The notes under the pieces are model-generated. The model saw only the letters and a program-made list of their open reading frames with translations. It was not told the DNA's origin and ran no database searches. From a virus (taxonomy: Duplodnaviria > Caudoviricetes), in the IMG/VR virus record IMGVR_UViG_3300048819_000142, positions 1-64,000 of that record: 64,000 bases of DNA, one strand, 5' to 3'. This document shows, piece by piece, positions 1 through 64,000 of this stretch. How positions within the stretch are numbered: position 1 is the stretch's first letter; each line of letters starts with the position of its first letter. The translations under genes and the position numbers were made by a program.

Positions 1-245
1 CGTCACGTCATTGCCGAGCGTCACGTCATTGCCGAGCGTCACGTCATTGCCGAGCGTCACGTCATTGCCGAGCGTCACGTCATTGCCGAGCGTCACGTCA
101 TTGCCGAGCTTCACCCAGTTGCCGAGCGTCACCCAGTTGCCGAGCGTCACCCGGTTGCCGAGCTTCACCCCGTCGCGGAGCGTCACGTCGTTGCCGAGCG
201 TCACCCGGTTGCCGAGCGTCACGTCGTTGCCGAGCTTCACGTCGT
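1..245. repeat. 18-bp tandem repeat (ccgagcgtcacgtcattg and variants), about 13 units
   Basis: Directly visible; encodes the hexapeptide repeat on the minus strand. Confidence 0.95.
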
Positions 246-294
246 CTGGAATTGTGCAATTTGCAAATTTTGACCGTGCGTTTGCTGCCGCCAT
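1..294 (-). CDS. Hexapeptide-repeat (left-handed beta-helix) protein, runs off the window edge
   Basis: ATG at 294-292 with AGGAGG RBS upstream. Manual translation MAAANARSKFANCTIPDDVKLGNDVTLGNRVTLGNDVTL..., repeat unit V(T/K)LGN(D/W/R), fits the LbH [LIV]-G-x4 pattern. Missing from the ORF track. Confidence 0.85.
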   Translation of the reverse strand, partial: MAAANARSKFANCTIPDDVKLGNDVTLGNRVTLGNDVTLRDGVKLGNRVTLGNWVTLGNWVKLGNDVTLGNDVTLGNDVTLGNDVTLGNDVTLGNDVT

Positions 295-355
295 CTTGCC
301 TCCTTACTTGACCTCTGGGACGTATAAGACCATACCGTCAGCAAAGCTGATGGCA

Positions 356-889
356 TTACCACGCGCCGTGTTCGATTGCGCCCAACACGTCCTCGACCTC
401 GGCCATACCCTCGGCGCTGGTGATGAGCGAGAGAGGCGTCCGATTATCTAGGGAAGGTACTTCAGTTTCCAGCCACCGCATTGCCTTCTCGCGGGAGCCA
501 AACACTTCGGTCGCCCTTGCTGACAACGAGACAACGTCTTTGATCGACGTGGGCTCGCCGGTCCGGTCTCCACTTGCGGCAAGCCGAAACATGTTCATCT
601 TTTGCCCATCAGCACCCACCTTCATGAGCTGTCCGTCGCCATCCAGGAGGTCCCAGTGGTCAAGGGGAATGATCGCGACCAATTCCACCTTCTCGGGATT
701 CCAGTTGTTCGTGCTACCGTAGGTTTCCATGAGGTCGCAGAGCGTTCCCTCACCAGTGAAGATGCACGTGGCGACTTCTCGAGCCGCCTCGACCGTCTCA
801 AACTCGACGGGTTGTCCTGCCTCGGTGAACATGACGACATCACCGCTGATGGCAACCCGGAGCATGTACTTCGGATTAAGTAGTTCCAT
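356..889 (-). CDS. Protein with C-terminal Xre/MbcA/ParS antitoxin toxin-binding domain (DUF2384-like)
   Basis: C-terminus VFGSREKAMRWLETEVPSLDNRTPLSLITSAEGMAEVEDVLGAIEHG matches the family pattern; likely start MELLN at 889 via TAATG coupling. Confidence 0.8.
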   Translation of the reverse strand: MELLNPKYMLRVAISGDVVMFTEAGQPVEFETVEAAREVATCIFTGEGTLCDLMETYGSTNNWNPEKVELVAIIPLDHWDLLDGDGQLMKVGADGQKMNMFRLAASGDRTGEPTSIKDVVSLSARATEVFGSREKAMRWLETEVPSLDNRTPLSLITSAEGMAEVEDVLGAIEHGAW

Positions 890-1059
890 TAGTCGAGCAG
901 ACCTCCGTCGTACGAGGGGATCGGTCCCCAGTTGCGCTTGACCTCGAGCCTGTGGTTCGCGTGGTTCTCGAGCCAGAGCAGCCAGCGGAACGTGCTGAAG
1001 ATGCACCGCTCCCACTTGCACGTGTAGTGGTTGAATTTGTAGTTCCCGATGGTCCTCAT
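889..1059 (-). CDS. Small hypothetical protein (56 aa)
   Basis: Manual translation MRTIGNYKFNHYTCKWERC...YDGGLLD*; ATGA and TAATG overlaps with its neighbours. Confidence 0.55.
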   Translation of the reverse strand: MRTIGNYKFNHYTCKWERCIFSTFRWLLWLENHANHRLEVKRNWGPIPSYDGGLLD

Positions 1060-1238
1060 GCCGTAACCCCCACAAGTTTCGTGACGTAATCTAGGACTTC
1101 AGTGTCCTCCTCATAGCCGTACGTTCCGTCGACGAGGGACTCACATTGGACCGAGATGTCCGTCATCAGCATGTCGAGGTGTTGCTCACTAATCGAGTTC
1201 TTCACGGTGATCGTGGTTAGAATCTTGTATGTCATCAC
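1056..1238 (-). CDS. Hypothetical protein
   Basis: ORF overlapping both neighbours in the leftward operon. Confidence 0.6.
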   Translation of the reverse strand: MMTYKILTTITVKNSISEQHLDMLMTDISVQCESLVDGTYGYEEDTEVLDYVTKLVGVTA

Positions 1239-1411
1239 GACACCTCGTCGCCAAGGCTGTCAGACGCCAAGCCACCGAGGTAGGCTGCAAACTCGCGGTC
1301 GAAGCTGACCGCTTCCAGGATCGGCACTACGTCCGCAATCCTGTCGTCGTCGATGTCCTTGATCAAGGCTATCGCTTTCTCAACCAATGAGATCCTGTAC
1401 TGTTCGTCCAT
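1235..1411 (-). CDS. Hypothetical protein (MDEQYR...)
   Basis: Start preceded by the conserved GAGAACTAACATG motif. Confidence 0.6.
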   Translation of the reverse strand: MDEQYRISLVEKAIALIKDIDDDRIADVVPILEAVSFDREFAAYLGGLASDSLGDEVS

Positions 1412-1412
1412 G

Positions 1413-1706
1413 TTAGTTCTCGCGCGCCTCCTCACTGGCAGTGCGACAGGGGGTTTGCTCCTGGACTCCCCGAGCAGACCTCCGTCGTACGAGGAGATCG
1501 GTCCCCAGTGACCAAACAGCGAGCTTGCCTGGGAGAGCATACACGCGAGCTACTCGCGTGTGCTCATCTGTGTAAAGCTCGATAACAGGGCGACCCGCGC
1601 CAGAGTCGCTAATCTCAATTCGTCCGCCAGGTTGTGTATGCAGCGAGCAAAGGTTAAGGTAGCTGCTGAGTGGTGATTCGGGATTGGCTTCGATTGAAAG
1701 GTACAT
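1413..1706 (-). CDS. Hypothetical protein
   Basis: AGGAG RBS and a TATAAT on the minus strand at about 1742-1747. Confidence 0.55.
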   Translation of the reverse strand: MYLSIEANPESPLSSYLNLCSLHTQPGGRIEISDSGAGRPVIELYTDEHTRVARVYALPGKLAVWSLGTDLLVRRRSARGVQEQTPCRTASEEAREN

Positions 1707-1883
1707 GTGATAGTCTCCTAAGCCGCGTTGCGGCTACTTGTATTATACGACAAAAGGCCCGAGATGTCCATCATCAGCATGACGAGGTCTTGCCCACTAA
1801 TCGAGGTCTTGCTCACTAATCGAGTTCTTCACGGTGATCGTGGTGTGACACGCCTGAGCCCTGTTACTAGCGCCGCGTTACGC

Positions 1884-2111
1884 TCAAACCGCTTCAATCA
1901 CCAGCCTACCCTTGTACGGGACCGACCATACAGACGGGTGCACCTTCACGTAATCGAGCAACGATACCAATACCTCGGTGTACTGTACTGTCTCTGTGAC
2001 GGCACGTGCATCCCAGCTTACCACGCTAGCGCATAGCCTGCTACCTTCCACCGTGACAACACGCGGTATATCTTCGCTCGGAAAAAACTGCGTAACTCGT
2101 ATCATATTCAC
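1884..2111 (-). CDS. Hypothetical protein
   Basis: ORF with GAGG RBS in the leftward cluster. Confidence 0.5.
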   Translation of the reverse strand: MNMIRVTQFFPSEDIPRVVTVEGSRLCASVVSWDARAVTETVQYTEVLVSLLDYVKVHPSVWSVPYKGRLVIEAV

Positions 2112-2402
2112 CTCATCAGGACGAGATTAACTGAAGATTGGAACTGGTGTTGTGAACATGAGTTCGCACGACCAGCTCCGACATCCAGGACAAAGCCAAC
2201 GGGTTAAAGATCTAATAACCAGGAACAAACTGGCTTCCAGGTTCAACCGAGTATGGTCAAAGCTGGGGCAAGACTTTTTTTCTCCAACCCGTTTTTGCGG
2301 GCAAGGACGGTTTAATTCGCCCCTGCCCGCATGCGGGAAGCTTCGTCTTGTTTCTTCGAAACAGACGACGTTAAATTCGAGGCGTAAACTTCACGCCCCG
2401 AA

Positions 2403-3245
2403 TCACTGCCACCGTAGCACGTTCGCGTTGAGCAGCTCGCTGCGGTAGTACTGGAAGATGCGCACGGGATTCTGCTTTGTGCGCAGGATGCCGCTCTTCT
2501 GGCCAGCTTCGATCAGCGCGAAGATGTCCGGTTCGGTGAGCTGCACGACCGGCTTGCCTCCCACTTCCGTGGTGAACTTGGCAGCGACTTCGGGCGCGAA
2601 GAGGATCTGCTCGAGTTGTGCGACCTGCGGGGTATTGTGCCACGCCGGGGGCTTGCTGAGCAGGGTGTACTTCACGTTGGGACGAGCTTTGCTGCCGCTC
2701 GCCACGCGCTTGCCGGAACCCCTGGCTTTCAGCTTCTCGATCTCGGCCTGGAGGTTCATGATGATCGCGCGAGCAGCTGCAGGCACGTCCGCGAGGGCAT
2801 CAGCTGCGGTCCAGCGTGCGGGCGGCGGGTGCACGACCGCGGTTTCAGCAACCGTGCCCGTGGTCTCCTCGACCGGGACGTCCGGCTGGGGATTGGGCAG
2901 TTGCTCCTCGACCGGAACTTCCTGCGCGACGACCTGACCGTGGTTCGCCCCGTCCTGCGAAACCTGATCGGCACCCACGACTTCGGGATCCTTGGTTTCG
3001 CCGCCCTCGTCAGGGGGGCTGTTGGGGTCCACGTCTGCGAGGGCAAGACCAAGGTACTCGCGCAGCTCGTCGTCCGTGGTGTTCGTGTAGTCGGGGACTT
3101 CGCCAACCGCCTCGTCGAACGGTTTCATGGCTGCGATAAGTTCTTCGCGGGACATGTTGTTGGTGCGGTTGGAACCCTGGGCAGCATCCAGCACTGCCGT
3201 GGGACCAGTTTCGTTGGCACGGTTATTACGGTTCTTCTTGCTCAT
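2403..3245 (-). CDS. Acidic N-terminus, coiled coil and putative winged-helix C-terminal domain (paralog 1)
   Basis: KYTLL..W..PQV...TE..I...L.TKQNPVRIFQYYR motif shared with 5884-6405 and 7426-8127. Confidence 0.75.
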   Translation of the reverse strand: MSKKNRNNRANETGPTAVLDAAQGSNRTNNMSREELIAAMKPFDEAVGEVPDYTNTTDDELREYLGLALADVDPNSPPDEGGETKDPEVVGADQVSQDGANHGQVVAQEVPVEEQLPNPQPDVPVEETTGTVAETAVVHPPPARWTAADALADVPAAARAIIMNLQAEIEKLKARGSGKRVASGSKARPNVKYTLLSKPPAWHNTPQVAQLEQILFAPEVAAKFTTEVGGKPVVQLTEPDIFALIEAGQKSGILRTKQNPVRIFQYYRSELLNANVLRWQ

Positions 3246-3479
3246 GTTACCTCGTTTTGACCTGAGAGAGGGTTTCCATGCAATGGGGTTCTCTCCCTCG
3301 GGTTTCCTATCGTGGGGTCATTCTCAACCGCCCCACTGATACCATTCTATCACAGATTTGACTCAGATGTGCGGGAATGTTAGTGTCCCGAACCACTTTG
3401 GTAGGACCCAGAAACATGGCCCCCTCAAGGCGAAGTTGCCGAAGCAGCCGGTATCGAGAACCCAGACTCTGCACACCAA

Positions 3480-3913
3480 AATCGCCTCACAAAACCATTG
3501 TACAGCGGATTTGGGCTGAATTGGCGGGAGAATTGGGCCATGGTGGCGGAGTGTGGAGTCCGGAGACCTGTTGCCAGAGTCTTGAGTCCGGAGTCTGGGG
3601 GCCGCCCCCAGGAACCCGCCTCTTCCCGTCTAGACCCCAGACTCCAGGCCCCATTGCACGGAGACCCGCGTCTTCCCGCCCAAAACGAGAGCCCGCAGGT
3701 TCCTGCGCGCGACCCGTTTCTGGCGCGAGTTTTCGTCTGTCCTCGCCTTTGGGAACCGGACTCCGGCCTCCCGCTTCTCCACCTTCTTCTGCCTATTCCA
3801 GTTCATTGTTCGTGTCCTCTCGACGCTGGAGACTGGAGTCCGGAGACCCGCGTGTTCCTGACCGTCGCTTGGTAGAATCGCCTTACAAATCCATTATACA
3901 GCGGAAATGGGCT
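3480..3913. repeat. 38-bp direct repeat pair (3480-3517, 3876-3913; 33/38 identical) with interspersed 7-bp YGGAGWC arrays
   Basis: Visible; each copy contains TACAAT or TATAAT on the minus strand. Confidence 0.8.
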
Positions 3914-4109
3914 CGGCGCTCCCGGATCGTTGAATGCCAGTTCGGGCTGCCGGGTAGGCGGGCGGCGGGAAAGAGCGGCTGGGGGCTGGAGTCTGGTGTC
4001 CGCGGGATCCTGACGGGAACCCGCCACTTCGGGCGCCCTGTTAGGGAAGAAGTCTCACGCTAGACGCGGTGGTGGTCTAGCGCGCCAGATCAGATATTTC
4101 ACTGAATTT

Positions 4110-4472
4110 TTACGCTCCGATCAGCGTCCTGATCTTCTCCTCGAGTTCGATGATGCGAACGTCCTGTTCGCTCTTTCCTTCCAGCTTCGCGATCGCTACC
4201 TTCGGTGCAACTGGCTCCCCTGTCTTGACGATCGTGACAGAGGACCTCGGTACCATCTGGCGTGCTGCCCGCTGCTTGCGAGAACCGCGGAGGCACATTT
4301 TATCCCGCAATTTCTCCGCGCTCGACGTCTCGTGCCACACTTCTTCGTAGCCGTCGCCGTCGGGCTTATAGAAGCCGCGGAACTCCTTTGCATTGAGCTT
4401 CACGGGTTCACCGCGAAGTCTGTAGTTGGAGGTGAGGCCGCCGATCTGATTGATGTTCATTGCGTTGTTCAC
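4110..4472 (-). CDS. Hypothetical protein with C-terminal coiled coil
   Basis: AGGAGAACTAAC RBS motif upstream. Confidence 0.7.
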   Translation of the reverse strand: MNNAMNINQIGGLTSNYRLRGEPVKLNAKEFRGFYKPDGDGYEEVWHETSSAEKLRDKMCLRGSRKQRAARQMVPRSSVTIVKTGEPVAPKVAIAKLEGKSEQDVRIIELEEKIRTLIGA

Positions 4473-4476
4473 GTTG

Positions 4477-4749
4477 TTAGTTCTCCTTCTCTTGAATTGC
4501 TACTATTTCGTACATCTCGCCAGCGTGCACGATGTGCCAACCCACTTGGATCGGCGTGTTGTCATCCTCGCCGTCCGCCTCAACCACTCCGGAAATATGC
4601 TCGCCGCCAAGTTCAGCGTCGCAGAATTCCTTAAACGTAATAACTGTGCAATCTCCCGGAAAATCGCACACAGTTATCCATTGAAGTCCTCCAGATTCAT
4701 CCTTGACCTGGAACCTATCACCTATATCTGTCTGTCTCACGTCTTGCAT
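4477..4749 (-). CDS. Hypothetical protein (MQDVRQ...)
   Basis: AGGAGAACTAACATG start motif. Confidence 0.7.
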   Translation of the reverse strand: MQDVRQTDIGDRFQVKDESGGLQWITVCDFPGDCTVITFKEFCDAELGGEHISGVVEADGEDDNTPIQVGWHIVHAGEMYEIVAIQEKEN

Positions 4750-4750
4750 G

Positions 4751-5068
4751 TTAGTTCTCCTCTTCCTCGTTTTCTGCGCAGATTGGGCATGGCGGCACAG
4801 CAGGCAACTCCACAAACATCACGCCACCCTCGATCAGCTTAACGAACTGTTCGTGAAATTCCCCAGAAATCTCAGCGGACAGTCTTAGCCAAACGGCCCG
4901 CTTGACCTCTTGATCATTCCACAGCTGCCAGGCGTCCCGCACCATATACTGAATAGTACTGGAGACGCTGTCGATCGTTGTACCTTCCTCGTGCCCTGTT
5001 TCGATGTATACTTCAAATGTTGCTTCTTCCATGGTTAATTCCTTTCCTTGGCCTCTTCGTATCTTCAT
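4751..5068 (-). CDS. Hypothetical protein with C-terminal CPIC
   Basis: Tightly packed ORF with RBS. Confidence 0.65.
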   Translation of the reverse strand: MKIRRGQGKELTMEEATFEVYIETGHEEGTTIDSVSSTIQYMVRDAWQLWNDQEVKRAVWLRLSAEISGEFHEQFVKLIEGGVMFVELPAVPPCPICAENEEEEN

Positions 5069-5070
5069 TG

Positions 5071-5424
5071 TTAGTTTCCTTTCTTGATTCTCTGCTCAAA
5101 CTGCCACTGCATGATATACGGCACAAGCAGACCGGAATTGTCTGCACCGAACTGTTCAAGATCGCTCACCAGATCAACCATGTTATCCGCGACGTCCTCA
5201 GGACGATCAGTCAGAAGATTCACGTACCCGTTCTCCTTGACAGCATTATCCAAGGATTCAAAGATCAGCTGCTTGAAGCACAGGACGTTGTCCACCATCA
5301 GGTACTTCTCTATGTAGCAGACTTCACATACATGACCTCCACCCTGATGTTGAATCGCATATGCGTCCTCCTCAAACACTTCACTTCCGCAACCAAAGCA
5401 AGTGACTACCGTTTTATTTTCCAT
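5071..5424 (-). CDS. Hypothetical zinc-ribbon protein (CFGC...CEVC)
   Basis: Paired CxxC motifs, RBS. Confidence 0.7.
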   Translation of the reverse strand: MENKTVVTCFGCGSEVFEEDAYAIQHQGGGHVCEVCYIEKYLMVDNVLCFKQLIFESLDNAVKENGYVNLLTDRPEDVADNMVDLVSDLEQFGADNSGLLVPYIMQWQFEQRIKKGN

Positions 5425-5425
5425 G

Positions 5426-5884
5426 TTAATTTCCTTTCTTGACCATTGCCATCAGGGCAGCAAGCTGCCCCTCGAGTTGAGCGATCCTGTTCGTCTTCAC
5501 CAGGTCCTTGGGTTCTGGCTTCGGCGCCTTCGCCATTGCCTCGCGCCGCAGCTGATATTTCCTCAGGCGAACATTCTCACGATTGCCGAGCAGCGGTTCT
5601 TTGCCAAGCTCCTGCTCGACAAGACCCAGTGCATCAGGTTCCCAGCACTGCAGGTCAATTGCACCGCATGACCAGCACTTCCAGGTCCACTTCGTTTCCC
5701 ATGGTTTGTACGCTCGGAAGACTTGCAAGCCGGTCAAGTAGCGCCTTTTTCCCGTCTCTTCGTCTTCTTCCACGTCCCCACAGAACCGGCATCCCTTCAT
5801 TGGACTGCCGACCTTGTACATGACTTTACGTTCGCGCCAAGTGGCCGCGGACGCGTCCTTCATCGATGCTTGTAGCTTCGTCAT
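5426..5884 (-). CDS. Hypothetical zinc-finger protein (CRFC...CWSC) with C-terminal coiled coil
   Basis: Paired CxxC motifs; TAATG coupling. Confidence 0.7.
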   Translation of the reverse strand: MTKLQASMKDASAATWRERKVMYKVGSPMKGCRFCGDVEEDEETGKRRYLTGLQVFRAYKPWETKWTWKCWSCGAIDLQCWEPDALGLVEQELGKEPLLGNRENVRLRKYQLRREAMAKAPKPEPKDLVKTNRIAQLEGQLAALMAMVKKGN

Positions 5885-6405
5885 TAGATCCTCTCGAAGT
5901 GGCCGTGCGCCACCAGTCCCTCATTGTGGTTGCCCTTGTAGTAGTCCCAGATGCGCTTTCCACCCTGCTTAGTGTTCAGCACGTGTTCGTTGGCGACCAT
6001 CATGTTCACGATATCACTCTCGTCCAGGACGTCCCCTGGCTTCGCGTGCGCCGCGATGATGTGCATCACAGCTAGCACCTGAGGTTTGGTGGACCACGTC
6101 ACCTCGGTCTTGAGCAACCGATACTTCCTCGTGGCTCTCTGTACAGGGGGCATGATCGGTCTCACGTCCCCCTTGAGTTTTGCCAGTTGGTCGAGCAGCG
6201 CCTTGAGTTGGGCTTGCGGATCCTCGACAACGACTGGCATTGCAGCGAATGCCTGGCGCTTAAAGTCGACCCAGCCCATTATCTCCTTGTCCTCGATCGC
6301 TTCCGTGAATTCGCGACCCCAGTGACGGACCATCGCTTCGAGTTCAGCAGAGGTTTCGCTCTCGCTGACTTCTTCTTGTATTGCGCGTCTGCGTTCTGTT
6401 AACAT
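5884..6405 (-). CDS. Coiled coil and putative winged-helix protein (paralog 2)
   Basis: KYRLL...W.TKPQV...LNTKQGGKRIWDYYKG; AGGAG-TAACATG start. Confidence 0.75.
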   Translation of the reverse strand: MLTERRRAIQEEVSESETSAELEAMVRHWGREFTEAIEDKEIMGWVDFKRQAFAAMPVVVEDPQAQLKALLDQLAKLKGDVRPIMPPVQRATRKYRLLKTEVTWSTKPQVLAVMHIIAAHAKPGDVLDESDIVNMMVANEHVLNTKQGGKRIWDYYKGNHNEGLVAHGHFERI

Positions 6406-6665
6406 GTTACTCCTTTCAAGGGAACTTTTAGCGTGCACCGCCGAGACACATAGATCTTTGGCGGATCTTGCTTCGGTGTCGCTTTCATTAGTGCGACCCA
6501 GGGAGAGTCATCAAGTTGCGGCGACCTCTCATATCCTTGAGCATACTTCGGATTCTGCTGGCAGTACGCTTCGCAGTCTTCGCGGTGTATGAAGTACGCG
6601 TTAGGGACTGCACCGCCCCACGCGACATACACCGTGTGCATCAGGTACACAAACGTCATGTTCAT
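6399..6665 (-). CDS. Hypothetical protein
   Basis: ORF with RBS. Confidence 0.6.
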   Translation of the reverse strand: MNMTFVYLMHTVYVAWGGAVPNAYFIHREDCEAYCQQNPKYAQGYERSPQLDDSPWVALMKATPKQDPPKIYVSRRCTLKVPLKGVTC

Positions 6666-6679
6666 TAAATTCTACCTTT

Positions 6680-6823
6680 CTATTTTATACTGTTTATGAG
6701 TTGAATGATTCTGGGAATGTACGGCATAATCATCAGTGCCGCACCCACGAGGGCGGCGATTAGGCCGCCCCAGTCGCTACCCTTATTGTCGGGGCTACCA
6801 TGCTCGCCCCAGTCCTGAAGCAT
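6680..6823 (-). CDS. Small single-pass membrane protein (47 aa)
   Basis: Manual translation MLQDWGEHGSPDNKGSDWGGLIAALVGAALMIMPYIPRIIQLINSIK*; TAATG coupling. Confidence 0.55.
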   Translation of the reverse strand: MLQDWGEHGSPDNKGSDWGGLIAALVGAALMIMPYIPRIIQLINSIK

Positions 6824-6999
6824 TAGATCTCCCTCACGATCTTCGCAAGCTTTCCAGCTTCGATATGCAGTTGGCTGGACAACCCCAGCATTGGAAGGCC
6901 GGCGGCGAGACCTTGCTCGCGCTTCGTTTTCGCCGCCATAGTCGCCGCCTCGTTGAGCTCGGCAATGATATTCAAGAGTTTCGCTTTAAGTTCGTTCAT
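6823..6999 (-). CDS. Small helical hypothetical protein (MNELKAK...)
   Basis: AGGAG RBS directly after the 51-bp repeat. Confidence 0.65.
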   Translation of the reverse strand: MNELKAKLLNIIAELNEAATMAAKTKREQGLAAGLPMLGLSSQLHIEAGKLAKIVREI

Positions 7000-7009
7000 G
7001 ATATTCTCC

Positions 7010-7403
7010 TTTGCGATTCCATGATTTCCGGAACAGTCATCGCGAACCAATCCACTACTCTCAACTACAGGGAAAGAAGCTCGTTAGCCTCGACACACTG
7101 ACGGTTGGCTTCGTTGCGAATAGCTTCCTCCATTACGCGATGACTGCCAATCTCAAAGCCCAGAGCAGGAAGTTGGGAAAGATAGAACAGCAGTTCGTCG
7201 TCGTGCTTCAAGAACACCTCGGACGTAGGGATGCCAAGTTCTTCGGGAGGACCAGCCTGCTCCCAACCAAGCTGTTCCATAGCCTTACTGAACAGCCCGT
7301 TCTCGAGAAGCCAACCTACGTTAAGAGCAACTCTCATACTTATCTCCTTTTATTTGCGATTCCATGATTTCCGGAACAGTCATCGCGAACCAATCCACTA
7401 CTC
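7010..7403. repeat. Identical 51-bp intergenic direct repeats (7010-7060, 7353-7403) flanking gene 7065-7337
   Basis: tttgcgattccatgatttccggaacagtcatcgcgaaccaatccactactc occurs twice. Confidence 0.95.
7065..7337 (-). CDS. Hypothetical protein
   Basis: AGGAG RBS; bounded by repeats. Confidence 0.7.
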   Translation of the reverse strand: MRVALNVGWLLENGLFSKAMEQLGWEQAGPPEELGIPTSEVFLKHDDELLFYLSQLPALGFEIGSHRVMEEAIRNEANRQCVEANELLSL

Positions 7404-7425
7404 AACAGGTAGCGCCTGCTGTTGA

Positions 7426-8127
7426 TTAACCGATCTGCTTGATGAAGTTGCGCGCGATGAAGCCTGCGTGCTTGCCATCGTTCTTCAGCCCGCGGTAGTA
7501 CCTAAAGAGGTAGGTCGGATCCTGCTTGGAAGAGTAGATGGATGCATAGTCACCAGCGTTGTCGACCAGTGCAGTGAACAGCGCGTCTTCCGTAACCTCT
7601 TCACCAATCTTAAAGTTCTTGGTGAGCAGGTCCGCGATATCAGCCTGCTGCTGCGGCACCTTACCCCACTTGTTGAGCGTCGCGCTCAACAGCACGTACT
7701 TGCGACCGGCTGCGGCTTTACCTGGCCGTTGATTCTTCTTCACTTTCGTCACGTTCGTTCCTTTCAGCTCATTGAGCTCGTCAGTCAGCTTCTGGATCAT
7801 CGCCATCAAGGCATCACTGTTCATCGTCTTCTTCTCCTCTTCTTTCGGCCGTTCAACTACCAATTCCAGTTCACCAGGCTCCTCGACCAAGCCCGTGAGG
7901 TCCAACTTCTCCTCTTCGGTCCGCGTGTCCTCCTGATTCAGCTGCTCCAGGTCATCAATGCCACAGCAGCGTTCGGGAACTTCCTCGCCATTCTCCTCGG
8001 CGAAGTTCTGCTGCTCGAGCATCTGCAGTGCGTTGATACCACAGTTGGTGCATTCGGGATACATCGTTGTTTCTTCTCCTTTCACTTCAACGTTCTCAGC
8101 TACTGTGTTGTTGGTTACTGCGTTCAT
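7426..8127 (-). CDS. Cys-motif, acidic region, coiled coil and putative winged-helix protein (paralog 3)
   Basis: KYVLL....W..VPQQ...TED.LF...SKQDPTYLFRYYRG. Confidence 0.75.
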   Translation of the reverse strand: MNAVTNNTVAENVEVKGEETTMYPECTNCGINALQMLEQQNFAEENGEEVPERCCGIDDLEQLNQEDTRTEEEKLDLTGLVEEPGELELVVERPKEEEKKTMNSDALMAMIQKLTDELNELKGTNVTKVKKNQRPGKAAAGRKYVLLSATLNKWGKVPQQQADIADLLTKNFKIGEEVTEDALFTALVDNAGDYASIYSSKQDPTYLFRYYRGLKNDGKHAGFIARNFIKQIG

Positions 8128-8231
8128 GTTGCTACGTCCTCGGCTCAAGATCTATGCAGGAGGGAGCCATTCTCCTGTGGTCACGGCAGACCGTAGCACC
8201 TTGCATCTGCCGTGCCATCACTACCTAGGAC

Positions 8232-8489
8232 CTATACAGCTTCATTGCAATTGATGCAGATGCCGTTGATGCTGGCAACATGCAAGCACTTACCGTACAC
8301 CATGTCGTTGAGCTGTACCTTGCTCTTCGCATGTGGCGTACGACTTATGCTGGGTGACAGAGCGTGGACTCTCTCATCGAGTCTGAACAGCACCAGATCC
8401 ATTCTCGTATCTCCTTCATACTCTGCAAGTCTGCTCAGTACGATAGTCTGCGCATCGTACAGCGCCTTGATTTCGTCCCACTTCTTCAT
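8232..8489 (-). CDS. Hypothetical protein with C-terminal C-x-H...CxxC
   Basis: GAGGAG RBS; start at 8489 or 8495. Confidence 0.65.
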   Translation of the reverse strand: MKKWDEIKALYDAQTIVLSRLAEYEGDTRMDLVLFRLDERVHALSPSISRTPHAKSKVQLNDMVYGKCLHVASINGICINCNEAV

Positions 8490-8587
8490 GTTCATTCTCC
8501 TCGGCTCAAGATCTAGCAGGAGGGAGCCATTCTCCTGTAGTACCGCATAGTGTAGCGCATCCATGCGGTACTGTCACTAGCTAGGAC

Positions 8588-8860
8588 CTAGCGAAGCACA
8601 AGTACTACCTTACCGTCTTCCTCCTTAATATACGGCTTGAACGCGATCCACACCTTAGCGTCGCGCAGCCACCTTACCACAGCGTCAGTGTCCTCAACAG
8701 GGACAGCAACGCTCAGCGGTTCGTCTCCCATAAAGACCGAATCCACTACCTCCAGTTCAGACTCTTGAGCGTAGAAGCTCCTGAGCGCTGCAACCTGCAC
8801 GTCCTGCGTACTGCTGCAGTCCATGTAGTCTTCGTTGTATAGCATATCGTTGTTCATCAT
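8588..8860 (-). CDS. Hypothetical protein
   Basis: AGGAGAACTAACATG start. Confidence 0.7.
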   Translation of the reverse strand: MMNNDMLYNEDYMDCSSTQDVQVAALRSFYAQESELEVVDSVFMGDEPLSVAVPVEDTDAVVRWLRDAKVWIAFKPYIKEEDGKVVLVLR

Positions 8861-8938
8861 GTTAGTTCTCCTTCACGTTGACTGCAAAGCCGGAATGTCC
8901 CGCCGGCTCGGTGAATACGCTTGGTCACTAGCTAGGAC

Positions 8939-9172
8939 CTACAGTACGTTACAACCGATCAACTTCGCGATGTTCTTCGTGTGTTGTAGCTCTTCTTTAT
9001 GGCGCCTCACCGTCTCGTCCGTTACTTCCGGATACATACCTTTCGCTTTTCTCCTCAGTATTTGATCATACTTGAGTTGCCGATCCCATATGGCGTCTCT
9101 CAGCGCATGCAGGTCGTAGTCGTCGACCGTGATGGTCATGTTACCTGTGACTTCGTTTGTTGATACCGTCAT
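8939..9172 (-). CDS. Hypothetical protein, first gene of the leftward operon
   Basis: AGGAGAATAACATG start. Confidence 0.7.
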   Translation of the reverse strand: MTVSTNEVTGNMTITVDDYDLHALRDAIWDRQLKYDQILRRKAKGMYPEVTDETVRRHKEELQHTKNIAKLIGCNVL

Positions 9173-9499
9173 GTTATTCTCCTGTTACTTCTTCGATTTT
9201 ACTTCTGAGTTTACTCGACGCATACGACCAGGAATATCTACTTCAAAAACCGTACACATACAGGGGGTCTGTTGAGTAAGATTTTCCTATATAGCCGCAC
9301 GCGCCCTCCGGCCCCCGCCGAGGCAAATTTTGAAAGCTCGCTGACTTGTGAGATTGAAGGAAAACTTCGAGACGATCTAAGACTTATACGAAAACTCAAC
9401 CCAACCCCCCTGTACCCGAGGGGAAAGAGGTAAGGTTTCATCTGCTGCAGGATTGTTGGTGGGATTTAGTGCTGAAGGAGTAAAACGAGGTACTGGGAG

Positions 9500-9900
9500 G
9501 GTACTGAAAATGTTGGCTCCCTAAGTAGGCAGTATTGGTGAACGTAGAGCCAAACACCCTTTGTTTTCAACAACTTATAGGTAGCGGTAAAATTTGCATC
9601 GGCACTACCATAGAAAACTGATTATTGGCACTTTTTACGACTTCGTATAGCTAACTTATTGATTCCAAAGAACCATCGGCTCTACCCTATATTGGGAATA
9701 TTGTTTCCCTATTGTCTTACGTAGAGACCAGTAGTTCTTTGTTTTCAATAGGTTATTGGGAGTGTTTATTGGATGTTGGCTCTACCAACATTTTCTCGTA
9801 GGATTTCACGTAAAAAAAATGTCCCTTTGTTTGTATAGCCAATATGTAGGCCGTAACTGTTGGCTAAGTTGTTAAAGGGAAAGGACAACAGGCACTACAA
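9500..9900. promoter_or_regulatory. AT-rich origin- or packaging-like region with about 9 TYGGCWCTAC-like iterons and IHF-like sites
   Basis: Motif copies at 9513, 9544(rc), 9599, 9625, 9676, 9721(rc), 9776, 9833(rc), 9890; perfect WATCAANNNNTTR (rc) at 9652-9664 and near-matches at 9565-9577 and 9743-9755. Confidence 0.6.
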
Positions 9901-10207
9901 AAGTGACAAGCGGACTCAAAAGGTGGGTGATAACTGTAATAGGAACAATAACGATGAACGAAGATTTGAGGAGGGATGCAGCTCGGCGGGTTGACTTGAG
10001 GATCGGCTGGTAGAGGATACTAACCACGAATCTATTGTATACTGTCGAAATCCAGAAGTACATCGCGAAGATTCCGCAAATGCAAAATAGATATCAGGAA
10101 TTGTTCGGTTTACAATGGAACTATTTCGTGGTACAATGGTTCTATAATCAGGAACCCTGTTAGCGCGAGCAATGGCGAGGGATCCTTACTAATGAGATCC
10201 TGGAAGG

Positions 10208-10714
10208 TTGTCGGAGCTCGCGACTCCGGCCTCCGGACTCCAGGATCTGGTTACCAGACTTATGGCACGATACAACGAAAACTTCGCACGGATGGTAGAG
10301 TACATGTCCCGGTCCCTCGACACCGAAACCCGGATGTCTCCCACTACGACACAAAATCTGCTGTCCCTGCCCCAAAACCTGGGAGCCAGGCTTCGGTTTC
10401 CAGATCCCGATGAGTGGATAAGGGATAAGACCCATTGGTTCCCAGACCCAGGGGCGCCCACGAGTGTGCGAGCGTGTACAATAAAGACGCGCAGCTACCC
10501 ATTGCACGTGGCAATGTACGCCGCAGTTTACGGCGAAATACCAGAAACTCTGGTCCCCCGAGCAGCTTGCGGGATGTCGTGGTGCGTGCGCCCAGACCAT
10601 CAGAAGCTCTTTACGTCCGGCCGAGGGCATAGGATTCCAGACATGCGGGACGACTTGGCCGCATTTCATCCATCACACCCGAGGCTCCTGGGGGCTGGGT
10701 TCCCTGTCCGCTGA
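10208..10714 (+). CDS. HNH-like Zn-binding domain protein with degenerate active site
   Basis: HVAMYAAVYGEIP...AACGMSWCVRPDH. Confidence 0.65.
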   Translation: MSELATPASGLQDLVTRLMARYNENFARMVEYMSRSLDTETRMSPTTTQNLLSLPQNLGARLRFPDPDEWIRDKTHWFPDPGAPTSVRACTIKTRSYPLHVAMYAAVYGEIPETLVPRAACGMSWCVRPDHQKLFTSGRGHRIPDMRDDLAAFHPSHPRLLGAGFPVR

Positions 10715-10761
10715 GGGATTTTCCCGTTCTCGGCTCTACAAAACACAGTATAATAGTATAT

Positions 10762-11019
10762 ATGGCAGACACATTGGCTGGGAAAGCGCGCGACCAGGAG
10801 CTTGGTCTTTATCGAAAGTACGAGGTGGTTCGGCTCAGTGATCCCGAAGGGAAGCACGAGGACTGCGAGTACTACGTCCTCGACTGGGAACACGACAAGT
10901 TCGCGCTGCCAGCAATGGAGGCATACGCCATGGCGTGCGAGGAGGAGTTCCCCAGGCTGGCGGAAGACATCAGGAAGAAGTTGACGGAGCGTGGCTACTA
11001 TGCCGATGATCAAGGGTGA
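10762..11019 (+). CDS. Conserved phage hypothetical protein
   Basis: GLYRKY.V.R..D..GKH.DC.YYVLD..HD..A..A..AYA pattern, recalled from phage proteins; TATAAT upstream. Confidence 0.7.
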   Translation: MADTLAGKARDQELGLYRKYEVVRLSDPEGKHEDCEYYVLDWEHDKFALPAMEAYAMACEEEFPRLAEDIRKKLTERGYYADDQG

Positions 11020-11212
11020 TTTTGTTGCTGACGAGGGTCAGCCGGAGTACTTCGAGATCAGCGACGCGCAGCTCCGAGCCAGCGTCCAGGACCTGTTCCA
11101 CGCGGACGTGGTCAAGCTCCACTCAGTTTCTGAGGTGCTGAAGATGTCGGAAGACAAGTGGCTGGTAAAGCTCTCGCCAGACATCGGCAAAAAGATGGGG
11201 AGGAAGAAGTAA
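11006..11212 (+). CDS. Hypothetical protein
   Basis: Packed ORF. Confidence 0.5.
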   Translation: MIKGDFVADEGQPEYFEISDAQLRASVQDLFHADVVKLHSVSEVLKMSEDKWLVKLSPDIGKKMGRKK

Positions 11213-11457
11213 TGGGCTGGTTTACTTTTGCATGCCTCGTCGGGGTCTTCTTATCCTCGGCATGGTGTTGGAGACAGTCAGACCGGAACAAGTTGACGGT
11301 CACGGACGTAGCGATCTTTGCTGCGTGGGCCATGCTGCTTGGCTTCTCTGCCTACGTCTGGTTGTCCAGGCCCCAAGTGAAGCCCCCTGTACCACGAGAA
11401 ATTACAGTATACGAGGGATTCCTGGCAAATGAAGCTACCGTTCCACCTAAAGCTTGA
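11212..11457 (+). CDS. Small membrane protein (2 TM)
   Basis: Two hydrophobic stretches; TAATG coupling. Confidence 0.6.
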   Translation: MGWFTFACLVGVFLSSAWCWRQSDRNKLTVTDVAIFAAWAMLLGFSAYVWLSRPQVKPPVPREITVYEGFLANEATVPPKA

Positions 11458-12094
11458 GAAGATGTGCACCATGGGGCGCCTGCTCGACAAGCACTGGGTC
11501 TTGACTGGCTCAAAGACGGTCCGGGTCCCAGGCTCCGGGATCGTGGTGACGACCAAGCGAGCCATTTATGCGGCCTTCGTTGGGGAGGTACCAGACGGGC
11601 ACGAGGTGGTGCCTGCCTGCGGGGTAGATTACTGCGTGAGGCCAGACCACCAGAAGCTGGAGGCCAGGGCAGCGAGTAGGGCGCGTGGTCTCGCATTGCC
11701 GGAATTCGTCGAGGCACTATCAAGGCCGTCTGTGCACCAGCCGAGGGAATCCCCCGGCATACTGCCTGAGGGTATCACGGTGATGAAGGTTAACCTAGTT
11801 AAATTCTACACTGTCAGGAATAATAGTCTGGAGGCTATTCGGCACGCCACTGGCCTGCCACTGCACGAGATAATGAAGATACGCAGTGGTGTGTATGATG
11901 AGGCGCTCCGGAACGTGACTGGGGCGACCAAGAAGCGAAAGGCGGAGAAGTCCTTGTACAGGACGAAGTCCGCCGCGGACCTTCCTGGTGTACTACCTCC
12001 CCCACCGCAGCACACAGCTGAGGAGTCCCCAGGTCCCGTCGCGTCAGAGGGCATGACGGAAGAAGAAAGGCAGTGGCTGGAGATGATGAAGTGA
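11429..12094 (+). CDS. HNH-like domain plus HTH-like region, degenerate active site
   Basis: RAIYAAFVGEVPDGHEVVPACGVDYCVRPDH; SLEAIRHATGLPLHEIMKIRSG is HTH-like. Confidence 0.7.
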   Translation: MKLPFHLKLEKMCTMGRLLDKHWVLTGSKTVRVPGSGIVVTTKRAIYAAFVGEVPDGHEVVPACGVDYCVRPDHQKLEARAASRARGLALPEFVEALSRPSVHQPRESPGILPEGITVMKVNLVKFYTVRNNSLEAIRHATGLPLHEIMKIRSGVYDEALRNVTGATKKRKAEKSLYRTKSAADLPGVLPPPPQHTAEESPGPVASEGMTEEERQWLEMMK

Positions 12095-12324
12095 TCACTA
12101 CTCGGAAGCGAGACATCAGCCTCCGCGTCAAGATGAAGGACCTCAACGTGATCCTCAGCTTGATGCAGGACATGGAAGAAGACCTCAGCGAGAGGGAGAC
12201 GCGAACGTTCGAGAGGCTCTATTCGATGGTGAGTCGTGCAGATTGGGCGTTCGAGGAACGAAGAAAGGGGCAACGAAGGCGTGACACAACAAGAAGCAGC
12301 AATAAGACTAAGAGACCTGTTTAG
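12091..12324 (+). CDS. Hypothetical protein
   Basis: GTGA overlap. Confidence 0.55.
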   Translation: MITTRKRDISLRVKMKDLNVILSLMQDMEEDLSERETRTFERLYSMVSRADWAFEERRKGQRRRDTTRSSNKTKRPV

Positions 12325-12877
12325 GGGATCGACGATCGGCTACGGCCTCGGCGGCGCGAAGGCGGGCGGGCTTCCAAACGTGAAGGTCGCATACTCCGCG
12401 AGGACTATCGCGGGGGCACCAGCCACAGCAAAGGAGTGGGTGCGACACCTTGATGGCGCGGAGAACAACCACCTTGGAATCGCTCCAGCCAGACTCGACG
12501 GCACGTGCTCATTCGCGGCGCTCGACATCGACTACGACGTGGGAGTCAGCATCCCGGAGCTAATCTCGAGGAAGTGGCCGGACACGCATGAGTGCCCATT
12601 GATCCCCGTGCTCAGCAAGAGCGGGTGGCTGCACCTGTTCTCATTCTTTAATCCACGGCCTATCGACGTGGCGAGGGCGCAGATGCTCTGCCACGTCCAC
12701 GACCTGCGGCTCGATCCCTCGAGGGTGGACATCTTCCCACGGCACGCGGCAAATATCTACCCGGACCAGGTCGGTTCGTGGATCTTCATGCCATACTTTG
12801 GGTCCAAAGGAGAACCCCTGTCGCTCGAGGAATTCATCGACCGGGCGGAAACTGAGGTGCTCAGGAGCCTTCCGTGA
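12281..12877 (+). CDS. Stand-alone archaeo-eukaryotic primase (AEP) catalytic domain
   Basis: WVRHLDG..LGI.P...CSFAALDID...SKSGWLHLF...IFP....GSWIFMPYF aligns by eye with the N-terminus of primase 56845-58377. Confidence 0.8.
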   Translation: MTQQEAAIRLRDLFRGSTIGYGLGGAKAGGLPNVKVAYSARTIAGAPATAKEWVRHLDGAENNHLGIAPARLDGTCSFAALDIDYDVGVSIPELISRKWPDTHECPLIPVLSKSGWLHLFSFFNPRPIDVARAQMLCHVHDLRLDPSRVDIFPRHAANIYPDQVGSWIFMPYFGSKGEPLSLEEFIDRAETEVLRSLP

Positions 12878-13080
12878 GGAAGGTGATCCGCCCAGGTAAG
12901 GCATTGGGCGGGGAGACGGTACCCAAGGACGGGTACCTGGTCCCCGTGAGCGTGCGGGAGCTGTATAACGACGGATTCATGCGATCACTGACGAACTGGA
13001 TCAGGGGTCGGGTGCTGTGCAAGTTTCCCCAGGGAGTTCCAGCTGACGTGGTGATACACATCAAGGGAGATAGCAAGTGA
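12874..13080 (+). CDS. Hypothetical protein
   Basis: GTGA overlaps. Confidence 0.55.
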   Translation: MRKVIRPGKALGGETVPKDGYLVPVSVRELYNDGFMRSLTNWIRGRVLCKFPQGVPADVVIHIKGDSK

Positions 13081-13511
13081 TCTGGTTGCACACGAGGTGG
13101 TTGAAGATCGTCGCGTGGTTCGTCGTTATGCAGATGTACCGCGACGGGGCGAAGGAGTTCAGGCGACGGATCGATGCCGTCGAACCAGTCAGCGTTTTCC
13201 AGGAGGGGGTGGTCCGTTGCTACCAGTGCTACGGGTTCCACACCCAGAAGACTTGCCCGCTCAGGAGACCGTTCGTCCGCGACGCTTACGACACGAGCGT
13301 GTCGAAGTGGTGGGTCAAGGCCTGGTCCAAGTACCTGCGGTGGAAGTACTATCCCGACATCCCGTTCGATAACGGGGAGGAGGCCCCGCAGGTCGTGCTC
13401 GATGAACTGGCCAAGGCTGAGGCGAAAGTTCAGGCACTACGGGAGAAGGATGAGCCGGTCAGCATCGAGGACATGCTCAAAAATCAGGAAGAAAAGGAGA
13501 AGATCAAATGA
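13077..13511 (+). CDS. Hypothetical protein (CYQC..H....C)
   Basis: Packed ORF with GGGAG RBS. Confidence 0.6.
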   Translation: MIWLHTRWLKIVAWFVVMQMYRDGAKEFRRRIDAVEPVSVFQEGVVRCYQCYGFHTQKTCPLRRPFVRDAYDTSVSKWWVKAWSKYLRWKYYPDIPFDNGEEAPQVVLDELAKAEAKVQALREKDEPVSIEDMLKNQEEKEKIK

Positions 13512-14008
13512 GGTTCTACATCGATGCAGAGTTCTGGGAGCGCGGGCCGAACTTTCCCATACAGTTGATCAGCATCGCCATCCATGCTGACAGCCGCGTG
13601 GACCTGTACCTGATCAACGAGGACTTCAACTGGGAGGAGTGCAACAGCGAGTGGTTGCACCAGAACGTGAAGCCACACCTCGATCAGGTGGTGGGGGTAT
13701 ACGCGAAGCACGCAGACATGGCGAAGATCATACTCGACTACGTCAGGAGGGAGACTTGCGGCTCCAAGCCCGAGTTCTGGGGATACTACTCAGACTACGA
13801 CTGGGTCGTGTTCTGCCAGATCTTTGGCAGCATGATCAATCTCCCCGAAGGTTTCCCCATGTACTGCCTCGACATCAAGCAGTTATGCGTCATGGTAGGC
13901 AATCCGACCCTTCCCAAGCAGGCGGAAGGGGAGCACAACGCACTGCTCGATGCTCGGTGGAACAGGAAGGCATACTATTACGTGGTAGCACAAGCTGCTA
14001 GGGAATAG
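13508..14008 (+). CDS. DEDDh 3'-5' exo(ribo)nuclease, Rv2179c-like
   Basis: YIDAEF, FWGYYSDYDWV, PMYCLD, HNALLDARW motifs. Confidence 0.88.
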   Translation: MRFYIDAEFWERGPNFPIQLISIAIHADSRVDLYLINEDFNWEECNSEWLHQNVKPHLDQVVGVYAKHADMAKIILDYVRRETCGSKPEFWGYYSDYDWVVFCQIFGSMINLPEGFPMYCLDIKQLCVMVGNPTLPKQAEGEHNALLDARWNRKAYYYVVAQAARE

Positions 14009-14016
14009 GAGGTGGG

Positions 14017-14250
14017 GTGGAAGACGACAAGATTGAGCTCGGACAACTGGACCAAGGCAACACGATCCTCACCCTTTTCAAAGGCAAGGGTCCTGACCTT
14101 GGCTTCGTCGGATTAGTCTTACGCGGGGCTCCGCTCGTCATGATCGGTGGCGAGCCCTTTCCCGCAATACGAATGTCGCCTGAACAGGCAAGGAACGTCG
14201 CGTTGGAACTCATGGAGTACGCGAACAAGGTGGAGGAAGAACCAGGCTGA
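14017..14250 (+). CDS. Hypothetical protein
   Basis: AGGAGG RBS. Confidence 0.6.
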   Translation: MEDDKIELGQLDQGNTILTLFKGKGPDLGFVGLVLRGAPLVMIGGEPFPAIRMSPEQARNVALELMEYANKVEEEPG

Positions 14251-14492
14251 TGCATTGTGGTGATGACGAGGAGATGGGCAAGGGCGACTGGTGGTTGGTG
14301 GTCGCCTTCCTGATATTCCTGCTGGCCTGCCTCGCGGGCGCGTACGAATCGATACAGAAGATGGAGCACAAGGGCAGATGGCAGCACGACACGAAATCGT
14401 CCGAATACCGAAAAAAATACGGATTGACCCTAACTATTTTACTTTTGTCGCAAAAATTCAAAACATCTTTAAAGTACCTTATTGTATTATAG
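14250..14492 (+). CDS. Small membrane protein
   Basis: Hydrophobic segment; TGATG coupling. Confidence 0.45.
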   Translation: MHCGDDEEMGKGDWWLVVAFLIFLLACLAGAYESIQKMEHKGRWQHDTKSSEYRKKYGLTLTILLLSQKFKTSLKYLIVL

Positions 14493-14516
14493 GTCTTTGG
14501 GGGTTTACACATACTC

Positions 14517-15770
14517 GTGAAGAATGCCATTGCGTCAGTACTAGTGTGCTTTTGCTGCGCTATAGCAGTTTTGTCACAGGAAACATTTGATTTCAGCACT
14601 GCGCAAAAGGTCATACCCTACTCAATAAGACCAGATCTCCCTGGGATATGCTCCCCTGGACAGTTAATAAGGATATCAACGACCGATGTCTTGTACCTTT
14701 GCGAGTTGGATAATAAGTGGCACCCATTTGGAAATGCGGTGTATTCTAAATTCTCTAGTTTGCAGAATCCACAAACAACAGTGCTGTATTTGATGACAGA
14801 CGCATCGTCTAGCGGAACTTGCAGTGGCGGTGGAACAGGCTATTCACTATGCGTGTGGGATGGCTCATCATATGTGGCTGTTGGTGCAGCGGGCACCACT
14901 GGCTCTACCGGCGCCACAGGTGTGACGGGATCGACAGGCGCAACGGGTGCGACCGGGGCGACTGGAAGTACGGGCGCGACGGGATCGACAGGCGCAACGG
15001 GTCCAACGGGCGCGACGGGGAGTACGGGAAATCTTGGTAGCACGGTATTTTCGTCTGCTACCTCGTGGACGATGAGCAACGCGGATCTTTACGACCGCAT
15101 CGTCTTCACGGGCACCTCAGCGGTGACAATTACAACGGTTGCGCCGATCAGTTCGACATGGTGGGCGCAATACTGTAACGCCACAACGCAAACGATGACA
15201 TTAGTTAGCTCGACGGCCTACTACACGGCTTCTTCTGGGAGTACCAGCACTTCGAACTACCTTGTTGCTGCGCCTTCCTCGGGAATGTCTTGCATAACCG
15301 TTTCGACAAACGGGACATACTATGGATTCAACTTTCCGCTGGGGGCGACTGGACCAGCGGGGCCATCGGGGCCTACCGGTTCAGTTGGCCCGACAGGCGC
15401 GAACGGCGCGGGGTCTTCGTTCGGCGCATCGTTCGGGAGCCCTTCGAATACCAGCGCACTCACATCCGGTTCGACATCAACGATCTATTTTTCTGTTGGG
15501 CACGCCTGCACGATCAATAGCTGGAACATTTCAGTGGACGCCGGAACGGTTACGTTCGACGTCTGGAAGATTGCGACTGGCACGGCGATACCAACCGTAT
15601 CGAATACGATTACGGCATCGGCGCTACCAGCACTTTCCACCGGCACCAACAGGTACTCCACGACCTTGACCGGGTGGACGACATCCGTTTCAGCTAACGA
15701 TGTGATCGGCATCAACATCAACGCGGTCGCGACTGCCAAATACGCTTCTCTTGTTGTGGGGTGCTCGTAA
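14517..15770 (+). CDS. Signal-peptide-bearing collagen-like (G-X-T) fibre protein
   Basis: [20 protein letters not shown] signal; GATGST repeats at about 14892-15030 and 15342-15410; beta-sandwich-like C-terminus typical of phage fibres. Confidence 0.75.
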
Positions 15771-16468
15771 TGCGCACTTTTTTTCTGGTGCTGCTCTCGG
15801 TGCTGCCAGCTTCAGCGACACTTTCCGTAGTGCAGTCAACCTCAAACTGGAACCCCGGAACGGTCGCCACGCTCGTATTCGGCACGGCACCGACGCAGGG
15901 TAATCTCCTGCTGGTGGGTTGCGGCGTGCAGTACGGAACCGCCTGCACGGTTCCTTCAGGATGGACTTCGATTGTGTCCGGTACCGGGAATCACAACATT
16001 CAGGTACTCAAGCACGTTGTTGGGGCAAGCGAGACCAATAGCTACCCTTTCACGAACTCCGGGTACGCTGGTATAGCGGGGTACGAAGTAACCGGGTTCC
16101 GAACCTCTGGCGGTAACACCGACGTCATAGGCTCTCCGGCTGTTTCCGGTAACATAGTCAGCAGTTTCACGAGTTCCGCCGTCACCCCCACTGTGATCGG
16201 CGATCTCGCGTTAACATTCTGGGTAATGACCGAGAATTCGGGCGGATCGGCAACTGTAAGCTCAGGATGGGTCGTCGATGCACTCACGAACGGCAGCAAT
16301 AACAATATCGGATTATCTAGCTGTACGGCACTGACGACCGACACGAGCACGGCCATTACCAACGTGTATGCTCCGTCGAACCACCCTCAGTCGTACATCG
16401 CGGCGGTGGCGGTTTTAGTGGCTCCTCTGGTCACGGTGGCTATCCAAAGTTCGGTAATATTTCAATGA
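15770..16468 (+). CDS. Signal-peptide-bearing beta-rich (S/T/G) protein
   Basis: [16 protein letters not shown] signal; TAATG coupling. Confidence 0.75.
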   Translation: MRTFFLVLLSVLPASATLSVVQSTSNWNPGTVATLVFGTAPTQGNLLLVGCGVQYGTACTVPSGWTSIVSGTGNHNIQVLKHVVGASETNSYPFTNSGYAGIAGYEVTGFRTSGGNTDVIGSPAVSGNIVSSFTSSAVTPTVIGDLALTFWVMTENSGGSATVSSGWVVDALTNGSNNNIGLSSCTALTTDTSTAITNVYAPSNHPQSYIAAVAVLVAPLVTVAIQSSVIFQ

Positions 16469-17982
16469 GATCGATTTTTCTTTCTCTCATTTTCGCAGGC
16501 ATGGCATGTGGCGCATGCGGCAACACGACCTACAACATTGCCCCTGCGTGGGGCAGTGGGACCGCTTACACGACGGGCCAGATGTCGGTATATTCGAGCG
16601 TCATCTACACGGCGTTGCAAAATGGCACGAACCACGAACCGGATACGAGCCCGACTTATTGGTTGTCTGGCGGTACCGGTTATACCTCATGGCTCCTCGC
16701 TGGCGAGCAGGCATATAGCGACTGCGGCGGGGCTGGCGTCGGCCCTTGCCTTGGCTCGGTAACGTTTCAGGGATATGGTACGACTTACAACGAAATCGTG
16801 TACGGTGGCAGTACGTACGGTTCGGTATGCCCTGGTTCCACCACTAACCGTATCGTCTATCAAGCCATACCGGGCACCGGAACGGTGACATGGAGCGCTT
16901 CGGCGGGAGCGCGAAATTACAGTTTCTCAAATGGTGGTCAGGCGCACGTGTCAATACTTGGAATTGCCATGAACGGTGCCTCACAGCAGGCCGTCTTCAA
17001 TCAGCCGGGAGCGGATGACCTGATCGTCAACGGAGCGACGATTTCGGCTCTCGGTACTTATTGTCTGTACATAGAATCGTACGGAAGTCAGATTCTCAAC
17101 AGCACGCTGAGTTGTCCGACTACCGGCATGATCGGGGCTGATCCCGGATCGGGCACGCACGGCACGACACGTTGGACTGGCAATACGGTCACCCTTACAT
17201 CCACGGGCGGAAGTTGTTTGCAATTTTCTTTGTGGGCTGAACCATCGACTACGGCGGGTAACACCTGCCATGCAAATGGAGGCACTTGGGGCATCCAGTA
17301 TGTCGGCAACGGATCTTCTTCGCCGAACATAACTACAGGCGTGATCAGCGGAAATTACATCGACGGAACGTGTGCCAACTACGGGATCAACATCAACACC
17401 GGAGCCATCATCGATTTGATCGCGAACAATATCGTGGTAGGTTGCAGGGGCAACCTGAATACGGACAACGGCGGCGGTGCGCGCCAGATCCTTTACAACG
17501 TCCTTGACGGATCAACGGGTGGACAGTGTGAAATTTCATTCGGTCTCAACTACCCGGTTCCTGTTGTGTCTGAAGGCAACGTGATGAGGTACCTCAACGG
17601 AAGTTGCGGGATGGAGGTAAGCCCTACGTCCATTTCGCAGGGCTTCACGTCGGATTATAACGACTTCTACCCGCTGGGAAGCTCGTTGCCTGTCAACAAG
17701 TGGAACAACACGACACCCTACACTTCGCTTGCTGCATTCACGAGCGCTACCGGCCATGATGCCCATTCCATTGCGACAAGTCCAGCGTTCGCGAATCCGG
17801 GTGGCGGCACTCCGCAGAGCTATGAGTGGTCGCTCGGTTCTCCGCTGCACGGTGCGGGAAGCGCACAGAGCGTTGTGACCGACTTCTTCGGAACCGGACG
17901 CCCGCAGAACGGGCTGTACGACATCGGCGCGTTTCAGTACCCGCTGGCGACGTTCATGCTGATAGGATCGATAGCGCGGTGA
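16465..17982 (+). CDS. Signal-peptide protein with CBM5/12-like module, right-handed beta-helix (pectin lyase-like) and choice-of-anchor-Q-like tail
   Basis: AWGSGTAYTTG..VY....Y.A......P..SPTYW; GN/N-I beta-helix repeats; TDFFG..RP....DIGAFQY. Confidence 0.75.
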   Translation: MRSIFLSLIFAGMACGACGNTTYNIAPAWGSGTAYTTGQMSVYSSVIYTALQNGTNHEPDTSPTYWLSGGTGYTSWLLAGEQAYSDCGGAGVGPCLGSVTFQGYGTTYNEIVYGGSTYGSVCPGSTTNRIVYQAIPGTGTVTWSASAGARNYSFSNGGQAHVSILGIAMNGASQQAVFNQPGADDLIVNGATISALGTYCLYIESYGSQILNSTLSCPTTGMIGADPGSGTHGTTRWTGNTVTLTSTGGSCLQFSLWAEPSTTAGNTCHANGGTWGIQYVGNGSSSPNITTGVISGNYIDGTCANYGININTGAIIDLIANNIVVGCRGNLNTDNGGGARQILYNVLDGSTGGQCEISFGLNYPVPVVSEGNVMRYLNGSCGMEVSPTSISQGFTSDYNDFYPLGSSLPVNKWNNTTPYTSLAAFTSATGHDAHSIATSPAFANPGGGTPQSYEWSLGSPLHGAGSAQSVVTDFFGTGRPQNGLYDIGAFQYPLATFMLIGSIAR

Positions 17983-18137
17983 TACTTTTCTACACCCTCC
18001 GCGCCGTCATGGGCGCGTTCGCGACCTTTCAGACTGTGCTGCTCGTCCTGATCCTCGCGGGCCGCGTCAAATAGCTTCCGCGCGGGCGGCGATAAGCGAC
18101 GGGACGAACTGGACCGTCACTGGAAAGTAGGTACTAC

Positions 18138-18293
18138 ATGAAATACAGGGTTTGGATTGACTACAAAGACGGCACGCACAAAGAAGCATCGGGCTTAACT
18201 TATGAGGCAGGTTTGGCATTACGGGCCGAATGGGAAGCACTTGGCCCTTGGGAAGATGCTGGCGTAGGACTGATCGGTCCGTTAACGGAGTAA
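18138..18293 (+). CDS. Small hypothetical protein (51 aa)
   Basis: Manual translation MKYRVWIDYKDGTHKEASGLTYEAG...LTE*. Confidence 0.5.
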   Translation: MKYRVWIDYKDGTHKEASGLTYEAGLALRAEWEALGPWEDAGVGLIGPLTE

Positions 18294-18342
18294 CTGACCG
18301 CGATGGACCCGACCCTCAATCCAACGCTGTTGAACGGCAACG

Positions 18343-19050
18343 ATGGCTAAAAAATACGGACTGAGCTTTGCCTTGCTCGTGCTTCCGATGTGGGGGCAGC
18401 AGTTCGACGCCGTGTTGGTTAAAAGGTCTGTGCGAGCAAATCAGGACTCTACTATATACGCGTACCCAGGCGGGCGCGTAGTAGGGGAGAATGTGACACT
18501 CCAGACCTTGATAAGGGTAGGGTACCGAGTCTCCACGGTCCAGATCCTGGGAGGCCCCAGCTGGATGGCATCAGAAAGGTTCGACGTGTTGGCCGTCGGT
18601 GGCAGTGGTAGTTCGTTAGCGTCAATGTCCGCGGAGATCAAGGCCATGCTTGCGGATCGATTCAAACTTGTCGTGCGTGAAGAATCAAGGGACGTGCCTG
18701 CTAACTCCCTAATTCCAGCCAAGGGTGGCTTGCGGTTGAAGCAGTCAACGGAAGGAGACGGCCGGCTGATGATAACTCGCCACTCCCTCAGCGGCCGCAA
18801 GGCTTCCATGGATAACGTCGCGAGAGCCTTGTCTGACTCACTTGGCATGCTGATCGTAGACCTCACAGGCTTCGTCGGGTTCACGGACATTGACATGCGA
18901 TGGTCGCTGCCGAGCGACGAGGTCAAGGACGACATGCCACCAGATGTCTATGCTGTACTTAGTGAGAAGTATGGGCTCGTGGTCAAATCAGGCAAGGTCC
19001 CAGCGCAAGTGGTGGTCGTCGACAGGGCAGAGAGACCTGGGGATAACTGA
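18343..19050 (+). CDS. TIGR03435-like (acidobacterial soil-associated) exported protein
   Basis: FDAV.VKRS, GGPSWM.SERFD, ML.DRFKL, VDLTG..G, VVVVDRAERP..N motifs. Confidence 0.85.
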   Translation: MAKKYGLSFALLVLPMWGQQFDAVLVKRSVRANQDSTIYAYPGGRVVGENVTLQTLIRVGYRVSTVQILGGPSWMASERFDVLAVGGSGSSLASMSAEIKAMLADRFKLVVREESRDVPANSLIPAKGGLRLKQSTEGDGRLMITRHSLSGRKASMDNVARALSDSLGMLIVDLTGFVGFTDIDMRWSLPSDEVKDDMPPDVYAVLSEKYGLVVKSGKVPAQVVVVDRAERPGDN

Positions 19051-19099
19051 CCCGACCTTTGCCCGACTTACAGCCCATTTGCTGTGTTACAATGATTAT

Positions 19100-19233
19100 G
19101 TGGGGATTATACCCCTAAAATCCACAATTAGAGCGGGCGCGTCCGCACTTAGCTCATGGGTAACGGCGCCCGCACTTAATTAAGAACAGTATCACAACCC
19201 TCCGGGGCCGGGTCATCCGGCCCCATTTTTCTT
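19100..19233 (+). ncRNA. Candidate small RNA of about 130 nt
   Basis: Extended -10 TG-T-TACAAT at 19085-19093, hairpins GGGG/CCCC and GCGGGCGC/GCGCCCGC, ends in an intrinsic terminator. Confidence 0.4.
19204..19233 (+). terminator. Rho-independent terminator
   Basis: GGGGCCGG-gtcat-CCGGCCCC followed by aTTTTTCTT. Confidence 0.85.
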
Positions 19234-19302
19234 CTGTCGCAAAATTCAGGTTTACTCCGAACCCCCACCCGTGGTATTATGGTTTGTAGGAGTTCCAGGA
19301 CT

Positions 19303-19644
19303 ATGTCTGTTAGCAGGAAAAATGTCCGCGTGGCCGCACGCGAGGCGATGATGAAGTTCGGGTATGACCCGCTTGAGACACTGGTGGTGTTTGCTCAGGA
19401 TTCGCAAACATCGAACGATACCAAGCTCAAGATCGCGGAGACCCTGCTTCCCTATATGTATCCCAAACTCTCCAACGTTACGCTGGAAGGCAATGTCGGA
19501 ACTACAGCTGTGGGTGAATCCCAGGCTGCACTCCTTCGCCGAGTGCTGGAAGATCCGGAACTTGCTGATGCCGCTCAGAGACTTAGCATTGCGGCCTCGA
19601 TGGCTTGCCTGGAGAACGACCTTGGTGACAGCACCATTCAGTAA
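19303..19644 (+). CDS. Putative terminase small subunit
   Basis: DPLE.L....K.AE.LLPYMYPKL..V pattern; lies upstream of TerL; TG-G-TATTAT promoter just upstream. Confidence 0.55.
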   Translation: MSVSRKNVRVAAREAMMKFGYDPLETLVVFAQDSQTSNDTKLKIAETLLPYMYPKLSNVTLEGNVGTTAVGESQAALLRRVLEDPELADAAQRLSIAASMACLENDLGDSTIQ

Positions 19645-19658
19645 AAGGAATATGTAGC

Positions 19659-19886
19659 ATGCCAAGAACCTTCGACATGTTGAACACTAACGGCGGTCAC
19701 ATCATCGTAGGCTTCGCACTACTTTTTGTGGGCGCTGGATTCTCAAAATTCGGCATCCCAAAGGGTGAGGACCTCATTGTCGTCGGCATGACCTTGATCG
19801 GTCGGGCAATGATGGATCAGCATGCTACCTGGTCGTCTGGCGGGAATCAACCTGCTAAGACAGAAGGAGCGACAGATGGACAGTAG
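19659..19886 (+). CDS. Small membrane protein (holin-like)
   Basis: Two hydrophobic segments, RBS. Confidence 0.55.
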   Translation: MPRTFDMLNTNGGHIIVGFALLFVGAGFSKFGIPKGEDLIVVGMTLIGRAMMDQHATWSSGGNQPAKTEGATDGQ

Positions 19887-20196
19887 CAGAAGGTTCGCAA
19901 ACCTTGTTCTTAAGCATATCAAGCGTGTCGGGGATATCCACGAGCACGACGAGGCGGGCAGACTTCTTGCCGAACTCGAAGAGAGGGATTATAAAAGCCC
20001 GAAAATGGCCGATGAGGCAGACGCATCGGTCGCAGAAACACCTCAACCGGGAGATGCAGGCACAGGCGAGGGCAAGGGCTTAGTAAGTCAGGAACCTGCG
20101 AATGATCCGCCGCCTCCTCCACCTCCGGCCGAAGAGCTTAAGGTAGAAGATCCAGCACAAGCCCCCCTGTTCCCCGACCAGCCGGCCGAGGGATAG
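19876..20196 (+). CDS. Acidic, Pro-rich hypothetical protein
   Basis: AGGAG RBS. Confidence 0.6.
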   Translation: MDSSRRFANLVLKHIKRVGDIHEHDEAGRLLAELEERDYKSPKMADEADASVAETPQPGDAGTGEGKGLVSQEPANDPPPPPPPAEELKVEDPAQAPLFPDQPAEG

Positions 20197-20222
20197 GTAC
20201 AAAACGAAAGAGGAAAAATCCA

Positions 20223-20801
20223 ATGAAGAAAGTAGCCACAGTAATCGTAGCAATACTCATCATGGTCTTCGCGCTGAGCGCTCAGACCACAACCACAGCG
20301 CCTACCACGACTCCGACAGCAGCTGTACCTGCCGCAACCAATGCCGCAACGCCGTCGCTCACTCTTCCGACATACGTGCTTGCCGGCGCCTCCTTCAATC
20401 AGATCGGGACTCCGCGCGTGAACCTCATTGCGGGCGCCATATACCCGAGCGGTTCGAGCACGGTCGAATACCTCGCCACGATCATCAACATCGTGCCCCA
20501 CAAATCCATTAACTCTGCGACAGGCAAGTCCTACTTTTCGTTCACGACCACGGCGCAACAGAGCGTGCACAAGATCGTCTATAAGTCGGGCAAGTTTGTG
20601 CTACTTGTTGGTGGTGGCGCCGGCGTGGCCTTTACGCAAGCATCGCCGACTGGGACTAACGCGGGTTTTGCGGGGTCATTTACCGCGACTCCTGTTTACC
20701 AACCTGCGCCGAAGTTTGGAATCGCATTTCCGATACAGGGGTTGTACACCGCCAGCGGATGGAACCTCGTTCCGACCGTGGCTGTAGTCTTTAGGCCGTA
20801 A
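20223..20801 (+). CDS. Exported protein with T/P linker and amphipathic beta-strands (outer-membrane beta-barrel-like)
   Basis: MKKVATVIVAILIMVFALSA signal; alternating hydrophobic strands; ends VAVVFRP. Confidence 0.65.
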   Translation: MKKVATVIVAILIMVFALSAQTTTTAPTTTPTAAVPAATNAATPSLTLPTYVLAGASFNQIGTPRVNLIAGAIYPSGSSTVEYLATIINIVPHKSINSATGKSYFSFTTTAQQSVHKIVYKSGKFVLLVGGGAGVAFTQASPTGTNAGFAGSFTATPVYQPAPKFGIAFPIQGLYTASGWNLVPTVAVVFRP

Positions 20802-21029
20802 GCATTTCCTTTACGAGAGGGGAAAACCATGAACCGAAGCCTGACAGTTGCGATGAGGCTAACAACCTCGATGGCTATTGCAGGCTTCGGATTCATTTTG
20901 AGAGTCAAACAGAAATTTCTTAGTATATCATATGTCAATTTGACTTTGTCAGTTGACTCTGAGAATGATCTCGTTTCGGAGGGGTCAACCTCGGTGGTAT
21001 ATTAGGTCATACTCTGGGCATAGGGAATT

Positions 21030-22712
21030 ATGATCGAACTTGGACCAGTCACGCAAGCACAACTAAGTGATCCGATCTTCTCGGATATCATGTGGAAATT
21101 GACGCCAGCCTCAGTGGCCGTGCGCCTTTCCGGTGGTTCCTACAAGACCTGGCCATACATCCAGTTGCTGTCTCGCAAGCTCGTCGATGTTGCTATGGGC
21201 AGGTGCAGGCGACTGATTGTTGTAATGCCTCCACGACACGGGAAATCGGAACTTGTTTCAAAGTGGTTCCCCGTCTGGTACATGGAGAACTTCCAGAGGA
21301 ATCGAATCATCCTCTGCTCGTACGAAGCGGAGTTTGCTGCCAAGTGGGGAGGCAAGGCTCGAGACATTATTGCCGACAACCAGGAAAACCTGACCGTTCG
21401 GTTCCACACGAAGAATCCTGCCATGCACAACTGGGAGACTTCGGAAGGTGGCGCGATGATGTGCGCCGGCGTCGGTGGTCCCATCACTGGTAAGGGTGCT
21501 AACGTCTTCATCATTGACGATTATGTTAAAAACAGTGAGGAAGCAAACTCCCTCACCATGCGTGAAAAGACGTGGGACTGGTATACGTCGACTGCTCGAT
21601 CGCGTATGGAGCCTGACGGAGCTATCGTCGTCATGGCAACTCGGTGGCATACCGACGACCTCATTGGAAAGATTCTCCAGAAAGAGCACGAGAACATCCA
21701 GCGTGTTGCTGAGGGTGACAAGAAAATTGAAATCGAGGGATGGGAAGTGTTCTGCTTCCCGGCCGAGGCTGAGCCCGACGCTGAGAGGCACTACCGCCAA
21801 TACGAAGTCAAGGTAAACGACTTGCGACTCGGCGCCGTTTCCACGTCTCCCGCAAAGAAGAAAAGTATCAGTGAAGTCCTTGGTGAGGAAACTCCGCAAT
21901 GGAAGGACGTACTTGGACGTTCCATTGGCGATCCTCTCTGTCCTGATCGCTACGACAATCGGGATCTTGCGAGGTTCAAGAGCATCAATCTACGTGACTG
22001 GTACGCACTGTTTCAACAGCGGCCTGGCGACGAGGCTGAGGACGGCAATACGTACCACCAGTTCGACGAGCGCTCGCATTGTAGGAGAATGTCGCGTGAT
22101 GAGCGCATGCAGCTCTTTGTTTCGATGGATTTCAACGTTGATCCGATGTGCACGGTCATCGGTCAATACGACCGTGGACTCGGTATCAGGCTGATGGAGC
22201 GTTGCGAAATCCTCGAGGAGATCATTCTTCCGAAGAGCAATACCCCAAACATGATGCCCAAGCTTATACAAGAGTTGCAGAAGTATAAGCGAGGGTACAC
22301 GCTTGAAATCGAGGTGTACGGTGATGCAGCAGGAACACAGCGTTCTTCGCAGACTCAGAAAACGAACTGGCAACTTGTTGCGGAGTATTTTTCGCTCGAT
22401 CCTTATATCCATTATCGGTTCATTCGCAGAAAATCGAATCCGATGATAGTAGATCGCGTCAATGCGGTCAACACCATGCTCCGTGCAGCGGACGGTACTG
22501 TTCGCATGTACGTCGACGACACCAGGTGTCCTGAGCTTGTTAAAGATTTCAAGAAGGTTTCTTGGCAAGTTAACTCTGATGGGACTAGCACGGGCCTGCT
22601 TGACAAAAGGGATCCGAAACGCACTCACATCAGTGACGCGCTGGGCTACATGGTAGAGTACAACTTCGCCCTGAGGGCAAAAGCCGGTGGAAGAAAAGGA
22701 CTCATGCAATGA
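21030..22712 (+). CDS. terL: Terminase large subunit (Terminase_6-type ATPase and RNase H-like nuclease)
   Basis: Walker A MPPRHGKS, Walker B IIDD, ATRWH..DL, SMDFNVDPM, HISDALGY. Confidence 0.95.
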   Translation: MIELGPVTQAQLSDPIFSDIMWKLTPASVAVRLSGGSYKTWPYIQLLSRKLVDVAMGRCRRLIVVMPPRHGKSELVSKWFPVWYMENFQRNRIILCSYEAEFAAKWGGKARDIIADNQENLTVRFHTKNPAMHNWETSEGGAMMCAGVGGPITGKGANVFIIDDYVKNSEEANSLTMREKTWDWYTSTARSRMEPDGAIVVMATRWHTDDLIGKILQKEHENIQRVAEGDKKIEIEGWEVFCFPAEAEPDAERHYRQYEVKVNDLRLGAVSTSPAKKKSISEVLGEETPQWKDVLGRSIGDPLCPDRYDNRDLARFKSINLRDWYALFQQRPGDEAEDGNTYHQFDERSHCRRMSRDERMQLFVSMDFNVDPMCTVIGQYDRGLGIRLMERCEILEEIILPKSNTPNMMPKLIQELQKYKRGYTLEIEVYGDAAGTQRSSQTQKTNWQLVAEYFSLDPYIHYRFIRRKSNPMIVDRVNAVNTMLRAADGTVRMYVDDTRCPELVKDFKKVSWQVNSDGTSTGLLDKRDPKRTHISDALGYMVEYNFALRAKAGGRKGLMQ

Positions 22713-23239
22713 GCAACAATGACGCCGTACTTCTTCGCAGACAAATTGCCGACGAGTTGAAAGATATTGACTCCCGGCGAGTGGTTCTTGTTGATCGACT
22801 CAGGACGATTGACGCAGCAGCTGACGCCGCTGCGAAAGAAGCAGACGCTGCCAAGGGTCTAACTAACGCCTGCAAGGGCCACTGGCGCGAAGATGACACC
22901 TGCTCATACTGCGGGTCCATGGGCGTTGCTCGAGCAATCGAGCTGCTCAAGACACAGGGCACTGCTTATAGTGGTGCCGACTGGAAGTACGGCTGGCCTC
23001 ACAAGTTCTACATTGGTCAGAAGAAGTTCTACCACAACCACCTTGAGGACGCGACTTCTGAGCAACTCGAGGAATATTCGAAGCTAAGCGACGAGCTCCT
23101 TGGTGTTTCCTGGGACAGCCACGAAGGGGAGATCAGGTATCGCGCAGTTCCCGGAATTCAAAAGTGGGGCGTCGTCGGTTCTGAAGAAGAAAAAGGCGCC
23201 GGAGTAATGAAGCAGGACGCCGAGAAAAAAGGAGAATAA
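22709..23239 (+). CDS. Hypothetical protein (CSYCGS motif)
   Basis: ATGA overlap with terL. Confidence 0.7.
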   Translation: MSNNDAVLLRRQIADELKDIDSRRVVLVDRLRTIDAAADAAAKEADAAKGLTNACKGHWREDDTCSYCGSMGVARAIELLKTQGTAYSGADWKYGWPHKFYIGQKKFYHNHLEDATSEQLEEYSKLSDELLGVSWDSHEGEIRYRAVPGIQKWGVVGSEEEKGAGVMKQDAEKKGE

Positions 23240-23240
23240 T

Positions 23241-23534
23241 ATGCAATGGGTAGGATTGGGCAAGGTAACAGTGGCGACGGCTGGTACACCGGTCAAGCTT
23301 TCTAACGTCACGTTGAAAGTTCATAGCGTCATCGTGACGTATGATCCTACGGATACGGGATCAATCTACGTGAAAGATTCCGGAGGAAACGTTGTCGCCG
23401 TTATGGGGGCCAACTCGACATCCCCAGTGATACTGGACAGTGGCTCTGGTCAGAATGCTATCGACTTATCGAAGTATTCAGTCGATACGTCCGTCAATGG
23501 AAAAGGACCCTACGTAGGCTATAGCCTCGGATAA
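23241..23534 (+). CDS. Small beta-strand virion protein (decoration-like)
   Basis: GKVTVATAGTPV composition, RBS. Confidence 0.65.
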   Translation: MQWVGLGKVTVATAGTPVKLSNVTLKVHSVIVTYDPTDTGSIYVKDSGGNVVAVMGANSTSPVILDSGSGQNAIDLSKYSVDTSVNGKGPYVGYSLG

Positions 23535-23537
23535 TTT

Positions 23538-23930
23538 ATGCCAGAGGAGAAGAACATGCTGTTCTACGTTGAGGCAATTCCCCACAAGAATCAGCGGTAC
23601 GAGACTTGTGGCGATTGGCAGTTTCTCCCGAACGGTCTGCATGTCAGTGTTTCTGACACTGGTGATCGTATGAGCAATATGCTCGTTGCTTTGCACGAGA
23701 TTGTTGAGGCGATCCTTTGCGAGGCTAATGGAGTCAGCGAGAAAGACGTGGATCGGTTTGACATGGAGTACGAGGCCAAGCGCACAGACTCCAGCCTTGA
23801 TGAGCCTGGTGATGAGCCCAGTTCTCCGTATCACAAGCAGCACAAGGTCGCGGACCTGGTAGAGAGAATGGTTGCTCTCCAGGCTGGAGTCAATTGGGAA
23901 GAACACAACGCGAGGGTTGAGGCATTATAG
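23538..23930 (+). CDS. HExxE metal-binding / metallopeptidase-like protein
   Basis: RYETCGDW...VALHEIVE...EPGD....PYHKQH..A..VE. Confidence 0.65.
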   Translation: MPEEKNMLFYVEAIPHKNQRYETCGDWQFLPNGLHVSVSDTGDRMSNMLVALHEIVEAILCEANGVSEKDVDRFDMEYEAKRTDSSLDEPGDEPSSPYHKQHKVADLVERMVALQAGVNWEEHNARVEAL

Positions 23931-25241
23931 ATGCGATTCCTAATGGTTTCGAATGTCGGCGAGGGTGCACACCTTCTTCACCAGATTCAGCTGGAGGGGA
24001 ATGAGGTGGAGCTGTACATCAAGGACAAGTCCTACTACAACGTGTGGGACGGCATGCTACCCAAGGTTGACAAGATTGAACCAAAGGAAGGAACGGTCGT
24101 CATCTTCGACTTTTCTGGCATGGGCGACATTGCCGATAAGCTTCGCGCTGACGGTTTTGCTACAGTTGCTGGATCAAAGTTTGCTGATAAGTTGGAACAG
24201 GATCGAATGTTCGGTCTGAACATGATGGAGAAGTGCGGAATTAAGGTACCCTTCACCATGGCGTTCGATGACTTTAGTGTGGATGAGGTGAAGAAATTTC
24301 TCGAGGAGCATGGCGGAGATGACAAGAGGTTCGTATTCAAGCCTTCAGGTAAAGATCTCCCATGTTCGCTGACGTACTGCTCGCATGACGATGCTGACAT
24401 GATTAAGTGGGTGGAGTACATTGACAGGTACTTCGCTAAGCGAATCGACTCGTTTGTTCTGCAGGAGTTTAAGAAAGGTGTTTGCGTCTCGACGGAGATG
24501 TGGTGTGACGGAAAGAAGTTCCTGCGCCCTGCTAATCACACTGTTGAGGTAAAGAAAGTTCTGAACTGTGAGTTGGGCCAGGCAACTGGTTGCGCCGGTA
24601 ATATCGTTTGGGCTGAGCACGATGATAACTGCAGAATCGTTCGTGAAGGAATCCTGCTCGCTGAGAAGCTGGTAGTTGAAGCAGGGCACGTTGGTCCGAT
24701 GGACCTGAATGCGGTTGTCAATGACGAGGGTGTGTGGGGACTGGAGTGGACTCCGCGATTCGGGTATGACGCCATGCCCACCCTTATTAAGATGATCAAG
24801 GGTGGTGTCGGTAAGTTCATGTCCGACGTAGCTCACGGTCAAGGTAGCAGGGTGGATATGATTGAGAAGATGGCAGCCGCAGTGAGGGTTACCATTCCGC
24901 CATACCCTCTTGAGGTCCACGACATCGAGGACGCCGAAAAAATCTGCCCGAACATTGGGATACCTATCAGGGGAGTTCCCGAGGGCAAGGAAGACAAGTT
25001 CTACTGGTTCGAGGTAATGGCTGAGGGAGACGACCTCGTCCATTCAATCGGCACTGGTGTCATTGCCGACGTCGTTGGTTTCGGCGACGATTGCTACGAA
25101 GCTTTTGAAGAACCCTACGAGATCCTCGGTGAGTTGATATTACCGAATAAGCAATATCGAACCGACCTGGATGAGTGCCTGAGCGAGATGTATCAGCAAG
25201 TGTGCGACCAGGAAGGAAATAAGATTGGGGAAGGTGAGTAG
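23931..25241 (+). CDS. PurD (GAR synthetase)-like ATP-grasp amidoligase
   Basis: LEQDR..G..M..CGI, FVFKP, LQEF..G..VS, LG.ATG.AG and LEWTPRFG parallel PurD motifs; lacks PurD GSGGREH. Confidence 0.85.
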   Translation: MRFLMVSNVGEGAHLLHQIQLEGNEVELYIKDKSYYNVWDGMLPKVDKIEPKEGTVVIFDFSGMGDIADKLRADGFATVAGSKFADKLEQDRMFGLNMMEKCGIKVPFTMAFDDFSVDEVKKFLEEHGGDDKRFVFKPSGKDLPCSLTYCSHDDADMIKWVEYIDRYFAKRIDSFVLQEFKKGVCVSTEMWCDGKKFLRPANHTVEVKKVLNCELGQATGCAGNIVWAEHDDNCRIVREGILLAEKLVVEAGHVGPMDLNAVVNDEGVWGLEWTPRFGYDAMPTLIKMIKGGVGKFMSDVAHGQGSRVDMIEKMAAAVRVTIPPYPLEVHDIEDAEKICPNIGIPIRGVPEGKEDKFYWFEVMAEGDDLVHSIGTGVIADVVGFGDDCYEAFEEPYEILGELILPNKQYRTDLDECLSEMYQQVCDQEGNKIGEGE

Positions 25242-26905
25242 TGGCTACCACACCAGTTAATCCATCATTGACGTTTGTCGGGGCTCCTGGTGTTTATGGC
25301 CAGGGGAACAATGCCATTCTTCCAGAAGCTGCTTTCGGCCCAGGCCGTGTCCCCGTAAACAAGCTCAACCAGCAACACCCTGAATACGCCTCCCGATTTG
25401 AAGCCTGGCTCGATCTTTCCCTCATGTATGAGGGCGGAGCTTACCTCAAGGCAAAGTGCGAGCGTGTCCTTAAGAAAAGGCCGAGGGAAGATGAGGAAGT
25501 GTATGCAGCCCGTATGGACCGCTTCACTTACCAAAACATTCTCGGTACCGGTCTGGGTTGGTATGGCGCTGCAATGTTTGACACGCCACCCGAAATTTTC
25601 TTCAACGGCGGTGCTGGTAAGGACTTCTACTCGAAGTTCCTCGACAACTGCGACGGTATCGGAACAACATACCTTGATTTCTGGAAGAGGACCTTCCAGT
25701 TCATGCTCACGTATGGCGCGGCGTGGGTTCTCACTGATCTCAGAGCATTGGGAGAGGATGAGGCTCCTCCTGTTACCTTGGAGGAAGAGCGCAGCCGTGG
25801 CCTGCTTGATCCGCACCTCGCGGCATACACGCCGATGAATGTCATCAACTGGCGGTGCGATGAGCGCGGTGAACTTAAGTGGGCGGTAATTAAGACCGAG
25901 GTTGAGGATCAGGAATTTCTTGGCCGCAGGGAAATCGTTACAACGTGGTACTACTACGATCGCACCCAGTACCGCGTGTATGAGGATCGTCGTTCTCCCG
26001 AAGAGCAAGTTCGCATCGGTACAGAAGACTCTGGCCGTACCGCCGTGCTGCTACGCGAAGGTCCACATGCTTTAGCAGCAAAAAACAGGGTGCCTGTTCG
26101 AAGGGTTACACTCAGCGAAGGATTGTGGCTTGCAAACCGCGCCTACCTTTTGCTGATCGACCACCTTAATCAGGACAACACACTTGCCTGGTCCCTGTTC
26201 ATGTCGAACCTCGCTATTCCGATCATCATCGGCGATGTTGACGCGTCAAATATGACGCAAAGCGAAAACGGTTATTTGCAGTTTCCCCAGGGTACCACGT
26301 ACCAGTGGTCGGAACCTGCTGGTAACAGCTTCATTCATTCGTCGAAACGTGTTGAATCACTCAGGGAAGAGTGCTTCCGCTCGATGAACCTTCAGGCTCA
26401 GGGCCGCAGCATGCGGGCTACGCCGGCCATGCAATCTGGAAAAAGTAAGCAGCTTGAGATGTCTCCTGCAAAGCAAATTCTTGCAGGCATGGGAGACGAC
26501 CTTCGTAGGCATATGCAGGACGTGCTTGTTGACGTTCGCGACGCCAAGAACGAGGATGACGTTCACCCAGATGTTCGCGGCTTCACTTTCCAGGAGGACA
26601 TGACGACGGAAGAAGTATTCGCCGTCAACTCCGTTCTCAGCATTAAGATTCCTTCAGAGAAATTTGAGAAGTATCTCTATAAGAAGGTGGCCAAGGCGTG
26701 GATGGTCGACGCCAATCGTGAGGAACTCGATTCTGTATACAAGGAGATCGACGCTGGTCCTACGTTGCAGGAGCGTGAAGAAGACGAGTTCAAGAAGCGA
26801 GTTGAGATGGCGAAGCAGGGTATGAAGGGAGCGCTCGGAGCAAAAGGCCCTGCGCAGCCCCCTGGCCGAGGCGGCGCGGGTCCGTCGCCAAACACACCGA
26901 AGTAA
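25241..26905 (+). CDS. Portal protein (DUF4055-like)
   Basis: HPEY...W...YEGG...R..E..E.Y..R..R N-terminus, Y.P..VINW; size and position. Confidence 0.85.
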   Translation: MATTPVNPSLTFVGAPGVYGQGNNAILPEAAFGPGRVPVNKLNQQHPEYASRFEAWLDLSLMYEGGAYLKAKCERVLKKRPREDEEVYAARMDRFTYQNILGTGLGWYGAAMFDTPPEIFFNGGAGKDFYSKFLDNCDGIGTTYLDFWKRTFQFMLTYGAAWVLTDLRALGEDEAPPVTLEEERSRGLLDPHLAAYTPMNVINWRCDERGELKWAVIKTEVEDQEFLGRREIVTTWYYYDRTQYRVYEDRRSPEEQVRIGTEDSGRTAVLLREGPHALAAKNRVPVRRVTLSEGLWLANRAYLLLIDHLNQDNTLAWSLFMSNLAIPIIIGDVDASNMTQSENGYLQFPQGTTYQWSEPAGNSFIHSSKRVESLREECFRSMNLQAQGRSMRATPAMQSGKSKQLEMSPAKQILAGMGDDLRRHMQDVLVDVRDAKNEDDVHPDVRGFTFQEDMTTEEVFAVNSVLSIKIPSEKFEKYLYKKVAKAWMVDANREELDSVYKEIDAGPTLQEREEDEFKKRVEMAKQGMKGALGAKGPAQPPGRGGAGPSPNTPK

Positions 26906-26920
26906 TTTAAGGAGAAGAAA

Positions 26921-27142
26921 ATGGCAGCTTACACAAGACTAACCACCGCAGCGTTCAACACACTGAACTCCTCGACCCTCGGCAGTCTGAAGCCGTATCA
27001 GATTCGTCAGGTTCAGGAGTATCTTGACCGCATCAATTGGGGCAAGGCTAATTCGAATGCAGGTCGCGGTTCTGATTCAAACGTCAGCAATCAGCCGACG
27101 CTGACTCAGATCATTACCCTTGCGGGTAGCAACAACGCGTAG
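26921..27142 (+). CDS. Small virion-associated hypothetical protein
   Basis: AGGAG RBS. Confidence 0.65.
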   Translation: MAAYTRLTTAAFNTLNSSTLGSLKPYQIRQVQEYLDRINWGKANSNAGRGSDSNVSNQPTLTQIITLAGSNNA

Positions 27143-27213
27143 AACATCGGCAAAATAGTCATTCACTATTTTGTTTTGACGTGCTACAATGAGAACTGGA
27201 ATCGAGGAGCATT

Positions 27214-27975
27214 GTGCTTAATAACCGTATGAACATGGGACCGCTTCGTGCGCCCGCTGGAGTTGCTGGCGGCGCCGGAGGAGGTGATCCAAACGCAGCT
27301 TTGACGATGGAAGCGGTCCTCGCAGAAGTGAACAAGGGTCTGGACGCCAAAATCGCCGGTCAGCTCCAGAAATACAAGGAGAGTACCGACGCGCAGTTTG
27401 CGCCCATCACGGCAAGTCTTGCGGGAATCACGGAGGCGCTCGGGAAGCTCACACAGAATCCGAATCCGAATCCGAATCCGGCAGGGGGCGGCAACAAGAT
27501 GTCACCCGAAGAGAACGTGCTCCTCAAAAATCTTCAGGACATCACGAAGACTCAACAGCAGGCAATCGAGAAGCTGACACGTGAGAAGCAGGAATCTGAC
27601 CAGAAGGCAGAGCGTTCGGACCGCCACTCGACCATCAAGGGCGCGCTGAACAACATGCACTTCATCAGTGACGTCGCGGCTCAGACGGCCTTTACGATCG
27701 TGGAACCGCACATCAAGCGTCAGGACGACGGCGGCTTGATCGGCGGTGTTCAGGGCGGCGATCTTTATCCGGTGGATGCTTTCGTCAAGGATTACTTGAT
27801 GAAGGAGCATTCGTATCTGCTTCGCGCTTCGGGAAGTTCGGGTTCGGGCGCGCCGGCAAATCCTGGTGTCCGCATGGGCGCCAAGGCCGACCTGAGCGAC
27901 ATCAAGGTCGGTATGAAGCCCGAAACTCGCGAAAGCATCGTGGCGTCGATCGGCGCTGCACTGGCGAGCGTTTAA
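27214..27975 (+). CDS. Capsid scaffolding protein
   Basis: Coiled coil, NP repeat, Gly/Ser C-terminal motif; directly upstream of the capsid gene. Confidence 0.75.
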   Translation: MLNNRMNMGPLRAPAGVAGGAGGGDPNAALTMEAVLAEVNKGLDAKIAGQLQKYKESTDAQFAPITASLAGITEALGKLTQNPNPNPNPAGGGNKMSPEENVLLKNLQDITKTQQQAIEKLTREKQESDQKAERSDRHSTIKGALNNMHFISDVAAQTAFTIVEPHIKRQDDGGLIGGVQGGDLYPVDAFVKDYLMKEHSYLLRASGSSGSGAPANPGVRMGAKADLSDIKVGMKPETRESIVASIGAALASV

Positions 27976-28024
27976 CGTAACGGTAGTACAAATCTCAAAA
28001 AGGGAAATGAAAGGAGCCAACTAG

Positions 28025-28924
28025 ATGCCAGCTATTACATCGGCGAATGTCGCCGACGCTATTGTCAAACTCGTTGCGGCGGACGCCTTGCCGGCGTTGG
28101 TCGGTAACCTCGTCATGGGTAACCTGGTCAACAGGTCGTACGAGGCAGACCTGGCGAATCAGGGAGATACGGTCAATATCCCGATTCCGCCGACCATGGC
28201 CGCCAACAACATTGCGGAGGGTGGGTCGGTCCAGACGCAAAACCCCAGTCTCGGCAATGCACAGGTGGTGATCAACACGCACGCGGAATCGAGTTTCCAG
28301 ATTCCCGATGTGACGCGTGTTCTCGCTCACCCGGATCTCCTGAACATGTACATGATGCCCGCGATTATCTCGCTGGCGGAGCGTATTGAGGACGATCTCA
28401 CACAGCTTTACCTTAACCTGACCGCCAACTCGGCTGTCGGGACGGGTAATACCACGATCACGGAATCGGTCGTCGACAGCGCGGAAACTGCCTTGTTCAA
28501 CTCCAAGGTTCCGGACTCACTGCCCAAGTTCCTGGTAGTCAGCGGTTCGACTTATTCGGACATGCGGCAGATTCAGCGCTTCTCGGAAGACAAGGTGTCG
28601 CCCGAGTTCGCAAACGTGATTTCCAGCGGCCAGGTCGGTCGTCTGAAGAATTTCTACGTGATGCGCAGCCAGTACATCACTAAGGTCAGCACCACGACCT
28701 ACAACCTGGCCTTCGCACGCGACGCTTTCGCGCTGGTCATGCGCATGCTGCCCAAGCCGCTCCCGAACACCGGCGCGGTCGCGGAATATGCATCGCTTGG
28801 CAACTTCGGTATGCGTGTCGTCCTTAGCTACGCGCCGAACACGCTCGCTCAGCAGTTCACGGTCGACGTCCTCTACGGCGTCGCGGTCCTTCGGAACCTT
28901 TTCGGAGTGCAGGTACTGAGCTAA
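28025..28924 (+). CDS. Major capsid protein (P22 coat-like, HK97 fold)
   Basis: LVNRSYEADL...GDTVNIPIP, FARDAFALVMR.LP, DVLYG motifs. Confidence 0.9.
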   Translation: MPAITSANVADAIVKLVAADALPALVGNLVMGNLVNRSYEADLANQGDTVNIPIPPTMAANNIAEGGSVQTQNPSLGNAQVVINTHAESSFQIPDVTRVLAHPDLLNMYMMPAIISLAERIEDDLTQLYLNLTANSAVGTGNTTITESVVDSAETALFNSKVPDSLPKFLVVSGSTYSDMRQIQRFSEDKVSPEFANVISSGQVGRLKNFYVMRSQYITKVSTTTYNLAFARDAFALVMRMLPKPLPNTGAVAEYASLGNFGMRVVLSYAPNTLAQQFTVDVLYGVAVLRNLFGVQVLS

Positions 28925-28997
28925 ACCTCAGGCGATTCACGGACTCTCGGTCGCGGCCCGCAAGGTCGCGGCCATGGGCCGTTTAGGGAGACTCAAC

Positions 28998-29384
28998 ATG
29001 GACTTAAAGCAGTATTTCCAGGATCTTCGCGCAAAGCAGGCAGAGCTCGAACGGTCCCATCCTGACGGGGTTGTGCATGTCACTTCCCTCTTTTATCGCG
29101 AGAGGAATTCGACTCCCGGAGCGACGGCGAGTGCGTCCACTCGTAATGCTGCCCGCGTGATTACCGACGGCACCCACCGAGAGTCGAGTGAAGAAGAGGT
29201 CGATGCCTTCTATCAGCGGCAACAGGACCAGCTCAAGCTGAACATTCGCGCCGAGCAGCAGAAGAAACAGCAGTATGTCATCGTCACCGGCAATGCAGAC
29301 GCGCAGGAAGCGATGAATTCGGTGGTGATCCCGGCTCAGAAGGGTCGCGGTCCCCGTTCCCAAGTTCCGTCAGCGACGGAGTAG
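28998..29384 (+). CDS. Hypothetical protein (head module)
   Basis: GGGAG RBS. Confidence 0.65.
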   Translation: MDLKQYFQDLRAKQAELERSHPDGVVHVTSLFYRERNSTPGATASASTRNAARVITDGTHRESSEEEVDAFYQRQQDQLKLNIRAEQQKKQQYVIVTGNADAQEAMNSVVIPAQKGRGPRSQVPSATE

Positions 29385-29428
29385 TACCGGATACGTCCGG
29401 AAATTTGAAAAGGAAGAGGTAACAGCAA

Positions 29429-29794
29429 ATGACCCTCACACAGGTCGATTCACAGACAAAGACCGCCGCTTTTACGGGCGCCGGTATCGACATTTCCGGT
29501 ATCACGGGCGACTGGACTTTGAAGATTAACGTGCAGTCCTTGGCTGACGCCAGCACGACTCCTGTCGTTCGGTTATCATTCGAGGATACCGTCAATGATT
29601 ACACTGCATCCCTCGCCGGCCCCACGGTTAGCTTCAAGGGTGCACTGTCCAACAACGCCGACAAGGTGAAGTCCTTCAAGAAGCAGGATTTTCCGGACCT
29701 TCGCCTTGGCACGTCGAGTGCACAGCTACGCCTCAAACTCTCGAACATCGAGTCGGGCGGCAGTTGCAACTATCGCGCGTGGCTCGAGTACTAA
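29429..29794 (+). CDS. Putative capsid decoration / cement protein
   Basis: Beta-sandwich-like composition downstream of the capsid gene. Confidence 0.55.
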   Translation: MTLTQVDSQTKTAAFTGAGIDISGITGDWTLKINVQSLADASTTPVVRLSFEDTVNDYTASLAGPTVSFKGALSNNADKVKSFKKQDFPDLRLGTSSAQLRLKLSNIESGGSCNYRAWLEY

Positions 29795-29817
29795 GGCGAG
29801 CAGTCTCACTGAAGTCG

Positions 29818-29857
29818 CGGGGCTCGGCGGAAGTTCCGTCGGGCCCCGTTTTGTTTT
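29818..29857 (+). terminator. Rho-independent terminator
   Basis: CGGGGCTCGGCGG/CCGTCGGGCCCCG stem followed by TTTTGTTTT. Confidence 0.8.
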
Positions 29858-29859
29858 GA

Positions 29860-29938
29860 AGCGGAGTGGACTGGAGTCTGGTTCCAGCTCGGTCTCATAA
29901 GCCGACTCACGCGGGTTCAAATCCCGCCTCCGCAACCA
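29860..29938 (+). tRNA. tRNA-Met (CAT), initiator-like
   Basis: Acceptor GCGGAG/CTCCGC with 1:72 mismatch, anticodon arm TCGGT-CTCATAA-GCCGA, T-arm GCGGG-TTCAAAT-CCCGC, encoded CCA. Confidence 0.9.
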
Positions 29939-29955
29939 ACTTCTAAGGAGAATCA

Positions 29956-30942
29956 ATGCTTTGGACAGATAAGATCTTCATCACGGTGGATGACCTCACG
30001 CGCATCGATTCTGAGACCCAGAAGGTTGCAGACGCAGAGGAGATTACACTGACAGGGGACAACGGTCAGATTAGGGCCGGCGTAGAGGAAGCAGCAAATG
30101 AACTGCAGAAGCTTATCATCGCTTTTGGCGGTTACCTGAACTCTGGCGACCTCACCGCAAACCACCTCGCAGCTGTCCTTAACGTCGGCATCGGTAATTC
30201 TGTCAGGATGAAGGCCGGCCTCAATCAGATTTGTGTGTCTGGCGACACCTCTACCTCCTGGAACTGGATTAAGCAGTGGGCAATTTTCTGGACTCTTCGC
30301 GTGTTCTACCGTAATGCGTTTGCTCGTACCGTCAACGATAGGTATGAGAAGAAGATGAACATCTACAAGGATGAGATCATCAGGCGAGTGCAACCCACGT
30401 TGTTCGCCCTTGGTGCTCCTATCGTACTTAGGCCCTTGTACGCCCCAGCTGCTTACTTCACGCGAAATGCAGGTTCGTGGGATTCCAGCAACGTCGAGCT
30501 TGTTGCAGGTGCAGGAACTCTAGACAACACGCATTCTTGCGATGTTGTCGTTACGTTCGTAGACATGTCTCAGGCTAACCTGTACAATAGTCCAACAAAC
30601 GTAGGCAACGCCGAATCAGAACTTTCGGACCGAATCACGCAGGTTATGAACACTGGTGAAGTGTTGGAGGTCGATATCACGTCCTTGAATCCTCCAACAG
30701 GGGCACAGGATCCTTCACAGATTCTGGTAGTTGTTATCTCGCCGCTCAAGGCTACGCACTGGAACATCTATGTGTCTGCAACACCGGGCGGTACTCTATA
30801 TCTGCAGAATTCGCAGCCAATTCCGATTGCTACCAAGACCTACACATTCACTGGCAATCCAGTGTTTAGTGGTTATATGTCTGGTATCGGTCAGTACCCA
30901 GATCGCCGCCTTAGCTTGGTGCCGATGAGGCAGAGGGCCTAA
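29956..30942 (+). CDS. Putative head-tail connector with C-terminal beta domain
   Basis: Helical N-terminus (DRYEKK) typical of adaptors; position. Confidence 0.55.
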   Translation: MLWTDKIFITVDDLTRIDSETQKVADAEEITLTGDNGQIRAGVEEAANELQKLIIAFGGYLNSGDLTANHLAAVLNVGIGNSVRMKAGLNQICVSGDTSTSWNWIKQWAIFWTLRVFYRNAFARTVNDRYEKKMNIYKDEIIRRVQPTLFALGAPIVLRPLYAPAAYFTRNAGSWDSSNVELVAGAGTLDNTHSCDVVVTFVDMSQANLYNSPTNVGNAESELSDRITQVMNTGEVLEVDITSLNPPTGAQDPSQILVVVISPLKATHWNIYVSATPGGTLYLQNSQPIPIATKTYTFTGNPVFSGYMSGIGQYPDRRLSLVPMRQRA

Positions 30943-31727
30943 TGATTACGCAGGAGAAGATCGATCAGCATGCTAACCGTGTTGAGACCCTGATTACTTC
31001 TTTTGCTTGCCAGGTATCTTCAGAAATCGATTTAGTGGTAGCTGGCGTATCAGCTCACTTGCTCGAGACGCTCAAACTAAAGGATGGCAAGGTTCGCCAG
31101 ATTCCGGACAACTCCAGTGCTATCCTTGGCGTTGAGAACGTTTTCCATAGTCTCCTAAACAAGTCTAGTTTCTACCCAGCGATCCTAGCGCTGATCTCCT
31201 CCTTCGTAGACCAGGTCGACGAGTTCAGGGAGATGTATGCGATGATGGCTGATGGCCTTCCCGACATGCAACTCGACGAGGATGACAACGAGGTGCTTGG
31301 TAACCAGGCCGCGGCAGCGCTCGGGGCTATCGAAGGCCAGGTGCTGAAGGTTGGCCTGGACCTTCGTAATCTCTTGGCTCGATCCCTTGGTGAAATGGGT
31401 GTGTCAGACTTAGTCCAAGGGGTCTCGGATGTCATTCGGAAATTGACTCGAGTGGAACCGATAGCAAAAGACCAATTGATACTATTCTTTAGAATGATTG
31501 GTAATTTGGTCTATAGGTCCGTAGAGGAGAAAGGATACGTCGGCAAGTACTCATTCGTCGGACCAAATGACGAGAGGTCCAGGGACTTCTGTAATAAACT
31601 TTCTTCAGGCGATAAGTTTTTTCGCCATGAGATTGATTCCATGGATAACGGACAGATTCCAGGAGTCTTCGACACCGGCGGGGGATACGGGTGTAGACAC
31701 TGGTGGGTTCTTGCGGAGGCGATCTAG
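30942..31727 (+). CDS. Head morphogenesis / minor capsid protein
   Basis: GPND..SRDFC...GGGYGCRHWW motif. Confidence 0.7.
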   Translation: MITQEKIDQHANRVETLITSFACQVSSEIDLVVAGVSAHLLETLKLKDGKVRQIPDNSSAILGVENVFHSLLNKSSFYPAILALISSFVDQVDEFREMYAMMADGLPDMQLDEDDNEVLGNQAAAALGAIEGQVLKVGLDLRNLLARSLGEMGVSDLVQGVSDVIRKLTRVEPIAKDQLILFFRMIGNLVYRSVEEKGYVGKYSFVGPNDERSRDFCNKLSSGDKFFRHEIDSMDNGQIPGVFDTGGGYGCRHWWVLAEAI

Positions 31728-32134
31728 TGCAGAAATTCAAGATCATGTCGCTCAAGCGACTGATCCAGGCATCAGCGTCCCTTGGCAACTCAACCCATGT
31801 CATGGAGCAACAGACTGCAAGGACGCAGAATCGCCTGAACCAGGGTGTTGATCTCGACGGCGCCACGTTTAAGCCCTACAAGGACCAGACTCGGGCGCAC
31901 CCAAACAGCCGTCCCCTGGAGCACGCTTCAAGATTGTTCGAGTCGCCACACTATGATCTTACTAAGACCTTGAGTGGCTGCGAAATTAGGATGACAATTA
32001 CTGGAGAGGCTGCCCGAATTGCCAGGTACCAGAATGTTAAGCGTCGATTCATTGGGTTTGCAAGATCTGACCGTGGTGACGTTCGCCAGGAAATGAAGCA
32101 CATGCTTGTGGAGGCTTTCCGAAATGCTCAATAA
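31727..32134 (+). CDS. Virion morphogenesis (neck / tail completion) protein
   Basis: G.D.DG..FKPY...A.YQN..RRFIGF pattern. Confidence 0.65.
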   Translation: MQKFKIMSLKRLIQASASLGNSTHVMEQQTARTQNRLNQGVDLDGATFKPYKDQTRAHPNSRPLEHASRLFESPHYDLTKTLSGCEIRMTITGEAARIARYQNVKRRFIGFARSDRGDVRQEMKHMLVEAFRNAQ

Positions 32135-32654
32135 GGTTTCTCAGCAGGTCATCACCGCAGTGCTTGCCCGCATTGCGGACCCAACGACAGGCTTCAACCC
32201 AGGGATCGCAACCAATGCGGCAATCTACGGATTGAACACGTGCTTCATCTCTATCAATTGGTCGAACACGAGCATCAATTTTTATCAGGCGCAGATAGAC
32301 CCTGAGCTGTTGGAGAAATCTGGTCTGCTCAAATATCCGTTTGCCTGCCTTTACACGAAGGAGTCAGGTGTAACCAACGATCAGAAATTCACTCAGTTTT
32401 CAGGACTTGTACGGGTCGTCCTGGAGTTCCATATGTCATGGACGCAAATTAAGGGGTTGCAGAACCACGAGGCATACGGTAACTGCGTTGAGGACGTTGT
32501 ATTCGACGTGATCAACAGGGTTGAAAATCAAAACTGGGGAAAACCCCTCACTTATAACGGGCAGATTCAGTGCAAGCGTGGTCCGCTAATATATGGTGCC
32601 CAGAATTTTAAGCAAGTTATTGGGTTCTCGATGATGTTCCAGGTTGACCAGTAA
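32124..32654 (+). CDS. Putative tail terminator
   Basis: YPFAC.Y motif, size and position before the tail tube. Confidence 0.55.
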   Translation: MLNKVSQQVITAVLARIADPTTGFNPGIATNAAIYGLNTCFISINWSNTSINFYQAQIDPELLEKSGLLKYPFACLYTKESGVTNDQKFTQFSGLVRVVLEFHMSWTQIKGLQNHEAYGNCVEDVVFDVINRVENQNWGKPLTYNGQIQCKRGPLIYGAQNFKQVIGFSMMFQVDQ

Positions 32655-32732
32655 GTTTTCACATATGGTCGGCAACTTTTTTGTATCCTTGGTTGTGTGC
32701 TCGTGGTACAATTGGTTGTAGGAGTCCGGAAA

Positions 32733-33089
32733 ATGATTTCTTGCAGGTATGTCGGTGGAGATTCTTCGGAAATCGGTGAGCGCGAGTTCGACGCCGTTGG
32801 TCAGCGAGCGGCGTTTAGCGAACAAGGTTACCGTGAAGCAGTACTCGGTGGTGCAGCTTTTATTACCGAGGAAGACTTCAGGAAGATTTCTTTTACCGTG
32901 GACGAGATCAATCTGCACGGGCCTGTTGGCATGCGAGTTGATCCGCCCACAAGTTTCTGCGAGAAGTTAGCAAGGGCCCAGCAGATTTATCGAGAAGATC
33001 GTAGCCGAATGTTGGTCAACGCTGAGGCAGTTCTTGCTGAAGCATCGGACAGGTTCGGTGAAGCGGAACCGGTCGTTGGCTTGCAGTAA
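32733..33089 (+). CDS. Hypothetical protein
   Basis: AGGAG RBS; TG-G-TACAAT upstream. Confidence 0.6.
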   Translation: MISCRYVGGDSSEIGEREFDAVGQRAAFSEQGYREAVLGGAAFITEEDFRKISFTVDEINLHGPVGMRVDPPTSFCEKLARAQQIYREDRSRMLVNAEAVLAEASDRFGEAEPVVGLQ

Positions 33090-33120
33090 AAATTTGAAAG
33101 AAGGGAGAACCTAAGGTTAG

Positions 33121-34410
33121 ATGCCGAATTATTCTTTTTCTCGCCTAGAGCGTGCGTACCTCCAGCAGCAGCCAACGTTTGGCACCATTCCGAACACAAC
33201 CGGCACTGCAAGTGTCGGTAACTCAAATGCGTGCCGGTTCATTCGCATGGAGTTACAGAACGAGGTTGCGCTCCTCGAGCGTCCCGATAAGACGGGAACG
33301 CGCTCAATGGAAGGTATGACCGGCGGCCGTAAGATGGGCCGCTGGAGCATCGAAATGTCGCTCACTGGGAATGGCACGCCGGGAACTGCTCCCGATTGCG
33401 ACCCCATTTTTACAGCAATGTTTGGCCAAACTGCAGCAGTCGGTTCTGGCACGACGTCAATCACGAGCTCAACGGACGCCACACCGATCGTTGTGGCGTG
33501 TTCCGGCGCGCACGGTATCACGTCCGGCGCGTTCGAAGTTGTGTCGCTTTCTGGGCATACCACCAACACGAATGCTAATGGCGTGTGGCTCGCATATGCG
33601 GGGGACACGACGCATCTTACCTTGGTCGGTTCGTCCGGCAACGGTAATGGCGCCGGTGCCAGTGGTACCGTGAGTCGAGTTAAGCTCACATACACATTCA
33701 TCGATGCTATCACGCAGTTTACGCTCTGGTCTTTCCGAACGCCATCGACCCTCGATCAGCGGGTCGGTAACACGTGCGTCGTGACGGAAGCGACATTCAA
33801 CTTCAATCAGGACGTCGCAACATGGCAGGCAAACGGCGATTGCTTCTGGGTCCTTCGAAGCAGCGACTTTGCAAACGCCGATGTTTATCAGCTAGGTGGT
33901 CTTGGCGCGTTCCCGACCGAGCCTTCTTCTCCGGTAACGAACGGTAGCATTATCCCGGGATTCACCGGCCGCTTCGTTGCATGGGAGTCCGTTGCCAAGG
34001 TCGGCGCCACAACGTTCGTCGCAAGTGCGGCTACGTTCCCGACAATTCGCAACGCAACCATTCGCGTGCAAACCAACAACTTGCTCGTTCGCGACACGTT
34101 CGGTAGCTACTACCCGACATTCACCGAGGGCGACGTGCGAAACATCACCCTATCGTTCAACATCTACGACGACGACAGCACCAACGTAAACACGCTCAAG
34201 TCGTGGGGTGACAGCAAGCTGCCCGTCGACTTCATCATCAACCTCGGCACGGTCTCGGGAAACATCTTTGTCTTCTGGATGAAGAACGTCTACCTCTCGT
34301 CCCATGTGCTCGGCGATGGCCAGCTTCGCTTCGATGCGGCCTACTCCGAGGCACGTGCGACCACCACCTCACTCTCGGTGCGCGATGAGTTCACACTCAT
34401 CGTCGCATAA
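33121..34410 (+). CDS. Major tail (tube) protein with inserted decoration domain
   Basis: Position before chaperone and TMP; T/S/G-rich; FCCH-like insert. Confidence 0.75.
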   Translation: MPNYSFSRLERAYLQQQPTFGTIPNTTGTASVGNSNACRFIRMELQNEVALLERPDKTGTRSMEGMTGGRKMGRWSIEMSLTGNGTPGTAPDCDPIFTAMFGQTAAVGSGTTSITSSTDATPIVVACSGAHGITSGAFEVVSLSGHTTNTNANGVWLAYAGDTTHLTLVGSSGNGNGAGASGTVSRVKLTYTFIDAITQFTLWSFRTPSTLDQRVGNTCVVTEATFNFNQDVATWQANGDCFWVLRSSDFANADVYQLGGLGAFPTEPSSPVTNGSIIPGFTGRFVAWESVAKVGATTFVASAATFPTIRNATIRVQTNNLLVRDTFGSYYPTFTEGDVRNITLSFNIYDDDSTNVNTLKSWGDSKLPVDFIINLGTVSGNIFVFWMKNVYLSSHVLGDGQLRFDAAYSEARATTTSLSVRDEFTLIVA

Positions 34411-34487
34411 TCCAACCTCTACAACCTGTAGAAACGGGGAGGACTTGCTCCTCCCCGTAAACTCCCAACCACAAAGGAAGTCTGCGT

Positions 34488-34964
34488 ATGGCATATAAGC
34501 ACGAGACTCTTCGGCGCCACGAGTCTGTAGTATTTGAGGGCGTCGTATTTTTTCTTCACAAGATGACGGAAGGTCGACGGCTTGATCTTCGGTCGAAGAT
34601 TTCGGAACCCAATCGCCGGATCCGAGAGATACTGAAAGAGCAGGCGGCGATCGAAGGGCAGTCCGAGGAAACCAGGGATTCTGCTAAGTGGCTGGAACTT
34701 CAGGACGAGTTTGACGGCCTGATGCTGGAGAAGGTCAACCCAGCCTGGCTTACCTGGGGGCTGAAGCGGATCGATGGCCTCGAGGTCGAAGGCAAACCCC
34801 TGGGCGTCGAGGACTGGAAAGATTGGCCGTCCGCGCTGTTTGAAGAAGTGATCGTCGCGATCAAAGCCGAATCGGAGCTCAACGGCACAGAAAGAAAAAA
34901 CTCCGAATTGCCTACCACTTCTGGCGGACAGGTGGATATGAGTCAGAAATCTTTGACTGCGTAA
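34488..34964 (+). CDS. Tail assembly chaperone (gpG-like)
   Basis: Between tube and TMP; A AAA AAC slippery site at 34895-34901. Confidence 0.8.
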   Translation: MAYKHETLRRHESVVFEGVVFFLHKMTEGRRLDLRSKISEPNRRIREILKEQAAIEGQSEETRDSAKWLELQDEFDGLMLEKVNPAWLTWGLKRIDGLEVEGKPLGVEDWKDWPSALFEEVIVAIKAESELNGTERKNSELPTTSGGQVDMSQKSLTA

Positions 34965-35350
34965 CCTGCAAACGGAAGGGGTACTGGCAAAGGCGCAATT
35001 GCAGCTTATACTTCCCAAAAAGAATAGACCCGAAACGGGCAGTCTGCTGGGAAGCTGGGTATCAGGATAGACTTGGTCGACCGTTCTCGATCTCAGGCAC
35101 TGACACGAATCAATGCCCTGTCTCGCTCATATCAGCTCAGTCTACGGAGCTGGTACAAATTTTCGCACGAACCAAAGTAATGAAGGAGTTCGGTGCGTCT
35201 CCCTACGGTGGGGATCTCTCAAAATGGCCGTCCCGCATGGTAGACGCTTTCGTCATCCTCCAAGACGAGCACTCGCGAGTCGAGATGCTTCGAAACGTTC
35301 AAGAGAAGCAACCTCGGCAGCAACAACCCCAACAGCGACAAAGACGGTGA
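34898..35350 (+). CDS. -1 frameshift extension of the tail chaperone (gpGT-like)
   Basis: The -1 frame is open for about 150 codons from the slippery site to TGA at 35348-35350: KLRIAYHFWR...CVTC...C...CP...WP..MVDAF. Confidence 0.8.
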   Translation, partial: KLRIAYHFWRTGGYESEIFDCVTCKRKGYWQRRNCSLYFPKRIDPKRAVCWEAGYQDRLGRPFSISGTDTNQCPVSLISAQSTELVQIFARTKVMKEFGASPYGGDLSKWPSRMVDAFVILQDEHSRVEMLRNVQEKQPRQQQPQQRQRR

Positions 35351-35366
35351 CAACAGGAGAAAACCC

Positions 35367-38300
35367 TTGGCCCAGTTGTTTGACGACGAGGTACTAAGCG
35401 TAGTCCTGAAGTTCTCCAATCCCAATAAACGGGACATGGAGGACGCGGACAAGATTGCTACGAAGCTATCCATGGCACTTGACGGGGTCGTGCGCAAATC
35501 TGTATTTGCTGGCCGAGCTGTTGCAGACGTGCTGGAGGGTATCAAGCGGCTCGAGCCGACCTTGAAGTCAATGGAGAAGCGCGCTGGCACGATTGGTGCT
35601 AGCGCGGGCGCACTTAAGACCGCGCAGCAAATCCTTGCACGCTACACTCCTGCGCGGCTTGAGAAGCTGGCTGAAGTCCAAGCGTCGAAAATTGCTGAAA
35701 CTAGTGGCACGGCTTCCCTTCGTCGTCAACTTGAGAAGCATGGGGAGCTAATTAAGCGACTCGTTGCCACCCGGGAGGGCAGGTATAACAGGGCAACAGG
35801 CAATAGTCCAACAGGTCGCGGCCTGTTTATCGACACCGAATCTACAGGGTTGAATGCACTTAAGCATCAGATTACAGAATTAACTGCTACGCTGTTTACG
35901 TTCAATAAAGCTACGGGGGAAATCCTTAATCAGCAAGAGAGGACGTACCACGGTTTTCAGCAACTCGCATTCCAGTCACGCCACCAGTACATGCCTCAGG
36001 GCGTGACTCCCGCGCAGCTACAGAGCCAGGCCATATCTACTACCATGCTGCGTCGTCTGATGCAGCAGGCTGATTTTGTCGTAGCTCACAATGCGCCACA
36101 TGACAAGAAGTTTGTTGAACGACTTGTTCCTCAAGCTGCAGGTATGATGTGGCTCGACTCGATGCGAGGTATCCCTTGGCGCACGCTCGGTCATAGCTCG
36201 CGGGCCCAGCAGGATCTTCTCAGAGCGCACGGAATCAACCCAGGGCAAGCACACAGGGCAACGGACGATGTTAGGGCTGGCGTTAAATTGCTCAGTTCTC
36301 GTTCGCCTATCGGTGGTCCCACGTACATGAGTATGCTCTTGGGCAACCAGGGACCGCTCAACCAGTCTCAGCAATTGCTTGCGCAGATCAAGCACATGGC
36401 TGATGAAATTCGTAGTGACCTGTCGTCTCGTCTTGGTGAGGGCGGCGGTCGATACATGTCATCGACAGCTCGCTACAAATCCCTGGGAACCACAGCCTCT
36501 AGAGCTGCTGACGACGTGGCAGAGTTCTACACTCAGCATGTCATTGCTGCAATTGAGGGTGGCATTGACGCCAGGTCTCGGAGGCCTGCTCGAAGCACTG
36601 ATTACGGAATCAAGTTCGGATCTGGGCAAGCACCAGAGACAACCCCTGGCCTGTTGGGCCATTCAGCTATTAGCATTGACCGACGGCTTGGCGTGATTGA
36701 TCAGTTCCTACGGAACATGACTATCATGTCTGGCCCTGCAAGTTCTTCCCAGTTCATGGACCATTATGTTTTTCAGAGCAGGTCCCAGGAACGAATTCAG
36801 CAAGGTCGCGGTCGCGGTCGTCAGATCAAGTCAGATATTCGTTCTGGCGATGAAGTATCCCTTGCTACAATGCAAGGACTCAATACACGCTACGAGAACG
36901 AGCGACAGGGGATTCAGAGAGAAGATCCGATGAATGCCCTGTTGAATGAGCTTGATCGTCGTCAATCGGACAATCGTACACAGCTTGCTCAGCGTATGCT
37001 ATCTCAGCCGTGGGCTCAGCCACCTAAAAAGAGTGTATATATTGCTGGCCCAATGCGTGGTATACCAAACCTTAACTTTCCGGAGTTTGATAGGACAGAA
37101 GCTTTATGGCGTGGCAGAGGTTTCGGTGTAGTTAACCCCGCACAGTTGGATAGGGAGCATGGGTACATTCCTGTAGGCGGTCAGACTCATTTTGCGAATT
37201 TATCTATAGAGGAGGCAATGAGTAGGGATATCCCTGCTGTTACTGGGACGAGTGGTATTGCTTTGATGAGGGGATGGGAAAAGAGTCAAGGGGCCAAAAT
37301 GGAGCTCCAGCACGCAATCTCCCAAAGAAAAGAGATATACGACGCTGAATCAGGCAATCGGCTTCGGCTTAGGGATTTGCGAGCACTTGGCATGGAGAAT
37401 CTCTCCATGTCGATTCAGTCACGAATTCCTGTATCTTCAGTTAAAAATTTTTCTCCTACTATATTTCGCGATCGGGAAATTGCTACATTTATCGATCAAA
37501 ATAGTAAGAGTGCTTCTCCATCCTTGATAAGGCATGCTGCTCAGATGGCGTCACACGTCGGCCCCAACGACCCACGGTTCATGCAGCTTGCTTCCATTAT
37601 GTTTGAGGGGCAGCAAGTAGGTCGTCAGCTGGCGTCGTCTCGCGCTGTCCAGGCGCAAAAAGAAGCGATGGACCGTATAGCAGGTAACGTTGGTTCGAAG
37701 CCTCGGTCAGGTTTTCGCAACGTTATTGGTGAGGCGCTGCGCGGTTTAAGCGACGCTGGTCTTGCCACTGGAATGACTGCTGTTTCGCCATTCCTTTCTT
37801 CTGGCGGTATCGGCGGTGGGTCCTTTGGCACGTTTCTTAACTACTTTAGGAATAGGCGACGATCTGCTTCTTCAGGCGGAAGGACGACATCGTATGACGA
37901 GCGCGCTGAGGGCTACCTTCCAGAACCCACGACGCTACGTGGCTCAATGCGCAGGGATGCCTTGGAGCAGAAACTTGGCAAACTTCGAGATACTGTCGAA
38001 TCAACTACCCGTGGCTTCCAAACGTTCAGGGACGTCACAGCGCAGGCTAAGGCGAATGACGCTGCTCGTCGGTATAGTTCTCGCGACTATGCTATTACCT
38101 CAGGACTGAATTCAGCTCGTGGTTCGTTCGATGCGCAGCTTGCCAGGCTCGAGGGACGCAGGCTCCAGTCTCGAACTTCCACAAGTCGCCGACTTGGTGG
38201 TATTCAGGAGTCATTTGAAAGTCGGTCTTCAGCGCTTGGCTTCTCTGAGTTGGACGCCGAGCAGCAATACGAGTCTGCACTCGATTCACAGCGCAGAAAA

Positions 38301-41300
38301 ACAGCTCGCTTACGCAAATCGAAGGCGTATTCGAAGGGAAAACTCTCAGACGAAGATATTCAGGCAGGTCTTCAGGGTCCTGTGCGAAGCGCACAGATGC
38401 GCCTCATCAAAGCTGAATACCAGGCACGTGCATCCCAGCTTACTGATCCAGGGGAGATTGACTCGCTGCGTCGTCAAACTGCTGGAAGGTATGCTGTAGC
38501 CCGATATGGTCCTGGCAGCGGGCCTGAACTTGAGCAACTCAGGTCAGACTATGCCGAGCGAGTCCATGGCTTGCTTGGTGGTAGGACGCTTGCCCAGAGG
38601 GCGGAAGGTCGTGCAAGACAGGTTGGAGAGGATCAGGTTGCTCGCGAGCGAGAACTTGATCAGGCTGTTGATCAAATTCGTGCTCGTAGGGATTCAGCTG
38701 AAGCCAGTGCAAGTCAGAAGCGCTCTGATAATGCGTCAAGGTTTGGCGCTGAGGGCGTCAAGCTAGAGAGCGAAGTTGAGAAACGTCGGCTCGCAAGTCT
38801 CAAGAAGATTACTGATGCTGAAAAGAAGGCGCATGAGGCCCGTGTTCGATATCTCAAGACTGAGGACGCTGCAGGTGGAGGTGGCGGCGGAGGTGGTAGC
38901 ACGCATAGTGGGGGCACTCACGGAGGTGGAAGCGGCCGTTCAAATTTTGAAAGCCGCGATGCACTTGGGTTCGGTCTCGGCCTATCAACGCTCGCTTCCT
39001 ACGGTGTCGCGATTTGGAATGGTGTAAAGGAATCGGCTATCTATGCCGCCAACGTTGACGCGCTGAAGTTCTCTACTCAGGAAATTGCGAAGGTAAACGC
39101 CCTTGATGTTGGAGCTGTTATGGACAGCGTGAACAACATTAAGAAGCTGAACATGACCACGGAATCAGCGAATCAGGTTGTTCAGAGAATGATCTTCGCT
39201 CAACTTGACGTTGGCAAGGCTGGTCAGGTCGCGCAAGTCGCGCAAAATGTTTCCATCCTCTCTGGCCAAACTCCTGCTGAGGCTGTTGAACGTATCATTA
39301 CTGGTGTTTCAACTGGTTTGACTGTTACTCTGCACCGCATGGGACTTCCAGTTAGCATGTTGCAGGTTAACAGGCAGCTGTCGGCTGATCGCAAGGCTGA
39401 AGGCAAGAGTGGTCCAGCTAGCGAGGTTGAGAAGCGGCAAGCTTTGCTTAATGCCGTCATTCGTGAGGGAGCTAAGGCCAATGGCCTGTATGAGAAATCC
39501 CTGCTCACCGCTGGTGGACAGCTTAAGCTGTTTGAGCAGAACATGCAGGAATTACAGTATAGCGTTGGCAAGGAGTTTCTGCCTGAGTTCGGTCGGTTCA
39601 TCTCGCTCATGTCGTCGGGTGCCAAGTTCGTTGATGCCAACTCTGCATCTGTCGCAAAATTTGCTAGCGTGCTTGCCTCGTTGACGGCTGCGGCAAGTTC
39701 TGTTGGGACGCTCGCGTTGTTCCGATATCTCCTCGCATCCCCTGTCGTACCATGGTGGGCGAAGTTGATAGGTGCAGGTGTTGGAGTTGCGACATATTCT
39801 GCCCTAAACCAAGATGATGCTGTTGCGATGTCGAAGACTGCTAATGAGCAACTCGACGCACTCAAGGGAAAGATTGACTCGCTTAAGAAGGAGCGATCTT
39901 CACTGCAAGGGAGTAAAAATGATTCTCCCGAGTGGAAGAACGCAATGGACATCAACACGGAAGCTACTCGTTCTGCTTCTGAAGCTCAGGTGTCTATCAA
40001 CCAGGAACTGACAAAGAACCTGGCTGATGAGTACAATAAGCGAATTGCAGACATTGATAACTACATTGCAGCAATGGAAGGCAAGCAGGGGACGTGGGCC
40101 CAGATCATGGCAACGTTCAGGACAAGCCCAGAAAATTCTGCTGTGGGGGCTGTTGCACGCGATATTCCGATTCTTGGAAACACAGGCCCTGAGGACATCG
40201 AGGAGGCACGTCAACAGCGAGCAGGACTTGCTGGGCAGTTTGCTTCAGGCACGCGCGGTATTACTGCCGAGGACATCAAACGAGAAGCAGTTCGTCAAAG
40301 ACTTGAGAGGCTTCGCGTAGCCGACTTGTCCCCAAGTATTATCAATAAGGAGAAGCTCGCTGTTGCGAGTATGATCTCTGAGATGACTGATGCTGAAGGT
40401 CAGCTTAATAAGCTCGATGAAAAGTACAGCGAAGAAGGAACTGTTGGACTCAGGGCAAGGAAAGCCATGGGTTCTCCACGCCAGAAAGTTCTCCTTGATT
40501 ATGACGAACAGGTCGCCAAGGTAAATAAGCTCAGTGCATCGCTCACTGATTTGAAAAAGAATGCTGCAGACGGAGATGTCGGTGCGCAGACACAGTTAAA
40601 TGACGTCGCCAAGCAACTCGGCGGCGGCGACTTCATTCTTGGACACGAGAAAATCAATGACTTCCTTAGTCGCAAGGATGATGTTGTTGGTGCTGCTGCA
40701 GAGGACCGAGACATACAGCTTGGCAAGATCAATCGACAGAACAAGGCGCAAATTGCCCAGGTTCGTGAACAGATGCAGGTTGAACAGGTTCAATCTGCAG
40801 TGGTTCAGGGGAATTATTCTTCTGAGCGTGAAGCAATTCTGAAAACGTTCGACATTAAGCAGCAGACCGCTAAGAAGACCTTGGGCTTGCTCGAGGACGT
40901 AGATGCATATAATCGCCAAATTGCTCAGAATGAGACTGATCGCGATGTTGGGTTGCTACGTCTCGAAATTGAAAAGAAGCGGGCTCAACAGGATCGCGAT
41001 CAGAGGGTACTATCACATGGTGCAGATCTTAAAGCTCAAGACATACTTGATAGTCCCGGTGACGCCGAACAGGTCATTCGCTACGCCTACAGAACAAAGC
41101 TTGATGCGACTGCGTCTATCACTGATGAGAACAAGCGCCTCAATGATCAACTCGATTTGCTATTCGAGCTTGATGAAGCGTTACGAAAACTTTCCAAGGA
41201 CAAGAAAACGCTTGCTGCCGAAGGACGTATTTCCGAATTCCAGGACAACCAGCAGCTCGCGATGGAGATTGATCGGACGATCAGTGCTCAGGCTGGCAAA

Positions 41301-43367
41301 CGCCAGTCGACAACCCATCGCGCATTGGCTGAGATCGAGCGGACACGCGAGGGCGAAATTGCCATCGCGAACAAGACGTTCGATGAGAGACAGCCAATAA
41401 CAGCTGCGGTAGATCAGGCAGCACTTGCTCAACAGCGGGACCAGTCAATCCGTCAAGCCAATGTCAAGGCTGCCGTAGATAGCATTAAGACGGTTGAACA
41501 AGAGATTGATACCGCTCGAGAGCGGCTCGCCAAGACATTGGAGCAGAGGGGTTCTAATGTTCAAGAAGCAATGCAGTCAATGGCCATTTCGCAGAATGAG
41601 GAACTGGCTGCTGCTGAGAACATCCACCGAATTCGTCTCGAATACATTGAGGCAGAATACAAGGCAAGGGGTCAGACCTTAGAAGCCGAGGAGCAGAAGG
41701 AAGAAGAGATTCGTCAAGTTGAGATGGACAAGCTGAAGCAGATGCTTGATCTACGCAAGCAGCAAATGGAGGGTATCAGGAGTTTCAGCGAAGGGCTATT
41801 TAACACACTTGTAACTGACCATGCTCGTGGATTGCGCGACTTCATGATGGGTCAAGTTAAGGGCATTGGAGCAAAGGTTTTTGGTAACCTTGCTGTAGAC
41901 ACATTAAAGGGCGTTCACACCAATCTTCCAGGACTCGAGACTACAGACGCCCAGGGAAATAAGAAGCTGACCTTTCTCGGTCGAATGCTTAGCGGTACAT
42001 CCCTTGGCCGTAAGGTACCGACTGATCAGGATATCAATGCACAGATTAAGAAGGTGAATGAAGCAAACACGAAGGCGACTGACAAGAACACCGACGCCAT
42101 TGATAAGCTTACGGAAACACTCGAACAAATCCTTCAGAGCCTTGGTGTGACACCAGGGACCTCGCCCAGTTCCACTGGTGGAGCGAGTGGCGGCTTTAGG
42201 GGTATCCCCAGTGGCCACATGTTCAATCTCGGTCCACTCTTTGGCGGGTCTGGCAGTGGTAGTCCGTTTGCGTTTAATCCTGGTGGAAATTCGGCTACAC
42301 CATTTTCGCTACCATTACTTCCATCGCTTGGTTCAAGTGGCGTACGACCAGGCGCTGTTGACACTTCCATTGATTTCGGCGATGGTTCCGGACCAACTAA
42401 CAAGAGCACCACGTACTACGGGCTCGATCAGGCAGGTAACCCAGTTACCGGTGGTCCTGGCTCTGGTGTTGGGGTAAGTCAGACCACAATTCCATCAGCA
42501 GAACAGCCTGCTGGCGCCCCGAGTGGTAACGGTTCGGCTGCTCCTATTCCAAGCAAGAGCGACCCTCTTTCTGGTATTCCAAACCTTGGCAATGCTGTGT
42601 CTGGTGCGATGTCCGGACTCAAGAAACTGAATTCCAATGCTGGGACGTATGTTGCCGGCGGTCTGGAAGCATTGACTGGTGCGTATCAAGCTATCACGAA
42701 CTTTAGTAAGGCGGGAGTTCGTAGTAAGTCCTTCGGGGTTGCGGGAGCTCTAACAAGTGCTGCTGGAATTACGTCAATGATTCCGGGAGCTCAGGTAGCT
42801 ACTCCATTTCTTGAGCTTGGCGCACTTGGCGCTGACTTGTTTGGCTCCTTCTTCCAGGATCCTAAGCAAAAGCGATCAAATCAGATTGCCAACTACCTTG
42901 CCGCCAATGCCTATATGGCACCTGCCCAATTAGACGTCACGAGCACGCTACAAGGTAACTTAGCTGCTGAAGGAAAGGGTGGCACGGTTACTGACACGGG
43001 AATCACCGCAAACTCCATAAAGGTAACTGCACCCTCCATAGAAGTTATCAATCCCAATTCGTTTCTTAGTAGTATACTACCTTCCGGGAAACCAACTATA
43101 AATGGTTACCTTGGGCAGGGCCAGGGGACAATTTCTGCTGACGATTTTTCAGGTCAACAACTCACGTACGCCCAAATTCCAGGGCAGGTGTCGTATGCCG
43201 GGCTTCCGGGCGTGGCCAATAACCCCGTAAGCATCCATGTGTCTGCGATGGACTCACAGAGCTTCCTTGATAGATCTGCTGATATCACAGCTGCTGTCCA
43301 GAAAGAACTGTCACTTGGTAATGGAGTCGCTCAGCAGATGCAGAACTCAATATTCGGAACAGGATAG
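35367..43367 (+). CDS. Tape measure protein (2666 aa) with N-terminal DEDDh exonuclease and DUF4406/NDT-like domains
   Basis: Position after G/GT; helical Ala-rich body with TM segments; C-terminal IHVSAMDSQSF motif; IDTESTG/AHNAPHD/AHRATDD and VYIAGPM.G..N/NPA/GWEKSQGA.ME motifs. Confidence 0.9.
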   Translation: MAQLFDDEVLSVVLKFSNPNKRDMEDADKIATKLSMALDGVVRKSVFAGRAVADVLEGIKRLEPTLKSMEKRAGTIGASAGALKTAQQILARYTPARLEKLAEVQASKIAETSGTASLRRQLEKHGELIKRLVATREGRYNRATGNSPTGRGLFIDTESTGLNALKHQITELTATLFTFNKATGEILNQQERTYHGFQQLAFQSRHQYMPQGVTPAQLQSQAISTTMLRRLMQQADFVVAHNAPHDKKFVERLVPQAAGMMWLDSMRGIPWRTLGHSSRAQQDLLRAHGINPGQAHRATDDVRAGVKLLSSRSPIGGPTYMSMLLGNQGPLNQSQQLLAQIKHMADEIRSDLSSRLGEGGGRYMSSTARYKSLGTTASRAADDVAEFYTQHVIAAIEGGIDARSRRPARSTDYGIKFGSGQAPETTPGLLGHSAISIDRRLGVIDQFLRNMTIMSGPASSSQFMDHYVFQSRSQERIQQGRGRGRQIKSDIRSGDEVSLATMQGLNTRYENERQGIQREDPMNALLNELDRRQSDNRTQLAQRMLSQPWAQPPKKSVYIAGPMRGIPNLNFPEFDRTEALWRGRGFGVVNPAQLDREHGYIPVGGQTHFANLSIEEAMSRDIPAVTGTSGIALMRGWEKSQGAKMELQHAISQRKEIYDAESGNRLRLRDLRALGMENLSMSIQSRIPVSSVKNFSPTIFRDREIATFIDQNSKSASPSLIRHAAQMASHVGPNDPRFMQLASIMFEGQQVGRQLASSRAVQAQKEAMDRIAGNVGSKPRSGFRNVIGEALRGLSDAGLATGMTAVSPFLSSGGIGGGSFGTFLNYFRNRRRSASSGGRTTSYDERAEGYLPEPTTLRGSMRRDALEQKLGKLRDTVESTTRGFQTFRDVTAQAKANDAARRYSSRDYAITSGLNSARGSFDAQLARLEGRRLQSRTSTSRRLGGIQESFESRSSALGFSELDAEQQYESALDSQRRKTARLRKSKAYSKGKLSDEDIQAGLQGPVRSAQMRLIKAEYQARASQLTDPGEIDSLRRQTAGRYAVARYGPGSGPELEQLRSDYAERVHGLLGGRTLAQRAEGRARQVGEDQVARERELDQAVDQIRARRDSAEASASQKRSDNASRFGAEGVKLESEVEKRRLASLKKITDAEKKAHEARVRYLKTEDAAGGGGGGGGSTHSGGTHGGGSGRSNFESRDALGFGLGLSTLASYGVAIWNGVKESAIYAANVDALKFSTQEIAKVNALDVGAVMDSVNNIKKLNMTTESANQVVQRMIFAQLDVGKAGQVAQVAQNVSILSGQTPAEAVERIITGVSTGLTVTLHRMGLPVSMLQVNRQLSADRKAEGKSGPASEVEKRQALLNAVIREGAKANGLYEKSLLTAGGQLKLFEQNMQELQYSVGKEFLPEFGRFISLMSSGAKFVDANSASVAKFASVLASLTAAASSVGTLALFRYLLASPVVPWWAKLIGAGVGVATYSALNQDDAVAMSKTANEQLDALKGKIDSLKKERSSLQGSKNDSPEWKNAMDINTEATRSASEAQVSINQELTKNLADEYNKRIADIDNYIAAMEGKQGTWAQIMATFRTSPENSAVGAVARDIPILGNTGPEDIEEARQQRAGLAGQFASGTRGITAEDIKREAVRQRLERLRVADLSPSIINKEKLAVASMISEMTDAEGQLNKLDEKYSEEGTVGLRARKAMGSPRQKVLLDYDEQVAKVNKLSASLTDLKKNAADGDVGAQTQLNDVAKQLGGGDFILGHEKINDFLSRKDDVVGAAAEDRDIQLGKINRQNKAQIAQVREQMQVEQVQSAVVQGNYSSEREAILKTFDIKQQTAKKTLGLLEDVDAYNRQIAQNETDRDVGLLRLEIEKKRAQQDRDQRVLSHGADLKAQDILDSPGDAEQVIRYAYRTKLDATASITDENKRLNDQLDLLFELDEALRKLSKDKKTLAAEGRISEFQDNQQLAMEIDRTISAQAGKRQSTTHRALAEIERTREGEIAIANKTFDERQPITAAVDQAALAQQRDQSIRQANVKAAVDSIKTVEQEIDTARERLAKTLEQRGSNVQEAMQSMAISQNEELAAAENIHRIRLEYIEAEYKARGQTLEAEEQKEEEIRQVEMDKLKQMLDLRKQQMEGIRSFSEGLFNTLVTDHARGLRDFMMGQVKGIGAKVFGNLAVDTLKGVHTNLPGLETTDAQGNKKLTFLGRMLSGTSLGRKVPTDQDINAQIKKVNEANTKATDKNTDAIDKLTETLEQILQSLGVTPGTSPSSTGGASGGFRGIPSGHMFNLGPLFGGSGSGSPFAFNPGGNSATPFSLPLLPSLGSSGVRPGAVDTSIDFGDGSGPTNKSTTYYGLDQAGNPVTGGPGSGVGVSQTTIPSAEQPAGAPSGNGSAAPIPSKSDPLSGIPNLGNAVSGAMSGLKKLNSNAGTYVAGGLEALTGAYQAITNFSKAGVRSKSFGVAGALTSAAGITSMIPGAQVATPFLELGALGADLFGSFFQDPKQKRSNQIANYLAANAYMAPAQLDVTSTLQGNLAAEGKGGTVTDTGITANSIKVTAPSIEVINPNSFLSSILPSGKPTINGYLGQGQGTISADDFSGQQLTYAQIPGQVSYAGLPGVANNPVSIHVSAMDSQSFLDRSADITAAVQKELSLGNGVAQQMQNSIFGTG

Positions 43368-43369
43368 TC

Positions 43370-43801
43370 ATGGCGTCTGAACTTACCTTCCCACTTCTTT
43401 CTTCGGGAGCAATGCGAGTTCTTCAATCTCCATTGAAGGATAACGCCATTGCTATGTACCCTTCGACGCTTGCGTCGAGTTTCAATACTCGGGTAATCAA
43501 GTTCCTGAATGATACGGAGCAGCGCTTTCTTGTTAATGATAAGTTGTTTAGCTGCACGCTGCAGTACCATGGCGTTAACGGTTACGACATGGCAATACTC
43601 CGCGCTTTCTTTAACGCGATGGATGGCATGCTTATTGACCCGACACTTGAGCACTCCTTCTCTATTACGATTGACGGCAGTACGTATGATTACTGTGGTT
43701 TTGGGCAAGATGAGCTTGATGTTGAGGTTGGAAGGGGCGAGACCTTTTCTTTTGAATTGAAGATCATTCAGGTAGCGCCTAATAGCGCAACAGGATCGTA
43801 A
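43370..43801 (+). CDS. Distal tail protein-like (DUF2460-like)
   Basis: YP.....F.T.V..F....EQR...L..FF....G....F pattern. Confidence 0.65.
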   Translation: MASELTFPLLSSGAMRVLQSPLKDNAIAMYPSTLASSFNTRVIKFLNDTEQRFLVNDKLFSCTLQYHGVNGYDMAILRAFFNAMDGMLIDPTLEHSFSITIDGSTYDYCGFGQDELDVEVGRGETFSFELKIIQVAPNSATGS

Positions 43802-43802
43802 T

Positions 43803-44666
43803 ATGCCAACGTATTTTCCGCAGATCAATTCGAACATGATCATCACGCAGCTGCCATACGCCGCTGGCCTGGGATTTGACACCGTTGTCCAGGATGTTGA
43901 GACGGGCATGCGGTGGAGTTTTTCCCGGCGAGCGAACGTGGATCTGCCAGAGGATTATGCACAGCTTCCTCTTGGGAAGTTCAAGGTGAACTACTCCTGT
44001 ATTACTGACGCGGAGGTAGCCACGCTTAAGACCTTTTTTGAGTCTCAGTATGGTCGTTACGGAGAATTTAGGCTACTTGACCCAAGCGGCAACCTTATTC
44101 CGTACTCGGAGGATTTCACCGCGTTACAATGGGATAAGACCAATGGCATCTCAATCGCTGGCAGTACAACAGATCCCTTCGGTGGCAACCTCGCCACGCG
44201 CTTGTCAGCGGCACCAGGCAACAGTTTCATCTTGTCGATCTTCGGTCCTGCTGACGGCGGGCTTAACGGTTTTGTTGTTTGCGCGTCAATGTGGGTTAAG
44301 GCTGAGAGTGTCAATCAGAACCTTTTCATAGGTTTTGTGGATTCGGGTTTTTCCAGGACTGACGCTGAAGTATATATGGTTCCAATGGGCAGCTGGAAGA
44401 GGATCTCCCATACTGCAACACTCTGGGACAATAACTACTTCAGGGTTATCATCGGGGGAGATGGCACGTGGGACGCATCAGTAATCGACGTGTTTGGCGT
44501 CCAGGTCGCTCCTACCAAGGGTGAGGGTGCTTACGTCAGATCGCCCGACAACTATGGCTACCATGAGTATGTGAGGTTCGACACTGACTCATTTCAGCGG
44601 CAAGCGATCGGACCCAACCAAAATGCGCTGCAGCTTCCCATGTTCGAGTACAACGTTCCCTCCTAA
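43803..44666 (+). CDS. Distal tail protein-like with carbohydrate-binding-like insertion
   Basis: L..FF....G.Y..F...DP..NL..YSEDF; VRFD.D. Confidence 0.65.
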   Translation: MPTYFPQINSNMIITQLPYAAGLGFDTVVQDVETGMRWSFSRRANVDLPEDYAQLPLGKFKVNYSCITDAEVATLKTFFESQYGRYGEFRLLDPSGNLIPYSEDFTALQWDKTNGISIAGSTTDPFGGNLATRLSAAPGNSFILSIFGPADGGLNGFVVCASMWVKAESVNQNLFIGFVDSGFSRTDAEVYMVPMGSWKRISHTATLWDNNYFRVIIGGDGTWDASVIDVFGVQVAPTKGEGAYVRSPDNYGYHEYVRFDTDSFQRQAIGPNQNALQLPMFEYNVPS

Positions 44667-44674
44667 GGATCAAG

Positions 44675-47600
44675 ATGTCTATCGGATCAATCTACGACGC
44701 TAAGGAACTCAGGCTCACATATCAGCCGCTGCTGCTATGCGAGTTTGAATTTCCCAATGGTCAGTTCCTTCGCGTGTCGACACACCCCTTGTCACAAAGG
44801 TACAAGGGTTCGCCGACAGCTGGATCATACGAGTACCAAGGGTATGAGTGGGTTCCCCGAATTGTTAATCAGGACATTGGCGCAACGCAGGCAATGTCTG
44901 ATTTTGGCTTCGACATTCCTCCGCAGATTACCGTGGTTCTTGCTGACCCAGACAAGACAATGTACCTCACGTATGAGAATACGTTGGGATTCAAGGGGGC
45001 AATCCTCAAGGTTTACGCAGCGATGTGGGATGCTGGCAACACAGCAACTGGATCATTCAACAACGATATTCCGATTGTTAAGTTTATTGGCACATGCAGC
45101 GCTTCATCCTTTGATGAGAAAACGCTGACAGTTACTGCCACCAGTCTGCTGAACATGACTCAGCAGCAAATGCCTCCTATTCGCATCCAACCACTATGCG
45201 CGTGGAACTTCCCACCAGATGAAGACGCCCAGCTTGACGGACTCAACAACCCAGACTCCCCCTACTACCAGTGTGGCTATTCATATTCGGTGGGCGGTGT
45301 GGGCAACGCCCAATCAGGCACTTCGGCATTTACCTCTTGTCCACTTAGTAGGGCCGCTTGCGTTCTTCGCCTTGGTAACTCTAGCGGGTCTAACCCCATC
45401 ATGGCAGATAATGCTGGCCACGAAACGGGAAGATTTGGCGGCTATGACTACATGCCGATCCAGAACAATGGTCTGCAGCGGTCGTACTTAACTGGTCAGT
45501 GGGACCTGATCATCAATGCCACTAACGAGGCAAAGTACGGGGACTACATTCCTATCTGCTACGGAACGACGTGGGTACAGCCAGAGGTCATGGGCGTGTA
45601 CGGTGATGGTAACTATACCAGATTCGAGAACCTGCTATGTTTCGGCAAAGTTCAGGAGATCATCACCAACGTCGTAGCCGGAGTCGTTGTTGCCCAGTAC
45701 TCTGCAGGGTCTGCAAGACCTATTAGTAGCCCCAACTACACTAGTAAGTACACTGATAACAACTGGGTCCCGCTGAACAACGGCAGTCGCAACGGACAAA
45801 CTAATAACAACATCGGTTGGAAGAATGCCGGCGATCCTTATGGCAGCGTGTCGGCGATTTTTACTCAGGTGTTATCTTCACTCTCCTCGCCGTCGAGCAT
45901 TCCCCAGATTCAGACTTTGCTTAATGCAGGACAAATCTTCGTTGCAACGGGCACTGTTGGCTGTGACGATTACGTTCAGACGTATTCTTATACCTCCAAC
46001 CCTGCCTGGATCTTGCTTGATATCCTTGTACAAGCTAATTGGAGATACACCGACGTCGACATTCAATCATTCATTGACGCGGCGGCTGTGTGCGATGAGC
46101 AGATCTACTTTAATCGACTCGACGGCACGTACTCAAATGTATACAACGAAGTAGGCAGTTCCGAATATAGGCGCTTCTCTGTTGGTTTTACTGTCAAGCA
46201 ACGCACCTCGATCGGCGAGGTTATTCGCGGTGTCCGCAATGCAATGCGAGCAATGCTGTTCTTCGACTTCAATACTGGTAAGCTAAAGATCCAGATTAAG
46301 TCAACAATCGGTGCACAGCAGCCAAACCCAATCACTGGGTCGAACTACAATACTGCAGTGACGTCCGTTTCCCCCGCTGGAGACGAGATCAACGGTTATG
46401 TTGCGTATCACTTTGACGAGAACAGCATTCGTAAGACTGACGACAATCGGTCAACCCTTCGGCTATATCAGCGACAATTTCAGGAAACTCCCAACAAGGT
46501 AACGTCATACTTCTTCGATCGCGAAAACCAGTACAGCCAGGATATCTCGACTATCATAGATGTTGAGGACGTCAATCGTATTGGTTCGGAGATCGCTGGT
46601 ACGTTTAACCTGCTTGGTCCGCAAACCTACGACCACATGAACCGCGTCACGGCCACGTGGTTCGCTGAAAACTACCGTGGTAATCCTCGACTCGATTACG
46701 AGGGATCGTTTATCGGTGACACAGGCGGAACTATCATGGCTGAGCTTGAAACCTCGGTGAAAGCTCTTCATTTGATGGTTGGCCAGATCGTGCTGCTCTC
46801 TGATTTTCAGACTGCGCTCACTAAGCAACCTTTCCGCGTAATGAAGATTCAGCCATCACAAAACTTTGAGACGGCAAAGATCACTCTGCAGTGGCACAAT
46901 GATAACTGGTATCAAGACACGTTTGGGCAAGGAGCCAACCAGCCAATCTACAAGAACACGATGAACGCCGTTGACCGTCCTCCGTATCCATTGCGCGCTG
47001 GATACTGGGCGGTTGCTTCCAGTCCGTACTATGACCCGACCGAGTACTTCTACCACCTTGCCCAGTTATACGGGCACTCTGACAATCCTGACGCAATCTA
47101 CCCGTCACAGCTGCTGATGCAGACATTTCTTCCTCCTAATTCGTTCACGTCGATTCCGAGGATGCCTAAGATGCAGGTCACTGGTACGGCCGCTGTTAGC
47201 GGTAGTTTTCCAGCAAGTGCCTCCTTTTACTGCTCCGTTGCGTCGACCTCGACTACTGCTGTGTTTACTACCGCCTCGTTCGCCAACGCCATCCCCCTGT
47301 CAGCACTGTCTAATATCTCATCCGTCTTCCTTCCCCCGGGATATAATATGCCGGAATTCAGGGTGCAATCGTGGCCTGATGCCCCAACTGGTTACGCCGT
47401 ATTCGCGGGTGAATCACCGGAGACGATGACGTTGCAAGATACAGGTACGGGCACGCCTGCCGGAATCAGCCTTGCGAGTTCGTTTAAGGTAGGAGCTGTT
47501 GGACCTCCTGATATTGCCTATAACGCCCTGCGGTTTAGGACTAGGTCTGTTGCTCTTAGCGGTATTTGTGAACTAACTTTCTTGCCAACAGCGTCCTATT

Positions 47601-48955
47601 CTAGCGGTACCACCGCGTTGGCGATGGCGATGTATGACGGCGTATCATTTGCTACGAACTCATTAGTTGGTAGGGAAGTATCTTTCATCGGGGGCGAGGA
47701 TAACATCACAGGGAATGGCGGGGTTAGCGGTGGCGATGTTATCATGGATTTTACGATTGTAGCAAACGACGGCAACACAATGCACGTCATTGATCCTGAG
47801 CCTGATGACTTTCTTGACGGAACCCTACTAGTTGAAAATATGCTTGCCGGTACGTACGCTAATACATATGGACCCACAACCTGGACCATTCGTATGAAAC
47901 CGACGTATGGCAGCGACGACAATGGAAACTACTTTGACGATTCCTTGCTCGTTAATCCGATGGCGCAGATCACTCCTGGGTGTGTAGTTACTGACGCAAC
48001 TAACACCTCCCCCATCACTATTACAGTTGATGACACTACTAACATCTTTAATGGTAACGTTATTGTTCTACAGGGAGTAAAGGGCAATACTGCAGCTAAT
48101 GGTCGATGGACGCTTGGCAGTGTCAGCGGCAACACTGCCCAGCTCGTTGGGTCTACAGGGAACGGAGCATTCTCTGGTAACGGCATCCTCTTTCAGCAGA
48201 CGTACGGACCGCTCTCTGGCAATAACATGGGTGCGTTCATATTCGCTGGGACTGGTAGAAATACCTTTGTTCCGATCTCTGCTTTCAGTGGGACCCGTGC
48301 ATACATTCAGGGGGACTGGCCGGGTGGAGTTACGCCTGATAGTACATCGCGAATCATCTTGCTGAATATGGACTATCTCACCGACCAGGCGACAACTCCG
48401 CTTGCGATTAAATTCTTTGGTCAGATGGGAGTGTTCTACATAGATGCTTCGTCATATCCCAAGAATCAGTCAGTGTTGTTCCAAGTTGCAAAGCAGTCCA
48501 TTGACAATGTGACGCTGAGTTCTCCAGTCCTTGATCAATATAGGGAACTGTACATATCCAACCGCTTCCTGTTCGATGGCGCGCTCGTTATGAACGTGCA
48601 GGGTACCTTGGCCATTGGTAACAACCAAGGCCAGCCCATACAGACTAGCCTTAACTCCATTCCAGTGACGATCGTACTTCAGATGGGAACTGCTGCAGAT
48701 GCACCAGTATCTGTAGACATTAACTGCGGCGGGGTGACTATTGCCTCCATAACAATTCTTACCGGAGATCTTATTGCTGAGGGCAATGTTTACTTGCAAG
48801 CTTATACTAGTGGTGTATCCCAATCGCAGGTGAGCCTTTTCCCTCCATGGTCTAGGCTGATGGGCGGGCGACCAATAACGTTGGATATAACTTCTGTTGG
48901 GTCGACTGCTCCTGGAGCAGATCTTACGGCTACTATATACTTTATTTCTGAATAA
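44675..48955 (+). CDS. Tail tip / baseplate hub-central fibre protein
   Basis: C.W.F...CGY...C...C; PICYGT; SNPAWILLD.L...D.QSF..AA..CD; fibre-like C-terminus. Confidence 0.8.
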   Translation: MSIGSIYDAKELRLTYQPLLLCEFEFPNGQFLRVSTHPLSQRYKGSPTAGSYEYQGYEWVPRIVNQDIGATQAMSDFGFDIPPQITVVLADPDKTMYLTYENTLGFKGAILKVYAAMWDAGNTATGSFNNDIPIVKFIGTCSASSFDEKTLTVTATSLLNMTQQQMPPIRIQPLCAWNFPPDEDAQLDGLNNPDSPYYQCGYSYSVGGVGNAQSGTSAFTSCPLSRAACVLRLGNSSGSNPIMADNAGHETGRFGGYDYMPIQNNGLQRSYLTGQWDLIINATNEAKYGDYIPICYGTTWVQPEVMGVYGDGNYTRFENLLCFGKVQEIITNVVAGVVVAQYSAGSARPISSPNYTSKYTDNNWVPLNNGSRNGQTNNNIGWKNAGDPYGSVSAIFTQVLSSLSSPSSIPQIQTLLNAGQIFVATGTVGCDDYVQTYSYTSNPAWILLDILVQANWRYTDVDIQSFIDAAAVCDEQIYFNRLDGTYSNVYNEVGSSEYRRFSVGFTVKQRTSIGEVIRGVRNAMRAMLFFDFNTGKLKIQIKSTIGAQQPNPITGSNYNTAVTSVSPAGDEINGYVAYHFDENSIRKTDDNRSTLRLYQRQFQETPNKVTSYFFDRENQYSQDISTIIDVEDVNRIGSEIAGTFNLLGPQTYDHMNRVTATWFAENYRGNPRLDYEGSFIGDTGGTIMAELETSVKALHLMVGQIVLLSDFQTALTKQPFRVMKIQPSQNFETAKITLQWHNDNWYQDTFGQGANQPIYKNTMNAVDRPPYPLRAGYWAVASSPYYDPTEYFYHLAQLYGHSDNPDAIYPSQLLMQTFLPPNSFTSIPRMPKMQVTGTAAVSGSFPASASFYCSVASTSTTAVFTTASFANAIPLSALSNISSVFLPPGYNMPEFRVQSWPDAPTGYAVFAGESPETMTLQDTGTGTPAGISLASSFKVGAVGPPDIAYNALRFRTRSVALSGICELTFLPTASYSSGTTALAMAMYDGVSFATNSLVGREVSFIGGEDNITGNGGVSGGDVIMDFTIVANDGNTMHVIDPEPDDFLDGTLLVENMLAGTYANTYGPTTWTIRMKPTYGSDDNGNYFDDSLLVNPMAQITPGCVVTDATNTSPITITVDDTTNIFNGNVIVLQGVKGNTAANGRWTLGSVSGNTAQLVGSTGNGAFSGNGILFQQTYGPLSGNNMGAFIFAGTGRNTFVPISAFSGTRAYIQGDWPGGVTPDSTSRIILLNMDYLTDQATTPLAIKFFGQMGVFYIDASSYPKNQSVLFQVAKQSIDNVTLSSPVLDQYRELYISNRFLFDGALVMNVQGTLAIGNNQGQPIQTSLNSIPVTIVLQMGTAADAPVSVDINCGGVTIASITILTGDLIAEGNVYLQAYTSGVSQSQVSLFPPWSRLMGGRPITLDITSVGSTAPGADLTATIYFISE

Positions 48956-48957
48956 AA

Positions 48958-51900
48958 ATGTCTGAAGCAATCTTTAAATTTCAACCGCACAGGACAATGT
49001 ATCTTCGAGGATTTGACAGGCGAGGATGCTCTGCCGCCATTACTAACTCGTCATCGAGTGGGTTCAACGTCTCCGGAGTGTTTAGCGATATAGCTGATTT
49101 TGTTGTGCTGATGCTGTTTGACGCTGACGACCTATTCGGACACCTATACACCACCAAGTATCTCCCCGACTTTGACCTGACTGGAGTTATTGTCGATTTC
49201 GACGTCGCCATAACCAATGGGATGTATCCCGGAAGTCTAAAGTTTCCCTCAGTACCATGGAATGCCGTGAGTTTCCTTGATACCAGTAACACGCTGCATT
49301 CAGTCCCCCTGAATATCACCTCCACCTCGGGACTGGCCAATGCGTTAGTGACTTTTACTGTGGTAGGGTCCACGCCAAGTATCTTTGACCGTGTGCAGCT
49401 GATATACCTTGGTGATACGGTGTTTGAGTACATAGTACCTGGTTCCCACAGCGTGACCATGAGTTACTTTGGCGGAACACCGCTTAAGGTGCACTCAATA
49501 AAGATCGGTACCAATACTTATTCTTATACGGAATCTGCTCTTGGCGATCCTAGTAATACTGTTGCTATAAATTTGGCCGCCGTCGTTAATGCTGGTGCTG
49601 GCGACACTAACGGACTCGCCACGGCTGTCACAAACACCATAGTTGTGACAGCCAACGCTAATACTGGCATAACTGTGGTTGTTGGTGATGCTGGAACGGA
49701 TGGGAATGGTACGGGAACACTTTGGGTAGCCAACAGCCCAACGAACTTCATTGCCAAAAATCTTGCAACGCAGATAAATGCGGCGACATCTTCAACAGTT
49801 CCACTCACCGCTACCTTCACTGGCGCAACGTTTACTGTGACAGCTACAGTCCCAGGATTTGACGGCAATACCATCGAGTTGATGGAGATCCACAAGACTT
49901 CGACGTTGGAACTAAGCCCATCGGGAAATGTAAAACTCGCGAGTGGTGCCGACCCAAGTTCTTTCCACGTTACGATAGATTTTTCTTCACATCCCTTAAT
50001 TAGGCAGTGCTGGCTGACGTTAGCTCCCAATCTTCCGATAGACTATACGACGACTCCCACGAGGACACTGGAGCCATTTGTCCCGAAAGAATTCCTGTAC
50101 AAATTCTCCTCACTGTCTATAACAGATCCCGGCAGCAAGACACCGTTAAGAGTGGCTGGGCTGGACTCAATTGTGTGCGATTCAAGTAATGCGCAATATG
50201 CTGGATCCTGGACTCAGGCCTCTGGATTCTACCATTGGGGATTTGCCAAGTACTCCTCTACCGCTGGATCCTCAGTTATGATCAGGTACACGTGCGGTGT
50301 ATCTCATGACCTTTATTTAGGAACGTCGCTTAATTCGGGGGGCGGGACTTTTTCGGTGACCTTGGATGGGTCGCCACTCCCTGATATAGACACATTTCTA
50401 AATGTTGGTACACCACTTCAGACTAGGAGAGTGGTAACGTCTGGGGTTGCTGCAGGAACACATGTGCTAGTGCTGACTGTTAAGTTCTCAGGTGTCACCT
50501 GCTTTTTTGACTTCCTACATGCTGTAAGCCCCTCTGATGTTCAGGACCCAGCTACTACATATCCAGACATCGGTGCAGCTTTTGACTATGACACAGATCA
50601 AACGTACAAGCTATCCCCCCAGAGGTCAATTTGGGTTGCAAGGAAGGCGGGATTCCTTGGTGACCTAGACCTATACTCTGGCGTATTCTTCGCCTTAAAG
50701 AGGATCCGCCTGGGCGGATCATTTCATCAGACTGTGGCGACATTGACTGGCGCGTTTTCCTGGGGAACCGGATTTGCCGACGGTGATGGGATATCCTGCA
50801 CCGTTAGTGGCATTACGTTTAACGTCGTGGTATATCCTGCAGACACGTTGGTAACAATAGCCCAACGGTTTGTCAACGGCATAAATAGCATGTTTGTCGG
50901 GATATGGGCGGATGTTGACGCAGTCACGCCAGGGAAATTCGCCATAACTTCCCTGACACCAATAAACGGGTTCACCATAACATTTAGTTATACGCCGTCT
51001 TCTCCATCATGGAGCTCAACGCACGCGTATGGTATAGGCGATTGGGTCATTTCAGGAGGACACTTGTACCAGGGACTCATGGCGGCGAACACTAACAATA
51101 CGCCAGCGAGTTCTCCAACATGGTGGCAGGATTTCGGCGTCATTGGTTCTATCACTAGCGCGGGTGATGTGCTTGCTGGAAATGAGGGAACGTGGCAAGT
51201 TGATTCCTCCCAAAGTAGCCCTATAAATAGGGCGTTCTCGGATTTTTTGGGTAACTTCTGCGCTGAGTTGCTGGCAAACTCAATGACCTGCACCGTGGCA
51301 TGGTCGCAGGAGTTGCTGAATCCTCCCGATGATAACACCACCAGTGGGGCGTGGGTTCAGAGGTTTTCTGATGGGTCACTGGTTCTCACATCAACAGGTT
51401 TTGGCACGTGGGGAGCTGGCTTCGTGGAGGCAAACAGCGGAGGAAACATACAGCAGACTGGTCACGGGTATTCAACAGGTTTTATAGTCAATATTGCGTC
51501 AGGTTCGGGCAGTGGCTCCTGGGTAATTACTGTGACGGACGCAGATAGCTACTCCCTAACAGCTGAATTGGCAAATTCTGGGTCGTATACTCCCACAGCT
51601 GGAGATTCTACTTCTGCTGAACTACAGACAGTTCAGTGCGCCTTTAACCCAAGTACGGTAACGCCATACATGCAAAACGTGTACTTGCAAACAGCCTCAA
51701 TAATGTCTTCTGCCTCGGCAACGCCATCTTTGCAGCTTGGAGAAATTGGACACTGGTTTTTTTCCAAGCCCACGGTATATGCTGGATCAATAGTAAACTC
51801 GCTGGCCATCTCAGGGTTCGCAGATTCTTCGGGTCTAGTCGAGGTGCAGACCCCAGTAGCCCATGGTTTTTCTACCGGGCAAACTGCCATATTAGCTGGA

Positions 51901-52686
51901 ACAGGAATTGTTGACGGCACGCTGACTATAACTGTTGTCGACGGAACACACTTCACTGTTAATGGCAGCTCGTGGCCTGGTGGCTCTCCCGGTGCGATTG
52001 GCACTGTTTCTGGTGGCGGCATGGCATACTACGATGCTAACCAAACAGCGGCTGCTAGTTCTTCCCTAGGCCATGCGTTGGGAGCATTCTTCACACAGGA
52101 CGACGATCCTTCGCTTGTGAATTCTGGCGCTGACGCCACCTTCCTAGCTGGTCGGGTCAAGGCGCACACGGACACAATCATTGCTGCAGTACTTACTACA
52201 TATGGTACCGCTAAGTTTGAATTATTGTTTCCGTTCGACGTAGATTTCTACACCTGCTATTATACTGATATCCTGCCATTTCCGCAGGGCGGCAGGATGA
52301 ACTTCGCTGTCAACTTGCCATCAGGCTGGAAGACGAAGAGTGGTAGTGGGTTTGATCGATTCAAGATTGAGGGACTATCGTGGGGAGCGACGTTTAGGAA
52401 CCTGGAGAATGCTAAAGTAACTGCTCAGTACCCGTACGCTGGACTGAGCTGGCCTAAGTCTGATATGCGGTACCTGATTCCGTGGTTTAACGGCGGGTGT
52501 CCATGGAGATCAGAATTCACGTTTAATAATCGGGTAGGAACTCCCTTCTTAAACTTCTGGGCGTTTGACCATTTCGTGCTCCTTAGTTGGGAAGTACCAC
52601 TGAAGCAGGTTTTCCCGCGATCCAATGCTCACGTCAAGAACAAGGTGTCGACTAGTGCAAGGCCCAGGGTTGTCCAAGTACGGTAA
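48958..52686 (+). CDS. Large tail-associated protein, non-contractile tail sheath / TIM-barrel-like, with CBM5/12-like and FCCH-like inserts
   Basis: AWSQEL...W.QR..DG..V.T, LQLGE..HWFF; WSST.AY..GD.V...G.LY.......P.SSPTWW. Confidence 0.65.
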   Translation: MSEAIFKFQPHRTMYLRGFDRRGCSAAITNSSSSGFNVSGVFSDIADFVVLMLFDADDLFGHLYTTKYLPDFDLTGVIVDFDVAITNGMYPGSLKFPSVPWNAVSFLDTSNTLHSVPLNITSTSGLANALVTFTVVGSTPSIFDRVQLIYLGDTVFEYIVPGSHSVTMSYFGGTPLKVHSIKIGTNTYSYTESALGDPSNTVAINLAAVVNAGAGDTNGLATAVTNTIVVTANANTGITVVVGDAGTDGNGTGTLWVANSPTNFIAKNLATQINAATSSTVPLTATFTGATFTVTATVPGFDGNTIELMEIHKTSTLELSPSGNVKLASGADPSSFHVTIDFSSHPLIRQCWLTLAPNLPIDYTTTPTRTLEPFVPKEFLYKFSSLSITDPGSKTPLRVAGLDSIVCDSSNAQYAGSWTQASGFYHWGFAKYSSTAGSSVMIRYTCGVSHDLYLGTSLNSGGGTFSVTLDGSPLPDIDTFLNVGTPLQTRRVVTSGVAAGTHVLVLTVKFSGVTCFFDFLHAVSPSDVQDPATTYPDIGAAFDYDTDQTYKLSPQRSIWVARKAGFLGDLDLYSGVFFALKRIRLGGSFHQTVATLTGAFSWGTGFADGDGISCTVSGITFNVVVYPADTLVTIAQRFVNGINSMFVGIWADVDAVTPGKFAITSLTPINGFTITFSYTPSSPSWSSTHAYGIGDWVISGGHLYQGLMAANTNNTPASSPTWWQDFGVIGSITSAGDVLAGNEGTWQVDSSQSSPINRAFSDFLGNFCAELLANSMTCTVAWSQELLNPPDDNTTSGAWVQRFSDGSLVLTSTGFGTWGAGFVEANSGGNIQQTGHGYSTGFIVNIASGSGSGSWVITVTDADSYSLTAELANSGSYTPTAGDSTSAELQTVQCAFNPSTVTPYMQNVYLQTASIMSSASATPSLQLGEIGHWFFSKPTVYAGSIVNSLAISGFADSSGLVEVQTPVAHGFSTGQTAILAGTGIVDGTLTITVVDGTHFTVNGSSWPGGSPGAIGTVSGGGMAYYDANQTAAASSSLGHALGAFFTQDDDPSLVNSGADATFLAGRVKAHTDTIIAAVLTTYGTAKFELLFPFDVDFYTCYYTDILPFPQGGRMNFAVNLPSGWKTKSGSGFDRFKIEGLSWGATFRNLENAKVTAQYPYAGLSWPKSDMRYLIPWFNGGCPWRSEFTFNNRVGTPFLNFWAFDHFVLLSWEVPLKQVFPRSNAHVKNKVSTSARPRVVQVR

Positions 52687-52733
52687 GTTTAATGTGTCCT
52701 GGACAATACATCTTGTGTTAAAATTGTTTAAGT

Positions 52734-52769
52734 TAGGGGCCCGAACTCCAATTCGGGGCTCCTCTCTTT
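52734..52769 (+). terminator. Hairpin / possible terminator between tail and holin genes
   Basis: AGGGGCCCGAA...TTCGGGGCTCCT followed by CTCTTT. Confidence 0.45.
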
Positions 52770-52781
52770 GAGGGTCGATAT

Positions 52782-53240
52782 TTGACGATGGATCGATCAA
52801 TCATGACAGAATACCGGGATGAAGCTATCGACGCTTCGAAATTCCTTGTTGGCGTGGCCGTCTCACTTTTCATGAAAATGCCACACGCGCTACAAGTTTT
52901 ATTCTGGGTAATGATAGCGGACCTGATTTCGGGTATCATTGCCAGTGGTATCAAGAAGCAGCTCTGCAGCGCACGCGGGTATGTTGGGGCTAAGAAGAAA
53001 ACCCTGATGTGGATCATGCTTGGCGTGGCGCACTTGGCGAATCAGACTATTAACTTCGGAGTCGATTTTGACTCAGCGCTGGCGATATACTTCATCATCA
53101 ACGAGATCTTGTCTGTGGCTGAAAACTGCAATCGTGCAGGAGTTAAGCTACCGGATTGGTTGGAGACGAGGCTTGTTGCTGCGAGGGATATGGATCCTGG
53201 TGCGGGTGAACACGGCAAAACAAAGTCGCAAAACGCTTAG
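52782..53240 (+). CDS. Holin (phage holin 4_1-like)
   Basis: D.ISG......L.S..GY.G..KK...NE..S..EN....GV.LP.WL. Confidence 0.85.
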   Translation: MTMDRSIMTEYRDEAIDASKFLVGVAVSLFMKMPHALQVLFWVMIADLISGIIASGIKKQLCSARGYVGAKKKTLMWIMLGVAHLANQTINFGVDFDSALAIYFIINEILSVAENCNRAGVKLPDWLETRLVAARDMDPGAGEHGKTKSQNA

Positions 53241-53428
53241 TTAATTCGGACACACTCAACAGAGAATTTTTGACCATAGGTCAATATCTCTTAGGTTCAT
53301 TGGTTTCACAGACATTCATCTTCGTTGCGGAGGGGATGACCAAAATGACATACTGCCATCACCTTGGTCATCCTTGAGTCCACTTGATATATCGCAGATA
53401 TACACTACCGACTCAGTATTTATTTGCC

Positions 53429-54928
53429 CTAGATCCCTTCTCCGATTAGCCAGCGCCAATTGGAGGAAACGATTTCATCGGTCAGTTTTTTCTTGTTCTT
53501 CAGTACACGGATGATCTTGTCGTCCACGGTGCCCCTGGTGCGTAGATCAATGTACAACACAGAGGGATTCTCGCCCGGTGCATGTATTGCGCCCTTCTGC
53601 CCGATTCGATGCGCACGATCTTCAGACTGTTCCCTGGCCTCCAGATTATAGCTGTTGGAGTAGTATATAACGGTTGTGGCTTGCGTCCATGTGTTGCCCC
53701 ACTTACCTGTGTCGGGATTGGAGACCATGAATCGGACCGGGGACTCTGGATCCTGGAAAGCTTTTTTCGCGTACCGCCTATCGTCATCATCGGTATCACC
53801 ATAATACTCGACGACCGACTGCTTGCCGAATTTTTCGTGAATACCAGCGAGAATCTGCCGTATGTTGTAGCGATAGTTGGCCCAGATGATTACCTTGCCA
53901 GGGGCCTGGCCGAGGAGGTTCATCAGTGTCTCAAGCCTCTCGTTTGGCTCACCGAATGGGACCTCCTCCATGTGGTCCGGCTTCAAGAACCCGCAGGCAA
54001 TCTGGTGAAGGCGAAGGAGCTGGGTAATGACCATTTGTGCGGTAACCTGAGACCCGTCCTCGAGCATCATGTAAGCGTCTTCCAACATCTTATTGTATGC
54101 TTCGGTCTGCCTTGGGCCCATGCCGATGTCAATGGACTGGTAGACCTTCGGAGGAAGATCCAGGCAATCAGCCTTCTTGATAATGAACGAGAACTGGCGC
54201 ATCAATCGCTTGAGCGCCTCCAGATCTCGGTAGCCAACCACCTTGTTGAATGATTGCTTGCCGAGTTTTTGCTCTTGCATGACTGCGAATCGGTTACGGT
54301 ACGCAAAGTAATTCGCGAAGCCCATCTGGTTGCGCTTCAGGAATTCGCTCTGACTGTACAGATCCAACGGGCCGTTGGGTATTGGATTACCGCTGCAGAT
54401 TCGTCGGTACTTGGCATACTTCCCGACGTTGATCATGATCTTTGTGCGTTTCGCATTGGGATTCTTGATCGTAGTTGATTCGTCGACGGTCGTTATCGTC
54501 GGAAATTTCTGCATAAACTTGACGACCTCTTCGACCGCCTTCTCACTGTTCATCGCCTCGATGTTAACCACCAGTGTCCTCAGGAAGTTGCCCTCCTGGT
54601 AGAGTTTGCGAATAGCGTCCCGCTCATCCTTCCTGGCATAGGACGACCAGTAGGCAACCTCATGCTTCACTGCGTCAGTCATGTGGGTTGGGAGCTCACT
54701 CTCTACCCAGTTCAAGTACACGCCCTTGGGGGCGACGATTACCTGCCCTTGCACTTTTCCTGACATGTGGAGGTATGCCGCGTTGTCGATGATGACCTTG
54801 CTCTTTCCAGTGCCCATCTCCATAAAGAGTGCATAGGATTCCCGATCCTTGCACAGGCGCCAGCAGTCTAGCTGGTGCTTGTAGGGGTCCTTCTTGAACG
54901 GAAATTCTGTGTACGTTATCTCACCCAT
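53429..54928 (-). CDS. SNF2-family helicase
   Basis: MEMGTGKS, VDEST.IKN, SG.PI.N.PLDLY, QSEDRAHRIGQ. Confidence 0.92.
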   Translation of the reverse strand: MGEITYTEFPFKKDPYKHQLDCWRLCKDRESYALFMEMGTGKSKVIIDNAAYLHMSGKVQGQVIVAPKGVYLNWVESELPTHMTDAVKHEVAYWSSYARKDERDAIRKLYQEGNFLRTLVVNIEAMNSEKAVEEVVKFMQKFPTITTVDESTTIKNPNAKRTKIMINVGKYAKYRRICSGNPIPNGPLDLYSQSEFLKRNQMGFANYFAYRNRFAVMQEQKLGKQSFNKVVGYRDLEALKRLMRQFSFIIKKADCLDLPPKVYQSIDIGMGPRQTEAYNKMLEDAYMMLEDGSQVTAQMVITQLLRLHQIACGFLKPDHMEEVPFGEPNERLETLMNLLGQAPGKVIIWANYRYNIRQILAGIHEKFGKQSVVEYYGDTDDDDRRYAKKAFQDPESPVRFMVSNPDTGKWGNTWTQATTVIYYSNSYNLEAREQSEDRAHRIGQKGAIHAPGENPSVLYIDLRTRGTVDDKIIRVLKNKKKLTDEIVSSNWRWLIGEGI

Positions 54929-55141
54929 GTCTGTGCATCCCCGAAGATTAGCCTCTCCACGTTCTTCCTTGGCATAGAGGCTAAGTAAGAACTTTGTCTT
55001 TGGGCTCGGGCGACAGCTCGTCGCCGGCCCCATGCTCGAAAAAACCGAACTGTTGCTGTGAACATAAAGGTTATAAGTTTAAGGTGGTGTTACCATTGTA
55101 ACATACTTTTAGCTGTATGTTTCTATGTACCGCAGCGGACC

Positions 55142-55175
55142 TGACCATATTTGGTCATCTGACCATATTTGGTCA
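55142..55175. promoter_or_regulatory. Tandem palindromic operator-like sites TGACCA-N4-TGGTCA x2
   Basis: 55142-55157 and 55160-55175, upstream of TG-T-TACAAT (minus strand, about 55096-55104). Confidence 0.65.
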
Positions 55176-55182
55176 CCTGTTT

Positions 55183-56697
55183 TCAAAAATCGAAGTTGAG
55201 GTTCGTCCTTGGCATGACGAGGTTTAAGGACTGCCTGCACCTTGTCGCCGCCACATACCACACTCGCACCTCATCGTCGTAATTGGTCTGCATGTTGTTG
55301 TGGCAGCGGTAAGACATGTCAGTGACGAGTAAGACGTGGTCAGCCTGACCGCCCTTTGACGCATGAATTGTGCTGATCTTAATTCGTGGTTCCTTGAGGA
55401 GCGATTCCTTGCGTCGTAGAGCCGCGCGGAAGAATTCTCGTTCCTTGTCCGAGATCTTAGCCAGCGCTGTGTACCACACATCCTGGGTCCTCAACCCCAG
55501 GCGCACGAGCTCTGGCATCGAGTACATACGGTCATTCTCGTCAGCCTTTAATTTCTTCATCAGCACGGTCGAGGTCCAGTGAGCTGGAATATACTTCAGT
55601 GTCTCTAAGACCCGTTCCGCAGATTCTTCATTACCTTTACGTAAATTCTCCCAGACTCGAACTGCCGATAGCGCAGGACTCTTCAGCGGGTCGCGGTTCA
55701 CAGAGTTAAAGGAGAACCCCTGGCTCATGCACCAATCCTCTAGTTCATCGAGCATGTAACCGTTCCTGGCAAGGAGGAGCCATGTCCCCTTGGATAGGTC
55801 TACCTCTTCGATGTTGCCGAACCAGTTGACCGATCCTATCTCTAGTCGTGGCGCCCAGATCTTTGGGCGTCGTTGGGAAATGCGATTGGACACAGAATCA
55901 GCAAGCGTGTGGACGGTGCTAGGTATCCTGTAGCTTATATCCAGGACACGCGCCCTACCGGGGAGGTTTATGAATTTTGATACATCTGCTCCACTCCATT
56001 TATAGATGGCTTGGTCGTCGTCTCCTGCTACATATACTTCTTTCGCATTGGTCGAGATCAGCTCGACAGCGTCCCACTGAAGAAGACTCAGGTCCTGAGC
56101 TTCGTCAATAATTAGCACGTCTAGTTGAGGCAGTGTGCTTACTTGCGATAGGCAAAATCGCTCGAGTAGATCTGTGAAATCTGACAGGCTCCTGCTTCTC
56201 TTGAAGGACTCAAGGGCTTTTGCAAATCGGTCAAGTTCCCACCAGTCAATCTCGTCCTCGAACGCCTCGTTCCAAACGTCCTTCAACGGTCGCTTGATAT
56301 TGCGCGCGAGACCTTCGAGGAACAGCATCCGGTCTGCTGAGTTCATGCCGTATACGTCGTCTTCCGCTATCTCGCCTCGGCCCTTGAAATCGATACCGAG
56401 CATTCTACCGAGTTCCCTAATGTGCGGCCACCCCACCATCTGGTCTCGACGCATTCCAAGGTACTTGAATGCCATCGAATGCAGGGTCCTGAAGTGTGGG
56501 AGATCTTCAGGAGCAATGCCAAACTTCTCAGATGCCCTTGACTTACCTTCTTCAGCAGCTTTCTTAGTGAAGCTGATGAACCCGATCTTGTTCGGTTTGA
56601 TACCGCGTGCCAGGACGCCTTCCACGACTTCAAGCAGCGACGTGGTTTTCCCAGTTCCCGGCGGCCCAACAATAATGTTAGTGTTTTTGGAGTTCAT
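55183..56697 (-). CDS. UvrD/Rep-like SF1 helicase
   Basis: GPPGTGKTT, FRTLHS, IDEAQD, GDDDQAIY, STIHASKGG, YVAATR. Confidence 0.92.
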   Translation of the reverse strand: MNSKNTNIIVGPPGTGKTTSLLEVVEGVLARGIKPNKIGFISFTKKAAEEGKSRASEKFGIAPEDLPHFRTLHSMAFKYLGMRRDQMVGWPHIRELGRMLGIDFKGRGEIAEDDVYGMNSADRMLFLEGLARNIKRPLKDVWNEAFEDEIDWWELDRFAKALESFKRSRSLSDFTDLLERFCLSQVSTLPQLDVLIIDEAQDLSLLQWDAVELISTNAKEVYVAGDDDQAIYKWSGADVSKFINLPGRARVLDISYRIPSTVHTLADSVSNRISQRRPKIWAPRLEIGSVNWFGNIEEVDLSKGTWLLLARNGYMLDELEDWCMSQGFSFNSVNRDPLKSPALSAVRVWENLRKGNEESAERVLETLKYIPAHWTSTVLMKKLKADENDRMYSMPELVRLGLRTQDVWYTALAKISDKEREFFRAALRRKESLLKEPRIKISTIHASKGGQADHVLLVTDMSYRCHNNMQTNYDDEVRVWYVAATRCRQSLNLVMPRTNLNFDF

Positions 56698-56861
56698 TTC
56701 TGTAAATCCAGGCCATACGTAATGATGACAACTATTCCTCTGTTTTTTAGGTCCGTGGCGATGTAGTCGGGCAACGGCTCCCTATCCCCAGATTTATGCT
56801 TGCCTCCATACGACGTTATATACTCAACAACGTGGTACAGGGTTTTAGAGTGCTTCTTCAT
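56694..56861 (-). CDS. Small hypothetical protein
   Basis: ATGA overlap with the helicase. Confidence 0.45.
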   Translation of the reverse strand: MKKHSKTLYHVVEYITSYGGKHKSGDREPLPDYIATDLKNRGIVVIITYGLDLQK

Positions 56862-58377
56862 TGTTCTGCGCCTCGTCAGGTATGGGGAATCCTTCTGTTT
56901 GCTTAGCAAACTCTGGGATCGACCAGTAGTTGACGCCACGACCCTTTATGTTGTTGAAGTGGTGCTCAGCACCTGCGTCCTTAAGCATGGACGCAATCTT
57001 CGTACTCTTGAATTCGAAAAACTTGTGGCGACTCAGGAATGCCAGCATATCGGCCATCCTAAAGAATGTCCTACCCTTCTCGGAGAAAGGCTTGCCAAGC
57101 ACTATCTCCTCCAGGTTTAAGGCTTGCGCCCTACCCGTGCAGAACTTCTCCATCATTTCCCAGAATTGTCCTTCTGGAGAAGCGTCAACTGGCGCTTCAA
57201 TAACCGTCACAGTATCCATTGCGTGCTGGACAGCTGCTTGCCAAGCAGGTGCGCCTGGGACTTGAGGCATAACATTTAGGTAATCCATGCAGCGTCGTTG
57301 AAACGCCCTGGGGTCCTGGATATCGGCTGTTGATAGCTCCATGCGAACGCCGTCAACCGTCCAAAACCAAATAGGCGGCTTTGTGTTCAGCTTAGTCATT
57401 CCACCGAGCGCTGGGAATCTTCCGGTAGTTCCACTACCGACACCAAATTTTCTTGTCCTACATAGGGCTGCGTTACAGTGCTGTGCTATCGGCTGCTTCG
57501 TACATCCGTACGAGAAGTCCTTCTTACGGAGCGACTTAATCAGCCCCTGTACCTCTGGCATGGTAAGGGGTGGTTGCATGAACTTGTGATTGGCTTCGTC
57601 TAAAGCCGTCTCCCAGTTATCCGGATCAGACCTCTTCAGGAATACGCCAATGTTGTACAGGCCGTCGTTACGCGTTCCTGCTGGATACCCAATTTGTGAA
57701 AGTGCTTGTAGACAGGGGGGTCCATCCTCGAACTCCTTCGCAACGACCAAGAGTTCCCTGAACCACTTGGTCGGAGCAAGGTTATCGTATGCATACTCGA
57801 GGAACTGTTCGGGGGACATTGCATCTCCCTCAGTAGTTACACAGTACCTCATTCCTCGAATGCCGTTAAAGTACGGCATGTTGATCCACTGACCAACGTC
57901 GCCTTGATCAGCCAGTATCTGAGATTGCTTTGGGAAGATCTCAGAACCGCCAAAGCCAAGGAATGCGGCAACTTCGCCCAACTTGGACTTCATGGTTGAG
58001 GCGAGAACTGGTTCAAACGAAAAGCAGTAGATATGCGCGCCACCGGACTTAGTTCTGCAGAGTACTAGCGGGAGACCTAGTCTCACGATCTTTGCAGCTA
58101 TGGCCCGAAGATCCAGGTTGTAGATGTCGACGTCGATAGCCCCGAACGAGGCGTGATTATCGTCCTTGATCGGTATGATTCCCAAGCCTTGTTTGCCAGC
58201 AAGGTGGGCTTCCCACAAGTCTTCAACTACTGCGCCACGGATTGTTTTTGCGGCCCCTACTTTTTTACCATCGCCTTCTCTTACTGCGTTTATATCGTAA
58301 GTACCATAGGCCCGATCCATGCCCGCGAACAAGCGCATGAATCGCTCGGCCAAGGCAGCTGTTACTGGCCGATCCAT
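56845..58377 (-). CDS. AEP-type primase with PriCT-like domain
   Basis: FGAIDVD, RTKSGGAH, MPYF, GPPCL, G.RN..LYN.G. Confidence 0.88.
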   Translation of the reverse strand: MDRPVTAALAERFMRLFAGMDRAYGTYDINAVREGDGKKVGAAKTIRGAVVEDLWEAHLAGKQGLGIIPIKDDNHASFGAIDVDIYNLDLRAIAAKIVRLGLPLVLCRTKSGGAHIYCFSFEPVLASTMKSKLGEVAAFLGFGGSEIFPKQSQILADQGDVGQWINMPYFNGIRGMRYCVTTEGDAMSPEQFLEYAYDNLAPTKWFRELLVVAKEFEDGPPCLQALSQIGYPAGTRNDGLYNIGVFLKRSDPDNWETALDEANHKFMQPPLTMPEVQGLIKSLRKKDFSYGCTKQPIAQHCNAALCRTRKFGVGSGTTGRFPALGGMTKLNTKPPIWFWTVDGVRMELSTADIQDPRAFQRRCMDYLNVMPQVPGAPAWQAAVQHAMDTVTVIEAPVDASPEGQFWEMMEKFCTGRAQALNLEEIVLGKPFSEKGRTFFRMADMLAFLSRHKFFEFKSTKIASMLKDAGAEHHFNNIKGRGVNYWSIPEFAKQTEGFPIPDEAQNNEEAL

Positions 58378-58400
58378 TCGGTCGTTCCCCTAAAATAGTG

Positions 58401-58433
58401 GGCAGGATCCCTGGTCCGAACGGGGATCCTGCC
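58401..58433 (-). terminator. Stable hairpin between SSB-like and primase genes
   Basis: GGCAGGATCCC/GGGATCCTGCC, followed on the minus strand by cactatttt. Confidence 0.5.
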
Positions 58434-58482
58434 TTGGTCTTCAAGCTCGGGAGCTTGTCGGAAAGAGACCTGTGGATCGCTC

Positions 58483-59388
58483 CTAGAAGGGTACTCCTTC
58501 GCCGGCGCCCGCATGACCTTCCGCGTCTCCGACTTCGCCGTCGAATTCCTGCGGAGGAGCAGAGACACGGACGTTTCCGGACTCGACCTGCTTCGCGAAT
58601 TCCCTTGCCATCTTATAGATGCTGACATCCTTGACCTGACCTTCGGAGATGATATTCCATCCGAACCAGTCGTAGGTGTCCTTCGCCTCGCCAACTGTCG
58701 TCAGGCGATACACATGGCTGTAGGACGGCGGATTGAAGACCCGGTTCTGTGCGTCGCGGAACATGATCCGGCGCATCACTGTGTTCCATGTCCTTGACTT
58801 CTTCAACTGCGTCGACGCCATCGAGATGACGGCGAATTCAGGGAACCCAGACTCCTCGTGCAGGACGAGTCCGAAGTGGTACGCGGTATCGATGATGATG
58901 TCCTTGCTCTCCGGGTCCCAAAGTTGACCGCGGTCGTTTCGGGGGAATTTCTTCAACGCCGGATCATTCTCGAGGTAGTGGCAAACGAGACCGCCGCCCG
59001 AGTCTCGGTTCTTCCAGCGCACTGCCTGCTTCTGATAGCCGCAGGGAATGAACAGGATTCCACCCGGGTCGTCGTCGGTCGCTTCTCCCGGTACGCACTT
59101 GCCCGTCACTGTGTTCATGATCATGCCGGACTCCGCACCCTTGATGTGCTTAGCATTTGCGCGGCTGACCTGGGGACTTCCCTTCTGGAGGATGGAGATA
59201 AACGGGATAGCAAAGTCGTTGGCGCCGAGATTCGCCAGACCACCACCAGCATCTTCCTGGAACATGTCCATTGAGGGAGCGACCACGACCATCTCGGTGG
59301 CGTCCCCGATCTTCTCAACTGCCGTTTCCTGAACCACTTCTTCGACTGGCGCTGCCGTAGCAGGCGCTATACCTTTCTTAGTTGCCAT
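58483..59388 (-). CDS. Putative ssDNA-binding / annealing protein
   Basis: D..IPF..ILQ..SPQ, M.STQLKKSR.WN, acidic tail ending VPF. Confidence 0.7.
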   Translation of the reverse strand: MATKKGIAPATAAPVEEVVQETAVEKIGDATEMVVVAPSMDMFQEDAGGGLANLGANDFAIPFISILQKGSPQVSRANAKHIKGAESGMIMNTVTGKCVPGEATDDDPGGILFIPCGYQKQAVRWKNRDSGGGLVCHYLENDPALKKFPRNDRGQLWDPESKDIIIDTAYHFGLVLHEESGFPEFAVISMASTQLKKSRTWNTVMRRIMFRDAQNRVFNPPSYSHVYRLTTVGEAKDTYDWFGWNIISEGQVKDVSIYKMAREFAKQVESGNVRVSAPPQEFDGEVGDAEGHAGAGEGVPF

Positions 59389-59406
59389 TTGCTCTTTCTG
59401 TTCTCC

Positions 59407-60024
59407 TTACTTCTTGACTTTGATGGATGCGATCTTCTTGACGTGAATTGAGAACACGTCGGTGGGAATCGGTAACCCTTCTTCTAACTGCTTTCGGACA
59501 AAAGCTTTCAGGGTCGAGGGATGCACTGACCTTGAACTTGTGAAACTGTACCCCTGGGTAGACAAAATATCAGCGAGCCGTTTGGCCTCGGCGTCCTGAC
59601 CTTTACCGAACGGGCACTTCACTTCGTTCTTGATGATGCCGTCGTTGCCGGTTGCCTCCAACCACTCAAAGGCATCTTCCCGATTTTCTTCGGTAATACC
59701 AGCGTATACGTCCTCCTTGATTGTGACGAGAGAACCATCGAGCAGCTTAAACTCCGACAAGCCAAACGCTTGCACAGCATTCGGTAAGTCGTACTCCTTG
59801 ACCTTCGACAGTTCTTCTTTCTTCTTCTTGAGTAGAGCCTCGAGCTCGGGGACGCTGGGGTCCATGAGTTCGAGGTCTGCGATGACTGCTTCATCGAGGC
59901 GTGACTCAAGCTTAAGCTGCTTGTTAGCCAGGTCCCCGACTGATCTCAGGTCGGCGTCAGAAGGCGGCCGGATCGCCTGCTGCTGTTCGATAGCGTCCTG
60001 CGCTATCAGCTCATCGATGTTCAT
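59407..60024 (-). CDS. Conserved phage replication-module protein (coiled coil, HPSTLKAFV)
   Basis: AF.WL...G...IIKN, VHP.TLKAFV motifs. Confidence 0.75.
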   Translation of the reverse strand: MNIDELIAQDAIEQQQAIRPPSDADLRSVGDLANKQLKLESRLDEAVIADLELMDPSVPELEALLKKKKEELSKVKEYDLPNAVQAFGLSEFKLLDGSLVTIKEDVYAGITEENREDAFEWLEATGNDGIIKNEVKCPFGKGQDAEAKRLADILSTQGYSFTSSRSVHPSTLKAFVRKQLEEGLPIPTDVFSIHVKKIASIKVKK

Positions 60025-60031
60025 GGCTTTG

Positions 60032-60226
60032 TTAGTCCTTAAATAGCACGGCACGAACTGCGCAATCCTTAGCTTCAAGGAGTTTGCGGAACGCAGAAGT
60101 CTTTTCGGGGTTGGATGGGAGAGCTTTTTCTAGCTCCTTTGCAAGTTCTCCAAAAGGCTTACTAACCTCTTGAAGATGCGGTGGAAGATGGCTATATTCA
60201 AAAAACTGAAGCAACGAATTTTTCAC
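60032..60226 (-). CDS. Small helical-hairpin protein, Acb2/Tad1-like candidate
   Basis: FF.Y.HLP..LQ.VS.PF..LA......LP...EK..A.RKLLEAKDCAVRA; own TATAAT and AGGAG. Confidence 0.7.
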   Translation of the reverse strand: MKNSLLQFFEYSHLPPHLQEVSKPFGELAKELEKALPSNPEKTSAFRKLLEAKDCAVRAVLFKD

Positions 60227-60284
60227 TTTTTATTGACTCCTTTCAATTATATAACGCGGGAACACTTGGAAGTCCCGATATGTC

Positions 60285-60719
60285 TCAGTGCGGTAGCCCA
60301 AAGACCGCTCGCTTAACGCCCTCCCATTTGAAGGGTTTATGGCACTGGAACAGTGGTTCTGGTAGCTCGTCCTTGTGTATTGAGAATGACTTGCTGTCAG
60401 TGCCGGGAATGTGCGTGGACATCATGACGGCTCTACCTTCCCACACAATCATGTCGTCGTCCTTGCGGGCCACGATGAGTACTCGCCCGCCAACCCCTGT
60501 CCTCTTCATAATCCAAGTTTTCTGGCTGTTGCGAAAATATAGCCGATTCCCGTGCATGACTTTCAACTCTAGCCATGCCTCGACGCCGCCATGACAAGCT
60601 GTCACGTCTGATATACCAGTTCCCGCCGTATTCTCTATTCGAGATAGGTGGGTGTCATCAGACTCCAGTCCGGCTTTGACCTGTTGCCAGAAGTAGCTTT
60701 CCTTGACTTGTACGCTCAC
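60285..60719 (-). CDS. PD-(D/E)xK nuclease (VRR-NUC / resolvase-like)
   Basis: E..FW...RIEN..G.G.SD.....WLELK...Q..W. Confidence 0.82.
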   Translation of the reverse strand: MSVQVKESYFWQQVKAGLESDDTHLSRIENTAGTGISDVTACHGGVEAWLELKVMHGNRLYFRNSQKTWIMKRTGVGGRVLIVARKDDDMIVWEGRAVMMSTHIPGTDSKSFSIHKDELPEPLFQCHKPFKWEGVKRAVFGLPH

Positions 60720-60753
60720 GGCAATGTCTCCTCTTCTGCACCTGCGGAATACA

Positions 60754-61017
60754 TCATGAGCTCTTCATCTTCTTCACCAGCCATCGCTGTATTGCCTCCT
60801 GCGCGCATTTTTCGTGGACCCACAAGACTCGCAACGTCGACCCAGCGACCGCACTCTCTGTACGAAAAAGGTCCAGCATCCATTCGTATTCTTTGATTGT
60901 CCGTGTGCATATTGCGCAGTCCCTTGGTATCTTATCTTGTCTGTATGCCATGTTGTTCGGGACCCAGACTCCAGTGTCCAGGGCCAGCGTACGCGCCATA
61001 AGCTCCCTGGCCCTCAC
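60754..61017 (-). CDS. Hypothetical protein (CxxC...HxxC)
   Basis: ORF; start uncertain. Confidence 0.45.
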   Translation of the reverse strand: MRARELMARTLALDTGVWVPNNMAYRQDKIPRDCAICTRTIKEYEWMLDLFRTESAVAGSTLRVLWVHEKCAQEAIQRWLVKKMKSS

Positions 61018-61020
61018 AGA

Positions 61021-61299
61021 TCATATCAGATCTCGCTCCATCAAGTGTGCGTTCTTCGCGTCGTAGGCCTTCAGCAAAGCGTCTCCCCGTCCGGCTTGCT
61101 CAACACGGAGCCTGCGAAGTTTTTCCTCCAGTTCAGCTTCGGTCAATTCCTGCTCGACCTGTTCGATCTGATGGTGCAACTTCGCCTCCTTCCTGTTGCG
61201 AAACAACGGAAAGAGTGGTACTCGCCGAAATAGCGGAATGACCACCTCCGTAACGATGAAGAAAGCCACCAAGATCTCGATGAGCGATCGTGCGAACAT
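61021..61299 (-). CDS. Membrane-anchored coiled-coil protein
   Basis: N-terminal TM; AAGGAGATATA RBS. Confidence 0.7.
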   Translation of the reverse strand: MFARSLIEILVAFFIVTEVVIPLFRRVPLFPLFRNRKEAKLHHQIEQVEQELTEAELEEKLRRLRVEQAGRGDALLKAYDAKNAHLMERDLI

Positions 61300-61354
61300 T
61301 AGTATATCTCCTTAAGTTCATTTTACAACAGAATAATGCGGGTTAAACGGGAAT

Positions 61355-63436
61355 CTAAGCCGCCAGTAGCAGTACTTCTTCCTTGGACTCACCCCAGCTC
61401 GGTCCTACCTTTGCATCGCAGACGACTGGGATTTCTAGGAGTACGCACTCTTGCATAACCCGTTTGATAGTTCTTGCTTGCTCCATGTCATCGACTGATC
61501 CGCCAAGTTCATCGTGCACTTGTAAAGCAGGCACATATCCGTAATCGTAGTAAAGGACTCGCATCGCCTCTTTCGTTTGGTCCGCGGCAGACCCCTGGAT
61601 TAGTGCGTTCAGCGCCTTGTGAACGCCGTACCGTTGTAGTCTGCGCCCAGGCCATCGCTGCTCAGCCAAGTGACGCGGCAGACCTTGAACCTTGAACTGT
61701 CGTTCTTCCTTGGATTCGGGGATAGGTTCCCACAGGTTAAACCGGCGCTTTCTTTTCAGGAGTGTCAATATGAATCCACGATCCTGTGCAGTCGACATCG
61801 CCTTAGAAGACAGGGCCTTGACGAATGGCAGTGATGAGTGGTAAGCATTGAGAATTTCCTGACCCTCCTGTATCGATACACCGAGCATCCGACACAACTT
61901 CTGGATGCCCATCGAATACATGATGCCGAGGTTTACGCCCTTGATTTGCTTGCGCTTAAATTGTTTACCAGACTTCTCATTGACGATGTCAGTGGTAAGT
62001 TGGTGGTAGTCGACCAAGGGGTTCGCCCTGAAAGCCCGAACCGCAATATCAGCTCCTGCGAGTTTGCAGAGGCTCGCAAAGTGCACAAGTAGGCGAGGTT
62101 CTTGCTGGGAATAATCTCCCTTGAAGTACTTCTTCCTCTCGCTTCCATACGGGTTGATCTTATCTGCGACGAAGAGTTTCCTGATTTCTTCTGCCCAGAT
62201 GGGGCTATCCTTACCCCATAACTCGTCATCATGTCGGTTAGGGACTTGCTGAAGGTTGGGATTCCTTGACGCCATGCGTCCGGATCTTGTTCCAGAATCA
62301 TCTGCGCGAAGCTGCTGAAACTGGCAATGTAGTCTACCATTCGTGGACTCCTTGATGATGTCCCCGATGACGAAATCGTCCCGGAGCGTCATGAGCTTCT
62401 TCTTTTTCAGGACCATCCGAGAGAGTGGGTCCCTTTGCGCTCCGTACCACTCTGCTGTAAATGAAGCTTGCCCTCCAGGATGTTTCTCAGATGGCGCCGT
62501 ATACTTGAAGTTGTTCGCAATGTTCAATTCCGGCATCTTGAAGTTCAGGACGTTGTACGCCTTGAGCATGTCCTTGCCAGAATCGACGTTGGGGTCGAAC
62601 CCAACTAGTCGTTTGATCTCCATTGACAGCTTGTCAATTTCGATCGTTAACTTCTCTACAAGCCCGTGCGCCTTATCGAGGTCTACGGCCACGCCGTTTA
62701 TCCTCATCTTCAAGAGGATCGGTATTAGCGATGTCTCAAGCTTGAAGATGTCCCACAGGTTCTCCTTGTCAATGATCTTCGACTGGTGGTCTCGGAAAAT
62801 TCGAAGTGGCCTGTCGACGTCGCCCTCACCGTAAGCACCCACATATTCGGGTGGCATCATCCAAAGGTCTGACTTCGGGTCAAAGACGATTGGTCGCCTT
62901 GCCCTCTTGTCCTTATATCCCTTGGTATACCTGCCTGCTGCTTCCCTCAGTAACTCTTCGTCCTTACCGACGCCAAGATACTTGTTGGATAGCACCTCAA
63001 CGGAGTAGCCGTCCGCTGTTTCCTCGTCGATGATTGGCTCTGCAATTTGGATATCGAAGCGTGTAACGTCGTCGTGAAACTTGACGTCTTCGAACCACAG
63101 TGCCTCCTCATCGTAGAGGAGGTTACCACCATACAGCTCTCCTCTAAAATGTTTGACTTGATCTTGTAACCAGGGAAAGACCACATTGGGCGCAAGGTTA
63201 CACCCTTGTGCATGGCGCACTGGATAATACCCACGAAAACCCTCGGTAGCGATAGCTATCCCTACAACATAAGCGTCTCCACTAATGTATCCAGGACCTC
63301 GAGATGTAAGATGCGGATCCCTGGCTTCAATGTCTATCGACCACCACTTCTCTCGAGAGATTTCAGGGAAAGAATCAGGTGGGCGCCATTCCGAGTTAGG
63401 AAGGAATTCGGGGAACGGTAGCTGTATGTTCGGCAA
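61355..63436 (-). CDS. polA: DNA polymerase family A with 3'-5' exonuclease
   Basis: IDIE, SGRMASRNPNLQQ, DYSQQEPR, RKQIKGVNLG..Y, IQGSAAD, QVHDE. Confidence 0.95.
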   Translation of the reverse strand: MPNIQLPFPEFLPNSEWRPPDSFPEISREKWWSIDIEARDPHLTSRGPGYISGDAYVVGIAIATEGFRGYYPVRHAQGCNLAPNVVFPWLQDQVKHFRGELYGGNLLYDEEALWFEDVKFHDDVTRFDIQIAEPIIDEETADGYSVEVLSNKYLGVGKDEELLREAAGRYTKGYKDKRARRPIVFDPKSDLWMMPPEYVGAYGEGDVDRPLRIFRDHQSKIIDKENLWDIFKLETSLIPILLKMRINGVAVDLDKAHGLVEKLTIEIDKLSMEIKRLVGFDPNVDSGKDMLKAYNVLNFKMPELNIANNFKYTAPSEKHPGGQASFTAEWYGAQRDPLSRMVLKKKKLMTLRDDFVIGDIIKESTNGRLHCQFQQLRADDSGTRSGRMASRNPNLQQVPNRHDDELWGKDSPIWAEEIRKLFVADKINPYGSERKKYFKGDYSQQEPRLLVHFASLCKLAGADIAVRAFRANPLVDYHQLTTDIVNEKSGKQFKRKQIKGVNLGIMYSMGIQKLCRMLGVSIQEGQEILNAYHSSLPFVKALSSKAMSTAQDRGFILTLLKRKRRFNLWEPIPESKEERQFKVQGLPRHLAEQRWPGRRLQRYGVHKALNALIQGSAADQTKEAMRVLYYDYGYVPALQVHDELGGSVDDMEQARTIKRVMQECVLLEIPVVCDAKVGPSWGESKEEVLLLAA

Positions 63437-63590
63437 TCTCCCTCCTACTTTCGTTGTATAACTCGTCTCCCACGAACATCTCAGACCCTACACAACGAAG
63501 CCCACTACTCGCGTAGTGGGCCACGATGCTCTTGTTCTTCCTAATGAAGACTGGCGCGCTGCAATAAGGGCAGGCGGCGGTTCGTACATG

Positions 63591-64000
63591 TTACCTTACT
63601 CCACTCGAAGCTAAGACGATGGTCTTCCAAGCGGGAACTTGGTCGATGCTAATGTCCTGCACCTGCTCCCAAGTCCTGTGGTCAGCTATCATTCCCGATC
63701 TCGTCGGGAGTAGCAACGACGTCTTCGTCCATAGCAGCTTAGCTTCCGGTTGCGAGTACTCCTCGAGGAACACTATACGACAGCAGGAGGTATGCAACAA
63801 CTCCTTGACACAGGTGACGCAACAGCTTGTCGTTGTGTAACACGTGTGGATTCTCATCCTGTCGGTACAGTGCGCCAAGGCGTTCTGCTCCGCGTGGTTT
63901 GCCCAGCAAGAATCGAGGCTCGTCCCAGACGGCGCATTAGCACCAGGACACTTGGCGTTCTCATTATCCCTGCAATGATCCCACTTCGGTGGGACCCCGT
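63591..64000 (-). CDS. dCMP deaminase (5' part outside the window)
   Basis: ...GVPP..DHC...CP...C.ANHAEQNAL...Y.T.SCC.TC.K motifs. Confidence 0.85.
   Translation of the reverse strand, partial: GVPPKWDHCRDNENAKCPGANAPSGTSLDSCWANHAEQNALAHCTDRMRIHTCYTTTSCCVTCVKELLHTSCCRIVFLEEYSQPEAKLLWTKTSLLLPTRSGMIADHRTWEQVQDISIDQVPAWKTIVLASSGVR

Follow-up and report, generated by a model that had tools for sequence, protein, structure and literature searches.

An uncultured 117-kb phage (genome 116,843 bp) carries, between the genes of its large terminase (TerL) and portal, one gene for a small protein with an HExxE motif and another for an ATP-grasp ligase with the fold of PurD, the glycinamide ribonucleotide (GAR) synthetase of purine biosynthesis. 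Hundreds of uncultured phages have the same pair, and we read it as a conserved, late-expressed module of two enzymes: an active ligase and a zincin-type metallohydrolase, whose target we would prefer to see in a peptide or a protein. We would put as much weight on this reading being right as on its being wrong. The grounds taken directly from the data are the fold of the ligase, its intact catalytic core, the loss of the residues with which PurD binds its substrates, the place of both genes in a late operon and their linkage. The window referred to below is the whole stretch of DNA that was analysed, i.e., positions 1 to 64,000 of the IMG/VR record IMGVR_UViG_3300048819_000142 (64,000 nucleotides). 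The features of its head operon are as follows.

21030..22712, + strand: TerL (large terminase), gene 1 of the head operon; Pfam Terminase_6N 7.5e-15, phrog_38 4.9e-54
22709..23239, + strand: 176-aa ORF of unknown function, overlapping the TerL stop by 4 nt
23241..23534, + strand: orf97, a small beta-rich protein of 97 aa; homologues upstream of the ligase by tblastn and hhalign
23538..23930, + strand: HExxE protein, predicted minimal zincin-like metallohydrolase, 130 aa; AF2 model, weak zincin matches, invariant residues
23931..25241, + strand: PurD-fold ATP-grasp ligase, not GAR synthetase, 436 aa; profiles, AF2 model, motif comparison, tree
25241..26905, + strand: portal protein, phrog_145 5.9e-33; starts at a GTG that overlaps the stop of the ligase by one base
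27214..27975, + strand: probable head scaffolding protein; weak match to phrog_206, 1.9e-4
28025..28924, + strand: major head protein, phrog_283 1.1e-39
29817..29849, + strand: strong intrinsic-terminator-like hairpin, 11 GC pairs in a stem of 15 bp, at the close of the head operon

The genes of this operon overlap or abut, and its sole strong terminator is the hairpin at 29817-29849, after which comes a tRNA-Met (29860-29938). The ligase ORF begins with its ATG at 23931, immediately after the TAG stop of the HExxE gene (23928-23930), while the relatives of the HExxE protein begin at an inner ATG, 23556 in window numbering. An earlier note on this DNA had described two abutting genes within the head operon, and the ORFs at 23538-23930 and 23931-25241 are just that. 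It had also placed them between terminase and portal, which holds with the addition that two more small ORFs (22709-23239 and 23241-23534) share the interval. The late expression that it proposed agrees with the company that the pair keeps in one operon, namely the terminase, portal, scaffold-like and major head genes, so that a late-operon position is supported. As for the first of the small ORFs, the 176-aa product has no match in Pfam, PHROG or NCBIfam, and tblastn against 80 related loci returned none.

The ligase belongs to the PurD fold along its full length. Its profile matches are to GARS_A (5.7e-5), TIGR00877 (8.7e-16) and PDB 2ip4 (1.7e-9); Pfam recognizes GARS_A and GARS_C only, and the RimK model does not match. 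The AF2 model (pLDDT 90.8) has the four-domain N-B-A-C architecture, and the top 15 Foldseek matches in the PDB are all PurD structures (TM 0.69-0.78, with values up to 0.78 for 2yw2 and 3lp8). The ATP-grasp core is kept: K137, E206, K208, D258, N260, E272, T274 and R276 are in place, together with C221, a family-specific residue within the loop GxxTGC(A/S)GN. That the ATP-grasp motifs of GAR synthetase persist, as had been claimed from the single sequence, is borne out across the family. The core, including K137, K208, E206, D258, E272 and R276, is invariant in 69 distinct phage sequences; the catalytic residues are also retained in the 6 intermediate relatives sampled, and E-x-K and D-x-T-x-R in the 27 divergent ones. 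Among the relatives there are Pfam matches to both GARS_A and ATP-grasp_3. Inteins in this family insert exactly at the TG^C221 and E-x-T274^ motifs, an active-site position that argues for strong constraint on these motifs. The long relatives from the profile search are intein-bearing proteins, not fusions, and a search for ligase relatives of at least 764 aa found none.

If the fold and the core are those of PurD (EC 6.3.4.13; TIGR00877; GARS_N/GARS_A/GARS_C; PDB 2yw2, 3lp8, 2ip4, 1gso, 2qk4), the substrate site is not. At an overall identity of 15-23% to PurD, the ligase has in common with it R276, E272 as acidic Mg ligand, the lysines of the ATP-grasp site and, at the C-terminus, the (Q)YR(T)D motif. 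In contrast, the GSGGREHA loop, whose R13 and E14 are taken here to serve PRA or the acyl-phosphate, has become SNVGEGAH in the window and xGEGAx or xGDGxx across the family. Where PurD has E-F-N-x-R-F-G-D-P-E the ligase has LEWTPRFGYDA, so that E-x-N is E-W-T and the PS00184 signature (RFGDPE) is missing, the sequence reading RFGYDA. The further exchanges are GLAAGK for GKDLPC in the B-loop, D-H-K-R for E-V-K-K, GPNTGGMG for GQATGCAG and GGRV, which holds R385, for GTGV, the motif of PurD being given first. All six motifs (GGREHA, GLAAGK, DHKR, GPNTGGMG, E-x-N-x-R-x-GDPE and GGRV) are replaced in the 69 phage and 8 cellular relatives and intact in the comparison set of 6 canonical PurDs; GDPE alone is found in none of the phage relatives and in 6/6 canonical enzymes. 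In terms of residues, R13/E14, N229, D295/E297 (GDPE) and R385 are all replaced, as are the B-loop and D-H-K-R, and those bound to the substrate phosphate (the R13 and R385 equivalents) are lost, whereas the ligase has gained an invariant Cys in the phosphate loop and invariant D60, D86, D258 and N260. The replaced residues are the ones assigned to the binding of PRA and glycine, with D295 of R[LF]GDPE acting as general base and E297 as glycine-binding residue in human numbering (PMC2978367). The same residue criterion led Brown et al. (2011, PMC3261824) to deny GAR synthetase status to 'extra' PurD-like proteins in haloarchaea: in Hlac_1553 and rrnAC0307, too, the Asp conserved in R[LF]GDPE is missing and the N-terminal loop diverges; unlike the phage ligases they are cellular genes, and the likeness is one of motif reasoning only.

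Phylogeny and gene content tell the same story. On TIGR00877 the ligase scores 57.7 bits and its relatives 60-98, below the equivalog cut-off of 288 bits. In the FastTree phylogeny, a long branch with an SH-like support of 100 parts the family from canonical PurD, and no clustering with bona fide PurD, the outcome that would have spoken for a purine enzyme, is seen. The whole genome (116,843 bp) is free of PurM/PurL-type domains, and AIRS_C is found in 0/26 near-complete genomes of carrier phages. The earlier note had been right on all of these counts: the replacement of GSGGREH, the E-W-T in place of E-F-N, the lack of other purine genes and its overall verdict that this is not a purine metabolic gene. 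From sequence comparison and gene content, the conclusion that the ligase is not a purine enzyme is supported.

The HExxE protein comes from a virus-only family that has no match in Pfam, PHROG or NCBIfam, and the profile of its alignment finds nothing in the PDB at E <= 10. The AF2 model is confident (pLDDT 95.6) and consists of three strands and four helices, with the HEIVE motif at residues 53-57. Six residues (H53, E54, E57, D75, H102, E109) do not vary over 55 distinct homologues and are a candidate metal-binding and catalytic set. Structure comparison returns selecase, CapP, IrrE/PprI, SPRTN, Wss1 and abylysin from the PDB, with VIA scores led by selecase (Z 5.1), CapP (4.9) and PprI (4.8) and Foldseek E >= 0.23; the BFVD gives IrrE-like and SprT-like proteins, the IrrE-like ones at E 0.01 and probability 0.98-1.0, and the Atlas gives Peptidase_M78 (0.79) and SprT-like clusters (0.77). 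Each of these zincin matches is below significance (Z <= 5.1; Foldseek E >= 0.01), and they are consistent over four independent searches. The nearest folds are the minigluzincins (selecase 4qhf, abylysin 4jiu), the IrrE/ImmA Peptidase_M78 group (PprI 8sln, CapP 7t5t) and SprT/Wss1 (6mdx, 5xbn), which resemble the model of the phage protein in being small, in a sheet of three strands that leads into the putative active-site helix with H-E-x-x-(ligand), and in helices beyond it that offer more candidate ligands. They differ from it in having HExxH: in H53-E54-x-x-E57 a Glu stands as the putative second metal ligand in place of the canonical His, and the matches are weak, with no curated peptidase family model matching the protein. 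On its model, the protein looks like a minimal zincin-type hydrolase.

Are the two genes truly partners? At least 60/80 HExxE loci have an adjoining PurD-fold ORF, in both gene orders, and in 8 more of the 80 a ligase lies elsewhere on the contig. The adjacency spans several ligase clades and different genomic contexts, and the ligases next to HExxE include very divergent ones (hhalign 97.8%, E 9e-13). In related phages the pair is followed by portals 61-83% identical to that of the window, and every locus with a portal of at least 61% identity and upstream DNA available carries it. Seen from the ligase the picture is different: 18/80 loci have the HExxE gene and 62/80 are without an adjacent one, which implies that the hydrolase is dispensable for the ligase. 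The linkage in other phages on which the earlier proposal turned therefore stands from the side of HExxE and only in part from that of the ligase; overall, a functional link between the two is supported.

Both families are large. There are 712 ligase representatives (50% identity clusters) at E <= 1e-30 and at least 313 HExxE loci in IMG/VR. The ligases come almost exclusively from uncultured phages: tblastn with three family members against INPHARED gave weak matches of 20-29% identity, none in a characterised phage, and a literature search found no paper describing the family. Prophage-like copies lie in MAGs of Sulfuriferula and of gammaproteobacteria (L083, L084). At least four unrelated phage lineages have the ligase in a late structural operon. 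Within the clade of the window its place is between TerL and portal; in group B, phages of 44-48 kb, TerL and a 760-aa protein precede it and the major head gene follows; in group C it is 3' of a Mu-gpT-like capsid gene; and in group D it follows a 1750-aa protein with tape-measure- and endolysin-like PHROG matches, which is read as an internal-virion-type protein. By hhalign, the portal and terminase of the window's clade were not linkable to the large neighbours in the other lineages. Small ORFs beside the ligase in groups C and D (c48, c54) had been considered as endolysins, a proposal dropped for want of Pfam support.

Conserved small proteins directly 5' of the ligase are another recurrent trait. 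In the window's clade this place is held by orf97, whose homologues in L001 and L003-L007 are 45-63% identical by tblastn; in group B it is held by homologous proteins of ~105 aa, hhalign of c43 against c37 giving a probability of 93% and E 3.2e-7. Besides these orf97-like proteins of groups A and B, other lineages have conserved repeat-bearing mini-ORFs before the ligase; none was found in the window. Could orf97 be a ubiquitin- or Pup-like tag, activated at its C-terminal Gly? This Gly is present in the window and L001 only, and the other orthologues end in ...GYGVD or ...GIDIE; because it is not conserved, a ubiquitin-like tag is unlikely and the idea was rejected. Among the proteins encoded beside the ligase, no tag or target candidate keeps a reactive terminus, the C-termini of orf97 being variable.

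The favored scheme, a two-enzyme module with a peptide or protein target, would work as follows. The ligase, of PurD ancestry, would turn a carboxylate into its acyl phosphate and couple this with an amine (or a hydroxyl), on substrates other than glycine and phosphoribosylamine. The HExxE metallohydrolase would act in the same pathway, either before the ligase, by preparing its substrate (a terminal group might be exposed), or after it, by trimming its product or taking it off. The preferred target would be a peptide or protein that is made or present in the late phase of infection, be it a small peptide encoded by the phage, a protein of the host, or one of the virion or its assembly. The hydrolase activity, the amide or ester chemistry and the nature of the target are what we infer here.

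Known systems offer parallels in logic. RimK-RimB of RimABK, the polyglutamylation system of ribosomal protein S6 (PMC11957791), combines an ATP-grasp ligase, by which residues are attached to a carboxylate of the protein, with a protease that regulates or reverses the addition, a writer-plus-hydrolase logic like the one proposed for the pair; the likeness ends there, as RimK belongs to another ATP-grasp family, RimB is retropepsin-like rather than a zincin, and the system is cellular and not part of a late phage operon. The graspetide RiPP systems unite an ATP-grasp enzyme, a precursor peptide and a protease, but the ligase studied here is not of their RimK-like type. Among phages, the gamma-glutamyl amide operon of LUZ24-like phages and phiRIO-1 (amidoligase, GATase, ATP-grasp and GGCT; PMC3890496, PMC4819975) likewise has an ATP-grasp protein, predicted amide-bond chemistry and an unknown product; it differs in lying in the early region, in its ~290-aa protein of another ATP-grasp family and in its other partners, and no sequence relation to the ligase is seen. 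The phiRIO-1 paper mentions only an operon of the LUZ24 type and does not report polyglutamylated virion proteins.

The alternative that survives best, and which we hold possible though rather unlikely, is that the ligase makes a small molecule: a carboxylate such as an amino or sugar acid would be joined to a phosphorylated amine, or the reverse, to give a non-purine metabolite that a HAD phosphatase or the HExxE protein finishes or recycles. At some ligase loci a HAD phosphatase indeed replaces HExxE as the partner. A capless HAD with all four catalytic motifs invariant (DxDGTL, T, K, DD) occurs as a fusion with the ligase in 11 loci, among them L062 of group C (7995-9578), and as a separate gene immediately 3' of it in L012. 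Because a subclade fuses its ligase to such a phosphatase, a phosphorylated substrate or product is implied, and the fusion points to a phosphorylated small substrate at least as much as to a protein. The ancestor PurD itself acts on a phospho-sugar amine, and the archaeal cellular relatives adjoin a PLP aminotransferase, an M1 aminopeptidase and a peptide-type ABC binding protein, a neighborhood that points to the metabolism of small molecules or peptides. Between very different phages the active site does not vary, and such strictness across lineages without detectably homologous structural proteins would fit a universal small substrate better. A parallel logic is at work in the biosynthesis of the Campylobacter capsule glucuronamide, where an ATP-grasp amidoligase and HAD phosphatase steps take part in glycan decoration. 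However, the residues with which PurD holds the substrate phosphate are gone; the HAD domain occurs in just 4/26 complete carrier genomes and is absent from that of the window; capless HADs, e.g., the T4 Pnk phosphatase, often act on macromolecules; no further biosynthetic genes accompany the ligase; and its commonest partner resembles a protease.

A bolder form of the protein-directed reading, on which we would not lean, is that in several unrelated phage lineages the PurD-derived ligase, with the zincin-like protein as an optional trimmer, covalently cross-links or ligates virion or assembly proteins, or a small phage peptide, during head assembly. If true, capsid maturation or decoration would here have a step catalysed by an enzyme, in contrast to the cross-links known so far, which are autocatalytic, as those of the HK97 capsid reportedly are.

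Modification of packaged DNA, which the earlier note had also entertained, has been weakened and is now unlikely, indeed quite improbable as an account of the pair. Here the ligase would acylate an amine-bearing modified base at or before packaging and HExxE would trim the adduct. The adjoining terminase and portal genes, the chemistry of PurD on a ribosyl amine and a thymidylate-synthase-like gene ~1.4 kb past the window (G000:65423-65971) are in its favor. Yet TGT/DpdA is found in 0/26 near-complete carriers and thymidylate-synthase-like genes in 3/26, only the three large group-A genomes, so that the two known entry routes to such bases are absent from the majority of these genomes.

Two further explanations deserve little credence. 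In one, HExxE and ligase are accessory genes of unrelated function, neighbors by the chance of sharing a permissive slot; homing endonucleases (GIY-YIG, HNH) and variable ORFs do gather in the same slot, and the majority of ligase loci are without HExxE, but chance fits poorly with at least 60/80 HExxE loci adjoining a ligase in both orders, in several ligase clades and in varied contexts. In the other, no more credible, the ligase is an exapted, essentially non-catalytic PurD-fold component of the virion or its assembly, with HExxE as a binding or processing partner. Its constant place among head genes and the very divergent PurD-fold relatives beside HExxE that have no Cys loop would suit this role, but the catalytic residues are kept in the 69 close and 6 intermediate relatives, E-x-K and D-x-T-x-R persist in the 27 divergent ones, and inteins sit at the active-site motifs.

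Last, despite its PurD fold, the name phosphoribosylamine--glycine ligase that JGI gives to many homologues and the listing of purD among the auxiliary metabolic genes (AMGs) in virome surveys (PMC11097641), the ligase is almost certainly not a genuine PurD boosting host purine synthesis, as automatic pipelines label it: it scores 57.7 against 288 bits; PS00184, E-x-N, GGREHA and the B-loop are missing; it lies in late structural operons of carriers with AIRS_C in 0/26; bacterial MAGs with a prophage copy encode a canonical PurD of their own (526-570 bits); and three archaeal MAGs whose sole PurD-like gene is a family relative show no PurM/PurF over the cut-off, with the proviso that MAGs may be incomplete.

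What do these genes mean for phage biology? In many uncultured phages of environmental metagenomes the ligase is a late gene with near-core status, and given the purD label that pipelines attach to it, virome studies may miscount it as a purine AMG. It is a clean case of a fold of central metabolism rebuilt for a new reaction within virion-gene operons, and it comes with swappable hydrolase partners, zincin-like or HAD phosphatase, and with inteins in its active site. The identity of its product would reveal a new modification of virion or host proteins or a new phage-made metabolite, and would also give the HExxE family a function.

The source virus record (116,843 bp) is complete by CheckV, and its head genes lie tightly packed on the + strand in the following order.

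21030-22712, +, TerL, in the head operon
22709-23239, +, 176-aa ORF between TerL and orf97
23241-23534, +, orf97, a 97-aa ORF between the 176-aa and HExxE ORFs
23538-23930, +, HExxE ORF, 130 aa
23931-25241, +, PurD-like ligase ORF, 436 aa
25241-26905, +, portal
after the portal, +, scaffold-like gene
after the scaffold-like gene, +, major head gene

The ligase ATG follows directly on the HExxE stop codon, one base is common to the ligase stop and the portal start, and the sole strong terminator in 10 kb (29817-29849) lies downstream of the head genes. The earlier note's description of two abutting genes inside the head operon was right in every detail checked. The terminator is followed after 11 nt by a tRNA-Met (CAT) gene, the two spanning 29817-29938 (+). 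The 176-aa ORF contains a Cys-rich stretch (C...CSYC) and has no family match; it is specific to the window's phage, since none of 80 related loci gave a tblastn match. In a 2666-aa protein farther along (35367-43367, +), residues 109-309 match the PHROG of a DNA polymerase exonuclease subunit, and residues 540-676 match nucleoside 2-deoxyribosyltransferase and MazG-like PHROGs.

To judge from sequence and model, the 436-aa protein is PurD-shaped, yet it is not PurD. Sequence searches return PurD as the sole match, and a weak one: 5.7e-5 against GARS_A, under the Pfam cut-off; 57.7 bits against TIGR00877, where the cut-off is 288; and 1.7e-9 against PDB 2ip4. An AlphaFold model that drew on 24 relatives (pLDDT 90.8) agrees with PurD crystal structures in each of the four domains (TM 0.69-0.78, 15-23% identity). 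The motifs that handle PRA, glycine and acyl-phosphate, whose residues were assigned these roles in PMC2978367, were compared in an alignment of 69 distinct phage relatives, 8 cellular relatives and 6 canonical PurDs. Intact in all 6 canonical enzymes, they are all replaced across the family: R13/E14 (GGREHA), the GLAAGK B-loop, D217/K219/R220, N229, D295/E297 (RFGDPE) and R385. The GDPE aspartate is likewise gone from the "extra" haloarchaeal PurDs, which Brown et al. dismissed for that loss (PMC3261824). The generic ATP-grasp residues K137, E206, K208, E272, R276, R410 and D412 are invariant in 69/69 phage sequences, as are the family-specific D60, R92, Q178, C221, D258 and N260, and T274 has a single exception. 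The alignment thus confirms across the 69 phage relatives that the ATP-grasp motifs are kept and the GSGGREH substrate motif is gone, as the earlier note had read in the window's ligase. By family membership and intact core, there are good grounds to expect ATP-dependent activation of a carboxylate and its transfer to a nucleophile.

How widely is this enzyme used? A profile search over 1.84 billion representatives gave 712 proteins at E <= 1e-30; at the looser threshold of E <= 1e-3 there were 4149, and ordinary PurDs may be among the weaker hits. No characterised phage in INPHARED carries the family; of 95 ligase loci found in IMG/VR, 80 were kept. Clustering their neighbours yields at least four unrelated contexts, all of them late structural operons.

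Group A (the window's clade), 117-131 kb phages: TerL, orf97, HExxE, ligase, portal
Group B, 43-48 kb: TerL, 760-aa protein, orf97-like, variable ORFs, ligase, 410-aa protein, major head protein
Group C: portal-like gene ... Mu-gpT-like capsid ... ligase ... tail genes
Group D, end of the virion operon: 1750-aa protein, HExxE, mini-ORF, ligase

PHROG matches of the 1750-aa protein are tape-measure- and endolysin-like, and it may be read as an internal-virion-type protein. The ligase tree places the window's clade inside group B, and orf97 is homologous to small proteins in the same position there (hhalign 93%, E 3.2e-7). Both genes are missing from phages whose portals are 34-42% identical to the window's and present in all loci with upstream DNA and a portal at least 61% identical, so that the cassette is accessory over long evolutionary times and fixed in the window's clade. 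In group B, variable large ORFs occupy the stretch from the orf97-like gene to the ligase (e.g., L014:4768-7416), including a GDSL/SGNH hydrolase-domain protein of 882 aa and a Kelch-motif protein of 466 aa. Other lineages have conserved mini-ORFs of 50-95 aa directly upstream of the ligase (L036:1249-1440, L042:7627-7803, L076:7820-7987, L077:7796-7954, L063:7747-7989 and relatives). Several contain repeats within them (PIPGxV..., ETNQQTK...) that recall the precursor peptides of RiPPs; in the window no such mini-ORF was found.

Several ligase relatives from the profile search (P0207, P0229, P0175, P0228, P0236) contain inteins (Hint + LAGLIDADG), placed exactly in the TG^C221 loop and right after E-x-T274, and GIY-YIG and HNH homing endonucleases adjoin the ligase gene. 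Such elements typify a gene that is conserved and under constraint, and the exact insertion sites mark these two motifs as its functional heart. A third intein site lies near position 297. In three loci, L003-L005 (e.g., L005:4005-4718), an inserted GIY-YIG endonuclease separates HExxE from the ligase; HNH endonucleases are near the ligase in other lineages (L069/L070; L070:2689-3162).

The HExxE protein has no match in Pfam, PHROGs, NCBIfam or PDB sequences. Its model (pLDDT 95.6) consists of three strands, then four helices. The first long helix bears H53-E54-x-x-E57, the second D75, and the third H102 and E109; these six residues are invariant in 55 distinct homologues. Four independent fold look-ups agree weakly on minimal zincin-type metallohydrolases, no single match being significant: Foldseek against the PDB (SPRTN, Ste24, IrrE, BepA, MATCAP; E at least 0.23), VIA-align over 48,161 chains (selecase Z 5.1, CapP 4.9, PprI 4.8, then YbeY, SPRTN, abylysin and Wss1), ESM Atlas (nearest named clusters Peptidase_M78 and SprT-like) and BFVD (IrrE-like and SprT-like phage proteins, E 0.01-0.08). 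The modelled protein is thus probably a zincin-like metallohydrolase; it is assigned to no peptidase family because of this lack of a significant match and because Glu replaces the second His of the zincin motif.

Are the two genes linked, as the earlier note proposed? From the HExxE side they are, strongly: among the best 80 of at least 313 HExxE loci in IMG/VR, 60 have an adjacent ORF of ~430 aa with the PurD fold, in either order, and 8 more contigs carry a ligase elsewhere. Half of the adjacent ORFs (30) match the family HMM at E < 1e-39, and profile comparison still recovers the relationship of 27 distinct, highly divergent ones (97.8%, E 9e-13), with E-x-K and D-x-T-x-R kept and the Cys loop gone. 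From the ligase side the linkage is only partial, HExxE adjoining in 18/80 (jackhmmer), which belong to group A, to group D or, in one case, to a basal branch of group C. An HExxE gene is nearly always accompanied by a PurD-fold ligase, whereas the ligase often occurs without HExxE, an asymmetry that fits HExxE as an accessory enzyme on the ligase's substrate or product.

Another question is what the ligase modifies. The late structural operons of four lineages, the protease-like partner and the conserved small upstream proteins point to a peptide or protein, the favored reading, held at about even odds. The nearest documented ligase-plus-protease logic is RimK-RimB, which has no family in common with either protein. 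The ATP-grasp operon of phages LUZ24 and phiRIO-1 belongs to another family and to the early region, unlike the late ligase described here, on whose family no paper was found.

A phospho-amine or other small molecule is a tentative alternative target. It is favored by an active site invariant across lineages with unrelated structural proteins, by archaeal relatives adjoining an aminotransferase and an aminopeptidase, and, as its best argument for a phosphorylated substrate, by a phosphatase fusion. In 11 group-C loci of one phage subclade (L053, L056, L058-L062, L064, L068, L071, L072; e.g., L062:9234-9575) the ligase bears a capless C-terminal domain of ~115 residues in which every HAD phosphatase motif (DxDGTL ... 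T ... K ... DD) is present and invariant, and whose best PDB profile matches are 1xpj and the phosphatase domain of T4 polynucleotide kinase. In another phage it is a separate gene just downstream (L012:9277-9618). Present in 4/26 complete carriers and not in the window's genome, the domain, by its fusion, links phosphate-ester chemistry with the ligase reaction in some phages. Capless HADs act on protein and nucleic-acid ends too.

A role in DNA base modification is improbable: TGT/DpdA occurs in 0/26 carrier genomes and thymidylate-synthase-like genes in 3/26. The latter are confined to three group-A phages of 117-131 kb; the copy in the present record (G000:C1:65423-65971, -; PF00303, 56.9 bits) begins ~1.4 kb past the window end. 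That a ligase with these ATP-grasp residues would be a non-catalytic structural protein is very unlikely, and it would be just as surprising if two genes so often adjacent from the HExxE side were chance neighbours.

That the ligase is a real PurD is scarcely credible. The tree sets its family apart from canonical PurD on a long, fully supported branch, answering whether it clusters with the bona fide enzyme, and a PurM/PurL-type domain is found in 0/26 near-complete carrier phages; with the replaced motifs, this upholds the earlier view that it is no purine metabolic gene. Also arguing against a purine role, bacterial MAGs with a prophage-like copy carry a normal PurD as well (526-570 bits), and in three Nitrososphaerota MAGs, which can be incomplete, the sole PurD-like gene is a 30%-identical relative, with no match to PurM or PurF above cut-off. 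Probably, therefore, even the closest relative in cells is no purine enzyme. The archaeal MAG relatives (~30% identity; L085-L091 and L096, Nitrososphaerota; e.g., L088:8001-9272), with no canonical PurD seen, adjoin a PLP aminotransferase, an M1 aminopeptidase with HEAT repeats and a peptide-type ABC binding protein.

Virome surveys count "purD" as a phage AMG (e.g., PMC11097641), and the JGI annotation of these ligase proteins is PurD. The reciprocal linkage counts, the HAD fusion, the intein sites, the archaeal relatives without a purine pathway match and the zincin-like signal of the HExxE protein are new results of this work.

Follow-up and report, generated by a model that had tools for sequence, protein, structure and literature searches.

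A giant tape measure gene in the tail module

We analysed a 64,000-nucleotide window from a viral record, in which a giant fusion protein is encoded by an uncultured 117-kb phage from peat. The same repeat array is present at both ends of the record. All features described here lie on the plus strand. At the upstream side of the tail module, the gene at 33121-34410 is presumed, from its position directly 5' of the chaperone gene, to encode the major tail (tube) protein (429 aa); a family search with it gave no match, and all related loci have a 427-432-aa gene in its place. The tail assembly chaperone gene (G-like, 158 aa, 34488-34964) contains, in frame, the slippery heptamer A_AAA_AAC (34895-34901) of a -1 programmed frameshift. 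From the heptamer the -1 frame is continuously open to 35350, forming a 149-codon extension (34900-35350) that corresponds to T in a G/GT-like chaperone pair. The heptamer is identical in 8 of 8 loci examined. In seven related loci, 176-185-aa homologues fill the chaperone place, and a -1 frame open for 145-163 codons closes just 5' of the giant gene.

The giant gene itself (35367-43367) adjoins the chaperone gene, beginning 17 nt after the stop of the -1 frame, and comprises 2666 uninterrupted codons from a TTG start with AGGAG 4 nt upstream. It is followed by a conserved gene recognised by position (143 aa, 43370-43801), whose product had no match in a family search; most related loci have a 110-141-aa gene here, and L006 has one of 251 aa. 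Next come a gene for a distal-tail (Dit)-like protein (287 aa, 43803-44666) and one for a tail hub or host-specificity-like protein (1426 aa, 44675-48955). Each is matched only weakly and under the cut-off, the first by DUF2460 (E 2.8e-4) and the second by Phage-tail_3 (E 0.007). DUF2460 is also the recorded family of the 287-aa protein's homologues in L005, L007 and L012, and relatives carry 1278-1753-aa genes in the hub position. By synteny, between a frameshifting chaperone gene and distal-tail-like genes, the giant gene occupies the tape-measure slot. Its product, P0001, is truly a tape measure protein of the tail, as initially annotated; its long helices, a hydrophobic pair and a glucosaminidase in the C-terminal part of the relative P0012 bear this out. 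Its tape-measure relatives span 2264-3089 aa.

The fusion of enzymes to this tape measure is real. It recurs in more than 20 diverged relatives, which come from different samples, and homologue alignments begin at residue 1 of the 2666-aa protein. Contigs from several peat runs span positions 35000-39400 with zero indels, and one run, other than the likely source run, bridges both the exonuclease-cassette and the linker-body joins. Because relatives retain the fusion and contigs cross it without indels, it is no assembly artefact; the stop or frameshift that might have separated the enzymes from the tape measure was not found.

Two enzyme domains ahead of a Gly-rich linker

The protein opens with a conserved domain of AF2-predicted helices (aa 1-145, 35367-35801), which is ~65-70% identical between close relatives. 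A DEDDh 3'-5' exonuclease domain follows (aa 147-331, 35805-36359). It matches NCBIfam NF006615 (E 2.4e-32) and PHROG 192 (E 1e-15), its AF2 model has a pLDDT >90, and its fold aligns (VIA-align) with DinG-exo (Z 18.0), PolC (17.1) and the epsilon exonuclease domain (16.5). The motifs IDTESTG, VAHNAPHD and AHRATDD were all found, and all five catalytic residues are present (D156, E158, D246, H296, D301). Judged by these residues, the exonuclease is catalytically intact. Free proteins of 200-370 aa from bacteria and prophages are 35-42% identical to it; a literature search on the substrates of the NF006615-type subfamily found no papers.

An exonuclease of this kind could in principle be a replisome proofreading subunit merely encoded inside a tail gene. 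It is the sole RNase_T-type domain of the genome, a genome search with Pfam DNA_pol_A_exo1 gave nothing, and the automatic JGI name of two relatives is 'DNA polymerase III epsilon'. We find this reading hardly credible. From residue 52 onwards, the PolA of this phage (693 aa) can be aligned with DpoZ, and by the domain layout of DpoZ this stretch includes the exonuclease region, so PolA probably proofreads by itself. Moreover, some lineages lack the tape-measure exonuclease, and a late structural protein is an improbable part of a replisome.

Between the two enzymes lies a conserved helical region with disordered loops (aa 332-550, 36360-37016), found in all relatives, including those with neither enzyme, and ending in an SQPWA junction motif. 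The second enzyme is a DUF4406 cassette with a short tail (aa 551-700, 37017-37466). With Pfam DUF4406 it scores 57.2 bits (cut-off 22; E 2e-15), PHROG 355, 'nucleoside 2-deoxyribosyltransferase', matches with E 5e-21, and the fold aligns with 1T1J (Z 11.6) and a 2-deoxyribosyltransferase (Z 9.8). The expected motifs VYIAGPMRG, NPA and GWEKSQGAKME are all there (YIAGPM at 558, NPA at 590, RD at 620), and Glu646, within the last of them, lines up, in a GxxxxxGxxxE motif, with the Glu found in NDTs and in the CMP N-glycosidase MilB. The slot domain belongs to the nucleoside deoxyribosyltransferase / nucleotide N-glycosidase fold, and it shares 66% identity with a free-standing gene of 121 aa. 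Free-standing DUF4406 relatives are often joined to a dATP/dGTP diphosphohydrolase N-terminal domain, which indicates nucleotide substrates for DUF4406; our literature search on its substrates found no papers.

Both domains might still be structural relics, serving without catalysis as plugs, DNA-end holders or chaperone-binding modules. The Pfam RNase_T match of the exonuclease reaches 15.6 bits, under the 24-bit cut-off, which speaks against reading it as active, and one relative, P0044, retains a decayed copy. The pattern of conservation makes the idea very improbable, however. Of the 19 relatives that have the exonuclease domain, with overall identities of 26-66%, 17 preserve D, E, D, H and D; the exceptions are the P0044 copy and P0012, where the third catalytic position is Glu. 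The exonuclease is the best-conserved block of the protein (identity 0.70-0.81 vs ~0.4-0.5 across most of the remainder), and the DUF4406 motifs are invariant, the Glu at the catalytic position included.

After the cassette, an Arg-rich, net-positive helical region (aa 701-1168, 37467-38870), identified by composition and AF2, matches no families or PDB sequences. In the AF2 model of aa 694-1203 (mean pLDDT 80) it ends in two tape-like helices, one 127 and the other 94 residues long. According to the model, aa 850-1170 are long helices with no hidden enzymes. A flexible Gly-rich linker follows (aa 1169-1193, 38871-38945), with the Gly run AAGGGGGGGGSTHSGGTHGGGSG at aa 1166-1190 (about 38862-38936); the AF2 pLDDT of the linker is <40, and its Gly/Arg/Ser-rich composition is conserved in 11 of 11 aligned relatives while the sequence varies. 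The tape measure body (aa 1194-2666, 38946-43364) includes a stretch rich in Gly, Ser and Pro and is conserved at its C-terminal end. It contains a hydrophobic pair (aa ~1433-1480, 39663-39806), the sole window >1.5 in a Kyte-Doolittle scan of the protein and a putative membrane hairpin, in agreement with the membrane segments initially placed after the linker. The initial annotation had placed the helical body after the linker. Since aa ~850-1170 are already tape-like helices, globular cargo is limited to about aa 147-700.

Exchange of modules among relatives

Comparison of relatives reveals which parts of the extension come and go, as the initial annotation had suggested a search would. The DUF4406 cassette occurs with clean boundaries in 4 of 22 large relatives, inserted directly after the conserved SQPWA motif. 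Identity of the P0012 cassette is 65%, in backbones that share only 25-36%. P0024 instead has a dCMP-deaminase-like domain (aa 563-675) between the exonuclease/helical block and the body, and in most relatives the slot is empty. The exonuclease is lost in two lineages (P0017 and P0120), the first of which retains the aa 1-145 domain, and decayed in one. The N-terminal extension of ~1190 residues is a modular enzyme carrier with a near-constant exonuclease and one swap slot after SQPWA. As exonuclease and cassette are each absent or decayed in relatives, both are dispensable for tail assembly, like accessory conflict genes.

Proposed role and comparison with known systems

We tentatively favour a reading, in our estimate somewhat short of an even chance, in which the exonuclease and slot enzyme are accessory host-takeover or counter-defence tools that the extension carries and that act before phage gene expression. 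The phage would bring ready-made enzymes into the cell along with its DNA. We infer that the extension is part of the virion and enters the host. It would lie where the tape measure is closest to the head, beside the leading DNA end, exit the tail last and meet the cytoplasm once the tape measure has opened the envelope, much as has been suggested for the RNA polymerase at the N-terminus of P23-45 gp96. The exonuclease might then trim the 3' ends of nucleic acids it encounters to 5'-mononucleotides, on which the slot enzyme would work, by N-glycosidic cleavage here and by dCMP deamination in P0024. Mononucleotides are substrates of both slot enzyme families and products of an exonuclease, which lends the set coherence.

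Quantity and geometry temper this proposal. A virion holds few tape measure copies, so it is doubtful on quantitative grounds that the delivered enzymes could degrade host DNA or the nucleotide pool in bulk on their own. At ~20 kDa, folded domains would fit the lumen of the tail tube tightly, which argues against delivery. The genome also has a free-standing dCMP deaminase, thymidylate-synthase-like protein and dTMP kinase, so nucleotide metabolism needs no virion-borne enzyme.

Few enzyme copies would suffice if their substrate were the two ends of the phage's own DNA. The exonuclease would then resect 3' ends on entry, leaving complementary 5' tails for circularisation or an end poor for host end-dependent nucleases, with the slot enzyme as a secondary helper. 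By tape measure topology the N-terminal domain adjoins the DNA end, as argued for P23-45; the Arg-rich, net-positive composition of aa 400-1200 could allow DNA binding; and the same repeat array occurs at either end of the record. We nevertheless consider this unlikely. In three lineages whose tail module is otherwise alike, the exonuclease is missing or decayed, so it is not essential for genome entry. It is also not apparent what mononucleotide enzymes such as DUF4406 or a dCMP deaminase would do in end processing, and the exchange of cassettes resembles that of accessory genes.

It is similarly doubtful that the enzymes are never delivered, the extension acting late in the producing cell or, during assembly, being removed (perhaps by a cut at the Gly linker) or kept out of the tail. 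Late roles could include nucleotide salvage, or assembly and length control by the helical parts. The conserved flexible linker does part the extension from the body, the tube lumen suits folded domains poorly, and some tape measures are processed proteolytically, lambda gpH among them. One metatranscriptome library contains contigs that match this region, though such a match does not reveal when or whether it is transcribed. Yet there is no evident gain in attaching nucleotide enzymes to a late structural protein and then throwing them away, and the fusion persists in relatives diverged to 25-40% identity. We looked near the linker for an internal start with a ribosome-binding site and found none, and the N-terminal enzyme fragment of P23-45 has been detected in virions. 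The observation of a tape measure with a DEDDh exonuclease and a DUF4406 domain is confirmed. Its initial interpretation is partly supported: the tape-measure identity, both domain assignments, the intact catalytic residues and the idea of variable N-terminal cargo hold, while presence in virions, entry into the cytoplasm and action on defence molecules are predictions.

Delivery of the exonuclease and slot enzyme would have partial parallels in several systems. T5 Pb2 is a tape measure with a peptidoglycan-hydrolase module. The mycobacteriophage TM4 tape measure has a peptidoglycan-hydrolase motif (Piuri & Hatfull 2006, as cited in PMC13277306). Like these, P0001 has enzymatic modules inside a tape measure, predicted to serve at infection, and a glucosaminidase in the body of P0012 (aa 2540-2679) is of the same sort. 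Theirs, however, attack the cell wall outside the cytoplasm, whereas the folds here act on nucleic acids and nucleotides; the P0012 hydrolase is C-terminal and the exonuclease and DUF4406 domain are N-terminal.

In T5, A1, A2 and the 5'-deoxyribonucleotidase join a nuclease-linked function to deoxymononucleotide disposal before bulk genome expression. These are among the presumed pre-early host-shutdown genes of T5-like phages (PMC4319617). The exonuclease and slot enzyme might similarly pair a nuclease with a deoxymononucleotide-disposing enzyme, as a protein-borne analogue of the A1 and 5'-deoxyribonucleotidase functions; the T5 genes lie on the first-entering DNA segment and belong to unrelated families, whereas here the domains are predicted to be those of a virion protein.

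The contractile injection effectors Sle1/Tme are tape-measure-like, and the authors of one study joined a cytidine deaminase-like domain of another bacterium's protein to Sle1 (PMC13277306). They too are ejected, tape-measure-derived and modular, but their added module is C-terminal, their machines are bacterial nanomachines, and they have neither exonuclease nor DUF4406. Free-standing phage DUF4406/nucleoside deoxyribosyltransferase genes and NF006615-type exonucleases belong to the same families as the domains of P0001; they stand alone as genes of nucleotide-metabolism or lysogeny modules, in contrast to domains embedded in a structural protein.

A published precedent is gp96 of Thermus phage P23-45, which has an active RNA polymerase at the N-terminus of its tape measure and yields a fragment detected in virions (Chaban et al. 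2024, PMC10770324); P74-26, G20c and TSP4 also have such tape-measure-fused virion RNA polymerases (PMC10770324). The initial annotation knew tape measure fusions mainly as peptidoglycan hydrolases, which do exist, and overlooked this polymerase. Since gp96 was published in 2024, the principle of a tape-measure-fused cytoplasmic enzyme is not undescribed, as had been supposed, although our literature search found no paper with an exonuclease, DUF4406 and swap-slot tape measure architecture. Both proteins are giant tape measures in which an N-terminal nucleic-acid enzyme precedes membrane segments and a ruler; in gp96 the N-terminal ~1100 residues are the cytoplasm-acting enzyme, proposed to work at the entry pore during DNA entry. 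The two have no sequence relationship; gp96 has been demonstrated to be active and to be present in virions, and both properties are predicted for P0001. The polymerase of gp96 is of the two-barrel type and has a DFDGD motif, whereas a search of the P0001 family gave neither a DxDGD motif nor a polymerase match; its members have a DEDDh exonuclease and a variable nucleotide-enzyme slot. What P0001 adds is DUF4406 as an exchangeable cassette within a tape measure protein.

A tape measure gene behind a frameshift site

The giant open reading frame at 35367-43367 (+) encodes a protein of 2666 aa (P0001), beginning at a TTG codon with AGGAG 4 nt 5' of the start. It lies in the first 64 kb, the stretch analysed here, of a virus genome of 116,843 bp that is rated complete. 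Genes for terminase, portal, scaffold and major head proteins occupy 21-29 kb, and a replication module is carried on the opposite strand to the giant gene. Just 5' of the giant gene, a gene for 158 aa holds the slippery heptamer A_AAA_AAC in frame (34895-34901). Read in the -1 frame from this heptamer, 149 codons run without a stop as far as 35350, leaving 17 nt to the giant gene, and all seven related loci examined have the same heptamer with a -1 open reading frame of 145-163 codons. Such a frameshifted G/GT chaperone pair is the classic arrangement preceding tape measure genes. On the 3' side lies a DUF2460-like (distal tail) gene, whose match is under the cut-off (E 2.8e-4); the homologous genes of three relatives give the same faint signal in precomputed matches. 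A 1426-aa gene, also 3', has a weak Phage-tail_3 match (E 0.007), likewise under the cut-off.

The anatomy of the protein agrees with this setting. Its single hydrophobic pair is at aa 1433-1480, and its relative P0012 carries in its C-terminal part a glucosaminidase, the usual kind of tape measure enzyme. P0001 matches no tape measure family in Pfam or PHROGs, and a profile of its body returned coiled-coil noise only from the PDB; tape measures are too diverse for a missing family match to exclude membership. Because no such family matches, the assignment rests on context and anatomy, evidence that we consider strong. The initial annotation had read the gene as a tape measure with enzyme cargo, and the chaperone pair and the very long predicted helices of the protein support the tape measure identity.

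The fusion of exonuclease, DUF4406 domain and tape measure is genuine. All the motifs and the Gly run described in the initial annotation are in the translation at the places given there, and relatives that have diverged to 25-40% identity retain the fusion. In two peat-metagenome runs, from which this DNA may derive, contigs cover 35000-39400 and show no indel. Pieces from a further run bridge the exonuclease and the DUF4406 module (hereafter the cassette; 35746-37155), the cassette and the region downstream of it (37142-37744), and the linker and body (38604-39400), with no difference. Contigs from RNA libraries match parts of the gene and are not counted as proof of transcription. Permafrost, lake and freshwater runs have small word shares with the sequence and are not used to judge habitat.

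Several other features of the genome deserve record. Tandem copies of the 18-mer CGTCACGTCATTGCCGAG open the record (1-100), and the initial 30 bases of the record are found again some 500 bp short of its end, near genome position 116345, a pattern due either to an array of terminal repeats or to the assembly wrapping around. The structural module contains a tRNA-Met (CAT) gene where the head genes give way to the tail genes (29860-29938, +). The product of a gene 5' of the terminase gene and away from the tail module (14517-15770, +; 417 aa) matches several PHROG tail-fibre families, some annotated as collagen-like. The family A DNA polymerase PolA (61355-63436, -) has vibriophage phiVC8 DpoZ as its nearest PDB match (7pbk, E 1e-29), but the genome lacks PurZ (PF00709), and a 2-aminoadenine (Z) genome was dropped as a candidate. 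A nucleotide-metabolism cluster on the minus strand, running from 63591 through 64000 and on to genome position 66659, encodes a free-standing dCMP deaminase, a 316-aa protein (PHROG 5889), a thymidylate-synthase-like protein and a thymidylate kinase. The thymidylate-synthase-like protein is diverged, at 57 bits only, and could be a hydroxymethylase.

Two predicted enzyme domains in the N-terminal extension

Residues 147-331, within the approximately 1190 aa that precede the body, are predicted to form an RNase H-like DnaQ-fold 3'-5' exonuclease. The segment matches PHROG 192 (E 1e-15) and the NCBIfam family NF006615, "3'-5' exonuclease" (E 2.4e-32), the latter at 111.9 bits against a cut-off of 207 and over the catalytic core only (positions 43-225 of 307). 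Pfam PF00929 (RNase_T) is below its cut-off of 24 in P0001, at 15.6 bits, and is passed by the relatives P0004 (31.1 bits) and P0009 (28.6 bits). We class the segment as an exonuclease domain of DEDDh fold and do not count it as a full NF006615 member. Sequence search retrieved 2p1j, the exonuclease domain of PolC, in an alignment that covers each of the three Exo motifs, and the catalytic residues are present: D156 and E158 (Exo I, DxE), D246 (Exo II), and H296 and D301 (Exo III, Hx4D).

An AlphaFold model of the exonuclease and DUF4406 part, built on a 60-sequence alignment, gives the exonuclease a pLDDT above 90. The modelled fold is matched by the Staphylococcus aureus DinG exonuclease (Z 18.0, rmsd 2.6, 166 residues aligned), and Foldseek concurs on a DnaQ fold (E 1e-6). 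Further matches are to PolC (Z 17.1) and the Escherichia coli epsilon subunit (Z 16.5), as well as to TREX1, ExoX, RNase T and Cap18. A rival reading, which we regard as very unlikely, has the exonuclease serve as a trans-acting proofreader. A relative of the exonuclease domain, 242 aa long (P0026), is free-standing in three prophage loci (L018-L020), where it lies between a CI-like repressor (HTH plus peptidase S24) and an integrase. The repressor-integrase interval is a typical site of accessory genes that protect the lysogen. A literature search under the CDD name PRK09182 returned nothing on this exonuclease subfamily.

The second domain, aa 551-700, is a DUF4406 domain that is modelled with a Rossmann-like NDT fold and would belong to the NDT/nucleotide N-glycosidase superfamily. 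The match to Pfam DUF4406 (PF14359) scores 57.2 bits, where 22 is the cut-off, with E 2.3e-15 and model positions 2-89 of 91 covered. The score is 61.6 bits when the genome is searched in six frames, and PHROG 355 matches at E 5e-21. The motifs YxxGPM, NP(A), (R)D and GWxxSxGxxxE are invariant among 14 aligned cassette and free-standing members. In the model, where the domain also has a pLDDT above 90, residues 547-673 match 1T1J (Z 11.6, rmsd 3.2, 114 residues aligned) and the 2-deoxyribosyltransferase 6EVS (Z 9.8), and matches in BFVD are phage DUF4406/NDT proteins. The single sequence found no match in the PDB; NDTs and MilB were reached by profile alone, the 14-member profile retrieving the CMP N-glycosidase 4jen (E 0.006) and NDTs (E 0.02-0.03) at weak E-values. 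In these same weak matches, Glu646 aligns with the Glu of the GxxxxxGxxxE motif, which is the nucleophile in NDTs and CMP N-glycosidase. The fold check proposed in the initial annotation has thus been run, and models and fold matches agree with its assignment of DEDDh and DUF4406 folds.

Further along the extension, AlphaFold renders aa 694-1203 as all-helical at a mean pLDDT of 80, with helices of 127 and 94 residues preceding the disordered Gly linker. No hidden globular enzyme was found in this segment, where AlphaFold gave helices only, Atlas scores reached at most 0.85 with no family, and PDB profile matches were noise. Over the N-terminal 1190 residues as a whole, Arg is abundant and the net charge is positive; composition shifts after the linker, whose own composition is kept in all aligned relatives. 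No internal start with a ribosome-binding site occurs near the linker. A hidden polymerase was considered and rejected: the protein has no DxDGD motif anywhere and no polymerase family match, and aa 694-1203 are plain helices.

Exchange of enzyme modules among tape measure relatives

The main new result is the modularity of the extension, and its swap slot is the most interesting element. Two database searches yielded 22 large relatives (the query counted in) from different samples. Among the 10 closest, the N-terminal 554 aa are 58-66% identical to the query, versus 34-58% for the body, and conservation peaks in the exonuclease block (0.70-0.81 identity). The catalytic D, E, D, H and D, which 17 of the 19 domain-bearing relatives retain, are under selection. 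P0012 has Glu at the third catalytic position, and in P0044 the exonuclease has decayed, with DxE changed to SxA and the domain truncated. That the domains are structural relics is an unlikely rival reading which the decay in P0044 would suit; selection on the catalytic residues argues for function. The exonuclease can also be absent altogether: P0120 lacks it, and P0017 joins residues 1-125 directly to the equivalent of 330-552.

The cassette occurs in four relatives only (P0001, P0004, P0007 and P0012). In those without it, the conserved SQPWA(K/R) motif runs straight into the following conserved block. A different enzyme is found in P0024, which between its N-terminal block and body (aa 519-736) carries a dCMP-deaminase-type domain (aa 563-675; Pfam PF00383, E 3e-13; ComEB-like by NCBIfam), in a locus with the same synteny and frameshift site as that of P0001. 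Cargo exchange is thus evidenced comparatively by a defined insertion point, by the presence and absence of modules, by replacement with a different enzyme, and by the disparity between cassette and backbone, the P0012 cassette being 65% identical to that of P0001 and the remainder of the protein 25-36%. A free-standing gene of 121 aa is likewise 66% identical to the P0001 cassette. Since modules are missing or exchanged among relatives, the extension is best described as a conserved scaffold that carries two enzyme modules, both dispensable and open to exchange. The N-terminal helices, the helical middle, an Arg-rich helical stretch and the Gly linker make up the scaffold. Variable N-terminal cargo among tape measure relatives had been anticipated in the initial annotation, and the cassette in four of 22, the deaminase in P0024 and the two exonuclease losses bear this out.

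Cultured phages gave no DNA match, and their protein matches were limited to the two enzyme domains, as separate genes of other phages. The N-terminal 554 aa found no relative in IMG/VR beyond the phage's own record. Species genomes contained free-standing exonuclease relatives only, with no fused form and no host clue. No shorter body homologue without the extension was found among proteins of up to 1465 aa, in a weak search limited by shared words. For DUF4406, an also weak search of other long proteins, up to 2000 aa, returned fusions to PF19905 and PF18909 only and no other tape measure family. A dATP/dGTP diphosphohydrolase N-terminal domain is a frequent fusion partner of free DUF4406 proteins. 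At one relative locus (L005), a SNF2-family helicase gene 3' of the tail module (26536-27635, -) has Pfam matches to intein-splicing and HNH_3 domains, which suggests an intein.

Possible roles and relation to known tape measure enzymes

Tape measures are usually viewed as rulers and channel formers that carry at most cell-wall hydrolases. By analogy with gp96 of phage P23-45, the extension would occupy the end of the tape measure nearest the head, next to the DNA end that enters first, and would reach the cytoplasmic side as the genome enters. The products of a 3'-5' exonuclease are 5'-mononucleotides. These would be the substrate class of the slot enzymes, which are putative relatives of dNMP/NMP N-glycosidases and of dCMP deaminase.

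An accessory takeover or counter-defence role is our best reading, because the predicted activities are coherent and the modules are dispensable and horizontally exchanged. The free exonuclease relatives in prophage lysogeny modules also point to such a role. One rival reading has the exonuclease process the phage's own DNA ends, which the presumed place beside the leading end would allow; P0017 and P0120 do without the domain. Another holds that the extension enzymes are never delivered. Quantity is the main weakness of the delivered-enzyme reading, since the small number of copies in a virion could hardly work through bulk pools.

A more ambitious version of the counter-defence reading, which we put forward as a long shot, makes the N-terminus of this tape measure family a general injection platform with a plug-in slot. 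Phages would exchange nucleotide-directed enzymes there (DUF4406 N-glycosidase-like, dCMP-deaminase-like, possibly others), pre-positioned at DNA entry to disarm nucleotide-based or injection-stage immunity before phage gene expression. They might, for instance, destroy signalling nucleotides or nucleic acids used in defence. For long-tailed phages, this would be a virion-borne counter-defence route so far undescribed.

If the enzymes are delivered, long-tailed phages could act on host nucleic acids or nucleotides at time zero. DUF4406, a widespread phage domain for which our literature search found three incidental mentions and no characterised member, would gain a testable context. Delivery would also be relevant to phage evasion of immunity that acts during injection or shortly thereafter, as in the case of SNIPE, a membrane nuclease associated with tape measures (bioRxiv 10.1101/2025.11.03.685801).

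The claim in the initial annotation of an undescribed system stands in part. We found no paper on fusions of a phage tape measure to an exonuclease, to DUF4406 or to a deaminase; that a tape measure can carry a fused cytoplasmic enzyme has already been published. In P23-45, the first 1100 residues of gp96 form an active RNA polymerase, this N-terminal fragment was detected in virions, and the authors propose action at the entry pore (PMC10770324). Virion RNA polymerases of the gp96 type are two-barrel enzymes with a DxDGD metal motif, whereas P0001 and 10 relatives have no [DN]xDGD motif. P0001 is not a member of that type and shares a design principle only. The enzyme pair of the extension is functionally reminiscent of the pre-early A1 and 5'-deoxyribonucleotidase genes of T5. 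Both in its kinds of enzyme, a 3'-5' exonuclease and nucleotide-modifying domains, and in the comparative evidence that modules are exchanged, the cargo described here extends the principle established by P23-45.
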